A stretch of 61,707 nucleotides of DNA from Coriobacteriales bacterium. Lineage in GTDB: Bacteria > Actinomycetota > Coriobacteriia > Coriobacteriales > UMGS124. The notes beneath the pieces are model-generated. The model saw only the letters and a list, made by a program, of their open reading frames with translations, ran no database searches and was not told where the DNA came from. A program made the translations under genes and the position numbers. The stretch covers positions 1-61,707 of the forward strand of contig DBEYOB010000149.1 in the NCBI GenBank assembly GCA_048173955.1, read 5' to 3'. Of this stretch, positions 1 to 61,707 are shown one piece after another; position 1 is the first letter of the stretch, and every line of letters begins with the position of its first letter.

Positions 1-1
1 G

Positions 2-442
2 GCGGCGGTCGCCGACGGGACGGCGGGGCGCGGCGCCGCGTTCCAGCCGTCCGGCGGTCAGGCCGAGGCGCCGGGCTACGAGGCGGTGCCCGACGAGGTC
101 TACGACGCGTACGACGATTCCTACGACGAGGCTCCCCTGGAACCGAGCCCCGAGGGGGCGGCGGTCGCCGCGCTGAGCGGTGCGAGCAAGCAGCCGATCC
201 CCGCGCCGGACGCCGGGTCCAAAGCGCCGGACGCATCCGCCGCCTCGGCGCCGGACGCCGGGTCGATCCCGCCGTGGGAGGCGGCCGAAGCTCCCGGCGA
301 GCCCAAGGAGGCCCCTGCGGTACGGGCGGAGGGCAACGGGGGTGCGTCCCAGGCCGGTGCCGCCGACCCGGTGGCGTCCGACCTGTCGCAGCTGCTCTCG
401 GCCGGTTTCGGAGGCTATGTCAAGGTGACCTGGGAGTCATAG
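2..442 (+). CDS. 3' end of a CDS entering from upstream of the window. Acidic, Pro/Ala-rich low-complexity C-terminal tail. Possibly the DnaX tau C-terminus, judged only from its position upstream of ybaB-recR.
   Basis: Frame 2 is open from nt 2 to TAG 440-442. Codon usage is GC3-rich like the neighbours. No recognisable domain in the visible residues. Confidence 0.45.
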   Translation, partial: AAVADGTAGRGAAFQPSGGQAEAPGYEAVPDEVYDAYDDSYDEAPLEPSPEGAAVAALSGASKQPIPAPDAGSKAPDASAASAPDAGSIPPWEAAEAPGEPKEAPAVRAEGNGGASQAGAADPVASDLSQLLSAGFGGYVKVTWES

Positions 443-476
443 CGGGCGCAGCGGGGGACACGCCTTCCGCGGGCCC

Positions 477-1241
477 CTACGCGAACGCCTGCACCACGGC
501 GCTCTCGAACGCCAGGCCGTCGAGCAGCTCGTCGGCGTCGTCGCGCTCGGGGGCGAGCGCCTCTTCGCGGGCGACTTCGCACCGTGCGAACCCGGCCGCG
601 GCAAGCTCTCCGGCAAGCTCGTCCCAGGTGGGCGCCGCGGCGAAGACGTTGCCCGTCTTCGCCAGGCGTTCGCGCACGTCGCGGGGGACGGGTTGCCGTG
701 CGAGCACGGCGTCGTGGTACAGATAGCCTCCGGGTGTGAGCACGCGGGCGATCTCGCGCAGCACGGCGCCGCGCCGCGACGTCACGTTGAGCACGCTGTT
801 GACGATGACGATGTCGAACGAGCCATCCTCGATGCCGACAGAGCGCAGGTCGTCGAGCTCGGCGCAGAGCAGGTCGAGGTGGCGCCGCCAGCCGTCGCCG
901 GCCCAGTGGTGCCCGGCCGCCCGCTCGACGGCGCGCGCGACGTTCGCGGGGTCGGGGTCGACCCCGACGACGTGCCCCGCGGCCCCCACGCGGTCGGAGA
1001 TCTTGAACGCCCCCAGCCCTTTGCGGCAGGCGAGGTCGAGCACCCGCTTGCCGGCGAGCTCCGCGTCGTCCGGCAGCACCATGACGCAGCGGGTAAAGCG
1101 CTGCGCTCCCCGCTGTGCACGGTGCGACCGCGCCTCGATGCGGTCGGGGGAGAGCCCGTCGCGGGAGTCGGCGGTACGAGCCGCGGCTCCCGACGCCGGC
1201 CCTCCGACCGTGAGCGTCTCAGCCATGTTGGACTCCGCCAT
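477..1241 (-). CDS. Class I SAM-dependent methyltransferase
   Basis: ORF 477..1250. Glycine-rich SAM motif VLDLACRKGLG, then VVGVDPDP and FDIVIVNSVLNV. Start moved to ATG 1241, which has GGAGG 8 nt upstream. Confidence 0.85.
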   Translation of the reverse strand: MAESNMAETLTVGGPASGAAARTADSRDGLSPDRIEARSHRAQRGAQRFTRCVMVLPDDAELAGKRVLDLACRKGLGAFKISDRVGAAGHVVGVDPDPANVARAVERAAGHHWAGDGWRRHLDLLCAELDDLRSVGIEDGSFDIVIVNSVLNVTSRRGAVLREIARVLTPGGYLYHDAVLARQPVPRDVRERLAKTGNVFAAAPTWDELAGELAAAGFARCEVAREEALAPERDDADELLDGLAFESAVVQAFA

Positions 1242-1312
1242 CTTAGACACCTCCGCCGTCGTGTACCGCGCGGGTCGCCCCGTGCTCTCCCTTGGTGTCA
1301 GGATAGCCCCTC

Positions 1313-2707
1313 CTACAGCGCAGCTTCCCGGTCTTCGACCAGCTTGAGCAATTCGTCACGGTTGTGTATGTCGAGCTTGCGGTAGATGTGTGCCACATGC
1401 GCCTTTACGGTCCCGTGCGTGATGCCGGTCTCGTCGGCCGCGAAAGCGCTCGTGTATCCCTGCGCGAGCACTTCGAACACCTCTCGCTCGCGCGGGGAGA
1501 GGCCGTACTCCGACGCGATAGTCGCAAAGAGCTGCTCCTCGCGCTCGGCGTTCGTTTGCGCCGCCCGGCTTTTGAAGCTGTCCTCCTGCTGGGTTCCGAC
1601 GAGGCGCGCCAAGGCGAGCGTCGAGGCAAGCACCAGGGCGAACGACGTCATGAGCAGGGCAGACTCGACCGCTCCCCCTGCAAGGGGGCGGGTCTGCCAA
1701 CCGAGTGCGGCGTCGAACCCGGTGCGCGCGGCGGATCCGAGGAGCGCTGCGACGCCGATCGCCACCTTGTCGGCGAGTGTGATGCCAAGCTCGCTGAAGC
1801 CGAGGCGCTCCTTGAGCGCGGAGAGCTGCACCGACGAGAACGTCTGCCAGGCGATCCATATTCCGGCGAGAAGGGAGGGCATCATGCTTGCCGCCCCGCC
1901 GCGGACGTGGGGCAGACACAGCATGCCCATCGCGACAAGCGTGACGGCGGGCAGCGTCGTATAGGGCGGCACGCCCAGGTGGAGCGTGGCGAACGTCGCC
2001 GCGGCGAGGGCGGCGAGCGCGAAGGCGAGCAGAAGCGGGTCGAGTCCGGGAAGGGCGAGCAGGCCGACCCAAAGGGGGAAAAGCCCCAGGGGAAATCCGA
2101 AGGCAAGGCGCTGCCCGAAGAACTTGGCGAGCTTTGCCTGCGGGCGTTCGATACTGCGCCGCGTCTGATTGCACAGGGGGATGCGCCCGCCCAACATGAG
2201 TGCCGCGGACCCGACCGTGCAGACGTCGGTCATCCAGGGGAGGGGTATGTGGGCCGCAAGGGACTGCCCCACGAGCGTCAATGCCGAGGCCATGAGCACG
2301 GCAACGATCACGCTGTTCGCGGCGAGGTATTTCTCGAGCGACGCGAAGGCGAGACCCCACAGGACCATGTTCGCCCCGAGCGTGAAGTAATCGAGTCCGG
2401 TGAGCGCAACGGCAACCGGGACCGGCAACGCAAGGCGGGCGGCGTCGAACACCAGCACGACGGTCGAGGCGATGATCATGGCGATGGGTATGCCGATGTG
2501 CGCCCTCTTGATTCCCTGCGACTTGAGAAAGAGGTAGACGCCGATGACCGATGCGAACATGAATGCGTTGGCGAGGACGTGCGCGTTCGTGCCGATCGAA
2601 GACGTGTAGTGCGGTACGGCGTCCATGAGCCGAAACGAGTATGAGGCCCAGTAGAGGCCGGCTCCTGCCGAAAGCCACAGGTTCGTTCCCGTTTTCCAGC
2701 TCTCCAT
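1313..2707 (-). CDS. Membrane-anchored LuxR-family transcriptional regulator (multi-pass N-terminal domain plus C-terminal HTH)
   Basis: C-terminal LuxR/FixJ HTH (LSPREREVFEVLAQGYTSAFAADETGITHGTVKAHVAHIYRKLDIHNRDELL), preceded by about 380 aa of hydrophobic helices. Start placed at ATG 2707 (AGGAGG 4 nt upstream). The ORF stays open up to TTG 2815. Confidence 0.85.
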   Translation of the reverse strand: MESWKTGTNLWLSAGAGLYWASYSFRLMDAVPHYTSSIGTNAHVLANAFMFASVIGVYLFLKSQGIKRAHIGIPIAMIIASTVVLVFDAARLALPVPVAVALTGLDYFTLGANMVLWGLAFASLEKYLAANSVIVAVLMASALTLVGQSLAAHIPLPWMTDVCTVGSAALMLGGRIPLCNQTRRSIERPQAKLAKFFGQRLAFGFPLGLFPLWVGLLALPGLDPLLLAFALAALAAATFATLHLGVPPYTTLPAVTLVAMGMLCLPHVRGGAASMMPSLLAGIWIAWQTFSSVQLSALKERLGFSELGITLADKVAIGVAALLGSAARTGFDAALGWQTRPLAGGAVESALLMTSFALVLASTLALARLVGTQQEDSFKSRAAQTNAEREEQLFATIASEYGLSPREREVFEVLAQGYTSAFAADETGITHGTVKAHVAHIYRKLDIHNRDELLKLVEDREAAL

Positions 2708-2804
2708 GCCGCCTCCTCGTGCCGTCTCCATGCCGCGATGTCCTCTATGCCACATTTGATGCATGCGGCGGGGCTGGTGTTGCGGCCGTCGTACGTGCGG
2801 GCGG

Positions 2805-2830
2805 TTTGCAGGCAAGGGGTTGCCTGCAAA
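2805..2830. promoter_or_regulatory. Perfect 11-4-11 inverted repeat TTTGCAGGCAA-GGGG-TTGCCTGCAAA in the divergent LuxR/flavoprotein intergenic region. Candidate operator.
   Basis: Read directly from the sequence. It lies about 100 bp upstream of the LuxR start (2707) and about 235 bp upstream of the flavoprotein start (3063), next to an AT-rich patch containing TATAGT. Confidence 0.4.
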
Positions 2831-3062
2831 ACAAATATAGTCTACATGCTGGTAAAACCTTGTCTATACCCCATAGGTTTACTGACCCCCGATGCACGTC
2901 AGAGACGCCCGGCGGGTGACTAACCGTTTTGCGATATATGCAGCGTCCCGCTTGCCCGATACCTTTTTGCGTGGAGCGCGGAGCGCGGTGCCCTGCCCTG
3001 CCGGCGGCGCCCGCAGCGCGATTCTCCCGATTGTGTTTCCCGACAAACGGAAGGGGTTCACC

Positions 3063-5105
3063 ATGGATCGCAAGATGACGAAGCTCCAGCCGATGCTCTC
3101 GAGGCGCCAGGTCCTGGGCGGCATGTTCGCCGCGGTTGCGGGGGCCTCGGTGTTCGGCATGGGACTGGGGCATGCCGTTGCCGACGACGCCGCCCCCGCC
3201 GCCCTCACCGACGGCACGTACACCTCGTCGATGCCGGCGATGAACGCCGATATCGAGGTCACCGTGACGATCGCGGACGGCAAAATCGCCGACGTCGAGG
3301 TCTCCCCCAACTCCGAGACGCCCGGCATCGGCGGGCAGCTGCTCGACAAGGACGGCAACGTCGTGACCTCGGTGGGCAAGGCCCCGGTCGACCTAATCCC
3401 CGAAAAGGTCGTGGAGGGCAACACACTCGCCGTGGACCTCGTGACCGGCGCGACAATCACCTCTGCCGCGGTCCTCTCCGCAATCAAGGACTGCGTGACC
3501 CAGGCCGGCGGCAACCCCGACGACTTCGCCACCCCGGCGAGCTACCCCGCCCATGAGGATGCCGCGGTCGACGTGGTCGTCGTCGGTGGCGGCGGAGCCG
3601 GCCTCGCCGCTGCAATCGTGGCCGCCCAGCAGGGCAAAAAGGTCGCCATCATCGAGAAGAACGGCTCGTGCGGCGGCGACACCCTCGTTTGCGGCGCGAT
3701 CTACAACTGCCCCGACGAGGAGCTGCAGTACCAGGTCGAGATGACCGACGCCGTGAAGTCCACCGTCGAAGCCGCCCTCGAGATGACGAGCGACGACCCC
3801 GACAAGCAGGCCGCCCTCGAGGCCATGCAGGAGCCTGTGCGCGCCCAGTGGGACGAGTACAAGTCGGGCGGCCGCACCGACCTGTTTGACACCAAGGAGT
3901 GGTACGCCCTCCAGACCTGGATCAACGGCGACATGGTGGCCAACCCCGAGCTCGTCAAGACGCTCACCTACAGCGCCTACGATGGCCTGCAGTGGCTCGA
4001 GGACATCGACATGGAGTTCGCCGACTCCATCAGCCAGGGCGCTGGCTCCCTGTGGCAGCGCACCCACACCTCCACGATGCAGATGGGCACCGGCTTCATC
4101 AGCACCTATGGCAAGCAGCTCGAGAACTACGCCGACTCCATCACCCTGTACGTCGAGACCACCGCGGGCGAGCTCGTGGTCGAGGACGGCAAGGTTTCCG
4201 GCGTTGTGGTGACCGACAACCACTCCGGCGCGACCTTCACGGTGACCGCGGCCGACGGTGTGATCCTGGCGACCGGCGGTTTCTCGGCCAACGGCAAGAT
4301 GGTCCAGGAGAACAACACCACCGGCAAGTGGCCGGACCTCTCCAAGACCGCGACCACCAACCGTTTCTCCTGCTCGCAGGGCGAGGGCATCACCATGGCG
4401 CGGACCGTGGGCGCCTCGCTCACCGACATGGACCAGATCCAGCTGCTCTACCTCGGCAACGTGGTGAACGGCCAAATCACCAAGTACACGCCGCGCGCCG
4501 CCAACGGCACCGACCAGATCATCTTCGTCAACAAGGAAGGCGAACGCTTCGTCCAGGAGGACGGCCGCCGCGACCAGATTTGCCTGGCCGTGCTCGAGCT
4601 GCCCGAGGGCATGTTCTACCTCATCGAGTCGGGCGACGGCGCAGGCTATGTCGACATCCACGACCCCGACTGGCGCAGCGCCGACGGCTTCACGTTCCCG
4701 TATCTCGAGGAGAACGGCTACGTGGTCTGGGACGACACGCTCGAGGGCCTCGCCGGCAAGCTCGAGATGGACGCCGCCACGCTCCAGGCCACGGTCGACG
4801 CCTTCAACGCGTCGGTCGACTCGGGCGACGACGCGTTCGGCCGCACGCTCTTCAGCACCAAGCTCGAGAACGGCCCGTGGGTGGCCACGCCGCGCCAGGC
4901 GTGCATCCACCACACCATGGGCGGCGTGACGATCGACCCCGAGGCCCGCGTGCTCGACGAATCCGGCGCCGCGATCGCCGGCCTCTACGCCGCCGGCGAG
5001 GTCACCGGCGGCATCCACGGCGGCAACCGCCTCGGCGGCAACGCCGTGGTCGACACCGTGGTGTTTGGCAAGATGGCCGCCGACACCCTCGTTGCCGACA
5101 ACTAG
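3063..5105 (+). CDS. Tat-exported FMN-binding-domain / FAD flavoprotein reductase (flavocytochrome-c fumarate-reductase or urocanate-reductase-like family)
   Basis: Twin-arginine signal (LSRRQVLGGMFAAVAGASVFG..AVA). FMN_bind-like segment (TYTSSMPAMNADIEVTVTIADGKIADVEV..AVDLVTGATITSAA). FAD fold VDVVVVGGGGAGLAAA. C-terminal HHTMGGV..GLYAAGEVTGGIHGGNRLGGNA. ATG 3063 has GGAAGGGG upstream. Confidence 0.9.
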   Translation: MDRKMTKLQPMLSRRQVLGGMFAAVAGASVFGMGLGHAVADDAAPAALTDGTYTSSMPAMNADIEVTVTIADGKIADVEVSPNSETPGIGGQLLDKDGNVVTSVGKAPVDLIPEKVVEGNTLAVDLVTGATITSAAVLSAIKDCVTQAGGNPDDFATPASYPAHEDAAVDVVVVGGGGAGLAAAIVAAQQGKKVAIIEKNGSCGGDTLVCGAIYNCPDEELQYQVEMTDAVKSTVEAALEMTSDDPDKQAALEAMQEPVRAQWDEYKSGGRTDLFDTKEWYALQTWINGDMVANPELVKTLTYSAYDGLQWLEDIDMEFADSISQGAGSLWQRTHTSTMQMGTGFISTYGKQLENYADSITLYVETTAGELVVEDGKVSGVVVTDNHSGATFTVTAADGVILATGGFSANGKMVQENNTTGKWPDLSKTATTNRFSCSQGEGITMARTVGASLTDMDQIQLLYLGNVVNGQITKYTPRAANGTDQIIFVNKEGERFVQEDGRRDQICLAVLELPEGMFYLIESGDGAGYVDIHDPDWRSADGFTFPYLEENGYVVWDDTLEGLAGKLEMDAATLQATVDAFNASVDSGDDAFGRTLFSTKLENGPWVATPRQACIHHTMGGVTIDPEARVLDESGAAIAGLYAAGEVTGGIHGGNRLGGNAVVDTVVFGKMAADTLVADN

Positions 5106-5355
5106 GTTGTTGCGGATCCCCACCGGCCGCGTTTCCCGCGGGCTCGCGTGCGCCGAGCATGCGTCGCCCGCGGGCGCCTCTCCGGCGGGGATTCGCCTTG
5201 CGCTTGTTGCGGAACCTTGGCAGCTGCGTTTTCCGCTTCTCGGATGGTGTTGCCCCTCCGCGCTGGCACGTGCGCCCTCCGTCGGGTAAAGTGTCTCGGT
5301 ACGAAAAACGCGACGGTGCGGGCGCGGGTGCGCCCCCGACGAGAGGAACGCCCTC

Positions 5356-5664
5356 ATGGATATGCAGAAGATGCTCAAGCAGGCCAAGAAGATGCAGCAG
5401 CAGCTTGCCGACGTGCAGGACGGCCTCAAGGACGTCGTCGTGGAGGCCACGGCGGGCGGCGGCATGGTGAAGGCCACCATGAGCGGCGACGGCGTGCTCC
5501 AGTCCATCACCATCGACCCGCAGGCCCTCGACCCCGAGGACGTCGAGCTGCTGCAGGACATGATCGTCGCGGCGGTGAACGAGGCGAGCAACAACGCCTC
5601 CGACGTGGCCAACCAGCGCATGGGCGCGATCACGGGCGGGCTCAACATCCCGGGCCTGTTCTAA
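5356..5664 (+). CDS. ybaB: Nucleoid-associated protein YbaB/EbfC
   Basis: 102 aa. The sequence MQKMLKQAKKMQQQLADVQDGL..VEATAGGGMVKATMSGDG..ITIDP..DPEDVELLQDMIVAAVNEA is the canonical YbaB pattern, and the gene lies directly upstream of recR. Confidence 0.95.
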   Translation: MDMQKMLKQAKKMQQQLADVQDGLKDVVVEATAGGGMVKATMSGDGVLQSITIDPQALDPEDVELLQDMIVAAVNEASNNASDVANQRMGAITGGLNIPGLF

Positions 5665-5685
5665 GCCCGAGAACCGGGAGAGACC

Positions 5686-6279
5686 GTGGCCGACGAGTCG
5701 TTCGCCAACCTGGTCGACGAGCTGGGCCGGCTGCCGGGCATCGGCCCGAAGTCGGCCCAGCGCATCGCATACTACATACTGCAGTCTGACGCGGCGTCGG
5801 TGCAGCGCCTGGCCGACGCCCTGCTCGACGTGAAGCACACGGTGCACTTTTGCCCGCGGTGCTTCAACTACGCGACGGGATCGGTGTGCTCGGTGTGCGC
5901 CGACCCGGCGCGCGACCAGACGCGCATCGCCGTGGTCGCCGAGCCGCGTGACGTGAGCGCCATCGAGCGCACCGGCGCCTACCGCGGCCTCTACCACGTG
6001 CTCGGCGGCGTCATCAGCCCCATGGACCGCGTGGGTCCCGACCAGCTCCACATCCGCGAGCTGATGGAGCGCCTGGGCACCGAGCCGATCGAGGAGGTCG
6101 TGCTCGCGACGAACCCCGACATCGAGGGGGAGACCACCGCGTCGTACCTTGCCCGGCTCATCAAGCCGCTCGGCGTCGAGGTCACGCGCCTGGCGAGTGG
6201 CCTTCCGGTCGGCGGCGACCTCGAGTACGCCGACGAGGTCACGCTCGGCCGCGCCATCGAGGCGCGCCGCGAGGTGTAG
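5686..6279 (+). CDS. recR: Recombination protein RecR
   Basis: HhH region LPGIGPKSAQRIAYYIL, Cys4 zinc finger CPRCFNYATGSVCSVC, and Toprim region IAVVAEPRDVSAIERTGAYRGLYHVLGG. GTG start. Confidence 0.95.
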   Translation: MADESFANLVDELGRLPGIGPKSAQRIAYYILQSDAASVQRLADALLDVKHTVHFCPRCFNYATGSVCSVCADPARDQTRIAVVAEPRDVSAIERTGAYRGLYHVLGGVISPMDRVGPDQLHIRELMERLGTEPIEEVVLATNPDIEGETTASYLARLIKPLGVEVTRLASGLPVGGDLEYADEVTLGRAIEARREV

Positions 6280-6327
6280 GGGGCGCGCGGCCCCGCCGCT
6301 TCCGTACGAGACGAAGGAGCTCCGCCC

Positions 6328-6861
6328 ATGCCCGTCGACAAGCGCAACATCATCCTGGTGGGGATGCCCGCCGCCGGCAAATCGACGCTGGGCGTGCTGC
6401 TCGCCAAGCAGCTGCGCTACAACTTCGCCGACTCGGACATCGCGATCCAGGTCGAAAACGACGGCACGCTGGCCGAGCTCATCGCGGCCCACGGCAACGA
6501 CGCGCTGCTCGCCATGGAGGCGAAGGTCCTCGGGGAGATCCAGCCCACGCGCACGGTGCTCGCCACCGGCGGCAGCGCCGTCTACAGCGCCGATGCGATG
6601 GCGCACCTCAAGACGACCGGCCCGGTGGTGTACCTGCGCGTCGCCTACGACGAGGTCGCCCGCCGGGTGGGCGACGTGGTGGCGCGCGGCGTGGTGATGC
6701 CGGCAGGCTACACGTTCCGCGACCTGTATGACGAGCGCTGCGCCCTCTACGAGAGGTACGCCGACGTGGTCGTGGACACTACGGGTGTCTCGGCGGGACG
6801 CTCGACCGACCTCGTCGCGCGCGCAGTCAACGCGTGGCTGCGGGAGCATCCGGCGGATTAG
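6328..6861 (+). CDS. aroK: Shikimate kinase
   Basis: P-loop NIILVGMPAAGKSTLG, then SD in FADSDIAIQ, then LATGGSAVYS. 177 aa, with GAAGGAG upstream. Confidence 0.85.
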   Translation: MPVDKRNIILVGMPAAGKSTLGVLLAKQLRYNFADSDIAIQVENDGTLAELIAAHGNDALLAMEAKVLGEIQPTRTVLATGGSAVYSADAMAHLKTTGPVVYLRVAYDEVARRVGDVVARGVVMPAGYTFRDLYDERCALYERYADVVVDTTGVSAGRSTDLVARAVNAWLREHPAD

Positions 6862-6948
6862 TGGCTAGAGGCCGGCGGCGATCGGCGCAGGGTCGACTGA
6901 AAACGGCGATATTCGATATCCAGGCCAGGGGTCGCGCCGTCGTGTCAG

Positions 6949-6992
6949 GAAAATCGCGCCCGCCTGGCCAAAAAGCTCGATCGTGAAGAGCA
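6949..6992. repeat. Solo arm of the dispersed intergenic repeat family (GAAAATCG..CTGGCCAAAAAGCTCGATCGTGAAGAGCA)
   Basis: Near-identical 43-44 nt copy at 24967..25009. Lies in the aroK/peptidase intergenic region. Confidence 0.7.
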
Positions 6993-7175
6993 TCGGGTCG
7001 ACTGGACGCCTGGTTGGCGACAGCCCACCGGGCGTTTTGCTGGCGAAGAAAAGGCTGCTGCCCGCAGCGGCCGCTCGTTCCCCGACGGCCTCCGCTTTCG
7101 CCCTGCTTGCGCTCGCTCGGCTCCGGTGTATCCTATCGCCGTACGAAACCCGCGCGACAAAGGAGGCACCCCGCC

Positions 7176-9350
7176 ATGGACACCCTGCGCATCGATGGCT
7201 TTGCGGACTGGCGCTACGTCAACAGCGTGCGTGTGACGCCCGACGCGAAGCGGCTCGTGTATTCGGTCATCACGGTCGACATGCAGAACAACCGCTACGG
7301 CAACGACCTGTGGACTATGGACCTCGCCACCCGCGGGCAGCGCCGCCTGACCTCCTCGGGCAAGGAGGGCCGCTTCGACTTCATGGACGACGGCAGCGTG
7401 CTGTTCGCGTCGCGCCGCGCCGTCGCGGACGCGCCCGGTTCTGCGGGTTCCGCCGGGTCCGCGAACGCGCCCGAGCCGGGCTGCTCCCAGGCCGAGCTCG
7501 TCGCCGCGGTGATGGAGAAGCCGGCCGACAAGCTCGCCGAGGATCGCTCGAAGGGGTGCGACCTCTACCGCATCGCCCTCGACGGCGGCGAGGCCGTGCC
7601 GTACCTGCACATCCCGCTGACCGTCGCCGACTGGAAGCAGCTGCCCGACGGCAAGCTGCTCGTCCGTGCCCGCGAGCTGTCCGACGCGGCGTCCCCGTAC
7701 GCCCCGCTCGAGGACATCCCCTTCTGGGAGAACGGCAACACCTACACCGCCGGCCTGCGCTGGGGCCTCTACATCGCCGAGCCCGGCGAGCCCAAGGCGG
7801 ACGGGTCGGCGCCCGAGGCGCTGCTGCGCCGCCTGACCGCCGACGGGGAGAGCGTCGACCTCTACGCCCTGTCGTCCGACCGCACCCGCGCCTACGTGGC
7901 GTCGAGCACCTACCATGGCAGGATGCCCCTCACCAACCGCGTGGGCGCCATCGACCTGGCGACCGGCGAGCGCGCCGCCATGGGGCCCGAGGACATGTCC
8001 TTCAAGGTGCTCGAGCTGCTCGATGACGACACGATCATGCTGCTCGGCACCGACATGCGGACCTACGGCATCAACGAGGACCCGCAGGTGTTCCTCATGG
8101 GGACCGACGGCGCGGGCTATCGCCGCGTCTCGCCGGAGGGCTTCAACATCGACCTCTACAACCACATCGTGTCCGACGCGCGGCAGGGCGGCGGGCAGGC
8201 GGGGCTGGCGGTCGGCGGCGCGCTGTGCGTCGCCCACGCCGACGGCGACGCGTCGCACCTCTCGCGCCTGACCGCGCAGGGCGCCAAGACCCTGCTCGTC
8301 GGCGGCGAAGGCTCGATCGACAGCTTCGACACGCTCGACGGCCTCACGCTCTACTACGTCGCGATGCGCCCCAACCTGCTGCCCGAGCTGTACCGCTGCA
8401 CGGTCGGCGCCGACGGGGAGGCGGCCGGACCCGAGGAGCGGCTCACCGACTTCTCCGCCGCGCTGCCGGCCGGTGCGGTGACCGAGCCCGAGTCGTTCGA
8501 GTTCGAGAGCAACGGCGCCGTGCTCACCGGCTACGTCGTGAAGCCGGCGGGCTACGAGCCGGGCGGGAGCTATCCCGGCGTCCTGTGGGTGCACGGCGGG
8601 CCCAAGTGCGTCATGGGCAACGTGCTCTCGCACGAGATTCAATGGCTCAGCAACCTGGGCTACTTCGTGTTCTACACGAACCCTCACGGGTCGGGCGGTC
8701 ACGGCATCGAGTACGCCGCGAGCATCTTCGGCGGTTACGGCGGCATGGACTTCGACGACCTCATGGCCTTCACCGACGAGGTGCTCAAGCGTTATCCCGA
8801 TGTCGACGGCGACCGTCTTGCCGAGATGGGCGGTAGCTACGGCGGCTTCATGACCAACTGGGTCATCGGCCACACCGACCGCTTCGCCTGCTGTGTGTCG
8901 CAGCGCTCCATCAGCAACTGGGTGAGCATGTTCGGCGTCGCCGACATCGGCTACTACTTCGCCGACGACCAGACGCGCGGCTGGCCCTGGGGCGAGGCCG
9001 ACGGCGTGCCCAACGTCGCCGCCATGTGGGACCAGTCGCCGCTTAAGTACGCCGACCAGGTGAAGACCCCCACGCTGTTCCTGCACTCCGACGCCGACTA
9101 CCGCTGCCCGCTCGAGCAGGGCATGCAGATGTTCACGGCGCTGCAGCTCCACGGCGTGCCGACCCGTCTGACGGTGTTCAAGGGCGAGAACCACGAGCTG
9201 AGCCGCAGCGGCAAGCCCCAGGCGCGCATCCGCCGCCTGGCCGAGATCGCCGACTGGTGCGCCCGCTGGCTCAAGGGCGAAGAGGGGGGAGAGCCGACCC
9301 TGCACGAGGGTGCGCCGGCGGCCGGGACGGCCTGCTGCGACGGCGAGTAA
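7176..9350 (+). CDS. S9 family serine peptidase (prolyl oligopeptidase / acylaminoacyl-peptidase type)
   Basis: N-terminal beta-propeller-like region. C-terminal alpha/beta hydrolase with nucleophile elbow GGSYGGFM, HSDADYRCP (Asp) and GENHELS (His). ATG 7176 has AGGAGG 9 nt upstream. Confidence 0.9.
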   Translation: MDTLRIDGFADWRYVNSVRVTPDAKRLVYSVITVDMQNNRYGNDLWTMDLATRGQRRLTSSGKEGRFDFMDDGSVLFASRRAVADAPGSAGSAGSANAPEPGCSQAELVAAVMEKPADKLAEDRSKGCDLYRIALDGGEAVPYLHIPLTVADWKQLPDGKLLVRARELSDAASPYAPLEDIPFWENGNTYTAGLRWGLYIAEPGEPKADGSAPEALLRRLTADGESVDLYALSSDRTRAYVASSTYHGRMPLTNRVGAIDLATGERAAMGPEDMSFKVLELLDDDTIMLLGTDMRTYGINEDPQVFLMGTDGAGYRRVSPEGFNIDLYNHIVSDARQGGGQAGLAVGGALCVAHADGDASHLSRLTAQGAKTLLVGGEGSIDSFDTLDGLTLYYVAMRPNLLPELYRCTVGADGEAAGPEERLTDFSAALPAGAVTEPESFEFESNGAVLTGYVVKPAGYEPGGSYPGVLWVHGGPKCVMGNVLSHEIQWLSNLGYFVFYTNPHGSGGHGIEYAASIFGGYGGMDFDDLMAFTDEVLKRYPDVDGDRLAEMGGSYGGFMTNWVIGHTDRFACCVSQRSISNWVSMFGVADIGYYFADDQTRGWPWGEADGVPNVAAMWDQSPLKYADQVKTPTLFLHSDADYRCPLEQGMQMFTALQLHGVPTRLTVFKGENHELSRSGKPQARIRRLAEIADWCARWLKGEEGGEPTLHEGAPAAGTACCDGE

Positions 9351-9355
9351 CGCGC

Positions 9356-10270
9356 ATGAACAGCGAACAGCTGCGCTACTTCGAGCTCGCCTATCGGGAG
9401 CGCAATTTCTCGGCCGCGGCGCGCCTGGTCCCCTGCTCGCCGCAGGGCATGGCCAAGTCGATCCATGCGCTCGAGAAGGAGCTCGGCGTCCCGCTGTTCG
9501 ACACCGACGAGGAGACCGGCCTGCCGACGCCGACCGACTACGCCCACGAGCTCTTCGAGTTCGCGGCGGTCTACGACAGCAACCTGCGCCTGCTGCGGGA
9601 GTCGTTCGCGCGCATCCGGGGCTCCGAGCGCGCCCAGATCCGCCTTGCCTGCTCCCTGGGTGTGATCGGCGCGCTCGGCCCCGAGTTCCTCGCGGGGTTC
9701 GCCGAGCGCCATCCCAACATCGAGCTGACCTACTGGGAGGCGGCCGACGCCCAGTGCGAGCGGGCCCTCCTGGAGGGCGAGCGCGATCTGGGCCTGGTCG
9801 TCGGCCCCTATGCCCCGGGCATGACCGTGCGCGAGCTCTACCGCTGCCCCATGTACTTCTGGGTCCACGTCGACGACCCGCTGGCGTCGAAGGACAGCCT
9901 GACGATCGAGGACCTCGCCGGGCGCGACATCGCGATACCGGGCGAGGGCTTCAGGTGCTGCGAGCGCCTGCGCCGCGACAGCGCGGCCGCCTCGGTCAGG
10001 CTTGGGCGCATCTTCGAGATGAGCGAGATCTTCCAGCTCTACGAGTTCGCCGCCGGCGGGCGGGGCCTCGGCTTCACCGTGCGCCACCTCGTGAGCCTGC
10101 CGACGTTCTCGCGCCTCGAGACGGTCGTGGCGGTGCCCATGGCCAACGTCGACTGGCGCTTCGGCGTCGAGCGGCTCGCGACGCACGCGCTGGGGGAGGC
10201 GGAGCGGGCCTTCTGGGACTGGTGCGTCCGCTACGCGCGCCGCTTGCCGAGCGATCCGCTCGACGGGTGA
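9356..10270 (+). CDS. LysR-family transcriptional regulator
   Basis: N-terminal HTH MNSEQLRYFELAYRERNFSAAARLVPCSPQGMAKSIHALEKELGVPLF plus a LysR substrate-binding-type C-terminus. Lies immediately upstream of a flavoprotein reductase. Confidence 0.9.
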   Translation: MNSEQLRYFELAYRERNFSAAARLVPCSPQGMAKSIHALEKELGVPLFDTDEETGLPTPTDYAHELFEFAAVYDSNLRLLRESFARIRGSERAQIRLACSLGVIGALGPEFLAGFAERHPNIELTYWEAADAQCERALLEGERDLGLVVGPYAPGMTVRELYRCPMYFWVHVDDPLASKDSLTIEDLAGRDIAIPGEGFRCCERLRRDSAAASVRLGRIFEMSEIFQLYEFAAGGRGLGFTVRHLVSLPTFSRLETVVAVPMANVDWRFGVERLATHALGEAERAFWDWCVRYARRLPSDPLDG

Positions 10271-10272
10271 CC

Positions 10273-10289
10273 GCGTCCGGCACGGACGC
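10273..10289 (+). terminator. Short GC hairpin (GCGTCCG-GCA-CGGACGC) followed by TT, just after the LysR stop
   Basis: Read from the sequence. 7-bp perfect stem with a 3-nt loop. Confidence 0.3.
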
Positions 10290-10467
10290 TTGAAATCCCT
10301 GCTCAAGGCGGTCTGAGACGTTTGGTTCACGTCCGGCGCCAGGGCTGGTTCACGGTTGGTTGATGTGCGGCGGAATCCGGGCGTGCTACAGTAGGACTGT
10401 CTGTGGCGCAGGGGCGCCACGGCATGCACCGCCTGTTGTTGTCGCACTGCGATGAAAGGGGACGCAC

Positions 10468-12120
10468 ATGAACGACATCACCCGCCGCACCCTCCTCAAG
10501 AGCGCCGCTCTCGGCAGCGCCGCCGTGGCCGCCCTGGGCGCGACCGCCGCGCTCGCCGACGAGGCTCCCGCGGCCGAGGACGATGCGCTTGCCGGAAAGC
10601 ACACCTGGGAGGTCAAGCCCGACCCCATTCCCGCCGACCAGATCGTCGAGACGATCGACACCGAGGTCCTCGTCATCGGCGGCGGCTACTCGGGCACCTG
10701 CTGCGCCTGCAACGCCGCCCAGAACGGCGCCAAGGTCATCCTCGTCGAGAAGGACGACAAGCTCTACGGCAACGGCGTCGGCGGCACGGGCGCCGTGGGC
10801 TCGCGTGCCCTCGACGAGGCCGGCGTCGTCATCGACAAGCCGCTCGAGATGGAGCGCTGGGTCGCCACCTGCGGCAACCGCTGCCGCGAGTCGCTCGTCG
10901 GCAAGTGGTTCCGCGAGTCCGAGCGCTGCATGAACTGGCTGCTCGACATGGCCGAGCAGCACGAGATGGGCGTCATGGTGACGGTCGGCTCGCGCTCGGT
11001 CGTGCACCCCGAGGCCGACTGCTACCACATGCTCTTCGGCGGCCCCATCTTCGAGGAGCACACCGTCGCCGACGGCATCGAGTACATGTTCATGGAAGAG
11101 GCCCAGGCCGCCGGCGCCGAGTTCGTGTTCGAGATGCCCGCCGTGCAGCTCGTGCAGGACGAGTCCGGTGCCGTGACGGGCGCCATCTGCCAGAACGCCG
11201 ACGGCGAGTACGTGCAGTACAACGCGAGCAAGGGCGTCGTCCTGGCCACCGGCGACGTGAGCTACAACGACGAGTACCTCGAGGTCTACGCCCCCATCGC
11301 CTTCAAGGTCATGATGCGCCTCTGCGGCGACCTGGGCAACACCGGCGACGGCCACAACATGGCCGCCTGGGCGGGCGCCGCGTTCCAGGACGCCCCGTGG
11401 CCCACGATGATGCACCCGCAGGCGGCCGCCTCCTACCACGGCCCGTTCCTGTTCCTCAACCCCGACGGCAAGCGCTTCATGAACGAGGCCACCTGGGTTC
11501 AGGGCAAGTGCGTGGGTGTCATGGTCAACGGCGGCTACGACCACGCGTGGTCGATCTTCGACGCCAACTTCGAGGCCGACAACACCGACAGCCTCCAGTA
11601 CGGCGGCGGCATGTTCTGGGACAGCTTCCGCGCCGTGGGCAGCACCTACGCCGACGCGTCGGCCTCCCACGCCGAGAGCGTCAAGAACGGCGTCGAGAAC
11701 AACCCCGACAACTACAAGATGGGTGAGACCCTCGAGGACCTCATCGCCCAGCTCGACATGCCGGCCGACGTGGCCCTGGCGTCGATCGAGCGCTACAACG
11801 CGATGTGCGAGGCGGGCGAGGACACCGACTTCTTCAAGGAGTCGCACTACCTCTACCCGATCAAGGAAGGCCCCTTCTACGCCTGCAAGGTGGGCCCGGG
11901 CCTGCTCGGCGTCTGCGGCGGCGTGCACATCTCCGACAACTTCGAGGTCCTGACCGCCGACAACACGCCCATCCCCGGCCTGTACGCGATCGGCAACTGC
12001 GCGGGCGACATCTACGCCTACGACTACCCGATCAACATCCAGGGCAACTCCCACGGCCGCTGCCTGGTCGAGGGCAAGTGCCTCGGCGAGCAGCTCGCCG
12101 GCGTGTACCAGGAGATCTAG
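10468..12120 (+). CDS. Tat-exported FAD-dependent flavoprotein reductase (fumarate reductase/succinate dehydrogenase flavoprotein-like, FAD_binding_2)
   Basis: Twin-arginine signal MNDITRRTLLKSAALGSAAVAALGATAALA, FAD fold EVLVIGGGYSGTCCA, and C-terminal GLYAIGNCAGD. Confidence 0.9.
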   Translation: MNDITRRTLLKSAALGSAAVAALGATAALADEAPAAEDDALAGKHTWEVKPDPIPADQIVETIDTEVLVIGGGYSGTCCACNAAQNGAKVILVEKDDKLYGNGVGGTGAVGSRALDEAGVVIDKPLEMERWVATCGNRCRESLVGKWFRESERCMNWLLDMAEQHEMGVMVTVGSRSVVHPEADCYHMLFGGPIFEEHTVADGIEYMFMEEAQAAGAEFVFEMPAVQLVQDESGAVTGAICQNADGEYVQYNASKGVVLATGDVSYNDEYLEVYAPIAFKVMMRLCGDLGNTGDGHNMAAWAGAAFQDAPWPTMMHPQAAASYHGPFLFLNPDGKRFMNEATWVQGKCVGVMVNGGYDHAWSIFDANFEADNTDSLQYGGGMFWDSFRAVGSTYADASASHAESVKNGVENNPDNYKMGETLEDLIAQLDMPADVALASIERYNAMCEAGEDTDFFKESHYLYPIKEGPFYACKVGPGLLGVCGGVHISDNFEVLTADNTPIPGLYAIGNCAGDIYAYDYPINIQGNSHGRCLVEGKCLGEQLAGVYQEI

Positions 12121-12167
12121 GCGCAAGGAGAGCGGCCGGGCGCATGAAGGTCAGCCGGGTGTAAGAA

Positions 12168-12194
12168 GGCTGGCCGGGCACAGGATGGCCAGCC
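12168..12194 (+). terminator. Hairpin GGCTGGCC-N11-GGCCAGCC downstream of the flavoprotein gene
   Basis: 8-bp perfect stem read from the sequence. No U-tract. Confidence 0.25.
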
Positions 12195-12510
12195 GTCTGA
12201 AAGCCGGCCGTTCGCAAGCTGGCCCGAAAACTGGTTGGCCGGTCGGAGCGGTTGGGGCGGTGCCGAGATAGCGGCTCCGCAACACCGTGGCCTCACACGG
12301 CTCCAGGGGGAGGATCGCTGTCGAGCGGTCCTCCCCTCGTGCTTGCGGGCGACGCGCACGGTCTGCGGGTGGCGCGTACGGGGGCGTTACGCACGGGGAT
12401 AAGGTGTGCGAGGGCGGCGTGCATGGGGTGGCGCGTACGGGGGGGGCGGTGCGCAGTTGGGGTATCCTTGCGGGTGCGCAACCGGTGGGAAGAGACGAAA
12501 GGGGCGTCCG

Positions 12511-13133
12511 ATGGCGGAACATGAAGGCAATGCGCGTGCTGAGGGCCGGGCGCCGGAATCGGATGCGGCCGCGTCCGCGGATGCCGTGCATGCCGACGCC
12601 GTGCGTACGGACGCCGCGTGCGCAGGTGCCGCGTGCACGGACGCCGCGTGCACGGACGTTGAGGTGTTGTTCGCCCACCTCGAAGAGCTGGTCGTCCTGC
12701 TCCCCGAGATGCAGGAGCTGGGCGAGCGCCTGGCGAGGGCCCGCGCGGCCGAGGCAGTTCTTGCGCGCGCCCACGAGCTCGATGTGCGCGAGCTCATGCT
12801 GACCGAGGAGGATGCCCATCTCGCTGCCGAGCGGGAAGCCCTGCACGCTGCGCAGACCGCAGGAGACGAGGGCGAGATCGACCGGCACCAGCGCAACATG
12901 CTCTACTACGGGCAACGCCGCGGCCTGCGGGTCGGCCCGGTCGAAAACGGCAGGGCGGCGCTCGAAAAGGCGCTGAAGGCCGGGGGTTTGCGACGGTCGA
13001 GGACGCCCGGGCGGCGTCGATGCCCGCTGCCGAGATGGACGCCGCCGAGCGGCGGATCGCTGGCTACCAGGCCGACTACGCCACGACGCTTGCGGCCTGC
13101 CGGGAGGCGGAGGGCGCGGAGGCGTCCGAGTAG
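12511..13133 (+). pseudogene. Frameshifted coiled-coil ORF. Possibly a remnant resembling the central coiled-coil region of an SbcC/Rad50-like protein.
   Basis: ATG 12511 (GAAAGGGG upstream) opens MAEHEG..LFAHLEELVVLLPEMQELGERLARARAAEAVL..ALEKALKAGG. At the G5 run 12982-12986 the sensible reading continues in another frame as GFATVEDARAASMPAAEMDAAERRIAGYQADYATTLAACREAEGAEASE, ending at TAG 13131-13133. The original frame runs on into Arg/Pro-rich junk. Confidence 0.3.
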
Positions 13134-13379
13134 CGGGCGGGCGCGGCCGCCTGCGCCCGGGCCGCCTGCACCCGAAAAGTGCCCGATGCGTGCAGATGTC
13201 TGTCGAGTGAACGATGCGGCTTCGACTGCCTTGCTCAAAAGTTGCATAATCGTAAAATGTAATTACGTAATCGAGATGTTGGCATTCAAACACCCGCACC
13301 GCTAACTCAATAGGGCCGATTTCCATCATTCACTCGACCAAGACTTGCACGCATTGGGCGATATTCAGGTGTTTGATAT
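13133..13379. repeat. 247-bp dispersed intergenic repeat, copy a (partner at 23561..23807)
   Basis: Aligns by eye end to end with 23561..23807 in the same orientation at roughly 85-90% identity. AT-richer than its surroundings. Confidence 0.85.
13231..13258 (+). promoter_or_regulatory. Sigma70-like motif inside repeat copy a: TTGCTC-N16-TAAAAT
   Basis: Read from the sequence. The equivalent TTGTTC-N16-TAAAAT is conserved in copy b. Confidence 0.3.
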
Positions 13380-13404
13380 TCCGGGCGGTTTTTGTGGCTC
13401 GTTT

Positions 13405-13646
13405 GGTCGATTTCTTTGCGAGTGCGTGCTTTTCGAAAAGTGTTGGTCATTTTGCCAACGAGTGTGTGCGGTGGAACGGTGTCTACAGGGCGAACTTGAA
13501 ATGGATGCAGCAGACACACGGCTTCTAGCTGCGGTTTTCTGATTGACGAGATGCGGGCGATCGTGCTGAAGGCATCAACCTGCATGCACTCGTTGGCTTT
13601 TCGACCAGTATTTTTCCAAAAGCACGCACTCGGTGAAAAATCGACC
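13405..13646. repeat. MITE/REP-like palindromic intergenic element (long imperfect inverted arms, each built from two GGTC..CGAGTGYGTG units)
   Basis: Left arm is GGTCGATTTCTTTGCGAGTGCGTGCTTTTCGAAAAGTGTTGGTCATTTTGCCAACGAGTGTGTG. The right arm (13582-13646) is its imperfect reverse complement. A homologous element lies at 40331..40561. Confidence 0.7.
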
Positions 13647-13780
13647 GCCCGCGCGCTCGCCAACGCCGCCCGCCCGCGTGCCCGCCCGCGTGCTCACCAA
13701 CGCCGCCCGCGTGCCCGCCCGTCCCCGCGCTCGCCACCCCTTCGCCCGCCACCCCGCCGCCTGCCCCGCCTACCCTCGCG

Positions 13781-14701
13781 CTATCCCTTGTTCCGGTGCC
13801 GTTCGACGATGTCGCGGGCCTCGCGAATGGTTTCCAGCACCGCGTGCAGCCGCTCTTCGTCGTCGGCACGGTAGATGCAGTCGATGACGAAACGCGCGTC
13901 GTCATCGACGATGGGAACGATGGAGATGCCGGCGTTGCCCTCGAGCAGCTTGTTGCGGTGCAGGTTGCGCTGCTGGATGAACACGCCTCCGTTGGGCTGC
14001 GTGGTCGAGTAGACGGCGGGGCCGCCCAGCACCGGTCGTTTTTTGGGCGTGAACCCGTGGTTGCGGCACGCCCGTTCGATGCACGCCCAGCCCGAGCTCG
14101 AATAATCGTCGATGCATTGGATGAACGTCATGTCGCGGAGGTCTTCGAGGCGGAGGCCGTCGCGGCTGGCGAGGGGGTTGTCGCTGTCGAGGATCGCGAC
14201 GAACTGGCTGCGGGTCAGGTGGAACGACGAAAGGCCCCAGCGCCTCATGTCCTCGTCGTCGATGAACGAGAGCAGGATGTCGATCTGGCCGCTCACCAGA
14301 AGGTTTATCAAAGACGAATCTTCCCGGTGCTCGACGACGATGCTCGGCTGGTCGTCGTTCTTGAGCAGGGCGGTCGTGAGCGCGATGATGCTCGAGACGA
14401 CCTCGTCGTACAGGGTGCCGTCGATGCGAATCGGCTTCTCGCGCGACAGGCGCTCGACCGCCTCGCGGGCGCTGTCGTAGGCCCCGACGATGGCGCACGA
14501 CATCTCGAGTACCGTTTTCCCTGCCTCGGTGAGTCTCAGGCCGCGGTGTTCCCGCGTGAACAGCGGGGCGGAAAACTCCTTCTCGAGCGATGCGATGTGC
14601 TTGCTCAGGGCGGGCTGCGTCAAATTGAGCTGCTCGGCCGCGGTGGTGAAGTTGAGACAGCGGGCCAGCGCGATGAATTCCCGATACTCGCTTACGCCCA
14701 T
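13781..14701 (-). CDS. LysR-family transcriptional regulator, divergent from the molybdoenzyme operon
   Basis: HTH MGVSEYREFIALARCLNFTTAAEQLNLTQPALSKHIASLEKEFSAPLFTREHRGLRLTEAGK. 306 aa. Confidence 0.9.
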   Translation of the reverse strand: MGVSEYREFIALARCLNFTTAAEQLNLTQPALSKHIASLEKEFSAPLFTREHRGLRLTEAGKTVLEMSCAIVGAYDSAREAVERLSREKPIRIDGTLYDEVVSSIIALTTALLKNDDQPSIVVEHREDSSLINLLVSGQIDILLSFIDDEDMRRWGLSSFHLTRSQFVAILDSDNPLASRDGLRLEDLRDMTFIQCIDDYSSSGWACIERACRNHGFTPKKRPVLGGPAVYSTTQPNGGVFIQQRNLHRNKLLEGNAGISIVPIVDDDARFVIDCIYRADDEERLHAVLETIREARDIVERHRNKG

Positions 14702-14827
14702 ATCGCTCTCCCGATCCCCTTGCTCTGCACGACATGCCCCAAGAAAGTCGCGCCTCGATGGTTCAAGTATAGTGGACGTGCGGGGCCGTCGGGAGGGTGT
14801 GCGGTCCTATCGACTGGGAATGGAGTC

Positions 14828-14842
14828 ATGCCGAAACGGCAT
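14828..14842. promoter_or_regulatory. Perfect palindrome ATGCCG-AAA-CGGCAT containing a LysR-type T-N11-A motif, located between the LysR gene and the molybdoenzyme operon
   Basis: Read from the sequence. About 127 bp from the LysR start and about 160 bp from the molybdoenzyme start. Confidence 0.35.
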
Positions 14843-15000
14843 AGCAGATCGGTTGCGTTTCAATCGGAATTTCCCTACACCACAGAATTCCTCCATACTC
14901 TTGTCATCCTGGGCACACATGTGGCCGCCTGGATGTACGGACGGACGCACGGTCGCCCAAGATGCCATGTCAGCTGCAGAGAGTTGGAAGGGGAGGAAAT

Positions 15001-18000
15001 ATGGGCAATTTGACCATGTCGCGTCGCACGTTCTCGAAGCTCATGGGTGCCACGGCCGTCGCGGCGGCCGCCGGCATGAGCGTCGGCGGCCAGATGGGCC
15101 TTGCCGAGGAGACCGAGGCGCAGGCTGCCGCTGCCGAAGAGGGCGTGCAGAAGATCCGCTCGTGCTGCCGCGGCTGCGGCAAGTCCGAGTGCGGCGTGTG
15201 GGTCTACGTCAAGGACGGCAGGGTCATCCGCACCGAGGGCGACGATTCCTGCTACAACACCATGGGCAGCCACTGCTCCAAGGGCCAGGCGTCCATCCAG
15301 GCGTGCTACCATCCCGATCGCATCAAGTACCCCATGAAGCGCACGAACCCCAAGGGTTCCGAAGACCCGGGCTGGGTCCGCATCAGCTGGGAAGAGGCCT
15401 ATCAGACCATCGCCGACAACATCATCCAGATCAGGGAGAAGTACGGCCCCGAGTCGCTGTTCTCCTGGTGCGGCACGGGCCGTCAGTGGTGCATGCAGTC
15501 CGACGCCGGCATGGCGCTCGAACTGTTCGGCTCGCCCAACATCATCGCGGCCTACCAGGTCTGCAAGGGCCCGCGCCACTTCGCGAGCCGCCTCGACAAC
15601 GTGCAGGCATGGTCGTGGAGCGAGGTCATCGAGCACCCGCGGCGCTACGTCCAGTGGGCGACGGACCAGTCGATCTCCAACTACGACGACTCCGCCCGCC
15701 TCGTTGTCGACGTTGCCCGCACGGCCGAGACCTACATCAGCGTCGACCCGCGCGTCTCGAACCTCGGCCGCACCGCCAAGTACTGGCTCAACCTGCGCCC
15801 CGGTACCGACAACGCGCTCGCCCTGGGCTGGTGCCACATCATCCTCGAGCACGACCTGGTGGACTGGAAGTTCATCAAGCGCTGGAGCAACGCCCCGTTC
15901 ATCGTGGTGCCCGACATGGATCCCACGGGCTACACCGAGGCCGTCCAGAACGGCGGTAACCCCTGGGAGCTGAAGACCCGCCTGCTCACCGAGGCTGACA
16001 TCGACCCCTCCATGGTCGACTGGGAGGTCGAGGGCGACGGCAACCCCAAGCGCTACCTGGTGTGGGACACCATCAACGAGCGTTGGACCTACTGGCAGGC
16101 CGACCCCGAGGACGCGCACTGGGAGGGCGAGACCTGGGCGCCGCAGACCGAGGGCGTCGAGGAGGACATCTCGCGCCTGCGCGAGGATGGCTCGAAGGTC
16201 GCCGGCTGGATCGCCAACCTCTCGGACTTCAACCCGGCGATCGACCCGGCCGTCTACGGCGAGTTCGAGGTCACGCTCAAGGACGGCAGCACGCACACCG
16301 GCCGCCCCGTGTGGGACATCTGGGCCGCGTATCTCGAGCAGTTCACGCCCGAGCGCACCTCCGAGATCACCGGCGTCGACGCCGGGCTCATCGAGCAGGC
16401 GTGCCTCGAGTGGGCTACGCGCGACAACCCCGACATCCCCAACAGCGGCATCAACTACGGCCTGGGCACCGAGCACGCCGGCAACTCCACGCAGAACTGC
16501 CGTGCCATCATGGCGGCCTGCGCGATGGTGGGCGCCATCGACACCCCCGGCGGCCAGCGCGGCGCCACGAACGGCTGGATGACGCAGTCCGGTCCGACCT
16601 CGATGCTCCCCGCCGCGGCCGCCATGGCGTTCATCCCGACGGCCGACGTCGCCATGAAGATGGCCGGCAACGACAAGATGCCCCTGCTCTACTGGTACAA
16701 CGTGTGGGCCGACTGCAACGCCGCCATGGAGTACGCCAACGGCGAGCCCGACGCCCCCTACCAGATCCACGGCGGCATGATCGGCTCGGGCGACCATATG
16801 AATATGGCCAACGCCCAGTACAACTGGGAGGCCCTCAACAAGCTCGACTTCCTGTTCGAGGCCAACATGTGGCACTCGCCCACCTCGGGCGCGGCCGACA
16901 TCCTGCTCCCCGTCGACCACTGGCTCGAGATGAACGCCGCGCGCATCGCCCAGGGCTGCTCGGGCGCCATCGGCCTGTGCGTCCGCGCCGTCGAGCCTCC
17001 GGGAGAGTGCAAGTCCGACCCGCTCTACTTCATGGAGCTCTCCAAGTACTTCGGCGTTCCCGCCTTTGACGGCGACGACCCGTGGCTCGAGAACACCCCC
17101 GACGCCGACCTCGAGGTCGAGGCCCTCAACGTCGAGTACTTCCAGCAGGGCTGCGCGCCGTTCGCCGACTGGTACGAGATGGTCGACGCCTTCCAGGAGC
17201 ACGGCTGGTGGAACATGAAGGAGGAGTTCCCCGAGGACTGGGGAACCTACCGCCGCTTCGAGACCGGCCAGGCCTACCGCAAGGCCCCGCATCAGCAGCC
17301 CGTCCAGCTCGGCATCGGCATCCCCGGCTTCCCCACGCCCACGATGAAGCAGGAGCTGTGGTGCACCTCCATCGAGTCGTTCTATCCGGACGGATCGGAC
17401 GGCCCCGAGCTCGCGCCCGGCTTCACGAGCGAGGCGCTGCCCTACTACGAGGAGCCCGTGCACGGCATCGTGAAGGACGCCGCGACGTATGAGGAGTACC
17501 CCTTCACCTGCATCACGGGACGCCGCATCCCGGTGTACTTCCACTCCGAGCACCGTCAGCTTCCGTGGTGCCGCGAGCTGTGGCCCGTGCCCAAGATGGA
17601 GATCAACCCTGTCGATGCCGAGGAGCTCGGTCTGCAGCAGGGCGACTGGGTGTGGATCGAGAGCCCGTGGGGCAAGGTGCGCCAGACCGTCGACCTGTAC
17701 TACGGCATCGCCCCCGGTACCATCAACGCCGAGCACCAGTGGTGGTACCCCGAGCTCAACCAGGCGGGCGGCGGCTTCGAGCTCAGCTGCATCAACTGCA
17801 TCACCGACCACAAGGCCCAGGACAAGTACAACGGCTCCGCCAACGTGCGCACCTATCCGGTCAAGATCTACAAGGCGACGCCCGAGAACTCGCCGTTCAA
17901 CAACCCGATTCCGTGCGGCAACGACGGTACCGAGATCATCCACAGCGCCGACGACCCGCGCCTGAAGCTCTGGCTCATCGGCGGCGAGGGCACCGGCGTC

Positions 18001-18012
18001 CACGTCGAGTAA
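15001..18012 (+). CDS. Tat-exported molybdopterin (bis-MGD, DMSO-reductase superfamily) oxidoreductase catalytic subunit, about 1000 aa
   Basis: Twin-arginine signal MGNLTMSRRTFSKLMGATAVAAAAG. N-terminal 4Fe-4S motif CCRGCGKSECGVWVYVKDGRVIRTEGD..C. Length and layout fit molybdopterin oxidoreductase domains. ATG 15001 has GGAAGGGGAGGAAAT upstream. No in-frame stop. Confidence 0.9.
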   Translation: MGNLTMSRRTFSKLMGATAVAAAAGMSVGGQMGLAEETEAQAAAAEEGVQKIRSCCRGCGKSECGVWVYVKDGRVIRTEGDDSCYNTMGSHCSKGQASIQACYHPDRIKYPMKRTNPKGSEDPGWVRISWEEAYQTIADNIIQIREKYGPESLFSWCGTGRQWCMQSDAGMALELFGSPNIIAAYQVCKGPRHFASRLDNVQAWSWSEVIEHPRRYVQWATDQSISNYDDSARLVVDVARTAETYISVDPRVSNLGRTAKYWLNLRPGTDNALALGWCHIILEHDLVDWKFIKRWSNAPFIVVPDMDPTGYTEAVQNGGNPWELKTRLLTEADIDPSMVDWEVEGDGNPKRYLVWDTINERWTYWQADPEDAHWEGETWAPQTEGVEEDISRLREDGSKVAGWIANLSDFNPAIDPAVYGEFEVTLKDGSTHTGRPVWDIWAAYLEQFTPERTSEITGVDAGLIEQACLEWATRDNPDIPNSGINYGLGTEHAGNSTQNCRAIMAACAMVGAIDTPGGQRGATNGWMTQSGPTSMLPAAAAMAFIPTADVAMKMAGNDKMPLLYWYNVWADCNAAMEYANGEPDAPYQIHGGMIGSGDHMNMANAQYNWEALNKLDFLFEANMWHSPTSGAADILLPVDHWLEMNAARIAQGCSGAIGLCVRAVEPPGECKSDPLYFMELSKYFGVPAFDGDDPWLENTPDADLEVEALNVEYFQQGCAPFADWYEMVDAFQEHGWWNMKEEFPEDWGTYRRFETGQAYRKAPHQQPVQLGIGIPGFPTPTMKQELWCTSIESFYPDGSDGPELAPGFTSEALPYYEEPVHGIVKDAATYEEYPFTCITGRRIPVYFHSEHRQLPWCRELWPVPKMEINPVDAEELGLQQGDWVWIESPWGKVRQTVDLYYGIAPGTINAEHQWWYPELNQAGGGFELSCINCITDHKAQDKYNGSANVRTYPVKIYKATPENSPFNNPIPCGNDGTEIIHSADDPRLKLWLIGGEGTGVHVE

Positions 18013-18028
18013 GCGAGGAGGTTAGACT

Positions 18029-18664
18029 ATGGCTCGTATGGCAATCGTCACCGACGTCGACCGCTGCGTTGGCTGCCACGCATGCACCGTGGCGTGCAAG
18101 GTCATGCACGAGATGCCGGTTGGGCGCTATTGGAACAGGGTCCTGCGCATCGGCCCCAACCCCAAGGAAGGCGGCAGCGGCAACTGGCCCGACGTCGAGA
18201 TGTACTTCCTCAACCTGTCGTGCCAGCACTGCGCCACCCCCGAGTGCGTGAGCGTCTGCCCGACCGGCGCCACGACCAAGGCCGAGAACGGCACGGTCCA
18301 GATCGACCCCAACGTGTGCATCGGCTGCGAGTCGTGCATCCCGGCCTGCCCCTACGGCGTTCGCTACCTCAACGAGGACACCGGCGTCGTGGAGAAGTGC
18401 AACCTGTGCCAAGACATCATCGACTCCGGCGAGGTCGACCTGCCGCGCTGCGTCTCGCAGTGCTGCGGCATGGCCCGCTGGTACGGCGACCTGGACGAGG
18501 GCATCGAGACGTTCCGCGGCCCGCGCGGCGAGACGCTGGGCGACTATCTCGAGGCGTTCACCGACGAGCAGGTCTACAAGCTCGAGGATTCCGGCAACGG
18601 GCCCGAGTTCCTGTACATCTGCCGCACCGCCCAGTGGCGTCCCGAGAACATCGTGATGCCGTAG
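18029..18664 (+). CDS. 4Fe-4S ferredoxin-type electron-transfer subunit (DmsB-like)
   Basis: Four Cys clusters: CVGCHACTVACK, CQHCATPECVSVCP, CIGCESCIPACP, CNLCQD..CVSQCC. Starts 16 nt after the catalytic subunit stop. Confidence 0.9.
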   Translation: MARMAIVTDVDRCVGCHACTVACKVMHEMPVGRYWNRVLRIGPNPKEGGSGNWPDVEMYFLNLSCQHCATPECVSVCPTGATTKAENGTVQIDPNVCIGCESCIPACPYGVRYLNEDTGVVEKCNLCQDIIDSGEVDLPRCVSQCCGMARWYGDLDEGIETFRGPRGETLGDYLEAFTDEQVYKLEDSGNGPEFLYICRTAQWRPENIVMP

Positions 18665-18838
18665 GCGCCGTTTGATTACCGGACCGGCCGCCCTCGCGCG
18701 GCCGGTTGCGGGGAGGCACGCGCCTGCCTCTGCGGAGGTCGGCCCGGCTTCCCCCGGCAGTGCGGCTTGCGCGCGGCGTTCGGACGACCGACGAGCCGCG
18801 CTGCCGGGAGAAACCGAAACGACGAAGGGGAGGGCTCT

Positions 18839-19672
18839 ATGGACTGCGACCAGCGCGACGAGGGGCTGCGCTTCGACTTCGACTTTGACGACGCCGCATC
18901 CGGCGACGGTTACGACCCCCTGGGCGACGATGCCGCGGCGGGCGCGGAAGGTTCCGAGACGCCTGCCGCCGCGCAGGACGGGAAGGCCGCCGCTACGCCC
19001 CGGGCCGACGAGCGCCCGGCGGGCGAGCGCACGGCGGAGCTGTTCAAACGCATGGCGCGCCAGCGCCGCCTGCTCGTCGAGATCCTGCGCTTCTGCGACG
19101 TCCCGCGCGACCTCGCCGCCATCGGCGAGCGCGTCGGGGACCTGCAGGAGAAGCACCGCTCGGTGTTCGGACTCGACAACGTCTGCGGGCAGCTCGAGCG
19201 CGCGGGCGCGCTCGCATGCGTGCTCGAGGACGGCAAGCCCTACGTCTACGACGAGGACGCCGAGCCCGAGGTCGAGGTCGTCGACGGGGTCGAGCGCATC
19301 AAGCCGGCCGTTCCGCCCGTCATGCACTGGGTGGCGACCGACGCCGGACGCGAGGCGCTCGCCTCGTACGACCCGGCGGCCAAGCTCGTCGAGCTCCTGC
19401 AGGACGACGCCGCCTACCTTTCGATCTACGAGCGGGTCCTCACCTTGTGCGCCGAGGAGGGCGGGGCGACCATGCCCGCCCTGGGCAAGGCCGTCGACGG
19501 CGACCAGCTCGTGCAGGACCCGCGCTTCTATGCTGCGCACTTCGTCAACAACCTCGAGGCGTGCGACGCGGTGAGCTGGGAGCCGAACTGGGTCACGACG
19601 GAAATCGGCCTGCGCTGGCTCGAGATGATCGCCGACGGCTCGCTGGCAGCCGCCGGCTCGATTGAAGGGTAG
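18839..19672 (+). CDS. Hypothetical protein, acidic N-terminus, no recognisable domain
   Basis: ATG 18839 with GAAGGGGAGGG upstream. 277 aa, same strand and tightly packed within the operon. Confidence 0.65.
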   Translation: MDCDQRDEGLRFDFDFDDAASGDGYDPLGDDAAAGAEGSETPAAAQDGKAAATPRADERPAGERTAELFKRMARQRRLLVEILRFCDVPRDLAAIGERVGDLQEKHRSVFGLDNVCGQLERAGALACVLEDGKPYVYDEDAEPEVEVVDGVERIKPAVPPVMHWVATDAGREALASYDPAAKLVELLQDDAAYLSIYERVLTLCAEEGGATMPALGKAVDGDQLVQDPRFYAAHFVNNLEACDAVSWEPNWVTTEIGLRWLEMIADGSLAAAGSIEG

Positions 19673-19682
19673 GGGGAGGACG

Positions 19683-20609
19683 ATGACGAAAAACGCCACC
19701 GCGCCGCAGGCCGAGGAGGCCGGGCAGCTTTCGCAGGACGAGATGCTCGCCAGCATCGCCGAAGCGACCGAACGCCGCGCCGAAATCTACGGCATCGTCT
19801 CGCGCATCTACCGCGTCGAGGTGAACGAGGAGTTTCTGGCCGAGCTCAAGGAGACGTCGTTTCCCGCTAAGACCGGCAACGAGAAGATGGACCGCGGGTA
19901 TCGTCTCATCTCGAAGTATCTGAGCCGCCCCACCGAGGGCATGCTGCTCGAACTCGCCGTCGACTATGCGCGCACCTACATCGGAACGGGCACCGACGGC
20001 TACTCGGCGTCGTATCCGTACGAGTCGGTCTACACGTCCGAGCAGCGTCTCGTGATGCAGGAGGCGCGCGACGAGGTTTTGGCGGTCTACCGCGCCTCGG
20101 GCCTCAACAAGAGCGAGCAGTGGAAGGACGAGGAGGACCACGTCGCCCTCGAGCTGCAGTTCGAGCAGATTCTGTGCGAGCGCGCCGTCGAGGCGCTGCG
20201 GAAGGGCGATGAGGACGTCGCCTATCAGCTGTTCCGCACGCAGCGCGGCTTTCTCAAGCACCATCTGCTCAACTGGGTCCCCATGATGACCGCCGACACG
20301 CGCAAGTTCGCAAAGACCGATTTCTACCAGGGGCTCTCGTATCTGACGGAGGGGTTCCTCGCCATGGACGCGGAGTTCCTCGACGAGCTTCTGAGCGAGG
20401 ACGAGGGGCCCGACGACGCGACGCTGCCCAAGATTGTGCCCGCCGCCGAGCTGCTCGACACCGCCAAGCCCCTGCCCAAGCGGTCGAAGCGGGGCGCGAA
20501 GGCGAAGCAGGGCGCACCTGCCGACGGGACGTCCGACGCTTCGGGGGCACCCGCGCAGGACGGGCCTGCCCCGGACACCCCTGCCTGCAGCGCGCCGGAG
20601 GTCGAGTAA
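19683..20609 (+). CDS. TorD/DmsD-family redox-enzyme maturation chaperone, with a Lys/Ala/Pro-rich C-terminal tail
   Basis: ELAVDYARTYIG..SYPYESVY..VMQEARDEVLAVYRASGL..EDHVALELQFEQIL..FLKHHLLNW is the TorD-like pattern. ATG 19683 with GGGGGAGGA upstream. Overlaps the end of the preceding gene. Confidence 0.8.
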   Translation: MTKNATAPQAEEAGQLSQDEMLASIAEATERRAEIYGIVSRIYRVEVNEEFLAELKETSFPAKTGNEKMDRGYRLISKYLSRPTEGMLLELAVDYARTYIGTGTDGYSASYPYESVYTSEQRLVMQEARDEVLAVYRASGLNKSEQWKDEEDHVALELQFEQILCERAVEALRKGDEDVAYQLFRTQRGFLKHHLLNWVPMMTADTRKFAKTDFYQGLSYLTEGFLAMDAEFLDELLSEDEGPDDATLPKIVPAAELLDTAKPLPKRSKRGAKAKQGAPADGTSDASGAPAQDGPAPDTPACSAPEVE

Positions 20610-20611
20610 CG

Positions 20612-22699
20612 ATGGCCGCGCGGCAGGCCGGGTGCGGCGGCACGCCGGAGGGGGTCGCCGCGGCGGGGTGCGCCGAGGTCCATCTGATTCGCGGCGGTGC
20701 CGCCACCGGCAAGACGCAGCGGCTGGCCGAACGTGCGGCCGAGCTGTTGGGGAGCGGCGGCGGGGACGACGACGTCCTGGTCGTGTGCGCGACGCCCGAT
20801 AGCGCGGCCCTCTTTGCGGAGCGGCTGGCCCGGGCTTGCGAGGCCGCTGGCCTGGACGCCGGGGCGGCCGACGGCGTCAAGGTCGTTTCGGCCCGCGAGC
20901 TCGAGCTCGAGATCCTGGCGCATCCGGCTGCGCGGGCCCGCACCGGGCGCGCGGCGCGCATGCTGCTGCCCTTCGAAGTCTCGTTCCTGCTGGAGGACCT
21001 CAAGGTGGGCGGCACGCCGACCGGGCGCCTGCGCGGGATGCTCAAGTTCTTCTACAAGAGCATGACCGAGATGGCCGACGAGGCCGACGACTTCCTCATC
21101 GACGCCGACGAGGTCGACGCCATGGAGCGCATCAAGACGCTCCTCGCCATGTCGGGAGGCGTGCTCGAATACGAGTTGCCCGGGCTTGCATGCCGATGCG
21201 TGCGCGACGTGCCCGCGGTGAAGGAGGCGTTTGCGCGGCCGCACGTGCTCGTCGACGACTGGCAGATGCTCTGCAGGGCGTCCCAGCTTCTGTGCGAGGG
21301 GGTTGCCGCGGCGTCGCTCTGGGTTGCGGCGGACCCGGCGGGATGCGTCGAGGTTTTCGAGCCGTACCCCTATGGGGAGGGCGACCGCGAGCTTCTCGAG
21401 CGCCATCCCCAGGCGACGGTGGAGGAGCTGGATGCGTCCTACGCCTGCCTGGGGTCGTGCGCCGCGGCAAGTGCTCTGCGCAGCGACGGGGACGTAGGCC
21501 TTTCCGCCCTGAGCCCCGCAGACGGGTCCACCGCGGCCCGGGCCGAGGCGGTCGGCTGCCTCACCCCCTCCGAGGAGCTGGGGCGGGTGGTCGAGGTCGT
21601 CGAAGAGGCCGTCGGGAGGGGTGTTGCGCCCGAGGAGGTCTTTGTTGCCGTCCCGAACCGGATGTGGAAGGCGAACGTGTGCCGGGCCCTGGGCGGACGG
21701 GGTATCGCGACCCTGTGCGAAGGCGACGTGCGCGGCGCGACGGGTGGCGACATCCGCGACCTTGCCCGCTGCGGCGGTGCGCGGATGCTCACCCTGCTCC
21801 TCCTTGCGGGAGATTCGGACGACGGCGTGGCGTGGCGCAGCTGGTGCGGGTTCGGAGACTACCTGGCGAACAGCGGCATCGTGAACGCGCTGCGCGACCT
21901 TGCGGCGACGCGCGGCGGAAGCACGGTCGACGTGCTCGAGGCGCTGGCGGCGGGCGACGACGCGCTGGCCGACGCCGGCTTTCCCGAAGAACGGCGCCGT
22001 GTGGTGGAGGCGTATGCGCGGGGCAGGGCGGCAATCGGTCGCCTGGCGGGCCTTTCCGGCCCGAACCTGCTGCGCGTCGTGGCCGAGGAGGTTGGCGGGG
22101 AGGGCGCGTGCGTTCCTGCGGCGCTGCTCGAACTCTGCTCGCCGGTTGCGGATGACAGTGCTCGCGACCTGCGCAAACGGGTTCTCCGTCGGTTGGCTCT
22201 TCCGGGGCTGTTCGGCGCTGCGGGCGTTTGCGGCGCCGTGTGCGATGCGGATGCGGCGCCGGATGGGGTTGCCGGGGCGTGTGCGCCTGCCGGGAAGGGT
22301 GCGCCTGTCGGGACGGGTGCGCCCGGTGGCGGTCGGGTCGTCGTGGGTCCCGCGTCGGCCCTGGTCGGGCGGACCCCTCAGGTCGTGGTGGCATGCGGGC
22401 TGGTGAACGGCTTTTTGCCGAGGCACTCCTTCTTCGATGTCACCAGGACGCCTCCCGGCAAGATCGCCAAGGCCCGCGGCGAGTTCCTCCGCCGCGCAAA
22501 TGTGCTGCTCGGCAAGGCGCGCGACCGGCTGGTGTGCACTTGGTTCACGCAGGTCGACCTGGAGACCGCCGGTCGCCTCGACCTGAAGGTCGATCGAATC
22601 TGGACGGACGGCAACGTGCGCATGGCCTCGGTGAGCCCGAGCGTCGCCCTCGAAGCGGCGGGGCTTGCCGGGTCGGCGCCTTTCGAGTCGGTCGAATAA
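20612..22699 (+). CDS. UvrD/AddA-like (SF1) helicase-related P-loop protein with diverged motifs
   Basis: Walker A IRGGAATGKTQRL, then VLVVCATPDSAALFAERL. A motif II-like segment HVLVDDWQMLCRASQLL..LWVAADPAGCV stands where UvrD has VDEFQD..GDxxQ. ATG is 2 nt after the TorD-like stop. Confidence 0.55.
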   Translation: MAARQAGCGGTPEGVAAAGCAEVHLIRGGAATGKTQRLAERAAELLGSGGGDDDVLVVCATPDSAALFAERLARACEAAGLDAGAADGVKVVSARELELEILAHPAARARTGRAARMLLPFEVSFLLEDLKVGGTPTGRLRGMLKFFYKSMTEMADEADDFLIDADEVDAMERIKTLLAMSGGVLEYELPGLACRCVRDVPAVKEAFARPHVLVDDWQMLCRASQLLCEGVAAASLWVAADPAGCVEVFEPYPYGEGDRELLERHPQATVEELDASYACLGSCAAASALRSDGDVGLSALSPADGSTAARAEAVGCLTPSEELGRVVEVVEEAVGRGVAPEEVFVAVPNRMWKANVCRALGGRGIATLCEGDVRGATGGDIRDLARCGGARMLTLLLLAGDSDDGVAWRSWCGFGDYLANSGIVNALRDLAATRGGSTVDVLEALAAGDDALADAGFPEERRRVVEAYARGRAAIGRLAGLSGPNLLRVVAEEVGGEGACVPAALLELCSPVADDSARDLRKRVLRRLALPGLFGAAGVCGAVCDADAAPDGVAGACAPAGKGAPVGTGAPGGGRVVVGPASALVGRTPQVVVACGLVNGFLPRHSFFDVTRTPPGKIAKARGEFLRRANVLLGKARDRLVCTWFTQVDLETAGRLDLKVDRIWTDGNVRMASVSPSVALEAAGLAGSAPFESVE

Positions 22700-22729
22700 C
22701 GGTACGGCGAAGCAAGGAGGTTGGGGACG

Positions 22730-23458
22730 ATGCTCGAAAGCGCTCTCGGCATACTCGTTTCGGCGGTGGTCGCCCTGATCATCGCGTTCCCTCTGGGGTC
22801 GGCGCTCAAGAAATGCCCCTGGGCGTTCTACGCGGCCGCCCTGGTGCTCGTGCTCGGTTACACGGCGCTGCGCGAGCTGTTTCCCCGCAACGACCTCGTG
22901 CAGGCGGCGATGCCCCTGTTCCAGAAGGGCTACGTCTCGGTTTGGCTGCTGGCGGTTGTGATGTGGACGGGCGTGCTCGACGAGGGGACGGCGCTGCGCA
23001 AGAGGCTGCAGCCCATTCGCGGCGAGCTGTCGATCCTCTCGTTCATCTTCATCTTGGCGCACCTCATCATCTACCTCGACGTGTACCTGCCCCGGTTCGG
23101 CGCCCTGTTCGGCACGCGTTCGAACGTAGGCGTCTCGCTGGTCTTCGCGATGGTGCTGGCGGCGCTGTTCCTCGTGCTCACGGTGACGTCGTTCCATGCC
23201 GTGCGCAACCGCATGTCGGCGCGGGGCTGGAAGCATCTGCAGCGCTTCTCCTATGTCATGGTCGTCCTGGTCTTTGTGCACGTGGTGTTCGTGCTCGGCC
23301 GGTCGGCGTTTGCCGGTGGCTTCAACGCCTCGACGCTGAGCGTGATCGTCTACGGTGCGGTAATCGTCGTCTACGCCGTTCTGCGTGTTCTGAAGTGGCG
23401 TCGCGATGCGAGACGCCATGACGCGCGCGAGGCGGCGGGCGCGGAGGCTGCCGAGTAG
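22730..23458 (+). CDS. Ferric-reductase-like / MsrQ-like multi-pass membrane protein (putative di-heme b anchor)
   Basis: About six hydrophobic helices with conserved His in helices (ILAHLIIYLDVY, SFHAVRN, VFVHVVFVL). ATG 22730 with AAGGAGG 9 nt upstream. Confidence 0.7.
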   Translation: MLESALGILVSAVVALIIAFPLGSALKKCPWAFYAAALVLVLGYTALRELFPRNDLVQAAMPLFQKGYVSVWLLAVVMWTGVLDEGTALRKRLQPIRGELSILSFIFILAHLIIYLDVYLPRFGALFGTRSNVGVSLVFAMVLAALFLVLTVTSFHAVRNRMSARGWKHLQRFSYVMVVLVFVHVVFVLGRSAFAGGFNASTLSVIVYGAVIVVYAVLRVLKWRRDARRHDAREAAGAEAAE

Positions 23459-23560
23459 CAAATTGGGACGGCGGTTTACGGGAGCGTGGATCGCTTGCGG
23501 GCGGGGCCCGGTGCGGGAGTGGTACCGGGCCCCGATTGCGTGCGGGTGGGAGGATTGCTC

Positions 23561-23807
23561 GCGGGCGGGCGCGGCTGCCTGCACCCGGGCCGCGTGCACC
23601 CGAAAAGTGCCCGATGCGTGCAGATGTCTGTCGAGTGAACGATGCGGTTCGGGCTACGTTGTTCAAAAGTTGCATAATCGTAAAATACAATTACGTAATT
23701 GAGAGGTTGGCATTCAAATACCTGCACCGCCAACTCAATAAGGCCGATTTCCATCATTCACTCGACCAAGACTTGCACGCATCGAGCGATATTCAGGTGT
23801 TTGATAT
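23561..23807. repeat. 247-bp dispersed intergenic repeat, copy b (partner at 13133..13379)
   Basis: See copy a. Contains the 14-bp perfect palindrome CAATTACGTAATTG at 23688..23701. Confidence 0.85.
23659..23686 (+). promoter_or_regulatory. Sigma70-like motif TTGTTC-N16-TAAAAT inside repeat copy b, pointing at the downstream TorD-like gene
   Basis: Read from the sequence. About 205 nt upstream of ATG 23893. Confidence 0.3.
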
Positions 23808-23892
23808 ACAATGCACCTATATACAATACACCTGCGACGGTCATCGGAAGGGCCACCGCGGGCACGGCTGTCTGCAAACGAGGGAGGACGCG

Positions 23893-24852
23893 ATGGGGCG
23901 GGCATGCGACACGGGGACGCATGACACGGAAACGCATGATGCGAAAACGCACGGCACGGAAGCACGCGACGCAGCGGTGTGCGATGCGGAAGGGTCGGCG
24001 ACTTGCGAGGGGTCGCGCGACGACGCCGACCCGACAGGCGACGACGCGGGTGCGATGACCGCCGACGAGCGTGCGGAGCTCATTGGGCAGCTTTGCGACT
24101 CCGCCCTGGCGCGGGCGGCCGTCTATCGCATGCTCGCCTCGCTCTATCTGAACAAGCTCGATGCCGCGACGATCGAGAGCCTTGCCTTGGCGATTGCCGA
24201 CGGAGTGCCCATCGACAACCCCCTGATGGCCGAGGGCTACGGGGACATGGCGGCGTTTTTGCGGGACCGCGACGGGGGGACCTGCTTGGAGCTCGCGGTC
24301 GACTTTGCGTGCGCGATCCGGTTCGAAGGGTCGCAGGGGGAGCGCCGTGCCGTGCCCTGTGAGAGCATGGTCGTCACATCGGCGAATCCTGCGACTCCGA
24401 CGGCCGCTGCATCGGACGGGCCTGCCTCGCAGGACGCTTCTTCCGTGGCGGATGCCTCCGCCGTACTTGACCGTTTCACGCAGGAGGTGCGCGACGACGT
24501 GCGACGCCTGATGCGCGAGGCGGACGTTGAGGTCGAGGACGGCTTGCAGGTGCCCGAGGACCATCTGAGCTTCGAGTGTGCGTTCATGGCGCAGCTCGCG
24601 GATCGCGAGTATGAAGCGCTTGCGGACGATCGGCTCGAGGATGCCCTTGCCGCCGTGGGCGCGCAGCGCGCGATGCATGCGGGCCATTTGCTGTCCTGGA
24701 TCGACGGGTATTGCGACCGTCTCGACGAGGCGGCCGAGACGCGGTTCTACCGCGGCGTCTCGAAACTGACACGCGGATATATCCACGAGGAGAAGGACTT
24801 CATCGACGACTCGTACGTGGCCATCGAGGAGCTGATTGCGGAGCGGCGCTGA
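23893..24852 (+). CDS. Second TorD/DmsD-family chaperone-like protein, with an acidic Thr/His/Asp-rich N-terminus
   Basis: ARAAVYRMLASLYL..LAVDFACAIRF..EDHLSFECAFMAQLA..HLLSWIDGYCDRL is TorD-like. ATG 23893 with GAGGGAGGA upstream. Confidence 0.7.
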   Translation: MGRACDTGTHDTETHDAKTHGTEARDAAVCDAEGSATCEGSRDDADPTGDDAGAMTADERAELIGQLCDSALARAAVYRMLASLYLNKLDAATIESLALAIADGVPIDNPLMAEGYGDMAAFLRDRDGGTCLELAVDFACAIRFEGSQGERRAVPCESMVVTSANPATPTAAASDGPASQDASSVADASAVLDRFTQEVRDDVRRLMREADVEVEDGLQVPEDHLSFECAFMAQLADREYEALADDRLEDALAAVGAQRAMHAGHLLSWIDGYCDRLDEAAETRFYRGVSKLTRGYIHEEKDFIDDSYVAIEELIAERR

Positions 24853-24966
24853 GACGGCCTGCGGTTCGACGGCGCCGCCGCGCGGCTCCGCAGCGATGGT
24901 GCCGCGCCTGAGCGCCGCGCCTGATCAGCAGGTGCCCATCAGGTTGCAGGGCCGGGCTGTGTCAAA

Positions 24967-25182
24967 GAAAATCGGCCGCGCTGGCCAAAAAGTTCGATCG
25001 TGAAGAGCAGTCTGCCCCTTTTGGGGCCGGATGCGCCGTGTGAATCGTTGCCCCAGGCCTTCGGGACAACGCACACGCAGATTGAGTTTACAATTTGGGA
25101 AATGAGCTAGGCTCCCACATCTGCAATCGCCGCTCGATGCCCTTCACGATCGACCATTCTGGCCAGCACCGGCCGCAAAACC
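24967..25182. repeat. MITE/REP-like palindromic intergenic element, same family as the solo arm at 6949..6992
   Basis: Left arm is 24967-25009. The right arm (25139-25182, GCCCTTCACGATCGACCATTCTGGCCAGCACCGGCCGCAAAACC) is its imperfect reverse complement. Confidence 0.6.
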
Positions 25183-25374
25183 TGACGCGAGGCGCGACGC
25201 GGGTGCGCGGCGCGGGTACGCGGCGCGGGGCCCAAAGGCTCGCCTTCGGACCCCGCGCGTATCGGTCGGCCGTGCCTCGCCTGTCAGCCGCATGTACGTC
25301 AGCCGCGCGCATGTCTGCCGCATGCGCGCCTGTAAGCGCCTGTCGGCTATCGGCGCCTCCGGCCTGGGCGGACC

Positions 25375-27216
25375 TTACTCGCTAATCTGCACGTAGGTGC
25401 CCTCGCCCAGCGCGCCGGTGGCGGCATACTCGCCGGCCATCATGCCCTGGGTCTGCGCGAACGACAGGCTCTCGCCGGCGATGCTCGTGAAGTACTGCCA
25501 GCCGAAGCGGCTGCCCGAGCAGTTGCCGGCGGCATAGAGGCCCTGGATCGGCCGGTAGTCGTTGCCCAGCACACGGCTGAACTCGTCGACCACCAGGCCC
25601 GACGTCGTCACCATGATGACGCCGATCTTCTTGGTGCCGCAGTAGCCGAAGTACGGCGGGTTCTTGAGCGGGAACATCAGCGAGGGGGCCTTGCCGAAGT
25701 CCTCGTCGACGCCCTTCTCGCACAGCTCGTTGTAGCGCTCGATGGTGGCGACGAAGTTGTCGAGCGCCTCGCCCTCGTAGCCCAGGTAGGTGCCCAGGGT
25801 CTCGAAGTCGTCGGCCGCCACCAGGGTCGCGCCGGCCATCTGGGCCTTGTTGCCGCCGGCGGAGCCGTCGTCGCCCGTGATGGGTTCGCTCGGGGCACCG
25901 GCGGCGTAGGCCGCGTCCATCTGCTCCTTGAGCTGGGCGAAGTCGGTGTTGGCGTAGTCGTAGCTCATGTGGCCGAGCGGCTGGGCCTTGAGCTGCTCCT
26001 CAATGTTGCTGTCGAACACGGTCGAGATGATGCCCTCGGGCTGGTAGGCGCCGGGCATGGCGGCGAGCTCGGTGGAGCCGAAGCCTTCGTTGGAGTAGCG
26101 CTTGCCCTCGGCGTTGATCCACAGCGCCGCGGTGGTGCCGATGGGGTCGGTGGGGGAGTCGCACGGGTACCAGTAGGCGCCGTCCATCGTGCTCATGCAC
26201 GGGTCGAGGCGTCCGCCGGCCCAGTAGCCCATCTTGATGCCCTGGCCGTCGCGCCCGGCGCCCATGCAGCTGATGGAGCCGCCCTCCGGCAGCAGGTCGA
26301 CGATCTCGTGGAGCAGGTCGGCGCACATCGTGGCGTTCGTTGAGAAGTCGCCGGTGGCGAGGATGACTCCCTTGGCGGCGTTCACCTGCACGAAGCCGTC
26401 CTCGCGCTGGCCGTAGGCGCCGGTGACGGTGCCGTTTTCATCCTGGATGAGCAGGTAACCCTTGGTCCCGTAGAACACCTTGCCGCCGTTGGCCACGGCG
26501 ACGTCGATGCAGTTCTGCAGCACGGTCGACTGGAAGCTGCCCAGGTTGGCGGTGCCGACCCAGCACTTGATTCCGGAGTGGTCCTTCTTGTAGGTCTCGG
26601 AGACGGGCCACTGGCGGATGGTGATCGAGGCCTTGTCCTCGTCGGAGAGGCAGTCGACCATCCAGTCAAAGCACTGGCCGGCATGGGTCGCATAGTTGCG
26701 CACCAGGCCGGGGTTCGAGCGGTTGTTCGAGCGCACCTGCCAGTCGTTCAGGAACTCGATGGTGTCGACCTGGGGCACGCCGCGGTCGGCGAGGAACTGC
26801 GAGTTGAGGTGGCCGACCTGGCCGCCGGCGAGGAAGCTCATGGCGTCCTCGGCCTGGTCCTCGAAGGCGGCGACGCTCGCTCCGGCCTCGGAGGCCGCGC
26901 GCAGGGCGGCGCAGCCGGCGTGGCCGAGGCCGATGACGAGGACGTCGCAGTCGTAGGTCTCGACGACCTCCTCGGTGGCGGGGGCCGCAGGTGCGGTGCG
27001 CCACTCGGGGTCCTCGACGGGGCCGCCGCCCATCATGGGAGGGGCGCCCGCGGGCGCGCCTTCGCCCTCAGGGGCGCCTTCGCCTGCGGGAGCGCCCTCG
27101 GCGGGTGCGGCCTCCTCGGCCCAGGCAGGGCCGGCGATGGTGGTGAGCGCGGTCACGCCGAGTGCGGCGAGACCGGCGTCCTTGACGAACGTGCGGCGAG
27201 AAACGGTGTTCTCCAT
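25375..27216 (-). CDS. Tat-exported FAD-dependent flavoprotein reductase (FAD_binding_2 family)
   Basis: Signal MENTVSRRTFVKDAGLAALGVTALTTIAGPAWA, a Gly/Ala/Pro/Glu low-complexity linker, FAD fold CDVLVIGLGHAGCAAL, and C-terminal GLYAAGNCSGS. ATG 27216 with AAGGGGA upstream. Confidence 0.9.
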   Translation of the reverse strand: MENTVSRRTFVKDAGLAALGVTALTTIAGPAWAEEAAPAEGAPAGEGAPEGEGAPAGAPPMMGGGPVEDPEWRTAPAAPATEEVVETYDCDVLVIGLGHAGCAALRAASEAGASVAAFEDQAEDAMSFLAGGQVGHLNSQFLADRGVPQVDTIEFLNDWQVRSNNRSNPGLVRNYATHAGQCFDWMVDCLSDEDKASITIRQWPVSETYKKDHSGIKCWVGTANLGSFQSTVLQNCIDVAVANGGKVFYGTKGYLLIQDENGTVTGAYGQREDGFVQVNAAKGVILATGDFSTNATMCADLLHEIVDLLPEGGSISCMGAGRDGQGIKMGYWAGGRLDPCMSTMDGAYWYPCDSPTDPIGTTAALWINAEGKRYSNEGFGSTELAAMPGAYQPEGIISTVFDSNIEEQLKAQPLGHMSYDYANTDFAQLKEQMDAAYAAGAPSEPITGDDGSAGGNKAQMAGATLVAADDFETLGTYLGYEGEALDNFVATIERYNELCEKGVDEDFGKAPSLMFPLKNPPYFGYCGTKKIGVIMVTTSGLVVDEFSRVLGNDYRPIQGLYAAGNCSGSRFGWQYFTSIAGESLSFAQTQGMMAGEYAATGALGEGTYVQISE

Positions 27217-27525
27217 GGTGCATCCCCTTTTCTGTTGGTATGGGCTGCTGCGCATATGCGGGAGGGGTGCCTTGGGGGCCGCCCTGTGCGGGTCCGGGGG
27301 CGGGTTCGGGGTGCCCCTCCGAGCGCTGGCTCTACCGTAGCCGCGCCTGTGCGCGCCCGCAATAATCAATACCGGGTGATGCTTCGAGCAGGCCTTTTTC
27401 AAGGGGTAGTGGAAATTGGGTAGGCGCTTCTCCCTGCGGTGTCCCGCTCGTTGCGGGCGCATGCGGGGCATATGAGGGGTTTAGGTAAGGGTTGGGTGAG
27501 GCTGGGGCCTGCTCGGCCACGGGCC

Positions 27526-27555
27526 TTGACACGCTTTTCAGCCGAGGAGCACAAT
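27526..27555 (+). promoter_or_regulatory. Candidate promoter TTGACA-N18-CACAAT upstream of the secreted-protein gene
   Basis: Read from the sequence. About 95 nt upstream of ATG 27649. Confidence 0.3.
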
Positions 27556-27648
27556 TTTTCAGCGTTCACATCACTGGAACGGCACTCGAGGGATGCGGGG
27601 TCGATGCCGCGTCGCGCGGGGCCCGTCGGACAAGGAGATCTGGTTTTC

Positions 27649-28842
27649 ATGGAAGCTAACGCACGTCGCTTTGCCCCTGCGTTCCTCATGTCGGTGGCGC
27701 TCGCGGGCACCTGCCTTGCCGCGCCCGGCATCGCGCTGGCGGACGCTGCCGCCGGGGCGGAGGAGCAGCCCGCCGTCGAGCTGGAGCAGCAGGCCGGCGC
27801 GGGTCTCGAGGCCGAGGGTTCCAACGCCGCTGCCGAGGAGGGTGCCTCGTCCGAGACCCCTGCCTCCGCCGACGAGGCCGAGGCCCAGGGTGCCCAGGCC
27901 GCCGCTGACGGCACCTATGCCTGCGGCGGGGTCCAGATCACGGTTCCCGAGGACTTTGAGGTCGCCGACCTCGAGTATATGCTGATCGCCACCAACGCCG
28001 ACGCGTCCATCGTGATCAGCGTGTCGCCTTCGGGCTCCGACGACACCGTCCCCGCCGACCCCGCCGAGTGGGGCGCCTTCTTCGAGCCGTTCGCCGAGAG
28101 CAGCGCCACCGAGATGGGCGGCACCTATGAGGACGGCGGCATCTACACGCTCGCCGACGGTACGCAGGCGCAGGTCTTCGCGATCGGGGCCGCGGAGACC
28201 GACGGCACCCCGATCGTCCTCGCCCAGTGCTACGTGCCGCTTGCGGACGGGACGTTCACGCTGGTGCAGGTCGGCTGCTATGCCGACGACGAGGCGACCG
28301 TCGAGCTGGCGGATAGCATCTCCGAGACGATCGTCCTCGCCTCCGACGAGGCCGAGGCTGAGGCCGGCCAGGCCGCCGATACCGCCGACGTTGCCGCCGC
28401 CGACGATGCGGCTGCCGCCGACGTCCAGACGGTTCAGGCCGGTGGCATCGAGCTCGACCTTCCCGCCGGCTACGTCGCCGACGAGTCGTCCACCGAGACG
28501 GAGCCTTCTTGGCTGAGCGCCGACGGCAACGTGATGATCGGCGTGACGCCGAACCTGCTCGACGAGTACTCGACCGTGGGCGAGGAGGGGCTCGACCTGC
28601 TGGCGCTCATCGTGGCTGAGGGTCTCGGCGGCGAGCTCGCCGGTTCCACCGTCCTGCCGAACGGCGTCTACGCCTACACGCTCACCTTCTCGGTCGAGGG
28701 CCAGGAGGGCATCGCCATCCTCGGCATGGTCCCGCTCGCCGACGACACGGTGACGAGCATCCTCGCCATGACGCCTTTGGAGAACGCCGCCAACAGCGAC
28801 GCCGAGGTCACGGCCGTGTTCGAGAGCGTCCGCGTCCTGTAG
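27649..28842 (+). CDS. Secreted acidic hypothetical protein with two similar tandem halves
   Basis: Signal peptide MEANARRFAPAFLMSVALAGTCLAAPGIALA. Asp/Glu/Ala-rich linkers separate two globular segments of similar length. AAGGAG upstream. Confidence 0.7.
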   Translation: MEANARRFAPAFLMSVALAGTCLAAPGIALADAAAGAEEQPAVELEQQAGAGLEAEGSNAAAEEGASSETPASADEAEAQGAQAAADGTYACGGVQITVPEDFEVADLEYMLIATNADASIVISVSPSGSDDTVPADPAEWGAFFEPFAESSATEMGGTYEDGGIYTLADGTQAQVFAIGAAETDGTPIVLAQCYVPLADGTFTLVQVGCYADDEATVELADSISETIVLASDEAEAEAGQAADTADVAAADDAAAADVQTVQAGGIELDLPAGYVADESSTETEPSWLSADGNVMIGVTPNLLDEYSTVGEEGLDLLALIVAEGLGGELAGSTVLPNGVYAYTLTFSVEGQEGIAILGMVPLADDTVTSILAMTPLENAANSDAEVTAVFESVRVL

Positions 28843-28950
28843 GCGCTCTGCAGCGGCGCCGCGTTCGCCGCGGACAGACGATGCGATGGCGACGGGCCGT
28901 CGGGGTGCAAGACGATGCACACCCGGCGGCCCGTTTGGTTGGGAGGGGCG

Positions 28951-29469
28951 ATGGGGCGGTCGGAAAAGGCGATGGGGGCGGTTGCGGGCCCCGGTGCGCT
29001 CCGCATATCGGAGGTCGTTTCCGGCAAACGGCGCTACCTCCCCCTGCTTCTGCTTGGCGACGAGCAGGAGGACATGATTGACCGCTATCTCGAAAGGGGA
29101 CGGCTGTTCGTCGTCGACGACGGCTCCGAAAGACCCGAATCCGCCCGTGCCGTCGCCGTGGTGACCGACGAGGGCGGCGGCATCCTCGAGGTCAAGAACA
29201 TCGCAGTCGCACCGGCGTTCCAGCGCCGAGGCTACGGGCGTGCCCTGCTCGCGTTCGTCGAGCAGACGTTTGCCGGGGCGTTCGACGTGCTCCAAGTCGG
29301 CACGGGCGACAGCCCGCTCACGGTGCCGTTCTATGAGGCCTGCGGCTTCGAGCGCTCCCATGTGGTGCCGAACTTCTTCGTCGACAACTACGACCACCCG
29401 ATCGTCGAGGCTGGGGTGCGCCTGGTCGACATGGTGTATCTGCGCAAGCGGCTGCGGGGCAGGCGGTAG
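28951..29469 (+). CDS. GNAT-family N-acetyltransferase
   Basis: Acetyl-CoA motif IAVAPAFQRRGYGRALL and C-terminal FYEACGF. The start is ambiguous (ATG 28951 or 28972). Confidence 0.8.
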   Translation: MGRSEKAMGAVAGPGALRISEVVSGKRRYLPLLLLGDEQEDMIDRYLERGRLFVVDDGSERPESARAVAVVTDEGGGILEVKNIAVAPAFQRRGYGRALLAFVEQTFAGAFDVLQVGTGDSPLTVPFYEACGFERSHVVPNFFVDNYDHPIVEAGVRLVDMVYLRKRLRGRR

Positions 29470-29599
29470 GGCCGCGTGCGGCAGCGTCCGGCCGATGGCC
29501 TTTTTGGCGCGTCCAACCGTCCCCTTGACTTAAAGTTGGCTTCATGTTCGAAAATGACCCCGTATCGACAACGTTGAACGCGGGGGACAAGGGGCGAAC

Positions 29600-30058
29600 A
29601 TGCCGTATTCCATAGGCGAGGTTTCCGAGCGCACCGGCATCGCGGCGTCGACCTTGCGCTACTACGACAAAGAGGGCCTGCTCCCGTTCGTCGGGCGCAC
29701 ACCGGGCGGCATCCGGGTGTTCGACGACGCCGACCTCGACAGCCTGCGCGTCATCGACTGCCTCAAAAAGACGGGCCTGTCCATCAGGGAGATCAAGCAG
29801 TTCATGGACTGGTGCCGCGAGGGGAGCGCGACGTTCGGCAACCGGCTCGCGATGTTCCGGGAGCGCCGCGACGCGGTGCAGGCCCAGATGGAGGAGCTGC
29901 AGCGGGCGCTCGACATGATCGAGTACAAATGCTGGTACTACGAGGCTGCCCTCGCGGCGGGGACCGACGACGGCTTGGCCGACGTTCCGGCCGACCAGCT
30001 TCCCGAGCGCGCCCGTCCGGCCCGCAGACGGATGGACGAGGAGCTGGGGGCGGAGTAG
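29600..30058 (+). CDS. MerR-family transcriptional regulator
   Basis: MPYSIGEVSERTGIAASTLRYYDKEGLLPFVGRTPGGIRVFDDADLDSLRVIDCLKKTGLSIREIKQF is a canonical MerR HTH plus the start of the coiled coil. Confidence 0.9.
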   Translation: MPYSIGEVSERTGIAASTLRYYDKEGLLPFVGRTPGGIRVFDDADLDSLRVIDCLKKTGLSIREIKQFMDWCREGSATFGNRLAMFRERRDAVQAQMEELQRALDMIEYKCWYYEAALAAGTDDGLADVPADQLPERARPARRRMDEELGAE

Positions 30059-30297
30059 GCGCCGCCGCGGGAGCATGGCGCCCCTGCGGACGGTCGATTG
30101 CGGCTCGCAAACGGCAAACTGACCGCAGGCTGGGGCTCACCTTCATGCGTTGACACTCTGTTGTCGGGCGAAAGCTACACTTTTCAGCGGGGAGACCGTC
30201 GCTTTCGTTCGACAATTCGAAAGTTGATGACAATCCGCCTGCTTGTGGGCGCTCATGTCCGGTCCGCCCGCCTCGTTGCCTGCGTTTCGGTTGCGTC

Positions 30298-30930
30298 CTA
30301 CATCCCCGGGAACCCCGTCTGCCGCAGGGCCTCGTAGAGCACGATCGCCACGGAGTTCGACAGGTTGAGCGAGCTGATCTGCGTCGTCGCGTCGTCGACG
30401 AAGTTCCCGCAGATGTCGGTGCGGAAGGCGGGCACGCTGCCCACGTCGGGCGCACCCGCCGCCTGCCCGCCCATTGCGCCGTCTGCGCCTGCGCCGCGCG
30501 CCAGCCGCTCGTGGTGGGCGTGCCATGCGGCGGCGTTGTCGAGCGAGGCGGCATCGGGCAGCATGGGGATGCGCTCGCAGAGGTCGGGGTGGGCGTCGAG
30601 GATGCGCCGGTCGATGCCGGTGCTCTCCTTGCCGAACACCAGGAAGTCGCCGTCCCGGTAGGTCGACTCGGCATAGGTGCGCGTCCCGCGCTTGGTGAGC
30701 AGGTGCAGGCGCGCCCCCGGGTTGCGCGCGAGGAAGTCGTCCCATCCGGCGTACTCGTCGACCCGCAGGTTCGGCCAGTACGCCATGCCGGCGCGCTTGA
30801 GCAGCGGGTCGCTCAGCTCGAAGCCGAACGGTCGGATCAGGTGCAGCCGCGCCCCGGTCACCACGCAGGTGCGTCCGATGTTGCCGGTGTTCGAGGGTAT
30901 CTCCGGCTCGAAGAGGACGACGTTGAGCAT
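30298..30930 (-). CDS. trmL: tRNA (cytidine/uridine-2'-O-)-methyltransferase TrmL (SpoU/TrmH family) carrying an internal insertion
   Basis: MLNVVLFEPEIPSNTGNIGRTC..LHLIRPFGF..DGDFLVFGKESTG..RIPMLPD..SLNLSNSVAIVLYEA matches the TrmL pattern I recall from E. coli. 210 aa instead of about 157. Confidence 0.85.
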   Translation of the reverse strand: MLNVVLFEPEIPSNTGNIGRTCVVTGARLHLIRPFGFELSDPLLKRAGMAYWPNLRVDEYAGWDDFLARNPGARLHLLTKRGTRTYAESTYRDGDFLVFGKESTGIDRRILDAHPDLCERIPMLPDAASLDNAAAWHAHHERLARGAGADGAMGGQAAGAPDVGSVPAFRTDICGNFVDDATTQISSLNLSNSVAIVLYEALRQTGFPGM

Positions 30931-30934
30931 GGCG

Positions 30935-31465
30935 CTAGCGCCCCTCGCCCGGCTGGGCTTCGTCGAACGTCAGCCTCATCTCGTGCCACGCGACGCCGCC
31001 GTGGGTCGAGTCCGAGAGGCCCTCGTCGACGAAGCCGAACTTGGCGTAGTAGTGCACGAGGTGGTCCTTGCAGGTGAGGACGAGGCCCCTGCGGCCCTGG
31101 GCACGGGCCTCCTCGACGACGTGGCGCAGCAGCCGCTCGGCGTAGCCCCTCCGGCGGAACTCGGGCACGGTCACCACGCCGAAGATCATCTGCCAGGCCC
31201 CGGCCTCGTCGTGCAGCGCGGCGTCGTCGTACATCTCGTCGCGCAGGACGGGCTCGTCGGTCGTCATGCCGTTCACGAAGCTCGCCAGCCGGCCGTCGAC
31301 TTCGAGCAGCCAGAAGTGGTCGGGATAGGTGGAGAGCCGCGCGGCGAACGATTCGCGCGTCGCCGCCTCGGCGGCGGGGAAGCTGGCAAGCTCCGCCGCG
31401 GCGATCGCGTCGAGGTCGTCGAGGGAGGCGGTGCGGATGGTCGCTTCGGCGGTCGGTTCGGACAT
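30935..31465 (-). CDS. GNAT-family N-acetyltransferase
   Basis: VTVPEFRRRGYAERLLRHVVEEAR and YYAKFGF. Its stop is 4 nt upstream of the trmL start. Confidence 0.85.
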   Translation of the reverse strand: MSEPTAEATIRTASLDDLDAIAAAELASFPAAEAATRESFAARLSTYPDHFWLLEVDGRLASFVNGMTTDEPVLRDEMYDDAALHDEAGAWQMIFGVVTVPEFRRRGYAERLLRHVVEEARAQGRRGLVLTCKDHLVHYYAKFGFVDEGLSDSTHGGVAWHEMRLTFDEAQPGEGR

Positions 31466-31584
31466 GGGATGCGGGTCCTTTCAAGTCGGGGGTCGGATGC
31501 TAAGGCGCGGGGTGCCCGCCGTTGAGCGCGAGGTACTCGCCGTTGGGCGCGGGGCTCCTGCCGCTGGGTGACGTGCGCCGCGCG

Positions 31585-32376
31585 TTAGAACAGCCACATG
31601 TTCAGCAGGCCCAGAACGAGCAGGTGCACGGGATAGAACAGGTAGAAGAAGTATTTCATGCCGCGCCCGCGCTTGCCGTTGTAGGCCGCGATGCACGCCA
31701 GGCCGGCGACCGAGAACATCTGCAGCCAGCTGCCGTGCTCCACGCAGTAGAGGGCGCTCGCCCCGCATCCGAGCAGAAACTGCACGAAGCGGTGGTTGCG
31801 CGCCAGATAGAGCACGCCGATGAGGATGACGCCGTAGGCGTGGTAGCTCACGTCGAGCAGGTCCTCGCCGGCGAGCCACGCCGCGAGCGCCAGCGTGCCC
31901 ACGGTGAGCAGCATGGTGCCCCACCAGGGGAACTTGAGCCGCGTGCCCACCTCGTCGGCGATCCACAGGGCGCAGAAGGCGAGCAGCAGCGTGAACATGA
32001 TGTTGAGCTGGTCGGTGTAGGATATGCCCGCGACGCCGCCGTGCAGGGCGAAGTCGTAGGGGAGCTCGGCCACGATGCCGAACAGCAGCATGCGCAGCGC
32101 GTATTTCGGCTTGCTGTGGGTGTGGACGAACCCTTCCACCAGCACGAAGCAGAACAGGGGGAACGCGATGCGGCCGATGCGGCGCATCCACATGTAGATG
32201 TCGTACCAGTCCGACGCCGCCGGGTCGAACTGCTGGCGGAGCAGGAGGTAGTAGCTCCAGACCAGGGTCGCGCCCAGGTGGTCGATCAGCATGGTGACGA
32301 CGGCGATCCATTTGAGCCCGGTCCCGCTCAGCAGGTGCCAGGGCTTGCGCTCCAGGACTGCGGACAGCGTGCCCAT
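31585..32376 (-). CDS. TraX-family membrane protein
   Basis: LKWIAVVTMLIDHLGATL near the N-terminus plus multiple hydrophobic helices. ATG 32376 with GGAGGGAG upstream. Confidence 0.75.
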   Translation of the reverse strand: MGTLSAVLERKPWHLLSGTGLKWIAVVTMLIDHLGATLVWSYYLLLRQQFDPAASDWYDIYMWMRRIGRIAFPLFCFVLVEGFVHTHSKPKYALRMLLFGIVAELPYDFALHGGVAGISYTDQLNIMFTLLLAFCALWIADEVGTRLKFPWWGTMLLTVGTLALAAWLAGEDLLDVSYHAYGVILIGVLYLARNHRFVQFLLGCGASALYCVEHGSWLQMFSVAGLACIAAYNGKRGRGMKYFFYLFYPVHLLVLGLLNMWLF

Positions 32377-32545
32377 GGGCGAACTCCCTCCATCGTGCCT
32401 TTCGCGGCCCATTCGCCGCGCGGGGCCTTTCGCAATGCTCGGCGCTGCGGCATTATAGGCGAGATGCATCGTAGGAAGGATACACCTGCGAGCCCTATCG
32501 AAGGCAAGCGGATTGCGCGCGGATGCGGGCAGAGGAGGGCGTCCC

Positions 32546-33091
32546 ATGCTGTTCAGACAGGCGACGACGGACGATCACGGCGCGATCGTGCTGATCACCA
32601 CCGAGGGCCGGGAGTTTCTGGCCGCCCAGGGCCTCGACCAGTGGCAGGGGGGCAACCCCACGCCCGAGCGGGTCGCCGAGGACATCGAGCTCGGCTACGA
32701 CTACCTTGCGGTCGACGAGGCGACCGGCGAGCGGCTGGGCGCGGTCGCGGTGTGCGGCGTGGCCGAGGCCGACTACGGCAACGTGCGTGCGGGCGCGTGG
32801 CTCACGGATGCCTCGAACGACCCCGCCGTCCCCTCGTCCTACCTGGTGCTGCACCGCATGGCGGTCGCCTCCGCGGCGCGGGGCCGCGGGGTGGCGACCT
32901 TTCTGCTCGAGCGCTCGATCGAGCTCGCCCGCGCGCGGGGGTTTGCGAGCGTGCGGGTTGACACGCACGAGGGCAACCTCCTCATGCAGGGGGCGTTCCT
33001 CAAATGCGGCTTCGTGCGGTGCTGCGAGATCGAGATAACGAGCCCCATCGAGCCGAACAAGAAGCGCATCGGGTTCGAGCTGGTGCTGTAG
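32546..33091 (+). CDS. GNAT-family N-acetyltransferase
   Basis: LHRMAVASAARGRGVATFLLERSIELAR and FLKCGF. ATG 32546 with GAGGAGGG upstream. Confidence 0.85.
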   Translation: MLFRQATTDDHGAIVLITTEGREFLAAQGLDQWQGGNPTPERVAEDIELGYDYLAVDEATGERLGAVAVCGVAEADYGNVRAGAWLTDASNDPAVPSSYLVLHRMAVASAARGRGVATFLLERSIELARARGFASVRVDTHEGNLLMQGAFLKCGFVRCCEIEITSPIEPNKKRIGFELVL

Positions 33092-33165
33092 GTACGGCCG
33101 GGCGGCGTCCCGTGCGGCCTTGCGGACCGGCATGCCGGCGGCCGGGGAGGCGACCGGTTCGGGCC

Positions 33166-34089
33166 TCACGCCAGGCGCTGCGTGACGACGAAGCCGCCCC
33201 GGTTGTCGCCCGAGACCGCGTGGGGCATGGGCGCGCCGTCCGGCCGGCCCGTCCCGCCGCGGCCGCCCAGGCAGACCTCGGTCAGCGGGCCGTCCTGCGC
33301 CGCGACGCGCCATATGGCGTACGCGTGGGCGCCGTCTCGGCAGACGAGGGCGGTCTCGCGCGTCGCATGGCCATCGAGCAGCTCGAGGTACTCCTCGAGC
33401 GCGAGGCCGCGCTCCGCGATGAGCGAGGCGTGCGGCCGCCCGACGTAGCGGAAGTGCCAGGGCTCGTGGGCGATGCCGGTCACGGCCTCCTTGCCGGCGG
33501 GGTAGCGCTCGATGAACCCGTAGGCGGCCGCGAGCTCGCGGAACCTCCGGCAGATGTCCTCGTAGGGAAAGGCGGGACGGATGAAGTCGAGGTCGGCGGC
33601 CGTTCTTTCCCCTTCCGCCCCGTTCCCTCCGTCCTTGCCGAGGAAGCCCAGGTCGATGGCGAGCCCCGTGTGGTGCTCGCTGCAGCCGGGCTGTGCCACG
33701 TAGCTGCGCGTGAAGACGAGGCCGTGCTCGAGCAACGAGTCGTCCCAGATGGCCTGCTGCTCGCGGCGCGAGCGCCATCCGCTGACGGCCACGATGCGCC
33801 CCCAGGCTCCCAGGCGGCGCATCAGCGCATCGAGCGGGGCGGCGGCCCTGCGCTCGAGCAGCGTCTTGCAGGCGTCGCGGTCTTTGAGGGGGACCGGGGC
33901 GTCGAGCGGGCGGTCGGCGGGGACGAGGTCGAGCGCGTCGTCGGGGACGTTCCAGGGGTGGCCTTCGTCGACGAGCGCGAGGCTGCCCGAGCATGCCGCC
34001 CTGCTCGACAGGACGATGCGCCCGGCGGCCGGGACGGTGGGGGCGACGGGTGCGGGCGCGCATGCGCGGGCGGGGGAGTGTGCGTTCAC
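33166..34089 (-). CDS. M15-family D-alanyl-D-alanine carboxypeptidase/dipeptidase (VanY-like)
   Basis: SGWRSRREQQAIW, zinc ligand motifs SEHHTGLAIDL and EPWHFRYVG. Start placed at GTG 34089 (AAGGAG 7 nt upstream). The ORF is open to 34167. Confidence 0.75.
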   Translation of the reverse strand: MNAHSPARACAPAPVAPTVPAAGRIVLSSRAACSGSLALVDEGHPWNVPDDALDLVPADRPLDAPVPLKDRDACKTLLERRAAAPLDALMRRLGAWGRIVAVSGWRSRREQQAIWDDSLLEHGLVFTRSYVAQPGCSEHHTGLAIDLGFLGKDGGNGAEGERTAADLDFIRPAFPYEDICRRFRELAAAYGFIERYPAGKEAVTGIAHEPWHFRYVGRPHASLIAERGLALEEYLELLDGHATRETALVCRDGAHAYAIWRVAAQDGPLTEVCLGGRGGTGRPDGAPMPHAVSGDNRGGFVVTQRLA

Positions 34090-34292
34090 GGCGGGTCTCC
34101 TTTCGCGTGCGGGATGGCCCCATGCTAGCAACCGCATCCGCACGCCCCTCTTACGGCAGCGTGACAAATCCTTGCGATTGGCTTAAGCTCTGTAGCTTTG
34201 AGTGGGCGTTGTCGTGCGTGCGGCGTTGGGGCCGCGCTGCGACCTGCATGCCGCCGTTGTGCGGCGGCAGGGCGGCAGGAGGTAGGGGACCC

Positions 34293-35495
34293 GTGAGAAT
34301 CGCGTTCGTTGTCGACGATATGAGCCAGAAGCGCAACGGCACCACGATGAGCGCGCTGCGCTACGCCCAGGTACTGCGCTCGCGCGGGCACGAGGTCCGC
34401 CTCGTCGGCTACGGGGCACGGGGCGAGGACAGCTTCTGGGTCGACCGCTGCCACTATCCGGTCGTCGACTGGTTCGCCTCCAAGCAGGGCTTCATTTTCG
34501 GCGAGCCTGACGAGGCGGTGTTCGCCCGGGCGTTCGACGGGGTCGACATCGTGCACCTCTACCTGCCGTTCAAGCTTGAGCAGCATGCGCTGGCGTTCGC
34601 GCGCTCGCGCTCCATCCCCGTCTCGGCCGCCTTCCACCTGCAGCCCGAGAACATGACCTACAACGCCAACCTGTACTGGATGCCCGGCGTGGCGTGGGGG
34701 ATCTACACCTACTTCCGCCGCAGGCTGTTCGACCGCGTGCGCCACGTGCACTGCCCCTCGCAGCTGATTGCGGACGACCTGACGGGGCGCTACGGCTACC
34801 GCGCCCAGATGCATGTCATCTCGAATGGGGTGAACGCCGCCTTCGGCCCGGCGCCGTCGGCCCGGCCGTTCGACGACGGGCTGTTCCACATCGCGACGGT
34901 CGGCCGCCTGGCGCGCGAGAAGGACCAGAAGACCCTGCTCAATGCCGTCATGCTGAGCAGGCATGCCGACAAGATCATGGTGCACATCGCCGGTGCCGGA
35001 CCGCTCGAGCCCCAGCTCCGCAAGCTCGGCAACCGCCTGCCGGTGCCCCCGCGCATCTCGTTCTGCTCGACCGACGAGCTCGTCGAGCTGCTGCGCGCCT
35101 GCGACCTGTACGTCCACTGCTCGGTGGTCGACTCCGAGGCGATCAGCTGCATCGAGGCGTTCGGCTGCGGCCTGGTGCCCGTGATCTCGAACTCGCCGCT
35201 CTCGGCCACCCACCAGTTCGCCCTCGACGCGCGCAGCCTCTACCAGGCACGCAATGCGCGCGAGCTCGCCCAGCGCATCGACTACTGGTTCGAGCATCCC
35301 GTGGAGCGCGCCCGCATGGCGGCGCGCTACGCGCAGGAGGGGCGCCGCTACCGGATCGACGCCTGCGTCGACGCGTTCCTCGCGATGGAGGAGGCCGCGG
35401 TGGCGGACGACCGGGAGGCCCATGGGACCGCGCGGGCCGCACGTCCGGCCGACGACCCCGCCGACCCGCGCTTGGACGGGGCCGGTGGCGCATGA
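34293..35495 (+). CDS. GT-B fold glycosyltransferase (family 4-like)
   Basis: RIAFVVDDMSQKRNGTTMS..RGHEVRLVG at the N-terminus and the C-terminal E-x7-E region CSVVDSEAISCIEAFGCGLVPV. GTG 34293 with GGCAGGAGG upstream. Confidence 0.85.
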   Translation: MRIAFVVDDMSQKRNGTTMSALRYAQVLRSRGHEVRLVGYGARGEDSFWVDRCHYPVVDWFASKQGFIFGEPDEAVFARAFDGVDIVHLYLPFKLEQHALAFARSRSIPVSAAFHLQPENMTYNANLYWMPGVAWGIYTYFRRRLFDRVRHVHCPSQLIADDLTGRYGYRAQMHVISNGVNAAFGPAPSARPFDDGLFHIATVGRLAREKDQKTLLNAVMLSRHADKIMVHIAGAGPLEPQLRKLGNRLPVPPRISFCSTDELVELLRACDLYVHCSVVDSEAISCIEAFGCGLVPVISNSPLSATHQFALDARSLYQARNARELAQRIDYWFEHPVERARMAARYAQEGRRYRIDACVDAFLAMEEAAVADDREAHGTARAARPADDPADPRLDGAGGA

Positions 35496-36376
35496 GCGGA
35501 CGTCCCGCCGACGCGTTCCTCGCGATGAAGGAGGCCGCGGCCGAGGGTGCGCCGCACGGCGTCGCGCACGCGCTGCGCGCGGCGTTCTACCATGCCGTCG
35601 CCGTCCCGCTGCTGTTTATCGCCTGCAAGGTGTGGTTCGGCCACCGCGTCGAGGGGGCCCCGCGCTCCTCGCTGCCGCAGGGGGGCTACGTGGTGGTGGC
35701 CAACCACGTGCACTATCTCGACTGCGTCCTGATCGCCCTGGCGGTGTGGCCGCGCCTGGTGGTGTTCCTGGTCGACCGCTGCAACTGGGACCATCCCGTC
35801 ATCGGCGTGTTCATGCGCCTGTTCGAGTGCATCCCGACCGGTGAGACGCTCGCCCAGACCCGCGCGATGCTGAAGGCGGTGGGCGAGGTGCCCCGGCGCG
35901 GCGGCGTGCTTGCGGTGTTCCCGGAAGGGGAGCGGACGAACTACCATCGGGGCCTGGGGGAGTTCAGGCCGGGGGCCTTCAGCGTGGCGTCCCATGCGGG
36001 CGCGCCCGTGGTGCCGGTCGTGCTCGTGCAGAACCCCCGGGCGCGGGGGCTGTGCCGGCTGTTCGGCCATCCCGGGTTCACCGTGGTGCGCGGTATGGCG
36101 ATCGGGGCCGAGGACGCCGCCGGGATGGAGGGGCGCTCTGGGGCGGAAGGGTCCGCCGGGGCGGAAGAGTCGGTCGGGGCGGAAGGGTCCACCGGCCGAG
36201 GGGATGCCGGCCGGGGGGATGCCGGGGCGGAGGGGTCCGCCGGTCAGGGACGCGTGGACCAGGGACGCGCGGGGCGCGTGGGCCATACGGGCGCGCCGGC
36301 GCGCCGGGCGACGGCGGAGCTCGAACGGCGGGTGCGCGCCGCGATGGAGGACATGCTGTCAGGGCGGTGGGGTTAG
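35492..36376 (+). CDS. 1-acyl-sn-glycerol-3-phosphate acyltransferase-like (PlsC family) with a Gly/Ala/Glu-repeat C-terminal tail
   Basis: HX4D motif ANHVHYLD and FPEGERT. ATGA overlap with the glycosyltransferase stop. Confidence 0.85.
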   Translation: MSGRPADAFLAMKEAAAEGAPHGVAHALRAAFYHAVAVPLLFIACKVWFGHRVEGAPRSSLPQGGYVVVANHVHYLDCVLIALAVWPRLVVFLVDRCNWDHPVIGVFMRLFECIPTGETLAQTRAMLKAVGEVPRRGGVLAVFPEGERTNYHRGLGEFRPGAFSVASHAGAPVVPVVLVQNPRARGLCRLFGHPGFTVVRGMAIGAEDAAGMEGRSGAEGSAGAEESVGAEGSTGRGDAGRGDAGAEGSAGQGRVDQGRAGRVGHTGAPARRATAELERRVRAAMEDMLSGRWG

Positions 36377-36498
36377 CGCCGGAGGGCGGCGGGAACGCGC
36401 CGAGGGCGGGCGGCGGCCCCGACCGCAGCTGCTTGCGGGCTGGACCGCGGTTGCCTGCAGATCGGGGCCGCGGTTGTCTGCAGGCTAAAACCGCGGTT

Positions 36499-36684
36499 GT
36501 CTGAAAAAAGTGCCGTTGCGAACGAAATACGGAGGGGGCGTTTAAGTCTCGCTCGAGTTGACAGTACGTTATTGGAAAGCTGACTTTTCACAATGAGAGT
36601 TTAACGTTATTTCAACCTCGCCATACCGGTCGGTTGGGTTTTCGGCGGGCCGAAAAATCGTTCGCAACGTTCACTTTTTCAGAC
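36499..36684. repeat. MITE/REP-like palindromic element (arms GTCTGAAAAAAGTGCCGTTGCGAACGAAAT / AAATCGTTCGCAACGTTCACTTTTTCAGAC) around an AT-rich core
   Basis: The arms are near-perfect reverse complements. A related element lies at 60677..60851. Confidence 0.7.
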
Positions 36685-36829
36685 ACCGGCTCTTGCATGG
36701 TGCGGACCGCCCGGCTGCCCCCCCCCTGCTGCCCGGCACCCCTGCCGCCCCGGCTGCCCGACCACCTTGCCGCTTCGGCCGCCCCGGCTGCCCCCGGCCG
36801 TCTGCCGCCCCAATCGCCCGACCACCCTC

Positions 36830-37507
36830 CTACCGCGTCCTCTTGTCGATGACGCGCGCCACGAGGTTGCCCGCGCTCTGGACGACCTGCACGAGCACGA
36901 CGCACAGCAGCACGGCGCCCACCATGACGTCGGGCTGCCAGCGCTGGTAGCCGTAGCGGATGGCGATGTCGCCCAGGCCGCCGGCGCCCACGCATCCGGC
37001 CATGGCGGCGTAGCCGAACAGCGTGATGAACGTGATGGACGCGCCGCGCACGAGCGACGGCAGCGCCTCCTTGAGGTAGACCTTGTAGACGATCTGCCAG
37101 GTGTTCGCCCCGAAGCTCTGACCGGCCTCGATGAGGCCCGCGTCGACGTCGGCCAGGCTCTGCTCCACCATGCGGGCCACGAACGGGGTCGCCGTGACGA
37201 CGAGCGGCACGATGGCGCCGGGCACGCCGAGCGAGGTGCCCACCACGAGGCGCGTGAAGGGGATGATGGCGAACAGCAGGATGATGAAGGGAATCGATCG
37301 CCCGATGTTCACGATCCATCCCAGCACGGTGTTGACGCCGCGGTTGGGATGCAGGCCGCCGCGTGCGGTGAGCACGAGCAGCACGCCGAGCGGGATGCCG
37401 AGCGCGTACGCCACGAGGGTCGACACGCTCGTCATGACGATGGAGTCCCAGGTGCCCTCGAGGAGCAGCTCGCCGTACTCGTTGAAATACTCGGTCAGCC
37501 ATGCCAT
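36830..37507 (-). CDS. metI: Methionine ABC transporter permease
   Basis: GTWDSIVMTSVSTLVAYALGIPLGVLL..IGRSIPFIILLFAIIPFTRLVVGTSLG matches the MetI pattern. Starts 2 nt after the metN stop. Confidence 0.9.
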   Translation of the reverse strand: MAWLTEYFNEYGELLLEGTWDSIVMTSVSTLVAYALGIPLGVLLVLTARGGLHPNRGVNTVLGWIVNIGRSIPFIILLFAIIPFTRLVVGTSLGVPGAIVPLVVTATPFVARMVEQSLADVDAGLIEAGQSFGANTWQIVYKVYLKEALPSLVRGASITFITLFGYAAMAGCVGAGGLGDIAIRYGYQRWQPDVMVGAVLLCVVLVQVVQSAGNLVARVIDKRTR

Positions 37508-37508
37508 G

Positions 37509-38375
<867 letters not shown>

Positions 38376-38548
38376 GTGCTCGTGCGCCCTCTTCGTGTCG
38401 CGGTTTCGGTTGCAAGGCGGGCTGTGGGTGCGCGCCGCCGGTCAAACGGTCGGGTATGGTTTGGTGCAGGGTTTATTGCGGGTGCAGTACGGTGCGGGGC
38501 AGCCCGGCGAGGCCCGGCGCAGAGCCTGTCGGGCCGTTGCGCCGGGCT

Positions 38549-38564
38549 GCCCGTCCGGACGGGC
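38549..38564 (-). terminator. 16-nt GC palindrome GCCCGTCCGGACGGGC immediately after the metQ stop. Could be an intercistronic hairpin or a partial terminator.
   Basis: Read from the sequence. Lies in the 194-nt metQ-metN gap. Confidence 0.3.
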
Positions 38565-38569
38565 GCGCT

Positions 38570-39526
38570 TTAGAACACCGGGACGACGGCCCCGCCGAAG
38601 GTCTCCTCGATGAAGGCGCGGTTCTCCTCGGAGGTCAGGGCAGCGGCGAGCGCCTGGACCTTGTCGAGGTTCTCGTTGCCCTCGCGCACGACGAGCACGT
38701 TGGCGTAGGTCTCGGCGGCGAGCGAGTCGCTTGCCTCCAGGGCCAGGGCGTCGTCGAGGCTGAGGCCCGCGTTGAGCGCGTAGTTGCCGTTGATGCAGGC
38801 GATGTCGACGTCGGCGAGCACCGAGGGGATGGTCGCCGCCTCGAGCTCCTGGAAGTCGAGGTTCAGCGGGTTGTCGGTGATGTCGCGGATGGTCGCGTTG
38901 ATGCCGGCGTCCTCGGCGAGGGTGAGCAGGCCTTCCTGCTCGAGCAGCAGCAGCGCGCGGGCCTCGTTGGTCGTGTCGTTGGGTACGGCGACGATGGATC
39001 CCTCGACGAGGTCGTCGAGGCTTGCCGTGCGTCCGGCGTACAGCGCGAACGGCTCGAAGTGGACGGCGACGACGGAGGCGAGGTGGGTCCCGCGCTCCTC
39101 GTTGAAGCTTTCGAGGTAGGGGCCGTGCTGGAAGAAGTTCGAGTCGACCTCGCCCTCCTCGGTCGCGGTGTTGGGCACCACGTAGTCGGTGAACTCCTGG
39201 ACGTCGAGGGTGTAGCCCTGCTCCTCGAGCAGGTCCTTGACCGGGCCGTTGAGGATGACGGCGTGCGGGGTCGGGGTGGCGGCCACGCTGATGGTGGTGT
39301 CGTCGGCGATGGTGGGCTCGGGGGAGCCCTCGGCCTCCGAAGAGTCGCCGGACGCGTCGTCGGGGGATGCGCCGTCGTCCGAGGAGCATCCCGCGAGGGC
39401 GAGCGAGGCTGCGGCGACGCCGACGCCGGCGATGAACGCGCGGCGCCCGAACGCGCGGGCGCGGTCGGCGGAGGAGGTACGGGCAGAGGCGGAACGGGTA
39501 GAGCGGGGGTTGGTGGAAGCAGGCAT
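38570..39526 (-). CDS. metQ: MetQ/NlpA-family methionine-binding lipoprotein (Tat-type signal with lipobox)
   Basis: FGRRAFIAGVGVAAASLALAGCSS (RR motif plus LAGC lipobox), then ISVAATPTPHAVIL..YTLDVQEFTDYVVPNTATEEGEVDSNFFQH. ATG 39526. Confidence 0.9.
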   Translation of the reverse strand: MPASTNPRSTRSASARTSSADRARAFGRRAFIAGVGVAAASLALAGCSSDDGASPDDASGDSSEAEGSPEPTIADDTTISVAATPTPHAVILNGPVKDLLEEQGYTLDVQEFTDYVVPNTATEEGEVDSNFFQHGPYLESFNEERGTHLASVVAVHFEPFALYAGRTASLDDLVEGSIVAVPNDTTNEARALLLLEQEGLLTLAEDAGINATIRDITDNPLNLDFQELEAATIPSVLADVDIACINGNYALNAGLSLDDALALEASDSLAAETYANVLVVREGNENLDKVQALAAALTSEENRAFIEETFGGAVVPVF

Positions 39527-40239
39527 GGCGGGTGGCCTTTCTGGTCGGCGGAACGGGGTGGGCGAAGGTGCTGGTGCGTCGCCGGGATTGCCCGGGATTG
39601 CGCCTGCGATTTCCGTGATTGCGCCCGGGGGTCTCCGGGACCGCGCCCGGGGTCGTTTCCGGTGACGTTCCCGGGGCGACGGGCGGCGCGCCTGGCTCTT
39701 CCGCGTCTTGGAAGACGGATCCGACCGAATGCTGTTCCGCACCATATGCAAAAACCGCTGCACGCCATGGTTGTTTGGCGGGGGCGAACGCCGAGCCGGG
39801 GCCGGGCGTCTGCGCGGTATGGAAACTGTGCGGTGGCTGGTTGGGCAGCCGGAGGTCAACGGAAGGACGCGGAAGAGACGCTATGCGCAAACGGGCATAG
39901 AAACGGCGCGGCGCATAGCGCAGGGCATGTACATCGACATTCGACGCATTCGCATGGTGCGGGCCGCGGTCTCCAACGTCTTCCTCCTCTCGGTGCCTCG
40001 AATGGGCTTGTCCTGGCAATGGCCTGTCTCGTGCGGCATGTGCGCCTCGCGCAACAGGCTTGGCGGAAGATATAACCGCTTCGCGCGGTCTTGTCAAGCG
40101 ATCGGAGCCGGCGGGGGACGGGCGGCCGGCCGGACGAGGTTGTGCGGCAACGCCCGAAGGGTCGCGCAGGGGCAGGCGGTGGCGATCGAGCGGTGGCGGT
40201 GGCTGAGCGGTGATAGCCTAGCGGCAGTGGTGGCCGGAC

Positions 40240-40338
40240 GGCTGCGATGGTCGAGGGGGCGGTTGCCGAGGGGGGCGGTTGCCGGACGGCTGCGGTGGTC
40301 GAGGGGCTGCGGTGGTCGAGGGGCTGAGGTGGTCGAAT
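40240..40338. repeat. Tandem GC-rich repeats. Three exact-phase 17-nt units GGCTGMGGTGGTCGARK at 40288-40338, plus degenerate copies upstream, running into the terminus of the adjacent palindromic element.
   Basis: Units at 40288-40304, 40305-40321 and 40322-40338 were read directly. An earlier related copy GGCTGCGATGGTCGAGG starts at 40240. Confidence 0.7.
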
Positions 40339-40561
40339 TGCCTTCGAGTGCGTGATTTTCAAAAAGTGCCGGTCATTTTACCAACGAGTGCGTGCTCTCG
40401 AGGTGCCTCATAGGCGCCTTTGTGCTCATCGGTGTGATAAAACACCAGGTCGCAGTTGCCGGCTGACGGATTTTGCCCTGCAGCGAAAGCCGTGCCGCAT
40501 ACACTCGCTGGCAAAATGACCAACACTTTTTCGATTCCATACATTCGGCCAGAAATTGACC
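40331..40561. repeat. MITE/REP-like palindromic intergenic element, homologous to 13405..13646
   Basis: Left arm is GGTCGAATTGCCTTCGAGTGCGTGATTTTCAAAAAGTGCCGGTCATTTTACCAACGAGTGCGTG. The right arm (40498-40561) is its imperfect reverse complement. The arms are about 80% identical to those at 13405..13646, while the cores are unrelated. Confidence 0.7.
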
Positions 40562-40845
40562 AAGCACCCTATGTGTGACCACACATCCTCCATGTGGCAC
40601 GCGCCGCTCCCTCGCCCGCTTCCCATCGTCCGTCCCATCGGCCCCTTTACTGCCTGTCCCATTTTGCCCGTCCCATCGTCCACCACAAAACGCCCCGCCT
40701 GACCGAGGCGTTCGCGGCCAGGCGGGGCGAGTCCTTGCGATAGGGTTGAACGGTTCAGGCCCCGTGGTAGGAACGGGTCTCTGCCGGGACATGTCGGGTG
40801 CGTCCCTGCTCCATGACGGTAACCGGTTGCGTCCCAACGTATCTC

Positions 40846-42399
40846 TTAGATGTATGCGTCGATCTCGCTCTTCTCCCAGGTGGCGAGCTCAGGAGCCTGC
40901 GGATCCTCCGTCGCGGCGCGCGTGCCGGAGAGCTTGCCGTACGCGAGGGCCTGAATGAGACCGTTGCCGCTCATGTACGCCGCTCCGCCGCGCGAGGAGT
41001 AGCCCTCGGTGCAACCGCCGGCCGCGAACAGGCCCTTGATGATGGAGCCGTCGGCGCGCAGCGCGTGGCCCGTCACATCGGTGACGATGCCGCCCTGCGT
41101 GTGGCGAATCTCTCCCGTCTGCTTGACGGCATAGTAGGGACCGTCGAAGTTTGCGGGCAGCTTGGTGCGGTTGAAACGGTCTTCTCCCTTGGCGATGCCG
41201 TCCTGGTAGTCGGCGAAGGTCATGGCGAGCTTTTCGGGGTCGACGCCAATGGCCGCGGCAAGTTCTTCGGCGGTCTCGCCGGTATAGACGATGCCTGCCT
41301 CTTGCCAGCTTGCAAGCTTGGCGCTCTTTTCGGCCTGGATGTCGGTGAAGCACAGGAAGGCGACGTGGTCGGTCTGGGCCACCACGTGCGGCGAAAGCTC
41401 GGAGTAGCCGGTGTACTCGTTTGCGAACCGGTTGCCCTCAAGGTTGACCATAATGCCGCCGTTGTTAGCGATGCCCTGTTCTCCGGTCGTGCCGTTGTCG
41501 ATGCAGTGGAACGCGTGTCCCTGGTAGGCGCCCATGTTCTGGAGGTCGGCACCCAGTTCCTGGGCCCACAGGATGCCTTCGCCGGTTGCGCCGGGGGCGA
41601 CGACGGGCACGGCCGCTGCGGCTTCGGGGCAGTATTGGGCGATCATGTCGGGGTTGTTGCCGAAGCCGGTGGTAGCGAGCACGGTCGCCTTTGCGGTGAT
41701 GGCGACCTCGGCACCTTCGGCGTTGGTGCCGTATGCGCCGACCACGATGTCTCCGTCGACGACGAGGCCCTGGGTCTGGAACTCGAGCATCTGCTCGATC
41801 GCATCGACGGCGCCCATGGAGTCGATGAGCGGCTGCATGAGACCGGCGCCGCCGCCGTCTGCCGTGTGCATGCGATAGGCGGTCTGGCCATAGTAGAGCG
41901 TTTCGTCGAGGGTCCAGACCACGCCGTAGCCCTCGGTCCATTCGATGAGGTCTTTGGAGTTCTCGACGACGGTATAGACCAGGTCCTCGCGGACGCTGTA
42001 GTTGCTCGGGCGGAAGATGTCCATGGCGCAGGCGCCGATGCTGTCCTGCTCTCCGCGTTCTTCCTGCAGTTTGGTGCCCACCGCCGGGATTTTGCCGCTC
42101 GACATGGCCGAAGCGCCGCCAAAATAGCCCATCTTCTCAAGTATGATGACCTGCGCACCCTGCTCGGCGGCCGCGAGCGCTGCGCAGACGCCGGCGCCGC
42201 CTCCGCCGATTACGAGGACGTCGCAGGAGGCCTGCTCCATGTCCGCGACGTCGGCCGGCGTTTTGGCATAGACGAACGAGGCCGCGGTGCCTGCCTCCCC
42301 CTCGGTCGCACTGGCCTGCGACGCGCCGAGCGCTCCCAGCGCACCGATGGCGGTTGCGGCAGCGGCACCCTTGATGGCGTCTCTTCTGGTCAAATCCAT
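40846..42399 (-). CDS. Tat-exported FAD-dependent flavoprotein reductase (flavocytochrome-c fumarate-reductase-like)
   Basis: Signal MDLTRRDAIKGAAAATAIGALGALGASQASA, FAD fold CDVLVIGGGGAGVCAALAAAE, C-terminal HTQGGI..GLFAAGGCTEG. ATG 42399 with AAGGGGGA upstream. Confidence 0.9.
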   Translation of the reverse strand: MDLTRRDAIKGAAAATAIGALGALGASQASATEGEAGTAASFVYAKTPADVADMEQASCDVLVIGGGGAGVCAALAAAEQGAQVIILEKMGYFGGASAMSSGKIPAVGTKLQEERGEQDSIGACAMDIFRPSNYSVREDLVYTVVENSKDLIEWTEGYGVVWTLDETLYYGQTAYRMHTADGGGAGLMQPLIDSMGAVDAIEQMLEFQTQGLVVDGDIVVGAYGTNAEGAEVAITAKATVLATTGFGNNPDMIAQYCPEAAAAVPVVAPGATGEGILWAQELGADLQNMGAYQGHAFHCIDNGTTGEQGIANNGGIMVNLEGNRFANEYTGYSELSPHVVAQTDHVAFLCFTDIQAEKSAKLASWQEAGIVYTGETAEELAAAIGVDPEKLAMTFADYQDGIAKGEDRFNRTKLPANFDGPYYAVKQTGEIRHTQGGIVTDVTGHALRADGSIIKGLFAAGGCTEGYSSRGGAAYMSGNGLIQALAYGKLSGTRAATEDPQAPELATWEKSEIDAYI

Positions 42400-42642
42400 G
42401 GTGTCCCCCTTCGTGTAGGCTTTGACGAGCCGATGCGAGCATATCAGGCGGGCGTCGTGTTGCCCCAATGACAAAAAGGGTGGCACGATATAAAAGGTGT
42501 TGTCAGCCTATGCACAATGCGAATGCATGCGCTGCGGAAGACGTCGCTGTCGGGATGTTCGGGCGGGTGGACGCAGTCGCCGCCGCTTGGGTATCATCGT
42601 TGCCGTGGGCAGGGCGGGGGTGCCGCGTCGGAAGGGGACGCT

Positions 42643-43581
42643 TTGAACACGGAATATCTGAGGGAGTTCGTCGTCTTCGCCGGATACATGAACTTCACGA
42701 CGGCGGCCAAGGCGCTCGACATGTCTCAGCCGACCCTGAGCCGGCATATCTCGGAGCTCGAGCGCCACTACCGGTGCGAGCTCGTCGACCGCGCCGCGGT
42801 CCCCCTGAGGCTCACCTACTGCGGCAGGACCCTGCTCGAGCACGCCCCCAAGCTCGTTGCACTCGAAAACACCCTGGACGAGCTCATGGGGGAGGCTCGC
42901 CGTGAACCGTACGACAACCTGGTGATTCAGCGGTACCGGAAGTCCCCTATGGTGCACCGGTTGCTTTCCGACGCGGTCAACGCGACGAAGCTTGCCCATC
43001 CAGGGTTTACGTTCACGCGCAGGCCGCTGAATCCGGGAGACGATTCCGGGCATGCCGTGCTGTGCGGTGACCTCGACGTGGGCATCGTCTCCTGCACTAC
43101 GGACGGCGAACCGATATGCCCGGTCGATTCGCGCCGGGGGCTGGGGGTCTTCGAGCTGGCGGGATATAGCGAGGGAATACGTTTTGCGGTTGCCCGGACG
43201 AGTCCGCTGGCGTTACGCGAGGGGCTATCGCTGGCCGAACTTGCCGAGAGCTGCTTCGTTTTTCCCTACAACCCCGAGTTTGGCCGTTGTCTACCCGATG
43301 TCGAGCGACTGTTCGAGGCGCGAGGGCTGAAGTTGCGGTTTCGCCGCCACGAGCTGAACGACGTCGAGGAGCTCGGCCTCATGGGCATCGGCCCCAACGA
43401 CGTGTTTATCGTCGTGGAGAGTGCCGCCCAGTCTCCCGATGCGTTCTACCTGCGCAACCCGGACCTGGTAATCGTTCCTTGCGCGGAACCCATCCGCGTG
43501 ACGCGCTATCTGGTGTACCGCGACGGGGATGAAAGCCCTGCCCTGCGGGCGTTCCTGGAAAAACTGGGAGAACTTGTCTGA
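42643..43581 (+). CDS. LysR-family transcriptional regulator, divergent from the flavoprotein gene
   Basis: HTH LNTEYLREFVVFAGYMNFTTAAKALDMSQPTLSRHISELERHYRCELV. TTG 42643 with GGAAGGGGA upstream. The start is uncertain. Confidence 0.8.
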   Translation: MNTEYLREFVVFAGYMNFTTAAKALDMSQPTLSRHISELERHYRCELVDRAAVPLRLTYCGRTLLEHAPKLVALENTLDELMGEARREPYDNLVIQRYRKSPMVHRLLSDAVNATKLAHPGFTFTRRPLNPGDDSGHAVLCGDLDVGIVSCTTDGEPICPVDSRRGLGVFELAGYSEGIRFAVARTSPLALREGLSLAELAESCFVFPYNPEFGRCLPDVERLFEARGLKLRFRRHELNDVEELGLMGIGPNDVFIVVESAAQSPDAFYLRNPDLVIVPCAEPIRVTRYLVYRDGDESPALRAFLEKLGELV

Positions 43582-43620
43582 CCAACGGTTCAGGTTTTGC
43601 CGGGGGACTTCAAACGCGCC

Positions 43621-43654
43621 GGGGCGCCGGACGGTGTCTCCCGCCCGGCGCCCC
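43621..43654. terminator. Hairpin GGGGCGCCGG-N14-CCGGCGCCCC between the convergent LysR and purL genes
   Basis: 10-bp perfect stem read from the sequence. Confidence 0.35.
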
Positions 43655-43736
43655 GCATGGGCTGCTCGCATCTCGTACCGTCCCGGCGTCTTCATCCGGC
43701 GTGTCGGGCGGCGCGGTCCTGCCGTCGCGCCCCAGC

Positions 43737-46700
43737 TTACGCGAAGTACGCCACGCCGCCCTCGAACAGCGGCTGGTAGGTGTTGCCCGGCACGTTCTTG
43801 TAGAGGCCCACGCCGCTGCGCTCGCTGTGGCCCATCTTACCGAAGATGCGGCCGTCGGGGCTCGTGATGCCCTCGATTGCCAGCACACTGCCGTTGGGGT
43901 TCACCGCCAGGTCCATGCCCGGCACGCCGTCGGCGTCCACGTACTGCGTGGCGATCTGGCCGTTGGCCTTGAGCTGCGCGACCGTCTCGGGGGAGGCGAC
44001 GAAGCGGCCCTCGCCGTGGCTGATGGCGACGGTGTGGACGTCGCCGACCTCGCACTTGCTCAGCCAGGGCGACAGCGTCGAGGCGACGCGGGTGTCCACG
44101 AGGCGGCTCTGGTGGCGGCCGATGGTGTTGAACGTCAGCGTGGGGCAGGTGTCGTCCATCGGGCGGATGTCGCCGAAGGGCACCAGGCCGAGCTTCACGA
44201 GCGCCTGGAAGCCGTTGCAGATGCCCAGCATCAGGCCGTCGCGGGCCTGCAGCAGGTCGCGCACCGCCTCGGTGACCGCCGGGGCGCGGAAGAACGCCGT
44301 GATGAACTTGGCGCTGCCGTCGGGCTCGTCGCCGCCCGAGAACCCGCCGGGCAGCATGACGATCTGGCTGTCGCGGATGGCGTCGACCAGGGCCTGGGCG
44401 CTCTCGGTCACCGCCTGGGGCGTCAGGTTGTTCACGACGAGCACGTGCGCCTCGGCCCCGGCGCGCTCGAAGGCGTGCGCGGTGTCGTACTCGCAGTTGG
44501 TGCCGGGGAACACGGGGATCACCACGCGCGGTTTGGCGACGCGCGGGCCGGTGTAGACGTGTGCCGCCTTCTCGCCGAAGCTCACGGTCTCGACCTTCTC
44601 GCCTGCGCCGCGATAGGGGAACACCCCCTCGATCGCGTGCTCCCACATCTCCTGCAGGTCGGCGAGGTCGACGGTCTCGCCGCCGGCCGAGAACGTGTAG
44701 TCGGCGCAGGTGCATCCGATGGGTACGACGCTCGCGTTGGCGGTGGAGTCGGGCAGCTCGGCGCCCTCCTCGAGCTCGACGACGAAGCTGCCGTAGGCCA
44801 GGTTGAACAGCGCGTTTTGCGGGAACACGGCGTTGGCCGCAAACCCGATGCGGTTGCCGACGCACATCTTGAAGAGCGCCTCGGCCAGCCCGCCGTAGCC
44901 CGGGGTTGACACGGCGAGCACCTTCTCGTCGGCGATGAGCTTCTCGACCAGGTCGAACGCCTCGAGCAGACCCTGCGCGTCGGGCACGATCGAACCCATG
45001 TCGGCGGTCGGCTCGACGACCACGACGCGGCTGCCGGGCTGCTTGAACTCGGGCGACACGATGCGGTCGACGCTGCCCACGGCGGTGGCGAAGCTCACCA
45101 GCGTGGGCGGCACGTCGAGCTGCTCGAAGCTGCCGCTCATCGAGTCCTTGCCGCCGATGGCTCCCACGCCGAGGTCGGCCTGGGCCATGAGCGCGCCGAG
45201 TACCGAGGCGACGGGCTTGCCCCAGCGCTTGGGTTCGTCGCGCAGCTTCTCGAAGTACTCCTGGAACGTGAGGTACGCCTTGCGGTGCTCGAAGCCGGCG
45301 GCCACGAGCTTGGATACGCTCTCGACCACGGCCAGGTATGCGCCCGTGAACTGGTTCTTCTCGGACAGGTAGGGGTTGAAGCCCCACGCCATGCCCGAGC
45401 ACGTCGAGGTCTCGCCGTCGACGGGCAGCTTGGCCACCATCGCCATGCTCGGCGTGAGCTGGGTGGCGCCGCCGAAGGGCATGAGCACCGTGGCCGCGCC
45501 GATCGTGGAGTCGAAGCGCTCGGAGAGGCCCTTGTTCGAGGCGACGTTGAGGTCGGTCACCACGGAGCGCATGAGCTGGGCGAGCGAGGTCCCGCGCCAG
45601 GCGGGCGCGTAGTCGTCGCCCTTCTCGACCAGGACGCGGGCGTGCTTGGGCGCGCCGTTGGAAGCGAGGAAGTCGCGGCTCACGTCGACGATGGTGGCGC
45701 CGTTCCACATCATGCGCACGCGCGGCTCGGCGGTCACCGTGGCGATGGGCGTGGCCTCGAGGTTCTCCTCGTGGGCATAGGCGATGAACTGGTCGACGTC
45801 CGCGGCCGCCAGCGCAACGGCCATGCGCTCCTGGCTCTCGGAGATGGCGAGCTCGGTGCCGTCGAGGCCGTCGTACTTCTTGGGCACGGCGTCGAGGTTC
45901 ACGAGCAGGCCGTCGGCGAGCTCGCCCACGGCCACGCTCACGCCGCCGGCGCCGAAGTCGTTGCAGCGCTTGATGAGGCGGCACGCGTCGCCGCGGCGGA
46001 ACAGACGCTGGATCTTGCGCTCCATGGGCGGGTTGCCCTTCTGCACCTCCGCGCCGTCCTTCTCGATGGACTCCACGTTGTGCGCCTTGGAGCTGCCCGT
46101 GGCGCCGCCGATGCCGTCGCGGCCCGTGCGGCCGCCGAGCAGTACCACGACGTCGCCGGGGGCGGGCGTCTCGCGCCTCACGTGGTCGGCCGGGGTGGCG
46201 CCCACCACGGCGCCGATCTCCATGCGCTTGGCGGCGTAGCCGGGGTGGTACAGCTCGCTCACCTGGCCGGTCGCCAGGCCGATCTGGTTGCCGTAGCTCG
46301 CGTAGCCGGCCGCGGCGGTCGTCACGAGCTTGCGCTGCGGCAGCTTGCCGGGCATCGTCTCGGAGACGGGCACGGTGGGGTCGGCCGCGCCGGTGACGCG
46401 CATGGCCTGGTAGACGTAGCTGCGCCCCGAGAGCGGGTCGCGGATGGCGCCGCCCAGGCAGGTGGCCGCGCCGCCGAAGGGCTCGATCTCGGTGGGGTGG
46501 TTGTGGGTCTCGTTCTTGAAGAGGTAGAGCCAGTCCTGCTCCTCGCCGTCGACATCGACCTTCACCTTGACGGTGCAGGCGTTGACCTCCTCGGACTCGT
46601 CGACGCCGGTGAGGACGCCCTTGGCCTTGAGCCAGCGCGCGCCCAGGGTGCCCATGTCCATGAGGCACACGGGCTTGGCGTCGCGACCGAGTTCGTGGCG

Positions 46701-47513
46701 CATCTGCAGGTAGCGGTCGTAGGCCTTGGCGACCTGCGGGTCGTCGATCTGGAAGCTGTCGAGCTGGGTGCCGAAGGTGGTGTGGCGGCAGTGGTCGCTC
46801 CAGTAGGTGTCGACGACCTTGATCTCGGTGATGGTGGGGTCGCGGTCCTCGGAGCGGAAGTACTCCTGGCAGAACCGGATGTCCGCCAGGTCCATGGCCA
46901 GGCCGCGCTCGGCGACGAACGCGGCGAGGCCCTCGTCATCGAGCTCGTTGAAGCCGGTCAGGACCTCGACGGGCTCGGGGGTGGGGACGTCGGCCGCGAG
47001 CGTGTCGCGCAGGGCGAGCGCCGTCTCGCGCGCCTCGACGGGGTTGATGACGTAGCGCTTGATGGCCGCGAGCGCCTCGGGGGCGAGGTCGCAGTCGAAC
47101 GCGTAGAGCTTCGCGCAGCGCACGGTGGGGCGCTCGCCCTGGGAGATGAGCTGGATGCACTCGGCGGCGGAGTCGGCGCGCTGGTCGAACTGGCCGGGCA
47201 GCGACTCCACGGCGAACAGGGTCGCGCCCGCACCCTGCGCGACGATGCCCTGGCCGCTTCCGGGCGCGCCGACCACGGCGCCCGCGACGGGCAGTTCGCG
47301 CGACGCGTTGTCGACCTGCGGCTCGGAGAACACCGTGGGCACGCACGCCTCGAAGAGCTCGTCCGAGATGCCCTCGACGTCGTAGACGTTGATGACGCGC
47401 AGCGTCGCCGCGGGCGGCAGCCCGTCGCCGACGACGGTGCGCAGCTCGGCGAGCAGCTGCTGCGCCTCGACGTCGAAGCCGGGTTTCTTCTCAACGTAGA
47501 TGCGTGAAACCAT
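43737..47513 (-). CDS. purL: Phosphoribosylformylglycinamidine (FGAM) synthase, large single-chain form
   Basis: 1258 aa. N-terminal MVSRIYVEKKPGFDVEAQ, AIR-synthase-like repeats, and a C-terminal glutamine amidotransferase with GICNGFQ and a later HGEG. Confidence 0.97.
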   Translation of the reverse strand: MVSRIYVEKKPGFDVEAQQLLAELRTVVGDGLPPAATLRVINVYDVEGISDELFEACVPTVFSEPQVDNASRELPVAGAVVGAPGSGQGIVAQGAGATLFAVESLPGQFDQRADSAAECIQLISQGERPTVRCAKLYAFDCDLAPEALAAIKRYVINPVEARETALALRDTLAADVPTPEPVEVLTGFNELDDEGLAAFVAERGLAMDLADIRFCQEYFRSEDRDPTITEIKVVDTYWSDHCRHTTFGTQLDSFQIDDPQVAKAYDRYLQMRHELGRDAKPVCLMDMGTLGARWLKAKGVLTGVDESEEVNACTVKVKVDVDGEEQDWLYLFKNETHNHPTEIEPFGGAATCLGGAIRDPLSGRSYVYQAMRVTGAADPTVPVSETMPGKLPQRKLVTTAAAGYASYGNQIGLATGQVSELYHPGYAAKRMEIGAVVGATPADHVRRETPAPGDVVVLLGGRTGRDGIGGATGSSKAHNVESIEKDGAEVQKGNPPMERKIQRLFRRGDACRLIKRCNDFGAGGVSVAVGELADGLLVNLDAVPKKYDGLDGTELAISESQERMAVALAAADVDQFIAYAHEENLEATPIATVTAEPRVRMMWNGATIVDVSRDFLASNGAPKHARVLVEKGDDYAPAWRGTSLAQLMRSVVTDLNVASNKGLSERFDSTIGAATVLMPFGGATQLTPSMAMVAKLPVDGETSTCSGMAWGFNPYLSEKNQFTGAYLAVVESVSKLVAAGFEHRKAYLTFQEYFEKLRDEPKRWGKPVASVLGALMAQADLGVGAIGGKDSMSGSFEQLDVPPTLVSFATAVGSVDRIVSPEFKQPGSRVVVVEPTADMGSIVPDAQGLLEAFDLVEKLIADEKVLAVSTPGYGGLAEALFKMCVGNRIGFAANAVFPQNALFNLAYGSFVVELEEGAELPDSTANASVVPIGCTCADYTFSAGGETVDLADLQEMWEHAIEGVFPYRGAGEKVETVSFGEKAAHVYTGPRVAKPRVVIPVFPGTNCEYDTAHAFERAGAEAHVLVVNNLTPQAVTESAQALVDAIRDSQIVMLPGGFSGGDEPDGSAKFITAFFRAPAVTEAVRDLLQARDGLMLGICNGFQALVKLGLVPFGDIRPMDDTCPTLTFNTIGRHQSRLVDTRVASTLSPWLSKCEVGDVHTVAISHGEGRFVASPETVAQLKANGQIATQYVDADGVPGMDLAVNPNGSVLAIEGITSPDGRIFGKMGHSERSGVGLYKNVPGNTYQPLFEGGVAYFA

Positions 47514-47842
47514 GATCCCTGCCTTCTTCTCCGGGTGCGCTGCCCGGGTGCGCGTGCGTCCCCGCCGCGCGTGCGGCGCGACCGTGTGGTCGTGCCAGGG
47601 CGGCGCGCGGTTCCGCGGGCGGATATGTGTCTACGACCATAATAAAGCCTGCGGCGCGCTGTCGGGGCGCGCGTTGGCGGCCGGTGCGGGGATTTCAGCG
47701 GGTTTCCAGGGGAGGGGGGTATCGACAACGAAGTACGTCCGAGTGGAGGGGCGTCCAAGGGACGCTGGGCGGGGCTGCGTGGTCTGTGATGTGCCTCCGG
47801 GCTGGGACACTTGGGCGAGCTGGACGTCCGCATGCAGGAGCT

Positions 47843-48332
47843 TCAGTTGAGATAACCGATGCTGGGTTCGTTGGACTGCGAGTCGAGGTGGCTGCGGCCC
47901 TCTATTCCGAGGTGAGTGAGAGCGTCTGCGAGTCCAGGTAGTCCGGTGAGGTTGTGCGGTGCTTGAAGAACCCTTCCCTTATGCCAGAGTGTCATGCGTG
48001 CCTCAAATTGAAAGGCATTGCCGTAGGGTCGTGTGGCGGCGTTGTTCTTTGCGTTGCGGAATACGGGGCGCTCATCCGAGTGTGTAGCTGTAGCTACCGA
48101 GCCACCTCTGCGCGTCATACGTTCTTCCGTCTGGGTTGCAGCGCAGGTGTTCGAGAGACATGAGGCGTCCAGAGAAGGTCTCGGTGGCGCAGTTGTTGTG
48201 GCGATGGCGCGCGAATGTCTCTGCTGCCGAACAGGTTGTGCTGAGCGCCCCGACCGCGTGGATATCCCTCCTTTGTGGAAATGGGCCTACAGATTCGGAG
48301 CGCGACTCTCCCTCTCTGACCCTCTGGCCCAT
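47843..48332 (-). pseudogene. Possible degraded transposase/integrase-core fragment at the left edge of the low-GC island (very tentative)
   Basis: Two overlapping short minus-strand ORFs in different frames. One contains HNNCATETFSGRLMSLE, which weakly resembles the DNAxxExFFxxLKxE segment of rve-type transposases. Spacing to the expected upstream motifs does not fit well. Confidence 0.2.
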
Positions 48333-48482
48333 GCGCTTCTTTGACTGAGGGCTACGTTAGAGGGGTGGAGGTGATTTGTCTTCGAGTGGCAGAGGCGAAA
48401 AACTGGATGTAAAGTGTTCTATTGCGTTCGAAAAACTTAATCGCAAAACTTGAGAAAGCATGTTGTCGATTGCAGAAGTAAT

Positions 48483-48488
48483 TATAAT
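48483..48488 (+). promoter_or_regulatory. TATAAT -10 box in the AT-rich leader of the island operon. GAGGAGGG RBS at 48509-48516.
   Basis: Read from the sequence. No good -35 at 17 nt spacing. Confidence 0.3.
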
Positions 48489-48524
48489 CACCTGTAAGAA
48501 AGCCTAGCGAGGAGGGATGCGCCC

Positions 48525-51500
48525 ATGGGTTTTATCTCGGCAATCCGAGCTTTACTCAAGCGTAGAGTCTGTGTCGTTTTTCACGGAGTCGATACCGTCT
48601 ATGACGGGTGCGAACATTCCCCTGGCTATGACATTACAGGGTTGCCGAATGGATATACGGCTGATGTCTCTAATCTGGTCAGTATTCGAGATGCGACACC
48701 TGCACCGGTCGTTGTCAACTCGGCCGTTTGCAGTATAAAAAATATGGATGGAAAAGACGTGACGCACCGTTTCGCCATTTCATTCACGTCGACAACAATC
48801 ATGATTAGGCCTGCAGAGCTGATTATCAAAACGCTCTCGATGGATAAAGTGTACGACGGCGTGCCTTTAAAGCCTCCCTCTGCTGAGGTTTGCGGGCTTA
48901 TCGGGGAAGACGAAATTGTTTTCGATACAGTCGCCTCCCCTGCGGATGTAGGGAATTATTCAAGTCTTGTTAGGATTGATTGGGAACGTTCATCAGCAAG
49001 GCAGTCTAACTACAAGATTCGATTCCTAAAGGGCTCATTAGAAATAAAAGCACGCCCTCTCACTGTGATTGCCGGCAGTGCCGAGAAGGAGTATGACGGA
49101 AAACCACTTAAATATGACGCAGTAAATATAGAAGGACTTATTTCAGGCGAAACGCTATCTGTTCGTTGCATTGGGGAAATCACCGATGAAGGCGAGACAA
49201 CAAATTGTGCATTGATACGCTGGGGCGACTCTACGGCGCGACCTCAAAACTATGAGACGTCTCTGATTGATGGGCAGTTGGTTGTAATCAAAAGAACGTT
49301 CGATGTCGTAGCCTCGCCAACGCGATGCGTGTTCGATGACGAATCGCATTTTCCAAGACTGGAAATTCCCGACGGGGCAACAGTTCTATACAAAAGATGT
49401 GAGCAATATCGGGAAGTTGGGAAATATAGCGTTGGGTATACCCTGAAAGCCCCTCATTACTTCGATATGGAGGGGGTCGCCTCCCTTGTTATTGAACCGG
49501 CGCCGCTTGTTGTGAGGATTGTGGGGGGGCGTTTCCGTTATGACGGTATGGAACATCGAGCATCAATTGAGGTGGAGGGTTTGCCTGCGGGATACACCGC
49601 AGAGGTGACATCGAATGCAGTAGTAAAAAATGTTTCCGATGGACAAGTTATTGCAAGATGTGACGCTATTTCTATAAAAGATTCTCGCGGTATCGATATG
49701 ACACATTGTTTTTATGTGGACACAGCGCTCGAGGCTATTATCGAAGTGGTACCGACAACTTTACTTGTTTGCACATATGATGCAAGAAAAGAATATGATG
49801 GCAAGGCAATCGAGACGGGGGGTAAAGTTACCGGTCTCAAAAAGGGTGAGGCCGTTACTTTTAAGACAACTGGTCGCCAAATTGAAGTGGGAACAAGCCA
49901 AAACACTTATGAGCTGCTATTTGATGGAACTGCTCGCAAAGAGAATTACATCATTCGTGAGGCCCTTGGCAACTTGACCGTCGAACCGGCTTCAATCCGT
50001 GCAGAAGGCCTGAAACATGGCAAAGAGCAGGATTTCCCAACTGCTATCCAGATGGGCGAGTCGCTGATTGACTTACGAGGGAAGACGAAGCCTCGTCGAA
50101 TGATTGACGAATGGCGAACAGTAAAAGCAAGAAAAGACCGGATGTCTCGCCCGTATCGGGCGCGTCCGGTTGCTGAGCGTCCCGATCTGGACGAGGCGGG
50201 GCTTGGGAAGGACTTCAAACCGAGTTCCAACATCGTGCCGGCCCCGCTTCCGAAAAGACCATTCGTTCAGAAGCTCAGAGAATTTGAGACAAGGGCTTGT
50301 GAAGAGATAAAGACGCTCAACGAGAAGGATAACGAGGGCCTTTTGTTCCAGTGCTTTGGTCCGTTTGCAACCGAGCTTTCCGAGCTGTGTGAGGCCTTTA
50401 AGGAGTTATTTGATTATTACCGCACTAACCAAACAGGCGCACTCGTTCAAATTCATTCTAATTTTCAATGTGCATTTCTTCTGTATGTTGCCAATCTTGC
50501 CAGGAGTTGCTATCGGGATGACACGCTATGGCAGCGTCTTTTTAAAGAAAACGGGATTCGCGACCAGGGGACCCGTGTTCAGTTCAAAAAGATGTTCATC
50601 TCATATCTCTACCGTCGCGGGATGCCTGTCTATGAAGCCAATGAACGACACACCTACATGCTTGATACGGCCTTGCTACATTGTGGCCTCACGGCCGATC
50701 TCTGGCAATCACTCTGGAAGGATTCTTTTCTGCCTTTGGCGCGGGCGGCACGAAATGGATTGGACGGCATGCATCCCGATTTAACAGTCGATGAGGTCGT
50801 AGGCTCCATCCTAGGGCACGACGTAAAATTTAAGCCCAACGAAAGGGCATTCAATGTTTTGGTGAAAGCACCTCATGACGCGCTTCTTTCCCTTTTTTCG
50901 GCTTCATGGGAGGTTGCTCTCCAGATAGAAAAGAGCCATATTGAGAATGGAGGCTCTCATCAAGACATTGTGTTTGTGACAAGCTTTGGTCTGTCTGCTA
51001 CTGCTATGGACGCTCTGAACGAGGTTGTTCAAAAGAAAGGATCGAGAAGGACATCGGCGAAGGAAGTCGTATATTTCGACCGTGTCGGCTTTATCCTGGA
51101 TATGGAAAAGGACTGTGCCTGCATAGATTGGAATGCGACCCATTTCGATTCGTCATTTCAAGGAAAGAAAGTCGACTTCTACATCAACGGAGAACGCAAA
51201 CATCGAGAAGAACTAGTCACTCGAGCTGACGGATGCGTGCTGCCAAAAGGTTCTATCGAAATCAAACCTCGCGCTAGCTACGACATCGAAGTCCGAATCA
51301 TTGAGACGGTCGGTGGCGAGGAATGGGAGTGCGGATCATTCGCGCAGAGCTTCCAAAACAACAAGCCGGGTTGCTATGAGTTCATCTACGACGCAGTGAA
51401 GCGGCAATATCGATATCGCGAGCCTAATGTGCGCCTGCGGAGAGGGAAGGAAATCGCCTATCTGGTTGATGAGGGGCTTCGTGTCGAAGGTCGCGGAGGC

Positions 51501-52898
51501 ATGGAGCTCCTTGAAGAAAAAGATGCTCGCGGCGACTGGGAAGGAATGTCCATCTTTGTTTTTCAGGTTAAGCCGGGAGCTTCGGGTGCGATCATTAAAT
51601 GTGATACGGACGAAGAGCAGAGCGCTTGGCATGAAGACTACCGTATTCGCATCGACAAGGATAAAATCATCGGACGTACATCGGACGGCCTAGATTTGTA
51701 CGGACATGCTTTGGGTAGTGGTCGGACGGATGTCGCTTTGCCGTCCATCCTTATCGAGGCGTTTGAGGGTGCAGAAGCGGCTAGTGACCTCGAGATAGTC
51801 TTTTCCCGGAATGGTGTTAGAACCGAGCTGGAGACGACATGTAGCCCCGTCGAGGGGGCTGATTCGGTTGCAATTCGCCTTACTTTCTTGGCCCGTACTC
51901 AAGGTTTTGGCATCTCAAGTTCTTGTGAGCTTGCGGTTTATCAGAAAACGAGTGGCAAAACGGTCATGCGGTATCGCTTCGCGGTTGTGCCGCTGCAGGG
52001 CTTTAGACTTGTCGATGGAAAAGTGCTAGCACGTGAATCTCAGGCTATCTACGAGTTTTATGCCACTGAGGATATCGAAGTATCTCACGGGGAAGACGAA
52101 CTCGAACATATTGCCGTGGGTGAGCAGTTTAATTTTCAAGAGCCGTTGGATAAAGAATATGCCACTTTACACATCGCAACGCAGTTGACATCAATCGATG
52201 TTTGCCTGGCGTTGGTTGGCATAGTGGTCAAGATTCCCGAGAAGCTTTTTAAGATTGAAGAGACGGGACAAATTTGTTTGGGGTCGTACTTCGGCGTGCC
52301 TTTATCCCTTGCTGATGGGGCGATTTCAATCTCGTCTTTCTGCCCGCGTCGCAATCGGAGTGTCATGGTAAGACTCGGTGATGAAAAACTCGTTTATAAA
52401 AATTTGGAACGTTCAAGCGACATCTCCGCTAACGTTTTCTTGGATTTGGAGAAGTTTAAACCTTCAAGTGAAAAGGGTGTCCCGTTTGTGCGCGATATCC
52501 CGTTAGAGCTAACGGTTGCCTATGGCCATGAATTAGTAGGCGACAGACTTATGCGCTCTTCGGCAAAACTGCCCATTTTGGGGTGCTATCAAGGTCTCGG
52601 TTTTGAGACATGTAAGATTTATGCGAAAGAATCGGGCTTTTATCTTGGTTTTGGAGGGCATGAGGGGCGCACGGTTCCGGTTTGCGATGTAGTCGTGACT
52701 ATCAAAGACACCGCTATGAGGAAAGTGCTGCTCACTCAAGAACTCGATGCAGGGTGCGGTGGGTTTGATTTGCCCGTGGAGATAGCGCGGATGTATGAAG
52801 GGCGAAAAAGACTTTCGGTAGAAGTTGCTCCAACTTCGTTGTTTGGAGATGTTGATGATAGAGGCAAGTTGGTTTACGAAATGAAGCGAGGCGCGTAG
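48525..52898 (+). CDS. Giant (1457 aa) hypothetical protein. N-terminal third has six MBG/YDG-type repeats, the remainder has no recognisable domain, and there is no signal peptide. Candidate DruH-like partner of the downstream helicase.
   Basis: Uninterrupted 4.4-kb ORF in AT-richer DNA with a strong RBS. About 80-aa repeats carry K/RxYDG..G[LE]..NYxI..GxLxI. The stop lies 1 nt before the next ATG. Confidence 0.85.
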   Translation: MGFISAIRALLKRRVCVVFHGVDTVYDGCEHSPGYDITGLPNGYTADVSNLVSIRDATPAPVVVNSAVCSIKNMDGKDVTHRFAISFTSTTIMIRPAELIIKTLSMDKVYDGVPLKPPSAEVCGLIGEDEIVFDTVASPADVGNYSSLVRIDWERSSARQSNYKIRFLKGSLEIKARPLTVIAGSAEKEYDGKPLKYDAVNIEGLISGETLSVRCIGEITDEGETTNCALIRWGDSTARPQNYETSLIDGQLVVIKRTFDVVASPTRCVFDDESHFPRLEIPDGATVLYKRCEQYREVGKYSVGYTLKAPHYFDMEGVASLVIEPAPLVVRIVGGRFRYDGMEHRASIEVEGLPAGYTAEVTSNAVVKNVSDGQVIARCDAISIKDSRGIDMTHCFYVDTALEAIIEVVPTTLLVCTYDARKEYDGKAIETGGKVTGLKKGEAVTFKTTGRQIEVGTSQNTYELLFDGTARKENYIIREALGNLTVEPASIRAEGLKHGKEQDFPTAIQMGESLIDLRGKTKPRRMIDEWRTVKARKDRMSRPYRARPVAERPDLDEAGLGKDFKPSSNIVPAPLPKRPFVQKLREFETRACEEIKTLNEKDNEGLLFQCFGPFATELSELCEAFKELFDYYRTNQTGALVQIHSNFQCAFLLYVANLARSCYRDDTLWQRLFKENGIRDQGTRVQFKKMFISYLYRRGMPVYEANERHTYMLDTALLHCGLTADLWQSLWKDSFLPLARAARNGLDGMHPDLTVDEVVGSILGHDVKFKPNERAFNVLVKAPHDALLSLFSASWEVALQIEKSHIENGGSHQDIVFVTSFGLSATAMDALNEVVQKKGSRRTSAKEVVYFDRVGFILDMEKDCACIDWNATHFDSSFQGKKVDFYINGERKHREELVTRADGCVLPKGSIEIKPRASYDIEVRIIETVGGEEWECGSFAQSFQNNKPGCYEFIYDAVKRQYRYREPNVRLRRGKEIAYLVDEGLRVEGRGGMELLEEKDARGDWEGMSIFVFQVKPGASGAIIKCDTDEEQSAWHEDYRIRIDKDKIIGRTSDGLDLYGHALGSGRTDVALPSILIEAFEGAEAASDLEIVFSRNGVRTELETTCSPVEGADSVAIRLTFLARTQGFGISSSCELAVYQKTSGKTVMRYRFAVVPLQGFRLVDGKVLARESQAIYEFYATEDIEVSHGEDELEHIAVGEQFNFQEPLDKEYATLHIATQLTSIDVCLALVGIVVKIPEKLFKIEETGQICLGSYFGVPLSLADGAISISSFCPRRNRSVMVRLGDEKLVYKNLERSSDISANVFLDLEKFKPSSEKGVPFVRDIPLELTVAYGHELVGDRLMRSSAKLPILGCYQGLGFETCKIYAKESGFYLGFGGHEGRTVPVCDVVVTIKDTAMRKVLLTQELDAGCGGFDLPVEIARMYEGRKRLSVEVAPTSLFGDVDDRGKLVYEMKRGA

Positions 52899-52899
52899 C

Positions 52900-55800
52900 A
52901 TGGCAAAAACACCAGAAGATAAGTTCGATCCAATCGAGGCGGCGCGGACAATCTCGGAATCGTATAGAAGTTACCTCGCTAGTACGATTCATTTTGCCGA
53001 CCAATCGTTTCAGGAGCAGCTTACTGAAATATTGGCTACTCCGGGAAATTTAGCAAAAGGACCCTTCTTGGAGGCTGCCCCGCCGTATAAGCAGGATGTT
53101 TCGATACGTGAGCTTGTTGACAGCGGCGAGTTGTGTCGCAGCATGCTGGAACTCGGCGGGGGAGAGCGCGATAAGTTTGACCCGGATCGCAAGCTATATG
53201 TTCATCAGGTCCGTGCAATCCGAAAAGCTTTAAGTGGGCATAACTATATTGTGGCGACGGGAACGGGTTCGGGTAAAACCGAATGCTTCTTGCTTCCCAT
53301 CATCAACGATATCCTGTGCGAATTTGAGGAAGCTGGTCCCAGTGCCGGCGTGCGTGCCATATTGATATATCCCATGAATGCGCTTGCCAATGATCAGCTC
53401 AAGCGCTTACGAGAGCTGCTCGCTGGCACTTCGGTGACATTTGGAAGATATACAGGCGATACGCAAGAAACCCAAGTTGAGGCCGAGAGTTCATGGCGTG
53501 AGGAGAACCCCGAACAGAAGCGATTGCCCAATGAGGTGATTTCTCGAGAGGCCATTCGCAAGGCACCTCCCAACATTCTGTTGACAAACTACTCCATGCT
53601 TGAATACCTGCTTTTGCGCCCGAAGGACGCCGACCTGTTCGGGCCGGTTTTTGGCAGAAACTGGCGACATCTCGCAATTGATGAGGCGCATGTCTACTCG
53701 GGTGCATTGGGCACTGAGGTGGGTTATCTAATCAGGCGGCTCAAGGCGCGCATCGAAGCTCAAACAGGTACTGCGCCCAATGTGAGATGCTACGCCACGT
53801 CGGCAACCATGGGATCAAAAGAAGAACTCCCCAAAATAGCGGAGTTCGCTGCCGGTTTATTTGGCGAAGCTTTCACGACGGAAGGCGATATCGATGTGAT
53901 TACCGGGTCTATTGATAGCCCGGAAAGAGATTTAAGGGAACCGTGGGGTTCGCTGCCTCTTTCCACGTGGTCACAGCTTGCGGAAGAGCTGCGAATTAAT
54001 GCCGACATCCAGGAATTGCTTTCAATACTTACAGGTTTGATTCCAAATTGCGAGACTGATGATTTGCTGCGTTCCGAAGACGCTCAGATTGGACTTGGGC
54101 ATGTGCTTTTAGGCGAACTGACCACGGCAACAGTTGTCCGTTCCGCTTCAAATGGTTTAACTGACTTGACCGCGATTGAACGAACTGATTTGATGGAAAT
54201 AACTGGCCTTGACGTGCGTATTCTTGTCGATATTGTTGAAGTCCTCGCATGGGCCCAGCGATCAAAAGGTGTTCCTATATTAAGCAGCAGATACCATCTT
54301 TTTTTACGAGGTCCTGAGGGCATATTTGCCAATCTCGCGACAAAGAAGCTCATTGCTGCCAAGACAATGGGAGAACCCTTTGATGACGAGGGGCATAACA
54401 TTCCCGTGTATGAGTTGGCGGTATGCAGACATTGTGGGCAAGCTTATGTGTTGGGGAAAGAGGAGGCGTCCGAAGACAGGAAGTGCAGCTTTCTCAGTCC
54501 GCGACATAGTGGCTTGGACAAGGGTGAGGATTTTATTCCTCGGAGCTATTACCGGCTCATGAAAGACGAAGACGATTCAGTCGAAGCTGAGAAAGTGTTC
54601 TGGCTCTGCAGCGTTTGTGGCTCTTTGCATAACGCCAGAGACGGCGGAGGGCATGTGTTCTCACATGAACCATGCGAGCGAATTCCAATTGCTTTTGGAA
54701 GTGCCACCGAAGAAGAGGCCACATGTCCCTACTGTGGTTATAAAAGTCGCCATGCCATTCAGCCCATGCGCGTTTCTCCCGAGGCGGTCGGCAGTGTCGT
54801 GTGTTACGATCTCGTTCGTCTCATTCCCCCGTTCGAAGTGGATGACGAAGAAACTGAAGAGGATTTATTTGAACTCGACGAAGACGATCGCCGCAAAGCC
54901 GGCAGTGTCATCTGCTTTTCCGACAACCGCCAAGATGCTGCCTATTTTGCTCCGGCATTGGAGCGAACCTACAGGCGAATCACTATTAGGCAGATTATTC
55001 GCGAAGCAGTTGACGATTTGTATAAAGAGCAGAGTAGACGCGTGTGCCCTTCGGCGGTCTGCAGTTGGATATCGCAAGAGGGGAGAAAGAGGTATCGATC
55101 ACTATTCGAAAAAAGGGACAGCTGGCAAGTTTCACAAGCGTGGGTTTGGAGCGAGCTGGTTGCGGACGACTATCGCAACAGTCTTGAGGGGCTGGGGGTT
55201 GTTCGGGTCGAACTTACCGATTTCTCCGAACTTCTTGGAGAAAAGGTTGTTTCTAGAGCGGTAGACAAGATGCTAGCCGGACTTGGTGAGGAATTGGCTT
55301 GGGTCACAGCGGACGACTACCGAGTCTTTGTCCGGTACTGCTTTGATTCACTTCGAAGCCAAGGGGCAATTGAAGCTCCTCAGGGAGTTGCTTATAATCT
55401 CTTCTATACAAGGGTGCGTCCGAAGCTTGTAGTTCTCGGCGATGGTGACATTTCTAAAAAGGTTATCTCATTCATCGGAGGAGAAAAGACTATCGAAAAT
55501 CGACGCAGCGACTTCATTCGTCGTTATGCCAGAGAGGTGCACGGTGCCGATGTGACACGTGGCGAGTGCGCAAGCTTGCTCAGATCGATATTTGATTTTA
55601 TGAGCAAGCTTCTAAGCGCTGCTTCGAAGCGGAGCGGCATGGATTTTGTTCAAAATGAGGGAGGAAAGGGGTTCTGGTTCAATCAGAACCTTTGGACTAT
55701 GGTCCCTCACAGGGATTCCGATGCTGTTTGGATTTGCGACACCTGTGGCTGCGAGAGGCATACCAGTACCAATGGGGTATGCCCGACCTACCGCTGCGAA

Positions 55801-57723
55801 GGCCACATGGTAGAGACGAACTACGCTGAGGTGAAACATAAAGACGAACATTATAAAGATGTCTATGTTGACGAGCCTTTGCCGATTTGCGTTGAAGAAC
55901 ATACCGCCCAATTGTCTCGGGAGCAGGCACGCAATGTTCAGCGTGATTTTATTAAAGGAAACGTCAATGTTTTGTCGTGTACTACGACGTTCGAGCTGGG
56001 TGTTGACGTCGGCGATTTGCGGGCAGTCTTCATGCGAAACATACCTCCTCGAGCTGCCAATTACACACAGCGAGCCGGTCGAGTTGGTAGGCGTGCGGGA
56101 AAACCGGGATTTGCCGTGACTTTTGCCCGTCTGCGGCCTCACGATATAGCGCTTTACAAAGACCCCGAGCGGGTCATTCGCGGTTCTTCTCCTGTTCCCT
56201 GCTGCTATCTTGACAACGATGCTATCGCCCTGCGTCACGTGTTTGCCATTGCTCTTTCGGAGTACTTTAGATTCATGGACAAAGAAGGCGAAAACCAGTC
56301 TCGTCACTATCACAAATTCATGAATCTGTCTGAGGCCACGCCCGAGGGGCTCTCTCTATTGAAAGACTATCTTGACACTAACCCCGAGGGGATAAAGATC
56401 CAGATTGAATCGATGCTGCCTAAAAATAAGACGCGAATTGTTCGTCAGGCGCTTGAAGTTGACTCATGGGGATGGGTTGATAGGCTGGTCGGTCCGGAGG
56501 GTCGTTTGGCCCGCACACACAGACTGAAGCACGACGATTACGAGCGTATATATTTTGCATTTAATGAATGCCAGGAGGCGGAGGAGCGCGGTCGAGCCCG
56601 TGGTCTACTCGGAATGCTAGAGCGAATGGAAGCAGAACTGACCATTTCCGTCTTAGCAGGAAACGGAATTTTGCCAAAGTACGGTTTTCCAACTGATTTG
56701 GTTGAACTTAAAATCGACAATCAGGGGAGTTTTTCCTTGAAAAGTGAGCTGCAGCTCCAAAGGGGACTGCGCCAAGCAATTAGAGAGTATGCTCCTGGCA
56801 ATGAGATTATTGCGAACAAACGAGTATGGAAGTCTGTCGGTATTCGCAAACCGAGGAATCACAAGCTTGAGACGCGCTATTACGGAAGGTGCGAGTGTGG
56901 GGCGTTCGTGTGGCCAGTTGAGGACTATTCAAAAAAGGCGGTTTGCCGCGTATGTGGCAAGGACGTCACCCTATCTGACGTGATGATCGTTCCTTCGGAA
57001 GGCTTTTTTGCGAAGGAGGAGACGAATAAAGATGCCGGAGAGCAGCGACCGCGTAGTAGGGGAGGGATAAGGATTGAGTTTTGCCAAAACTGGCCCGATG
57101 AGGCAAAAAATGAAAAGCTTACATTTCCCGGAGGCACGATCGAGGTTCGCTTTGCTGGGAATGCCCAGCTCTGCGCATTAAACACAGCGAACGGCAAAGG
57201 TTTTCAGTTTTGCTCCTATTGCGGCGCTGCCGCACCCAGCGGCGAGCAGTTGGAACATGAGAGATACTGCAACGAGCGGCGAGGTCACCATTACGATGCG
57301 TTGGGCACATCGTTCGTGAGCGACGTACTTGAATTCACGCTGTGTCTTTCCCACAGACCGCGAGAACCTTTCTCAGAAGAGGATTGGGAGTCTCTTGTTT
57401 GGGCAATCTTTGCGGCGGCTGTGGATATCTTCGAACTCCCTGAGATGGAATTGGGAGGTACGTTTTATCCGAATCCGAGCGGGTCTCAATCGGTAATGCT
57501 CTATGACGATGTGCCCGGCGGTGCTGGCCATGCTCTTCAGATTGCTCGCCATGTAAGAGGGGTGATTATGCGGGCGCATAAAATCGTATCTGAATGTACC
57601 TGTGGTGAGGATACATGCTGCTATGGATGTCTATGCAACTACTACAATCAGGCGAGTCAGTCTCATTTGTCAAGAGGGGGTGCGCTTCGGATTCTTAATG
57701 CCCTGTTTGGATTAGATTACTAA
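52900..57723 (+). CDS. Giant (1607 aa) SF2 DEAH-box helicase fused to a C-terminal DUF1998/MrfA-type zinc-binding domain. DruE-like.
   Basis: Motif I ATGTGSGKT (aa 119-127), motif II DEAH (aa 261-264, nt 53680-53691), SAT (aa 301-303), motif VI QRAGRVGRR (aa 1057-1065). DUF1998-type signatures LPKYGFPTD (aa 1258-1266), LYDDVPGGAGHA (aa 1534-1545) and CTCGEDTCCYGCLCNYYNQ (aa 1566-1584). Confidence 0.9.
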   Translation: MAKTPEDKFDPIEAARTISESYRSYLASTIHFADQSFQEQLTEILATPGNLAKGPFLEAAPPYKQDVSIRELVDSGELCRSMLELGGGERDKFDPDRKLYVHQVRAIRKALSGHNYIVATGTGSGKTECFLLPIINDILCEFEEAGPSAGVRAILIYPMNALANDQLKRLRELLAGTSVTFGRYTGDTQETQVEAESSWREENPEQKRLPNEVISREAIRKAPPNILLTNYSMLEYLLLRPKDADLFGPVFGRNWRHLAIDEAHVYSGALGTEVGYLIRRLKARIEAQTGTAPNVRCYATSATMGSKEELPKIAEFAAGLFGEAFTTEGDIDVITGSIDSPERDLREPWGSLPLSTWSQLAEELRINADIQELLSILTGLIPNCETDDLLRSEDAQIGLGHVLLGELTTATVVRSASNGLTDLTAIERTDLMEITGLDVRILVDIVEVLAWAQRSKGVPILSSRYHLFLRGPEGIFANLATKKLIAAKTMGEPFDDEGHNIPVYELAVCRHCGQAYVLGKEEASEDRKCSFLSPRHSGLDKGEDFIPRSYYRLMKDEDDSVEAEKVFWLCSVCGSLHNARDGGGHVFSHEPCERIPIAFGSATEEEATCPYCGYKSRHAIQPMRVSPEAVGSVVCYDLVRLIPPFEVDDEETEEDLFELDEDDRRKAGSVICFSDNRQDAAYFAPALERTYRRITIRQIIREAVDDLYKEQSRRVCPSAVCSWISQEGRKRYRSLFEKRDSWQVSQAWVWSELVADDYRNSLEGLGVVRVELTDFSELLGEKVVSRAVDKMLAGLGEELAWVTADDYRVFVRYCFDSLRSQGAIEAPQGVAYNLFYTRVRPKLVVLGDGDISKKVISFIGGEKTIENRRSDFIRRYAREVHGADVTRGECASLLRSIFDFMSKLLSAASKRSGMDFVQNEGGKGFWFNQNLWTMVPHRDSDAVWICDTCGCERHTSTNGVCPTYRCEGHMVETNYAEVKHKDEHYKDVYVDEPLPICVEEHTAQLSREQARNVQRDFIKGNVNVLSCTTTFELGVDVGDLRAVFMRNIPPRAANYTQRAGRVGRRAGKPGFAVTFARLRPHDIALYKDPERVIRGSSPVPCCYLDNDAIALRHVFAIALSEYFRFMDKEGENQSRHYHKFMNLSEATPEGLSLLKDYLDTNPEGIKIQIESMLPKNKTRIVRQALEVDSWGWVDRLVGPEGRLARTHRLKHDDYERIYFAFNECQEAEERGRARGLLGMLERMEAELTISVLAGNGILPKYGFPTDLVELKIDNQGSFSLKSELQLQRGLRQAIREYAPGNEIIANKRVWKSVGIRKPRNHKLETRYYGRCECGAFVWPVEDYSKKAVCRVCGKDVTLSDVMIVPSEGFFAKEETNKDAGEQRPRSRGGIRIEFCQNWPDEAKNEKLTFPGGTIEVRFAGNAQLCALNTANGKGFQFCSYCGAAAPSGEQLEHERYCNERRGHHYDALGTSFVSDVLEFTLCLSHRPREPFSEEDWESLVWAIFAAAVDIFELPEMELGGTFYPNPSGSQSVMLYDDVPGGAGHALQIARHVRGVIMRAHKIVSECTCGEDTCCYGCLCNYYNQASQSHLSRGGALRILNALFGLDY

Positions 57724-57774
57724 AATATATGTACCGGTATCCCCCCCACGGCGCCTGCATCGCCCGTAACAAAT

Positions 57775-57816
57775 GGCCCCGGGCCGGACGGCGTTCCGCC
57801 GTCTCGGTCCGGGGCC
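57775..57816 (-). terminator. Imperfect GC hairpin followed, on the minus strand, by ATTTGTTA. Candidate terminator of the DUF4012 gene at the right edge of the island.
   Basis: GGCCCCGGGCCGGACGGCG..GCCGTCTCGGTCCGGGGCC forms 8+3+5 bp of pairing with one mismatch and one bulge. Confidence 0.35.
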
Positions 57817-57846
57817 GCTCTCCACTATCTATGCCCCGTCGGCTTC

Positions 57847-59721
57847 CTACCACCGCTGCGCGAGCGGGGTCTGGTGCACCTCCAGCTCCTGGATCGCCTC
57901 CGCGGAGACGGTGACCTGGTAGGTGATCGTGACGCTCTCCTGCGCATAGAGGTTCACGTCGACGCGCCACACGTCGTGGCCGTAGAGCGTCGCCTCGCCC
58001 GCGCCCGCGCCGCTGCTCGCGGCGACGCCCGAGATGGAGCCGCCCGCCGGGGCGACGAGGAACGCGGTGACGAACAGGTCGTCGTCGCTGCGCTTCGCGG
58101 GGCTGTAGCCGATGATGTACGCGGGGGCCACGGCGGCCTCCTCCTGCGTGAAGGTGTTCGTCAGCGTGGTCGACACGCTGTAGGTCACGGTGCCGTCGGC
58201 GTTCTGCACCGACCCGGTGACCTGGGTGCCCATGTTCAGGTACCAGGCCATCTTTGCCCAGGTGTTGTCGTTCACGTAGACGCCGAGTTGCGGCTTGGCG
58301 GGGTCGTTCGGCAGGGCGCCCGTGACGTTCATGCCGCTCATGGCGGACTGGACGGCCTCGTTTTTCGACCAGAACAGGACACGCCCCTCGTCGGCGTCGC
58401 GGCCGACCACGTCGAGCAGCTGCCCCAGGTCGAGGGCGCCCAGGTCGCTCATGACGCGGTCGGCGACCAGGCCGGCCACCTCGGCGAAGAAGGGGTCCTG
58501 GTATTCGGGGTCGAGCCTCCAGTAGATGTCGCTCGAGAGGATCTGCGCCGCGTTGGTGCCGTCGACGACGGTGCCGTCGCTCGTGGTGACGCCGCCCACC
58601 AGGGTCAGGATGTCCTGCACGAACACCGGGTCCATGGCGATGACGCCGTCGACCGCCTGGCCCATGTAGGCCTGCCACGCCTCGGCCATCAGGCTCGCGG
58701 CGCGCGGGAAGTCGGGCGTGCAGTTGAGGTTGCCGGGGCTGATGCCCATGTCCGCCCCGAACAGGGCGATTTCCTCGTCGGTGAGCTGGAAGGTGACGTC
58801 GCGCTTGCCCGAGATGGTGGTGAAGCCGCCCAGGGTGGCCTGGCCGTTCTCGACGGTGACGGTGCCCCACGCGCCGGGGAACCCGCCCGTGGCGCGGACC
58901 TCGGAGTTGCACTGCGCGATGATGAGGTAGGTGCGCGGCCCGTTGCATCCGATGACCTCAGGGATCTGTGCGACGAGGGGGCCGTAGGCGTCGAGCAGCT
59001 CGCTTGCCTGGGCGAGCGGCTCCCTGAGCTGGTCGACCACGTCGTTGAGCTGCGAGATCTTGAAGGTGCCGAGCGACTCCAGGCGCGCCGAGGCGTCGTC
59101 GACCGCCGGCTCGACCTGGGTGACGAGGCTGCAGTACTGCGTGAGCGCGGCGGTGTTCACGCTCGAGCCCGACAGCAGCGAGTCGAGCGGGTAGGAGGCC
59201 AGGGTCGCCGCTGCCGGCTCGAGCGCGCCGCCGATCAGGGTGTCGGCGATCGAGAGCAGCTCGCGGGCGCCCTCGACGTCGCCGCCGTAGCCGGGGACGC
59301 GGGCGGCCAGGTCCCAGATGGGGCCGTCGAGCTCCTCCCGCAGGGAGTCGACGCCCTGCCGCAGGTCGGACGTGGCCTGCTGGAGCGCCGCGCCGTCGCC
59401 GTTCTCGACGGCCGCCTGCAGGTCGTCGACGGTCGAGGAGAGCGAGCGCGCCCCGTCCAGGGCGCGCTGCACCGAGCCGTATGCCATGGTGCCGACCACG
59501 GCGACCGCCGCGATGAGCGCGACGACGATGCCGAGGACGATGAACAGGGGCGCCTTGCTGCGCTTGCGTCCGGACGTGCCGCCGGAGCCGCGGCCGCCCG
59601 AGGGGCGGCCGGCCCTGCCGGTCGGCGCGCTGAAGCGGTTGCCCTGGCGCGCGTAGGGGTTGGCGTCGTACGGACTGCCCGCGTAGGGGCTGCTGTCGTA
59701 GGGGCTGGAGCTGTATGGCAT
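57847..59721 (-). CDS. DUF4012-type membrane-anchored envelope protein
   Basis: Ser/Pro/Tyr-rich cytoplasmic N-terminus, a single TM helix (APLFIVLGIVVALIAAVAVVGTMAY), then a large extracytoplasmic domain with NSEVRATGGFPGAWGTVTVENG, typical of DUF4012. ATG 59721 with GGGAGGG upstream. Confidence 0.8.
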   Translation of the reverse strand: MPYSSSPYDSSPYAGSPYDANPYARQGNRFSAPTGRAGRPSGGRGSGGTSGRKRSKAPLFIVLGIVVALIAAVAVVGTMAYGSVQRALDGARSLSSTVDDLQAAVENGDGAALQQATSDLRQGVDSLREELDGPIWDLAARVPGYGGDVEGARELLSIADTLIGGALEPAAATLASYPLDSLLSGSSVNTAALTQYCSLVTQVEPAVDDASARLESLGTFKISQLNDVVDQLREPLAQASELLDAYGPLVAQIPEVIGCNGPRTYLIIAQCNSEVRATGGFPGAWGTVTVENGQATLGGFTTISGKRDVTFQLTDEEIALFGADMGISPGNLNCTPDFPRAASLMAEAWQAYMGQAVDGVIAMDPVFVQDILTLVGGVTTSDGTVVDGTNAAQILSSDIYWRLDPEYQDPFFAEVAGLVADRVMSDLGALDLGQLLDVVGRDADEGRVLFWSKNEAVQSAMSGMNVTGALPNDPAKPQLGVYVNDNTWAKMAWYLNMGTQVTGSVQNADGTVTYSVSTTLTNTFTQEEAAVAPAYIIGYSPAKRSDDDLFVTAFLVAPAGGSISGVAASSGAGAGEATLYGHDVWRVDVNLYAQESVTITYQVTVSAEAIQELEVHQTPLAQRW

Positions 59722-60146
59722 GTGCCCTCCCGGGTACGTTCGAGCATGGTCGTGTGGCCGTGCATGGTGGTCGTGCATCCGCCCTGCGCGGTGTCTGGCG
59801 CGCGGGATGGTCCTGCGCCGCGCCGCTGCTCGCGGTGCGCTCCGACGTAGGCGAGGGGGCATTGTACCCGTTGGCGATGGGCATGGTGTGTGGAAGGCCG
59901 AGGGCGGGGCGATGCGGCGCGATCTGCCGGCGTGCCGGAATCGCCGGCGTGCCGCTTACGTGCGCCGTGCGCGGAGGGCGCCTCTGCGAACCGCTGACTG
60001 CCGCGTGCCGCGAATCGCCGACCGCCGCGTGCCACCCGCGTGATGTCCGTGTGACGCCTGGCGCGCGCCGGGCAGCGGGGCTATAATCTGCCCGCTTCGC
60101 GCGGTCGCGCGCGAGTTCCGACGTCTACGGAGGAAGAGGGAGCCCG

Positions 60147-60614
60147 ATGCTGTTCTCGAACGATCCCGACCAGCTTGCCTATGCGTGCGGCAAGGCCGCC
60201 GTGTTCATGCACGAGCACGACATGGCCGAGCTCCCCAACGGGCGCTACGACCTGTGCGGCGGCGACTACGTGAACATCATGGAGTACACCACGAAGGAGC
60301 GCGCCGAGGCGTGCTACGAGTCGCACGTCGAGTACGTCGACATCCAGATGGTGCTGCGCGGCGCCGAGTATCTCGAGGTCGTCCCGGTCGAGGGGCTTAC
60401 GGTGACGTCCCCCTATTCCGAGGAGGGCGACTGCGCCCTCTACGACGGCGCGCCTGCGGGCGAGCGCTTCCTCATGCTGCCCGGACGCTTCTGCATGGTC
60501 GGTCCGAACGACGCGCACATGCCCAGCGTGGCGACCGAGGACGGTCCGGCGCCCGCCAAGAAGGCCGTCTTCAAGATTCGGGTCGACCACCTGCCCTCGA
60601 CGAAGGTGGTGTAG
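60147..60614 (+). CDS. YhcH/YjgK/YiaL (EbgC-like, DUF386) family protein
   Basis: 155 aa. NGRYDLCGGDYVNIMEYTTKE..ESHVEYVDIQMVLRGAEYLEV..FCMVGPNDAHMP matches the family pattern. Confidence 0.8.
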   Translation: MLFSNDPDQLAYACGKAAVFMHEHDMAELPNGRYDLCGGDYVNIMEYTTKERAEACYESHVEYVDIQMVLRGAEYLEVVPVEGLTVTSPYSEEGDCALYDGAPAGERFLMLPGRFCMVGPNDAHMPSVATEDGPAPAKKAVFKIRVDHLPSTKVV

Positions 60615-60676
60615 GCTGCGAGACGGCCGGGAGTTGTCGTCCGAGGGGCCGGGACTGGCGCCCGGGAAGCCCCGAT

Positions 60677-60851
60677 GCCTGAATAATCACGCGTTGCGAA
60701 CGATTTTCGGACGTACGTAAGGGCGGGTTGGGGATAGGATGGAGGACTAGCTTTTCGTATTAGAAAGCTAATCTTCTGTTTGGGCTGTACTTGGTCCCTC
60801 GGGCCGCCGCGCCGCTCTTCCCAATCGTTCGCAACCCGCATTTCTTCAGAC
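60677..60851. repeat. MITE/REP-like palindromic element related to 36499..36684 (arms contain GTTGCGAACGAT / ATCGTTCGCAAC)
   Basis: Left arm GCCTGAATAATCACGCGTTGCGAACGATTT. Right arm CAATCGTTCGCAACCCGCATTTCTTCAGAC. AT-rich core with a small internal hairpin TAGCTTTTC..GAAAGCTA. Confidence 0.6.
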
Positions 60852-60987
60852 AACGGGTTCTCGGCTGTGCGTCGCAACGAGCCCCCGCTCGCCCGGCGCG
60901 CCCACGCCCTGCCCGGTGCCCGCGGCCCTCCCGGTGCCCGGTGCCCGCGGCCCTTTCCCCTTGCGCCCCATCTTCGCTCGCCCGGCC

Positions 60988-61707
60988 CTACAGCCCGATC
61001 AACCCCTGCAGCTCGTCGCGCGTGTGCACGCCCAGCTTGGCGTAGAGCCGCCGCGCATGGCCGCGCACGGTGTTCTCGCTGATGACGAGCGCCTCGGCGA
61101 TGTAGGCCTTGCTGCGTCCCTTGGCTAGAAGCTTGAGCACGTCGACCTCGCGCTCGGTGAGGTCGTACTCGCGGGCGATCTGCTCGCAGCGCTCGTCGAT
61201 GCTGGCGAACTCCTCGGGGTCGACCTTGCGGCGCAGGTCGGCGAAGATGCGCTGGACGTCGGGGTCGCGCGTCTCGAGGCAGAACACCATGACCACGCCG
61301 AGAAGCCAGAGCAGCGCCACGCCGAGCGTCGTGGTCGACGACGCAATCTCCGTCGTGCGCACGAGCGCGAGGCCCAGATAGTTCGCGCCGGTGTAGTCCG
61401 GGAAGGCTTCGTTCATCGCCTCGATGAAGCTGGCGGCGTCCGCGCAGGTGTCCGCAAGCTCCAACGTCTTTTCCAGATAGGCGATCTTCGCCTCTACGGC
61501 TTCCTGTCCCTCGGGGACGTAGTGGCTGGTCAGCACGAGATCGTAGTCAAAGCCCTTCAGTTCCTCGGCAAAGGCGCTGATATGCTCCTTGCTGGTGAGT
61601 ATGTTGTGGCAGTCGGAGCCGAGCATGTGGATATACACGCAGTTGATCGCGGGGATCTCGATGCCGTAGGCGTCGTCGCCTTCATCGCGGATGATGAAGT
61701 CCACGCC
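60988..61707 (-). CDS. LuxR-family regulator, partial (the N-terminus lies beyond the window). Sensor-like domain, one TM helix, C-terminal HTH.
   Basis: C-terminal LTEREVDVLKLLAKGRSKAYIAEALVISENTVRGHARRLYAKLGVHTRDEL and TM segment LGVALLWLLGVVMVFCL. The frame is still open at nt 61707. Confidence 0.85.
   Translation of the reverse strand, partial: GVDFIIRDEGDDAYGIEIPAINCVYIHMLGSDCHNILTSKEHISAFAEELKGFDYDLVLTSHYVPEGQEAVEAKIAYLEKTLELADTCADAASFIEAMNEAFPDYTGANYLGLALVRTTEIASSTTTLGVALLWLLGVVMVFCLETRDPDVQRIFADLRRKVDPEEFASIDERCEQIAREYDLTEREVDVLKLLAKGRSKAYIAEALVISENTVRGHARRLYAKLGVHTRDELQGLIGL

What the first reader, a model, noticed from the sequence alone, without database searches (positions are those of the whole stretch)
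47840..57745. Low-GC two-gene island between purL and a DUF4012 gene: candidate Druantia type III-like (DruH-DruE) anti-phage system, or an undescribed relative
Seen in the sequence:
- Composition changes abruptly. Spot counts of 60-nt lines give about 40-53% G+C inside the block and about 65% in purL. Codons shift to A/T endings.
- The block contains only two co-directional giant ORFs (1457 and 1607 aa). They are 1 nt apart (TAG 52896-52898, ATG 52900).
- They sit behind an AT-rich leader with TATAAT and a GAGGAGGG RBS.
- High-GC sequence resumes within about 20 nt of the second stop codon.
- Gene 2 has a complete SF2 DEAH helicase core plus a C-terminal Cys-rich DUF1998/MrfA-type module.

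Established knowledge:
- Very large helicase+DUF1998 proteins (DruE) are the hallmark of Druantia.
- Druantia type III consists of a large uncharacterised DruH plus DruE.
- DISARM splits the helicase (DrmA) and DUF1998 (DrmB) into separate genes and adds a methylase and PLD.
- MrfA/YprA repair helicases are about half this size and pair with the MrfB exonuclease.

Inference: this is a horizontally acquired defence module. No methyltransferase or nuclease gene is present. Gene 1 has an architecture I do not associate with DruH, so it may be a new variant.
Basis: partly seen in the sequence, partly recalled or inferred. Interest (0 to 1): 0.9.

Follow-up and report, generated by a model that had tools for sequence, protein, structure and literature searches.

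The report
Divergent two-gene Druantia-like defence island
A 10-kb, low-GC piece of foreign DNA in a gut Coriobacteriia genome carries a compact Druantia-type helicase and an unusual partner protein that current defence-finding tools miss; it is best read as a new variant of the known Druantia type III anti-phage system.

Summary
Two giant co-directional genes lie 1 nt apart (48525-52898 and 52900-57723). They sit in a segment with GC3 of about 0.5, between purL and a DUF4012 gene whose GC3 is 0.97.

Contigs of the same species (flanks 99.2-99.6% identical) lack the block. They show that window 47693-57832 (10,140 nt) replaces a 331-nt spacer.

Gene 2 is a DruE helicase (PADLOC 4.9e-175). It is compact and ends 34 aa after its Zn module, so it has no nuclease domain. 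This matches the published subtype III-B.

Gene 1 matches no DruH model (PADLOC, NCBIfam YjiT_fam, Pfam YjiT_N/2nd), although an E. coli DruH control matches them all. Its C-terminal 915 aa define a family of about 100 clusters. In all six contexts I checked, a member sits directly upstream of a DruE.

Profile-profile comparison links the helical domain of this family to the N-terminal regulatory region of DruH (probability 84.6%, E 6.8e-6; reversed control E 0.47). A helical domain followed by a beta-sandwich array also matches the DruH layout.

The N-terminal 500 aa are six MBG/YDG adhesin-stalk domains, with no signal peptide.

Verdict: a horizontally acquired, divergent Druantia III-B-like module, and a new variant of a known kind. 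No phenotype was tested.

The parts
47693..57832 (.). Strain-variable foreign segment (island). It is 10,140 nt at 50.5% GC, and it replaces a 331-nt, 67%-GC spacer found in island-free contigs of the same species.
   Evidence: L091, L092 and L093 align to window 60467-57833 and 47692-46472 at 99.2-99.6% identity, with nothing from 47693-57832. No target-site duplication, integrase or tRNA was found.
47693..48524 (+). Non-coding left part and leader of the island. GC falls from 0.64 to 0.49 along it. It holds TATAAT at 48483-48488 and the RBS GAGGAGGG at 48509-48516. Two small minus-strand ORFs (47843-48118 and 48072-48332) have no homologues and are probably spurious.
   Evidence: Sequence read. 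GC steps. No full sigma-70 match. The small ORFs have no Pfam hit and no tblastn hit outside their own locus.
48525..52898 (+). Gene 1 (1457 aa): the DruE partner, a highly divergent DruH-like protein with an N-terminal adhesin-stalk repeat array.
   Evidence: ORF. Full-length homologues are P0002, P0003 and P0121 at 34-37% identity, each directly upstream of a DruE. It has no PADLOC or NCBIfam hit. Within the population it shows 8 synonymous and 3 non-synonymous changes.
48525..50024 (+). Gene 1 aa 1-500: a short basic amphipathic N-terminal helix (MGFISAIRALLKRR) followed by six tandem all-beta MBG/YDG domains. There is no signal peptide.
   Evidence: Pfam YDG 1.3e-10 and MBG_2 1.4e-5. More than 100 giant surface-type proteins match only this third of the protein. 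The AF2 model has pLDDT 88.4 and is all-beta. Foldseek returns only generic tandem-domain arrays. YDG-type motifs lie at aa 26, 110, 190, 270, 339 and 424, and there is no N-terminal hydrophobic segment. The N-terminal motif is conserved in the subgroup.
50259..51035 (+). Gene 1 aa ~579-837: an alpha-helical domain remotely similar to the N-terminal (YjiT_N) regulatory region of DruH. It includes the family's most conserved motif, LLHxGL...W...W..P.
   Evidence: AF2 model helices at fragment residues 37-295. hhalign of the N-domains gives probability 84.6%, E 6.8e-6 and score 45.4, against score 12.7 for the reversed control. The full-length comparison gives E 8.9e-4. Invariant columns are listed.
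51063..52895 (+). Gene 1 aa ~847-1457: an array of beta-sandwich (Ig-like) domains extending to the C-terminus.
   Evidence: The AF2 model (pLDDT 74.8) is strand-rich from fragment residue 305 to 915. Foldseek finds only generic Ig/FN3 arrays at TM of about 0.1. hhalign similarity to the DruH beta part is weak: score 33.6, E 0.007, against 17.9 for the control.
52900..57723 (+). Gene 2 (1607 aa): a compact, nuclease-less DruE, which is a YprA-family SF2 DEAH helicase with an MZB/DUF1998 module. Domains: DEAD aa 102-306 (nt 53203-53817), Walker A GSGKT aa 123-127 (nt 53266-53280), DEAH aa 261-264 (nt 53680-53691), Helicase_C aa 995-1065 (nt 55882-56094), MZB aa 1507-1578 (nt 57418-57633).
   Evidence: PADLOC DruE1 4.9e-175 and DruE3 8.1e-160. 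Pfam DEAD, Helicase_C and MZB. A precomputed YjiV_N hit. PDB 9tu7 (2108-aa DEAD/DEAH helicase) at 4.8e-76 and YprA 6znp at 2.9e-24. Motif positions. Only 34 aa follow the last CxxC, against about 420 aa in III-A DruE.
57775..57816 (.). GC-rich hairpin between the convergent genes DruE (+) and DUF4012 (-). It is a likely bidirectional transcription stop and lies inside the island-specific segment.
   Evidence: Minimum free energy -43.7 kcal/mol, z -6.9, and 0 of 200 shuffles fold as well. There is no T-run, so the terminator scan did not report it. The island-free allele carries a different hairpin.

Best explanation
Window 47693-57832 is a horizontally acquired, strain-variable two-gene anti-phage module of the Druantia type III kind. 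It is closest to the compact, nuclease-less subtype III-B.

**Shown here**
- Gene 2 is a DruE-family SF2 helicase with intact ATPase motifs and the Zn-binding MZB module, and it has no nuclease domain.
- Gene 1 is its conserved partner. The two genes are 1 nt apart, so they are probably translationally coupled.
- Gene 1 consists of six MBG/YDG stalk domains, a linker, a helical domain remotely similar to the DruH N-terminal regulatory region, and a beta-sandwich array.

**Inferred from published work on E. coli and M. smegmatis DruHE**
- On infection, DruE loads on exposed single-stranded or 3'-tailed phage DNA and unwinds it 3'->5' using ATP.
- The partner protein acts upstream as sensor or regulator. 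It would do so through its DruH-like helical surface and Ig-like array, which in DruH bind ssDNA and/or late phage structural proteins.
- Together they block phage DNA circularisation and replication.

**Speculative**
- The extra MBG/YDG array, whose length varies between relatives, is an added recognition or spacer module.
- In the ~1000-aa relatives, a helix-hairpin-helix-like domain occupies that N-terminal position instead.
For: **Composition and empty site**
- GC3 is 0.49/0.51 in the two genes against 0.97 in the flanks.
- Same-species contigs lacking the block define the borders.

**Gene 2 identity**
- PADLOC DruE 583 bits, against DrmA 65 bits.
- Pfam DEAD + Helicase_C + MZB, and a precomputed YjiV_N hit.
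- PDB DruE-size helicase 9tu7 at 4.8e-76, against YprA at 2.9e-24.
- Motifs GSGKT, DEAH and SAT are intact.
- The tail after MZB is 34 aa. [quoted passage not shown]

**Partner-helicase linkage**
- All six contexts examined have a family member immediately upstream of a DruE: the window, L001, L002, L003, L094 and L097.
- The helicases co-vary with the partner family: 57-59% and 43% identity to ORF2, against 24-25% for III-A DruE.

**Remote homology to DruH**
- N-domain hhalign gives probability 84.6% and E 6.8e-6; the reversed control gives E 0.47.
- The aligned stretch is DruH aa 37-143. It contains F69, R78/79, W88, L129 and T131, which lie on the 'N-terminal regulatory surface' required for activation (PMC13192584).
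- The AF2 layout, a helical domain followed by a beta-sandwich array, matches the cryo-EM description of DruH as an N-terminal globular domain, six Ig-like subdomains and a C-terminal domain (10.64898/2026.05.12.722862).

**Defence-island context of relatives**
- McrBC (L003), an ArmC-like C-terminus plus a GajB-like helicase (L002), NERD helicases (L094, L097) and PDC-S41 at 6.5e-131 (L097).

**Selection**
- Both genes are intact in at least four samples, and synonymous changes outnumber non-synonymous ones: 8 vs 3 in ORF1 and 10 vs 5 in ORF2.
Against: - There is no phenotype.
- Gene 1 and eight tested relatives hit none of the PADLOC DruH HMMs, even at E<=10 for gene 1.
- Gene 1 and two tested relatives (P0139, P0213) do not hit NCBIfam YjiT_fam.
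- Gene 1 has no precomputed YjiT_N or YjiT_2nd hit, and P0139 and P0213 have no Pfam hit on record.
- Detectable similarity to DruH covers about 100 columns. It reaches only 23-30% probability when the full-length profiles are compared.
- No direct structural superposition with DruH was possible. Foldseek against the PDB (to April 2026) and BFVD gave only generic Ig-array hits with TM of about 0.1.
- ORF2 is about as far from an ARMADA ArmC (26% identity) as from III-A DruE (24-25%). I did not place it against named III-B references (GIH50614.1, MSMEG_1254).
- Neither protein has a recognisable nuclease, so the effector step is unknown.
Confidence: 0.78

Rival explanations
1. A separate DruE-based two-gene system whose partner is not homologous to DruH. 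An unrelated protein family would have been recruited independently upstream of a compact DruE, so this would be a new system type rather than a Druantia III variant.
For: - All DruH models fail on gene 1 and its relatives, while the E. coli control passes.
- Full-length hhalign reaches only 23-30% probability.
- A Clostridium butyricum plasmid carries a compact DruE with a 1069-aa partner that matches neither DruH nor this family. Partner replacement next to DruE therefore does occur.
- ORF2 is equidistant from III-A DruE and ArmC.
Against: - The N-domain profile comparison gives probability 84.6% and E 6.8e-6, with a clean reversed control.
- The aligned stretch pairs the most conserved motifs of both families, at the same place in the protein.
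- Gene order is the same, the module length is similar (915 aa against about 1100 aa), and the succession of helical domain and beta-sandwich array is the same.
Confidence: 0.15
2. An ordinary, canonical Druantia type III system, already fully covered by existing definitions.
For: Gene 2 is a clear DruE. The two-gene layout is that of type III. The compact nuclease-less DruE has already been described as III-B.
Against: - PADLOC DruH3 HMMs, NCBIfam NF038336 and Pfam PF27201/PF27205 all miss gene 1.
- The six-domain MBG/YDG N-terminal array is absent from all 44 DruH homologues retrieved, which are 693-1234 aa long and carry only YjiT_N/YjiT_2nd.
- Tools that require a DruH hit would not call this locus as Druantia III.
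Confidence: 0.04
3. Gene 1 is a cell-surface fibrillar adhesin that merely lies next to a solitary helicase. Alternatively, the pair is a DNA-repair MrfA/MrfB-like module.
For: - YDG and MBG are stalk domains of fibrillar adhesins (PMC9210967).
- The N-terminal third of gene 1 matches many giant surface-type proteins.
- Gene 2 shares the YprA/MrfA core.
Against: - Gene 1 has no signal peptide, and its C-terminus (...VYEMKRGA) has no LPXTG-type anchor.
- The genes are 1 nt apart here and overlap in relatives, and the adjacency is conserved in 6 of 6 contexts.
- Most family members lack the MBG array altogether.
- Gene 2 is twice the size of MrfA and scores 583 bits to DruE against 88 bits to YprA.
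- No exonuclease gene is present.
Confidence: 0.03

Closest known systems
Druantia type III-B (compact DruH-DruE; e.g. M. smegmatis MSMEG_1253/1254, PMC13316683)
   Same: - A two-gene operon with the large partner gene first.
- A DruE of about 1600-1670 aa with DEAD, Helicase_C and DUF1998/MZB domains and no PLD nuclease.
- An actinobacterial host.
- Partner and helicase are tightly juxtaposed.
   Different: - The partner is not recognised by any DruH/YjiT model.
- Only its helical domain shows remote profile similarity to DruH.
- It carries a 500-aa MBG/YDG stalk array at the N-terminus.
- I did not compare it directly with the M. smegmatis sequences, which were not available in the tools.
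Druantia type III-A (E. coli DruH/YjiT-DruE/YjiV; control locus L103 on pQnrS1_005237)
   Same: - The same gene order.
- DruE shares the YprA core, the large insertion between the two RecA domains, and the MZB module.
- DruH has an N-terminal helical regulatory region followed by Ig-like domains.
   Different: - III-A DruE is about 2100 aa, with roughly 420 aa of tandem PLD domains after MZB.
- Identity to ORF2 is only 24-25%.
- III-A DruH hits 10 PADLOC DruH HMMs and YjiT_fam, while gene 1 hits none.
ARMADA / DISARM / MrfAB (other YprA-family systems)
   Same: A YprA-family helicase with a DUF1998/MZB module. The relative in L002 even sits next to an ARMADA-II-like pair.
   Different: - The island has no BrxHII-like helicase, PglX or other methyltransferase, PLD or Vsr nuclease, or MrfB exonuclease.
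- The helicase and DUF1998 are fused, not split as in DISARM.
- The scores are far lower: DrmA 65 bits and YprA 88 bits.
Fibrillar adhesins / 'periscope' proteins with MBG/YDG stalks (PMC9210967; 10.1101/2020.12.24.424174)
   Same: Tandem MBG/YDG beta domains, at 25-32% identity over six domains to surface-type giants. The repeat number varies between relatives.
   Different: - There is no signal peptide, cell-wall anchor or adhesive tip domain.
- The array is fused to a DruH-like module and coupled to a cytoplasmic helicase.

Membership tests
Druantia type III (DruH-DruE) | A large DruE helicase: YprA-family SF2 core plus DUF1998/MZB, matching DruE profiles. | tested here: met
   PADLOC DruE1 4.9e-175 and DruE3 8.1e-160. 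Pfam DEAD, Helicase_C and MZB. Precomputed YjiV_N hit. Motifs are intact.
Druantia type III (DruH-DruE) | A DruH (YjiT-family) protein encoded directly upstream, recognised by DruH models. | tested here: not met
   - PADLOC gives zero hits for gene 1, even at E<=10 on either half, and zero hits for eight relatives.
- NCBIfam YjiT_fam gives none.
- Precomputed Pfam lists only YDG and MBG_2, not PF27201 or PF27205.
- The positive-control E. coli DruH hits 10 DruH3 HMMs and YjiT_fam at 3e-294.
Druantia type III (DruH-DruE) | The partner is at least a remote homologue of DruH (shared N-terminal regulatory domain and Ig-like array). | tested here: inconclusive
   - hhalign of the N-domains gives probability 84.6% and E 6.8e-6, against a reversed control of E 0.47.
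- The beta part gives E 0.007, against a control of 0.41.
- Full length gives 23-30% probability.
- The AF2 layout is compatible.
- No structural superposition with DruH was possible.
Druantia type III (DruH-DruE) | A two-gene, co-directional operon with the partner first, and conserved adjacency. | tested here: met
   There is a 1-nt gap here. Relatives have overlaps or small gaps of up to 12 nt. Six of six contexts have the pair.
Druantia subtype III-A | DruE carries C-terminal tandem PLD-like nuclease domains (about 2100 aa in total). | tested here: not met
   ORF2 ends 34 aa after the last CxxC of MZB, whereas III-A DruEs have tails of 418-422 aa.
Druantia subtype III-B | A compact DruE lacking PLD domains, with only one partner gene. 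| tested here: met
   ORF2 is 1607 aa with no domain after MZB, and the island has two genes. The definition comes from 10.64898/2026.05.13.724758 and PMC12458937. I did not test phylogenetic placement with named III-B references.
Druantia (any type) | Confers phage resistance. | not testable with these tools
   This needs cloning and a phage challenge.
DISARM | Helicase (DrmA) and DUF1998 (DrmB) encoded as separate genes, plus a PLD nuclease (DrmC) and a methyltransferase. | tested here: not met
   The helicase and MZB are fused in one ORF. The 10.1-kb segment holds only two genes. DrmA HMMs score only 9.6e-19.
ARMADA | [quoted passage not shown] | tested here: not met
   The island has no such genes, and ORF2 has no C-terminal domain. 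No ARMADA profile was available, so the helicase clade itself was not tested beyond 26% identity to an E. coli ArmC.
MrfA/MrfB (YprA/YprB) repair module | A ~750-aa helicase paired with, or fused to, a 3'-5' exonuclease. | tested here: not met
   ORF2 is 1607 aa, with about 690 aa inserted between the DEAD and Helicase_C domains. YprA 6znp scores 88 bits, against 583 bits for DruE. No exonuclease gene is present.
Fibrillar adhesin (for gene 1) | A secretion signal, a stalk repeat array, and a cell-wall or membrane anchor or adhesive tip. | tested here: not met
   The stalk domains are present. The N-terminus, MGFISAIRALLKRR, has no hydrophobic signal segment, and the C-terminus has no LPXTG-type anchor (read from the translation). 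No dedicated signal-peptide predictor was available.

The most novel reading that the evidence does not exclude
Adhesin-stalk MBG/YDG domains, so far regarded as extracellular, have been recruited into a cytoplasmic immune sensor. In this reading the array does one of two things. It may be the phage-recognition module, for example binding tail or baseplate proteins, which are reported triggers of DruHE. Alternatively it may act as a molecular ruler or tether at the DNA-entry site.

The array varies in length and follows a conserved basic amphipathic N-terminal helix. Relatives carry a helix-hairpin-helix DNA-binding head in the same position, which would mean the two heads are interchangeable.

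The wider ~100-cluster family would then be a second, tool-invisible lineage of DruH-like sensors with swappable heads.
Probability: 0.25. Interest if true: 0.75.

Novelty: new variant of a known kind. Interest (0 to 1): 0.55.

Why it matters
- **Detection gap.** Because no DruH model recognises gene 1, a tool that requires a DruH hit would see only an orphan DruE at this locus. I did not run PADLOC or DefenseFinder system calling. The partner family found here, about 100 clusters at 50% identity, sat next to a DruE in every context I checked. Druantia-III-like systems may therefore be under-counted, at least in gut Actinomycetota and metagenomes.
- **A conserved core.** The only region still alignable between this family and canonical DruH is the N-terminal surface that mutagenesis showed to control activation. 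That points to a conserved core of DruH function and gives a natural comparison for structure-function work.
- **Swappable heads.** The N-terminal head is an MBG/YDG array in some members and a helix-hairpin-helix-like domain in others. This offers a testable handle on how these systems sense infection.
- **The effector question.** Neither protein has a nuclease domain. The module is therefore a compact test case for how nuclease-less Druantia stops phage.

Tried and rejected
1. **Foldseek.** I searched the gene 1 C-terminal model against the PDB and BFVD, and the N-terminal model against the PDB. All three returned only generic tandem Ig/FN3/cadherin arrays at TM 0.06-0.27. DruH structures are apparently not in the April-2026 PDB copy, so this says nothing for or against DruH homology.
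2. **PDB sequence and profile searches with gene 1 or its family**. There was no DruH hit. The only signal was a helix-hairpin-helix-like match (RAD51C NTD, E 0.001) in the N-terminus of the ~1000-aa relatives.
3. **Empty site via purL relatives in GTDB genomes**. The best purL identity was 76%, and none of the 80 loci had DUF4012 or LysR within 10 kb, so this was uninformative. The metagenome scan with DUF4012 found nothing. The exact-protein look-up of the 624-aa DUF4012 finally gave the empty sites.
4. **Looking for E. coli DruH in the ATCC 8739 immigration-control region**. It is not there. I obtained the control DruH from plasmid pQnrS1_005237 instead.
5. **Streptomyces plasmid hit H17**. 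It is a split helicase next to a type IIG RM fragment, not a Druantia pair.
6. **Small minus-strand ORFs in the leader**. They have no homologues and I treated them as spurious.
7. **tRNA and Rfam scans of the window**. Both found nothing, so there is no tRNA-linked integration.
8. **Promoter scan**. It found no full sigma-70 consensus, so the TATAAT stands alone.

Full report
**1. The observation**

Sliding-window GC drops from 0.64-0.74 to 0.45-0.53 across 48500-57500. Codon third-position GC is 0.49 and 0.51 in the two genes. It is 0.97 in both neighbours.

The neighbours are purL (43737..47513, minus strand; GATase_5, AIRS_C and FGAR-AT linker domains) and a DUF4012 gene (57847..59862, minus strand).

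TATAAT (48483-48488) and GAGGAGGG (48509-48516) are present. A consensus scan found no complete sigma-70 promoter.

**2. The island is strain-variable, and its borders are now exact**

Exact-protein look-ups found the same island at the same place in several metagenome samples. They also found three contigs (L091-L093) that encode the identical DUF4012 protein but have purL about 0.5 kb away.

Those three contigs align to window 60467-57833 and 47692-46472 at 99.2-99.6% identity. Nothing between those coordinates is present in them. In the window, 10,140 nt (47693-57832) stand in place of a 331-nt, 67%-GC spacer.

I found no target-site duplication, integrase or transposase, and the window has no tRNA or Rfam match. 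How the segment was inserted is therefore unknown.

Between island-bearing samples the two genes are 99.71% identical. The DUF4012 side is only 97.95-98.07% identical. This fits recent spread of the island within the population.

Within-population changes are mostly synonymous: 8 vs 3 in ORF1 and 10 vs 5 in ORF2. Both genes are therefore under constraint.

The host is a member of the Coriobacteriia. The best purL identity is 76%, to uncultured Coriobacteriales, Paratractidigestivibacter and Olsenella.

**3. Gene 2**

- PADLOC gives DruE1 at 4.9e-175 and DruE3 at 8.1e-160, far above DrmA (9.6e-19), DpdJ or BrxH.
- Pfam gives DEAD (aa 102-306), Helicase_C (995-1065) and MZB (1507-1578). The precomputed annotation adds YjiV_N.
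- About 690 residues with several CxxC pairs lie between the two RecA-like domains. This fits the inserted BrxA-like, Zn-beta-barrel and MarR-like domains that PMC12458937 describes as typical of the ARMADA-Druantia lineage.
- GSGKT (123-127), DEAH (261-264) and SAT (301-303) are intact.
- The protein ends 34 aa after the last Cys pair. E. coli-type III-A DruE proteins have about 420 more residues there, the tandem PLD domains.
- The literature calls the compact, PLD-less form subtype III-B (10.64898/2026.05.13.724758). It also notes that this branch most often has 'no nuclease domain at all' (PMC12458937).
- In the PDB the best sequence matches are two DruE-sized helicases: 9tu7 at 4.8e-76 and 9wae at 1.8e-38. 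YprA/MrfA follows at 2.9e-24.

**4. Gene 1**

No PADLOC model hits it, not even at E<=10 on either half. NCBIfam gives nothing. Pfam gives only YDG (1.3e-10) and MBG_2 (1.4e-5).

*N-terminal third.*
- A word-based search of 5.8 billion proteins found more than 100 giant surface-type proteins that match only the N-terminal third. It found just two full-length relatives.
- A search with the C-terminal 957 aa found one further relative.
- The AF2 model of aa 1-500 is confident (pLDDT 88.4). It shows a short N-terminal helix followed by six all-beta domains.
- YDG and MBG are catalogued as stalk domains of fibrillar adhesins (PMC9210967).
- Gene 1 nevertheless has no signal peptide and no wall anchor.

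*C-terminal 915 aa.*
- An exhaustive profile search over 1.84 billion representatives found 101 clusters.
- About ten are long forms with extended N-termini. Those that Pfam recognises carry MBG/YDG repeats.
- Most are about 1000 aa, and their short N-terminus looks like a helix-hairpin-helix domain (RAD51C NTD, E 0.001).
- A few are distant forms of about 1200 aa.
- The AF2 model of this module (pLDDT 74.8) is a helical domain of about 260 aa followed by a long beta-sandwich array.

**5. Linkage to DruE**

Every context I could read has a family member immediately upstream of a DruE. That covers the window, L001, L002, L003 (MBG forms), L094 (a 1000-aa form) and L097 (a distant 1200-aa form).

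The helicases follow the partners. ORF2 is 57-59% identical to those next to MBG or 1000-aa partners, 43% to the L097 helicase, 31% to a Clostridium butyricum plasmid DruE, and 24-25% to III-A DruE.

Neighbours of these relatives are defence genes:
- McrBC in L003.
- The C-terminus of a second YprA-type helicase plus a GajB-like helicase in L002. This arrangement resembles ARMADA II.
- NERD helicases in L094 and L097, and PDC-S41 (6.5e-131) in L097.

**6. Is gene 1 a DruH?**

[quoted passage not shown] It hits ten PADLOC DruH3 HMMs and NCBIfam YjiT_fam at 3e-294. Its 44 retrieved homologues carry Pfam YjiT_N and YjiT_2nd. The models therefore work, and gene 1 is outside them.

I then compared a 33-sequence alignment of the gene 1 family with a 23-sequence DruH alignment, profile against profile.
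- Full length: one hit, E 8.9e-4, probability 23%.
- N-terminal helical domains only: probability 84.6%, E 6.8e-6, score 45.4. A reversed-sequence control gave score 12.7 and E 0.47.
- Beta-rich parts: score 33.6 (E 0.007), against 17.9 for the control.

The aligned stretch is DruH residues 37-143. It pairs the most conserved motifs of the two families: FCLYAAEW.RR...W with FLxYVAxxAR...LW, and TLACEGGLP with TALLHGGLS. It covers F69, R78/79, W88, L129 and T131. Mutagenesis assigned these residues to an N-terminal regulatory surface required for activation (PMC13192584).

The domain succession also agrees with the cryo-EM description of DruH: an N-terminal globular domain, six Ig-like subdomains and a C-terminal domain (10.64898/2026.05.12.722862).

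I conclude that gene 1 is probably a very distant DruH homologue. It is not a member of the family as currently defined. A direct structural comparison could not be run.

**7. Mechanism**

*Shown here:* an intact DruE-type ATPase/helicase without a nuclease; a conserved partner, probably translationally coupled to it; foreign origin; and presence/absence polymorphism.

*Inferred from experimental work on relatives:*
- DruE binds exposed ssDNA or 3' overhangs and unwinds 3'->5'.
- DruH binds ssDNA and/or late phage proteins and acts upstream.
- In M. smegmatis, a compact DruE (1667 aa) with a 1132-aa DruH blocks phage DNA circularisation and replication, and a minor tail protein triggers it.

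I propose that the present pair works in the same way.

*Speculative:* the MBG/YDG array serves as an extra recognition or spacer head. The effector step is unknown, because no nuclease is recognisable.

**8. Novelty and score**

The system type (Druantia III, subtype III-B) is known and under active study.

What is new here:
- A partner lineage of about 100 clusters that current defence models do not recognise.
- Interchangeable N-terminal heads in that lineage.
- Within it, a small subgroup in which adhesin-stalk MBG/YDG repeats sit in a cytoplasmic protein.

This is a new variant of a known kind. It is of moderate interest to specialists (0.55), and there are no phenotype data.

Noticed in passing
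window 48525-48570 (gene 1 aa 1-15); also P0003, P0121, P0132, P0133, P0136, P0137: The MBG-bearing subgroup shares a conserved basic amphipathic N-terminal motif, MGF(I/F)S.(I/L)(R/K).LF.R(R/K), just before the first YDG domain. The AF2 model shows it as a helix at aa 3-10. It is too short and too charged to be a signal peptide. It could be a membrane-targeting or docking helix.
   Followed up: partly
P0139-P0149 (relatives of ~1000 aa), N-terminal ~65 aa; e.g. L094 8001-8200: Most members of the gene 1 family lack MBG repeats. They start instead with a helix-hairpin-helix-like domain resembling the RAD51C N-terminal domain and the RpoA C-terminal domain (profile against PDB, E 0.001). A DNA-binding or protein-docking head therefore occupies the position of the MBG array.
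   Followed up: partly
L101 3789-11674 (Clostridium butyricum plasmid pNPD4_2, NZ_CP013238.1): A compact DruE (1559 aa, 28% identical to ORF2, PADLOC DruE 6.4e-177) overlaps an upstream 1069-aa hypothetical protein. That protein matches neither the DruH HMMs nor the gene 1 family. It may be a third partner family for nuclease-less DruE.
   Followed up: partly
L002 1-4163: In one relative, the gene 1-like/DruE pair lies directly downstream of two genes. The first is the C-terminal part of a second MZB-containing YprA-type helicase, and the second is a GajB-like UvrD helicase. This arrangement resembles ARMADA II ArmC/ArmD. It echoes the Druantia III-ARMADA II co-localisation reported in E. coli.
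   Followed up: partly
window 57775-57816: A 20-bp GC-rich hairpin (-43.7 kcal/mol, z -6.9) lies between the convergent DruE and DUF4012 genes. It is part of the island-specific segment. The island-free allele has a different hairpin at the equivalent place in its 331-nt spacer.
   Followed up: yes
window 47693-57832 vs 57833-61396 (compared with L086, L088): Between samples the two island genes are 99.71% identical. The adjacent DUF4012-side flank is only 97.95-98.07% identical and carries 10-13 gap openings. The island appears younger, or more recently exchanged, than its right flank.
   Followed up: partly
window 47843-48118 and 48072-48332 (minus strand): Gene callers in public assemblies annotate two small overlapping ORFs of 91 and 86 aa in the island's left non-coding part. 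They have no Pfam hit and no homologue in any fetched locus. They are probably spurious.
   Followed up: yes
window ~59900-61707 and beyond (L084/L089): Downstream of DUF4012 lie a DUF386 gene, GerE/LuxR-type regulators and two FAD_binding_2 flavoprotein reductase genes. A PIN_3 gene and a Uma2 gene lie further on in the same scaffold, beyond the window. I did not examine these.
   Followed up: no

Follow-up and report, generated by a model that had tools for sequence, protein, structure and literature searches.

An adhesin-type MBG/YDG repeat array in the putative partner protein of a compact DruE helicase from Coriobacteriales

MBG/YDG domains normally belong to secreted bacterial adhesins. 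The window analysed here, a 61,707-nucleotide stretch of DNA from a Coriobacteriales bacterium, encodes a protein (P0001) that begins with a series of such repeats and is followed directly by the gene for a DruE-type helicase; since P0001 lacks an export signal, a surface stalk has seemingly been reused inside the cell. This raises the question of what such a stalk might do beside a defence helicase. A preliminary description had reported six MBG/YDG repeats fused to about 950 residues of unknown sequence, and had suggested that the array could be a ligand- or phage-sensing module. On the best reading of the present analysis, P0001 represents a partner family unrecognised so far, in a Druantia III-B-like system.

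A two-gene cassette in a low-GC island

The relevant features of the locus are the following.

48001–58000, no strand assigned: low-GC stretch, ~49–53% GC against ~64–72% in the flanks
48509–48515, + strand: Shine-Dalgarno sequence GAGGAGG, 9 nt 5' of the ATG, read directly from the sequence
48525–52898, + strand: coding sequence of the 1457-aa partner P0001, comprising helix, MBG array, linker and DruH-position core
52900–57723, + strand: DruE helicase gene (P0002, 1607 aa), compact, without a C-terminal PLD nuclease

The 1457-residue reading frame is real, and the repeat region assigned to 48564–49985 corresponds to its residues 14–487. A genuine upstream start, which might have added a signal peptide, was looked for and is ruled out: an in-frame TAA at 48495–48497 leaves no alternative start upstream of the ATG and so fixes the N-terminus. 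Only 1 nt separates the P0001 stop codon from the start of P0002, whose identity as DruE (PADLOC DruE1, 4.9e-175; DruE3, 8.1e-160) bears out the earlier suggestion of coupling to a defence helicase. P0002 carries the Pfam domains DEAD, Helicase_C and MZB, with YjiV_N taken from precomputed annotation, and matches the E. coli DruE structure (PDB 9tu7) at 4.8e-76. The alignment covers E. coli DruE residues 18–1736 only, and P0002 ends 29 aa past MZB. Most III-B members of DruE are compact and without the PLD nuclease (PMC12458937); its absence from P0002 sets the protein apart from the III-A type and is consistent with a III-B or III-like branch (PMC12458937).

The arrangement closely resembles Druantia type III (PMC12458937; 10.64898/2026.05.13.724758; PMC13316683), which likewise consists of two co-directional, nearly abutting genes, with a partner of >1000 aa devoid of annotated catalytic domains located 5' of DruE. 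The DruE domain series DEAD, YjiV_N, Helicase_C and MZB/DUF1998 is shared, as is the setting in a low-GC island. P0001 and P0002 form an island of ~50% GC in a genome of ~70% GC, and the cassette, bordered by purL (43737–47513, − strand) and a DUF4012 gene (57847–59862, − strand), ends at 57723, inside the low-GC stretch. A second public contig carries an identical P0001 protein with identical neighbours. Searches around the island turned up no tRNA, integrase or flanking repeats, a simple scanner detected neither a sigma-70-like promoter nor an intrinsic terminator at its borders, and a tblastn search of PLSDB plasmids with the P0001 core gave no match. We tentatively regard the pair, at somewhat less than even confidence, as a horizontally acquired two-gene cassette of Druantia type III-B-like character and putative anti-phage function.

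The repeat array and its likely compartment

The N-terminal third of P0001 is built as follows, the six repeat units being numbered U1 to U6 in order.

48528–48566, + strand, aa 2–14: conserved cationic amphipathic helix GFISAIRALLKRR, neither a Sec nor a Tat signal
48567–48797, + strand, aa 15–91: unit A1 (U1), subtype A; z = 17.5 against A2; boundaries from HMM; beta domain in the model
48819–49046, + strand, aa 99–174: unit B1 (U2), subtype B (YDG/MBG_2 type); YDG 16.3 bits, MBG_2 13.9 bits
49059–49286, + strand, aa 179–254: unit B2 (U3), subtype B; YDG 14.8 bits
49320–49493, + strand, aa 266–323: unit C (U4), short subtype with the degenerate motif CVFDDESH; HMM; pLDDT 80–88
49506–49730, + strand, aa 328–402: unit A2 (U5), subtype A; repeat statistics, HMM and beta domain in the model
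49761–49982, + strand, aa 413–486: unit B3 (U6), subtype B; YDG 20.3 bits and MBG_2 16.5 bits, the best single-unit match
49986–50258, + strand, aa 488–578: disordered basic linker, pLDDT <50 from aa 492

Residues 15–486 thus comprise six beta-sandwich units of three subtypes in the order A-B-B-C-A-B. The six motifs quoted in the preliminary description (VYDGCEH, KVYDGVPLK, KEYDGKPLK, CVFDDESH, FRYDGMEH and KEYDGKAIE) are all present, and the count of six holds, but the units are not of one kind and only three are classical YDG/MBG_2 domains. The whole protein scores 41.8 bits with YDG (PF18657; E 1.3e-10, over 3 stretches) and 26.1 bits with MBG_2 (PF18676), above the Pfam gathering cut-off of 25 bits that applies to both. 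Single units fall below it at 14.8–20.3 bits each, and only the B units (U2, U3 and U6) score, the A and C units being unmatched by either profile. The unit ending NYxI..GxLxIxxxP, earlier ascribed to every repeat, is likewise restricted to the three units of subtype B, those of subtypes A and C having other endings.

Unit-wise Smith-Waterman comparison against shuffled sequences supports the repeats within subtypes A and B (U1 with U5, z = 17.5; U2, U3 and U6 with one another, z = 12.6–17.8; control z against C-terminal chunks, mean 0.17). The similarity does not extend to U4, which resembles no other unit of P0001; by HMM it is a bona fide third subtype, C, that is kept in relatives. Whole-protein self-BLAST gave no off-diagonal matches because the units are too divergent. 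An AlphaFold2 model of aa 1–522 contains a helix at residues 2–10, six separate beta domains (mean pLDDT 85.8) and a linker disordered from aa 492, and the best Foldseek matches of the modelled array are rod-like structures: the GhpA shaft, cadherins, an RTX adhesin extender and the Sap S-layer protein.

Homologues of the A and B units occur in the arrays of giant surface proteins, secreted or anchored, of Gram-positive bacteria, as the preliminary description had supposed. The 117 array relatives from outside the P0001 family include proteins with InlB B-repeat/Flg_new, Big_2, cadherin or transglutaminase domains and align at 25–37% identity, in some cases over the whole 490 aa, with E-values to 1e-169 (down to 1e-206 within the family). 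Surface MBG_2/YDG arrays share with P0001 the tandem beta-sandwich beads of ~75–85 aa and the variation in copy number; they differ in that a signal peptide, TM segment or LPXTG-type anchor is usual in them and absent from P0001, whose array is joined to an intracellular core that is coupled to DruE.

By a hydrophobicity and motif heuristic covering N-terminal signal or TM segments and C-terminal anchors, 95 of the 117 non-family array relatives have a signal/TM segment and/or an anchor; none of the 13 family members has either. P0001 has neither TM segment nor C-terminal anchor by this heuristic, and its lack of an N-terminal signal or TM segment agrees with the earlier description. Its maximum N-terminal KD value over 12 residues is 1.43, as compared with at least 2.5 in homologous surface proteins, and its highest 19-residue hydrophobicity (2.0) lies within a conserved beta region. 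Sec, Tat and lipoprotein signals were considered and rejected: Arg8 breaks the hydrophobic run, there is no conserved lipobox Cys, and the residues following the RR pair are beta-strand 1 of unit A. Composition differs as well, with Cys at 1.65% in the array versus 0.29% in homologous surface-protein units (and equal to that of the core), His at 2.1% versus 0.58%, Arg at 5.0% versus 0.59%, and Thr, Asn and Lys lower than in the surface homologues. This is a cytoplasm-type composition, although part of the Arg/Lys/Asn shift may reflect genomic GC rather than compartment. The lack of export features and the Cys/His composition together suggest that the array is cytoplasmic. An adhesin-type repeat array seems, as judged from sequence, to have been put to use in the cytoplasm, with a matching change in its composition.

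The segment preceding the array is short. Its helix (aa 2–10 in the AlphaFold2 model) is predicted with a moderate pLDDT of ~60, and its hydrophobic moment of 0.63 lies between the 95th (0.53) and 99th percentile of P0001's own 11-mers; most long-form relatives of full length share the motif MGxFSxxxxLFxRR. The P0001 start, MGxFS(R/K), is one that we take to be similar to helix alpha0 of PspA/Vipp1. In its extreme N-terminal position and length of ~10–13 residues, the helix is like the anchors formed by PspA/Vipp1 alpha0, MinE, MreB and N-BAR H0, and as in such amphipathic membrane anchors it has a hydrophobic face at i, i+1, i+4, i+7 and i+8 and a cationic flank. Membrane anchoring by amphipathic helices at the N-terminus is established, for example for PspA helix alpha0 (PMC12358876); the rest of P0001 is unrelated to PspA/Vipp1-type proteins, and the likeness to a membrane binder is one of analogy with no homology claimed. 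Alternatively, the helix could lie against unit A or make contact with DruE.

The core family and its relation to DruH

What lies beyond the linker had been described as unknown sequence. It is in fact a core with a confidently predicted fold (AlphaFold2 model of aa 560–1457, pLDDT 91, its first 19 residues without secondary structure) and the hallmark of a definable family, with DruE next to it in each locus checked.

50259–51047, + strand, aa 579–841: alpha-helical N-domain of the core, AlphaFold2 pLDDT ~90, with invariant W/HGGL-type motifs
51048–52895, + strand, aa 842–1457: all-beta part of the core, an Ig/Fn3-like series to the C-terminus (AlphaFold2)

The C-terminal ~880 aa define a small family with 90 representatives among 1.84 billion proteins, mostly from Coriobacteriia. 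At all examined loci whose contig was long enough, including those from a related-locus search with an 11-sequence alignment of the core family, the core gene was followed by a DruE homologue (50–55% identity). Most family members are short forms of ~1000 aa, found mainly in Collinsella, Eggerthellaceae and Atopobium, with cores 30–34% identical to that of P0001 over ~880 aa and an alike DruE partner at 50–55% identity. They begin with an (HhH)2 DNA-binding domain of the RAD51-N/RNAP alpha-CTD type (RAD51C N-domain, 6e-6; RNAP alpha-CTD, 0.011), whereas P0001 has the helix and MBG array; in its clade, the helix and 5–15 MBG units stand where the short forms carry (HhH)2. Full-length array-bearing relatives follow the order A-B-(C-B)n-C-A-B, with 5–15 units, an internal copy number that varies and end units that are fixed. 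Among orthologues, array identity is 42.5% and core identity 41.1%, so the array varies no more than the core does, and every unit position is individually conserved. The HMM of unit C matched 0 of the 117 non-family array proteins; subtype C was found only in the DruE-linked family.

Comparison with DruH gives a mixed picture. E. coli DruH is reported to begin with a helical N-domain and to continue with many domains of the Ig/Fn3-like kind, a plan that the P0001 core model appears to share. The published ssDNA/ATP site of DruH resides in a helical CTD, whereas the P0001 model ends in beta domains with no such CTD. An amphipathic helix with a six-unit MBG array occurs in none of the best 120 of 164 canonical DruH relatives, nearly all of which are 1091–1117 aa long, the remainder being shorter fragments; with no N-terminal extension or MBG annotation among these 120, the context is as unusual as the preliminary description had held.

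Sequence comparisons did not connect the two families. PADLOC DruH models did not match P0001 even at E=10, nor tested relatives at E<=1, while E. coli DruH, as a control, matched 12 of them; these HMMs did not place P0001 in the DruH/YjiT family, which Pfam describes by YjiT_N (PF27201) and PF27205. An hhalign comparison of the P0001 family with a profile of 26 canonical DruH proteins gave a probability of 0.5%, equal to reversed-profile controls, and neither P0001 nor the family profile matched anything relevant among PDB sequences. Foldseek searches of PDB and BFVD with the core found generic multi-Ig/Fn3 chains (TM <=0.14), among targets that included no DruH structure. One local match, between DruH 59–142 and P0001 641–723 in the YjiT_N region (hhalign E 0.012), is attractive because that DruH segment is a published essential regulatory surface. 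A 'faint' precomputed YjiT_N match was present on one short-form relative. The hhalign match was rejected as evidence because reversed-profile controls scored equally (24.5 vs 24.0) and reciprocal HMMER matches reached only 1–3 bits, which leaves a weak, non-significant but co-linear resemblance to E. coli DruH YjiT_N as a lead. A 1069-aa partner from a C. butyricum megaplasmid, tried as a bridge, matched neither DruH nor the P0001 family. At the level of sequence, homology of the core with characterised DruH is not demonstrable, and transfer of a sensor role therefore extends no further than gene position, size and general build.

Possible roles of the array

The reading we favour, if at somewhat less than even confidence, is that P0001 is the DruH-position partner of a Druantia III-B-like cassette in which the MBG array serves as a rigid stalk or as a tether that may lead to the membrane. 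The N-terminal module would then serve localisation and be neither catalytic nor signalling. In the short forms, (HhH)2 would keep the core of the partner bound to DNA. In the P0001 clade, this task would fall to the amphipathic helix, which would attach to a surface; the cytoplasmic membrane, on its inner side, is the most plausible candidate. The array would form a semi-rigid rod, of ~20 nm for six units if Ig-like stalks are a fair analogy, that sets how far away the Ig-rich core stands, and the flexible linker would add reach. By analogy with DruH-type partners, for which a sensor role has been published (10.64898/2026.05.12.724681; PMC13316683), the core might be the upstream sensor or regulator that licenses DruE action on phage DNA. 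A stalk or tether fits better than a diversifying recognition surface with an array as conserved as the core, with variation that lies mainly in internal copy number and with the position that HhH occupies in the short forms.

There is a more specific version of the stalk reading, which we consider unlikely: the N-terminal modules would be interchangeable 'addresses' that place the sensor, (HhH)2 on DNA, and the helix with its 5–15-unit MBG rod at the membrane, as a molecular ruler where phage DNA and ejection proteins enter.

The proposal that the array itself senses phage is the strongest competitor, and a rather doubtful one. It holds that the six Ig-like MBG units extend the surface with which the DruH-like partner recognises its targets, and that their direct binding to structural or late proteins of the phage activates DruE. 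E. coli DruH has been proposed to sense late phage proteins by way of Ig-like domains bearing positively selected residues (10.64898/2026.05.12.724681); the M. smegmatis system is activated by a phage minor tail protein (PMC13316683). The modelled MBG units have Ig-like, binding-type folds, and unit positions that are individually conserved are compatible with specific binding roles. Against it, the array has diverged no further than the core, and relatives differ mainly in the number of internal C-B copies while their order is fixed. In addition, the core has a long Ig/Fn3 series of its own, and the counterpart of the array in the short forms is a DNA-binding HhH module rather than a protein-binding domain. 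The sensing idea of the preliminary description is possible but not favoured by the conservation, the copy-number pattern and the place of the HhH swap.

Less likely still is an assembly scaffold, in which the array and/or the helix would let the partner oligomerise, or would dock DruE or host factors, and in this way bring partner and helicase together. The M. smegmatis system needs a DruH-DruE interaction (PMC13316683), E. coli DruH dimers are functionally relevant and DruH has been discussed as a scaffold, and tandem Ig-like arrays, such as those of cadherins, often mediate protein-protein contacts. The short forms, however, pair with an equally similar DruE (50–55% identity, same size range) while having no array, and because they work in this way the array is not needed for DruE coupling; nor is any obvious extra domain seen in the DruE proteins that accompany long and short forms. 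Finally, it is highly improbable that P0001 is exported or surface-exposed after all, or is a relic, without function, left by a recombination event involving an adhesin gene: its A and B units do come from the same pool as surface-protein arrays, and non-classical secretion is conceivable on sequence grounds, but all 13 family members are without signal, TM segment or anchor, the Cys and His content is cytoplasm-like and equal to that of the core, the array belongs to the same polypeptide as a core whose working partner is a cytoplasmic helicase, and conservation at the core's rate across ~40%-identical orthologues, together with the family-specific C unit, makes a neutral relic unlikely.

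The stalk reading and the family that prompts it bear on how DruH-type partners sense infection and pass the signal on to DruE, the question addressed by the 2026 papers on Druantia III. Compact DruE helicases have partner families that PADLOC DruH models miss, and because defence-finding tools overlook this one, such systems are under-counted, notably in gut Coriobacteriia. A cytoplasmic MBG/YDG array is unusual and warns against annotating 'MBG' as 'surface protein'. The swap of domains at a single position, HhH for a helix and MBG stalk, constitutes a natural experiment on partner localisation, and the variation in length from 5 to 15 units provides a direct handle on the idea of a molecular ruler. 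If the N-terminal modules do act as addresses, P0001 and its relatives would offer the first intracellular adhesin stalk and a principle of spatial surveillance for helicase-based defence.

A DruE helicase and its partner in a low-GC stretch

GC content is ~64–72% across the window except for the 48.0–58.0 kb stretch (~49–53%), in which a large partner protein (P0001) and a helicase (P0002) are encoded co-directionally, 1 base apart:

43737-47513, - strand: purL, flank
48525-52898, + strand: P0001 ORF, 1457 aa
52900-57723, + strand: P0002 ORF, 1607 aa
57847-59862, - strand: DUF4012 gene, flank

No tRNA, integrase or bordering repeats were found at this stretch, and a second public contig carries an identical P0001 protein with the same neighbours. 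The P0001 start is fixed by an in-frame TAA (48495–48497), with no further start codon between it and the ATG, so that no upstream start could add a signal peptide; GAGGAGG lies 9 nt 5' of the ATG. The ~680 nt (47843–48524) that precede the island's first gene on the purL side are of intermediate GC, AT-rich in their final ~160 nt, and devoid of an intact ORF and, by a simple scanner, of a sigma-70 consensus promoter.

The coupling of P0001 to a defence-type helicase, proposed in the preliminary description, is borne out by P0002, a DruE protein by its PADLOC matches (DruE1, 4.9e-175; DruE3, 8.1e-160), with DEAD, Helicase_C and MZB domains in Pfam and YjiV_N in the precomputed domain table. 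It matches the solved E. coli DruE (9tu7) at 4.8e-76, and its alignment with E. coli DruE covers residues 18–1736 of the latter and leaves the last ~380, which in III-A DruE hold PLD nuclease domains, without counterpart. By sequence, P0002 fits the nuclease-less 'III-B / III-like' Druantia branch described recently (PMC12458937; 10.64898/2026.05.13.724758). Seven CxxC pairs (aa 509, 570, 609, 946, 1349, 1438 and 1574) are scattered over its insertions and MZB region. YprA-family helicases have multiple zinc-binding motifs, and the pairs are consistent with such motifs.

The partner core and its relation to DruH

The C-terminal ~880 aa of P0001, previously set down as part of ~950 aa of unknown sequence, belong instead to a coherent family of small size. 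When 1.84 billion representatives were searched exhaustively with HMMER, 90 proteins were recovered, 66 of them at E<=1e-30; the majority are ~1000 aa long, with the core beginning near residue 130, and roughly twelve are extended at the N-terminus to such a length that the core begins at residue 240–1283. Among named genomes the family is almost entirely confined to Coriobacteriia (Collinsella, Eggerthellaceae, Adlercreutzia, Ellagibacter, Senegalimassilia and Atopobium), with short forms throughout; wherever the contig reaches, these have downstream of them a DruE homolog 50–55% identical to P0002, and the long forms checked are followed by a DruE gene as well. AlphaFold2 predicts a helical domain (aa ~579–841) and then beta domains up to the C-terminus (pLDDT 91.2, pTM 0.85). 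At the position of the long-form helix and repeat array, short forms have an (HhH)2 domain; its profile, built from 25 sequences, matches the RAD51C N-domain (6e-6), the RNA polymerase alpha-CTD (0.011) and also Dpo4/Dbh.

In two relatives, P0019 (1282 aa) and P0069 (1528 aa), the N-terminus is instead extended by long acidic low-complexity stretches, which in P0019 lie ahead of an HhH-like segment. On a metagenome contig (locus L042, 1–4163), a 635-aa ORF and a 750-aa UvrD-type helicase are encoded directly upstream of the MBG-DruH-like/DruE pair of the relative P0231; these may form a second defence system of Gabija-like layout, which if so would suggest a defence-island context.

In position, size and general build, the core resembles E. 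coli DruH, for which 2026 cryo-EM preprints describe a helical N-domain and, after it, numerous Ig/Fn3-like domains. DruH membership nevertheless fails the sequence tests run: PADLOC DruH models matched neither P0001 even at E=10 nor, up to E=1, any of eleven relatives (twelve models match P0102, an intact E. coli DruH), BLASTP gave no match, and hhalign between the profiles of the family (57 sequences) and of DruH (26 sequences) gave a probability of 0.5%, with domain-wise scores equal to reversed-profile controls. DruH also has a helical C-terminal domain holding the ssDNA/ATP site, which the P0001 family lacks by predicted secondary structure. With no DruH structure in the PDB copy searched, the comparison covered sequence and predicted secondary structure. 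A short co-linear match (DruH ~40–142, P0001 ~626–723) recurs in hhalign and HMMER in both directions and coincides with the published essential N-terminal surface of DruH; at 1–3 bits it was rejected as homology evidence and kept as a lead only. A 'faint' match to YjiT_N is precomputed for one short-form relative.

Other DruE-like helicases have other neighbours. On the Clostridium butyricum megaplasmid pNPD4_2 (NZ_CP013238.1; locus L044, 2789–10674), the gene for a 1069-aa hypothetical protein lies upstream of that of a 1559-aa compact DruE and overlaps it by 4 nt. This protein matches no PADLOC DruH model and neither canonical DruH nor the core family of P0001; judged by these searches, it represents a further 'orphan' family of DruE partners, and current tools evidently miss several families that accompany compact DruE helicases. 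On the Streptomyces jietaisiensis plasmid NZ_CP108327.1 (locus L045, 458–12798), a 2267-aa DruE-like helicase has a 1846-aa type IIG REase-MTase/DrmMI-like protein and a DEAD helicase upstream and a UvrD helicase downstream, a set that looks ARMADA/DISARM-like, unlike Druantia III.

An adhesin-type array with cytoplasmic features

The MBG-type repeats first recognized by eye score 41.8 bits with Pfam YDG (E 1.3e-10, three stretches) and 26.1 bits with MBG_2, above the cut-off of 25 bits in both. When P0001 was split into the six units originally delimited (U1–U6) and these were aligned pairwise, with 300 shuffles each, two strong groups emerged (U1 with U5, z 17.5; U2, U3 and U6, z 12.6–17.8); U4 was unlike all other units, and units against the C-terminal part, as control, gave a mean z of 0.17. 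Individually, only U2, U3 and U6 score with YDG/MBG_2 (14.8–20.3 bits). HMMs built from the unit groups and iterated over relatives define subtypes A, B and C, in which U4 is a conserved C unit with a YDG motif degenerate in P0001, and the array reads A-B-B-C-A-B. The ending 'NYxI..GxLxIxxxP', once ascribed to every unit, holds for the B units and not for the others. An MBG array occurs in none of the best 120 of 164 canonical DruH relatives, in keeping with the view that P0001 is unusual.

AlphaFold2, with a 16-sequence alignment, models aa 1–522 as a short helix (aa 2–10), six separate beta domains and disorder from aa 492 (mean pLDDT 85.8); the pTM of 0.41 is expected of such a beads-on-a-string layout. 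In the PDB, Foldseek ranks rod-like stalks of tandem beta-sandwiches highest: the GhpA grappling-hook shaft, cadherin ectodomains, RTX-adhesin extender repeats and the Sap S-layer protein. The layout of full-length long forms is amphipathic peptide-A-B-(C-B)n-C-A-B-linker-core, with 5, 6, 7 (commonest), 9, 11 or 15 units of these types, constant terminal units and variable internal copy number; units of one protein are 26–62% identical. Across seven orthologs of identical architecture, identity is 42.5% in the array and 41.1% in the core, the array being the less conserved part in only 6 of the 21 pairs, which indicates an old fusion maintained by purifying selection and an array that is not a diversifying surface.

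P0006 (1971 aa) breaks this order with a fourth unit type interleaved with A and B (aa ~260–345, 505–597, 675–762 and 837–920). Its pattern, '...VYDGxxHxPxV...GNYxG...', is a classical MBG-like one. In P0008, a Pro-rich linker of ~190 aa joins array to core.

P0001 indeed has no signal peptide: its N-terminus, MGFISAIRALLKRR, peaks at a Kyte-Doolittle mean of 1.43 over 12 residues, and the highest 19-residue value of the protein (2.0) belongs to a conserved beta region within the core. A search with aa 1–490 found 158 proteins; the 117 non-family matches retrieved are giant multi-repeat proteins in which MBG_2 is accompanied by InlB-B/Flg_new, Big_2, cadherin, transglutaminase or FecR domains, and in which no subtype C unit occurs. 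A simple heuristic based on hydrophobicity and LPXTG assigns to 95 of these an N-terminal signal/TM, a C-terminal anchor or both, and most of the remaining 22 look like truncated gene calls; the same heuristic found such features in none of 13 full-length family members. Homologous A/B units also differ in composition.

Composition of A/B units, P0001 family versus surface proteins
Cys: 1.65% versus 0.29%, p 4e-8
His: 2.1% versus 0.58%, p 2.5e-8
Arg: 5.0% versus 0.59%, p 3.7e-9
Thr: 7.5% versus 13.1%, p 7.4e-9

Array Cys equals core Cys (1.8–2.3%). Genomic GC may lie behind part of the Arg, Lys and Asn differences, and those in Cys and His are less subject to it. At the level of sequence, the composition is a sign of cytoplasmic life independent of the missing export features.

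Possible roles of the array

Beyond domain identity, gene context and missing export signals, we infer what the array might do. The long-form N-terminal peptide is conserved (MGxFSxxxxLFxRR) and amphipathic, with a hydrophobic moment of 0.56–0.80 in most members; the P0001 value is 0.63, where the 95th percentile of its own 11-mers is 0.53. Since N-terminal amphipathic helices are established membrane anchors, e.g. PspA alpha0 (PMC12358876), we tentatively prefer a mechanism in which this helix would tether the protein to the membrane and the MBG rod would serve as spacer. 'Address' modules would be swapped ahead of a flexible linker, the common form binding DNA by (HhH)2 and the P0001 clade using helix and rigid rod instead.

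The sensing module first suggested is a less probable reading. DruH-type partners are thought to recognise late/structural phage proteins through Ig-like domains; however, sensing fits less well with a fixed long-form order of variable internal copy number, with an array as conserved as the core (42.5 versus 41.1%), and with an (HhH)2 domain at its position in short forms. That the array is a scaffold or oligomerisation element is unlikely, as the short forms, which lack an array, pair with DruE proteins that are just as similar. Export of P0001, or an array that is a neutral relic, is very improbable, being contradicted by signals or anchors in 0/13 family members against 95/117 surface homologs, by core-like conservation and by the shift in Cys, His, Arg and Thr.

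The system type, DruE with a large partner, is already known, and the literature, searched for a link between MBG domains and phage defence, yielded a single, unrelated paper. What is new, whether or not membrane tethering is the role of the array, is a partner family missed by defence-finders, a natural HhH-to-MBG stalk swap inside that one family, and an adhesin-type repeat array that has been recruited into the cell, its composition changed to match.
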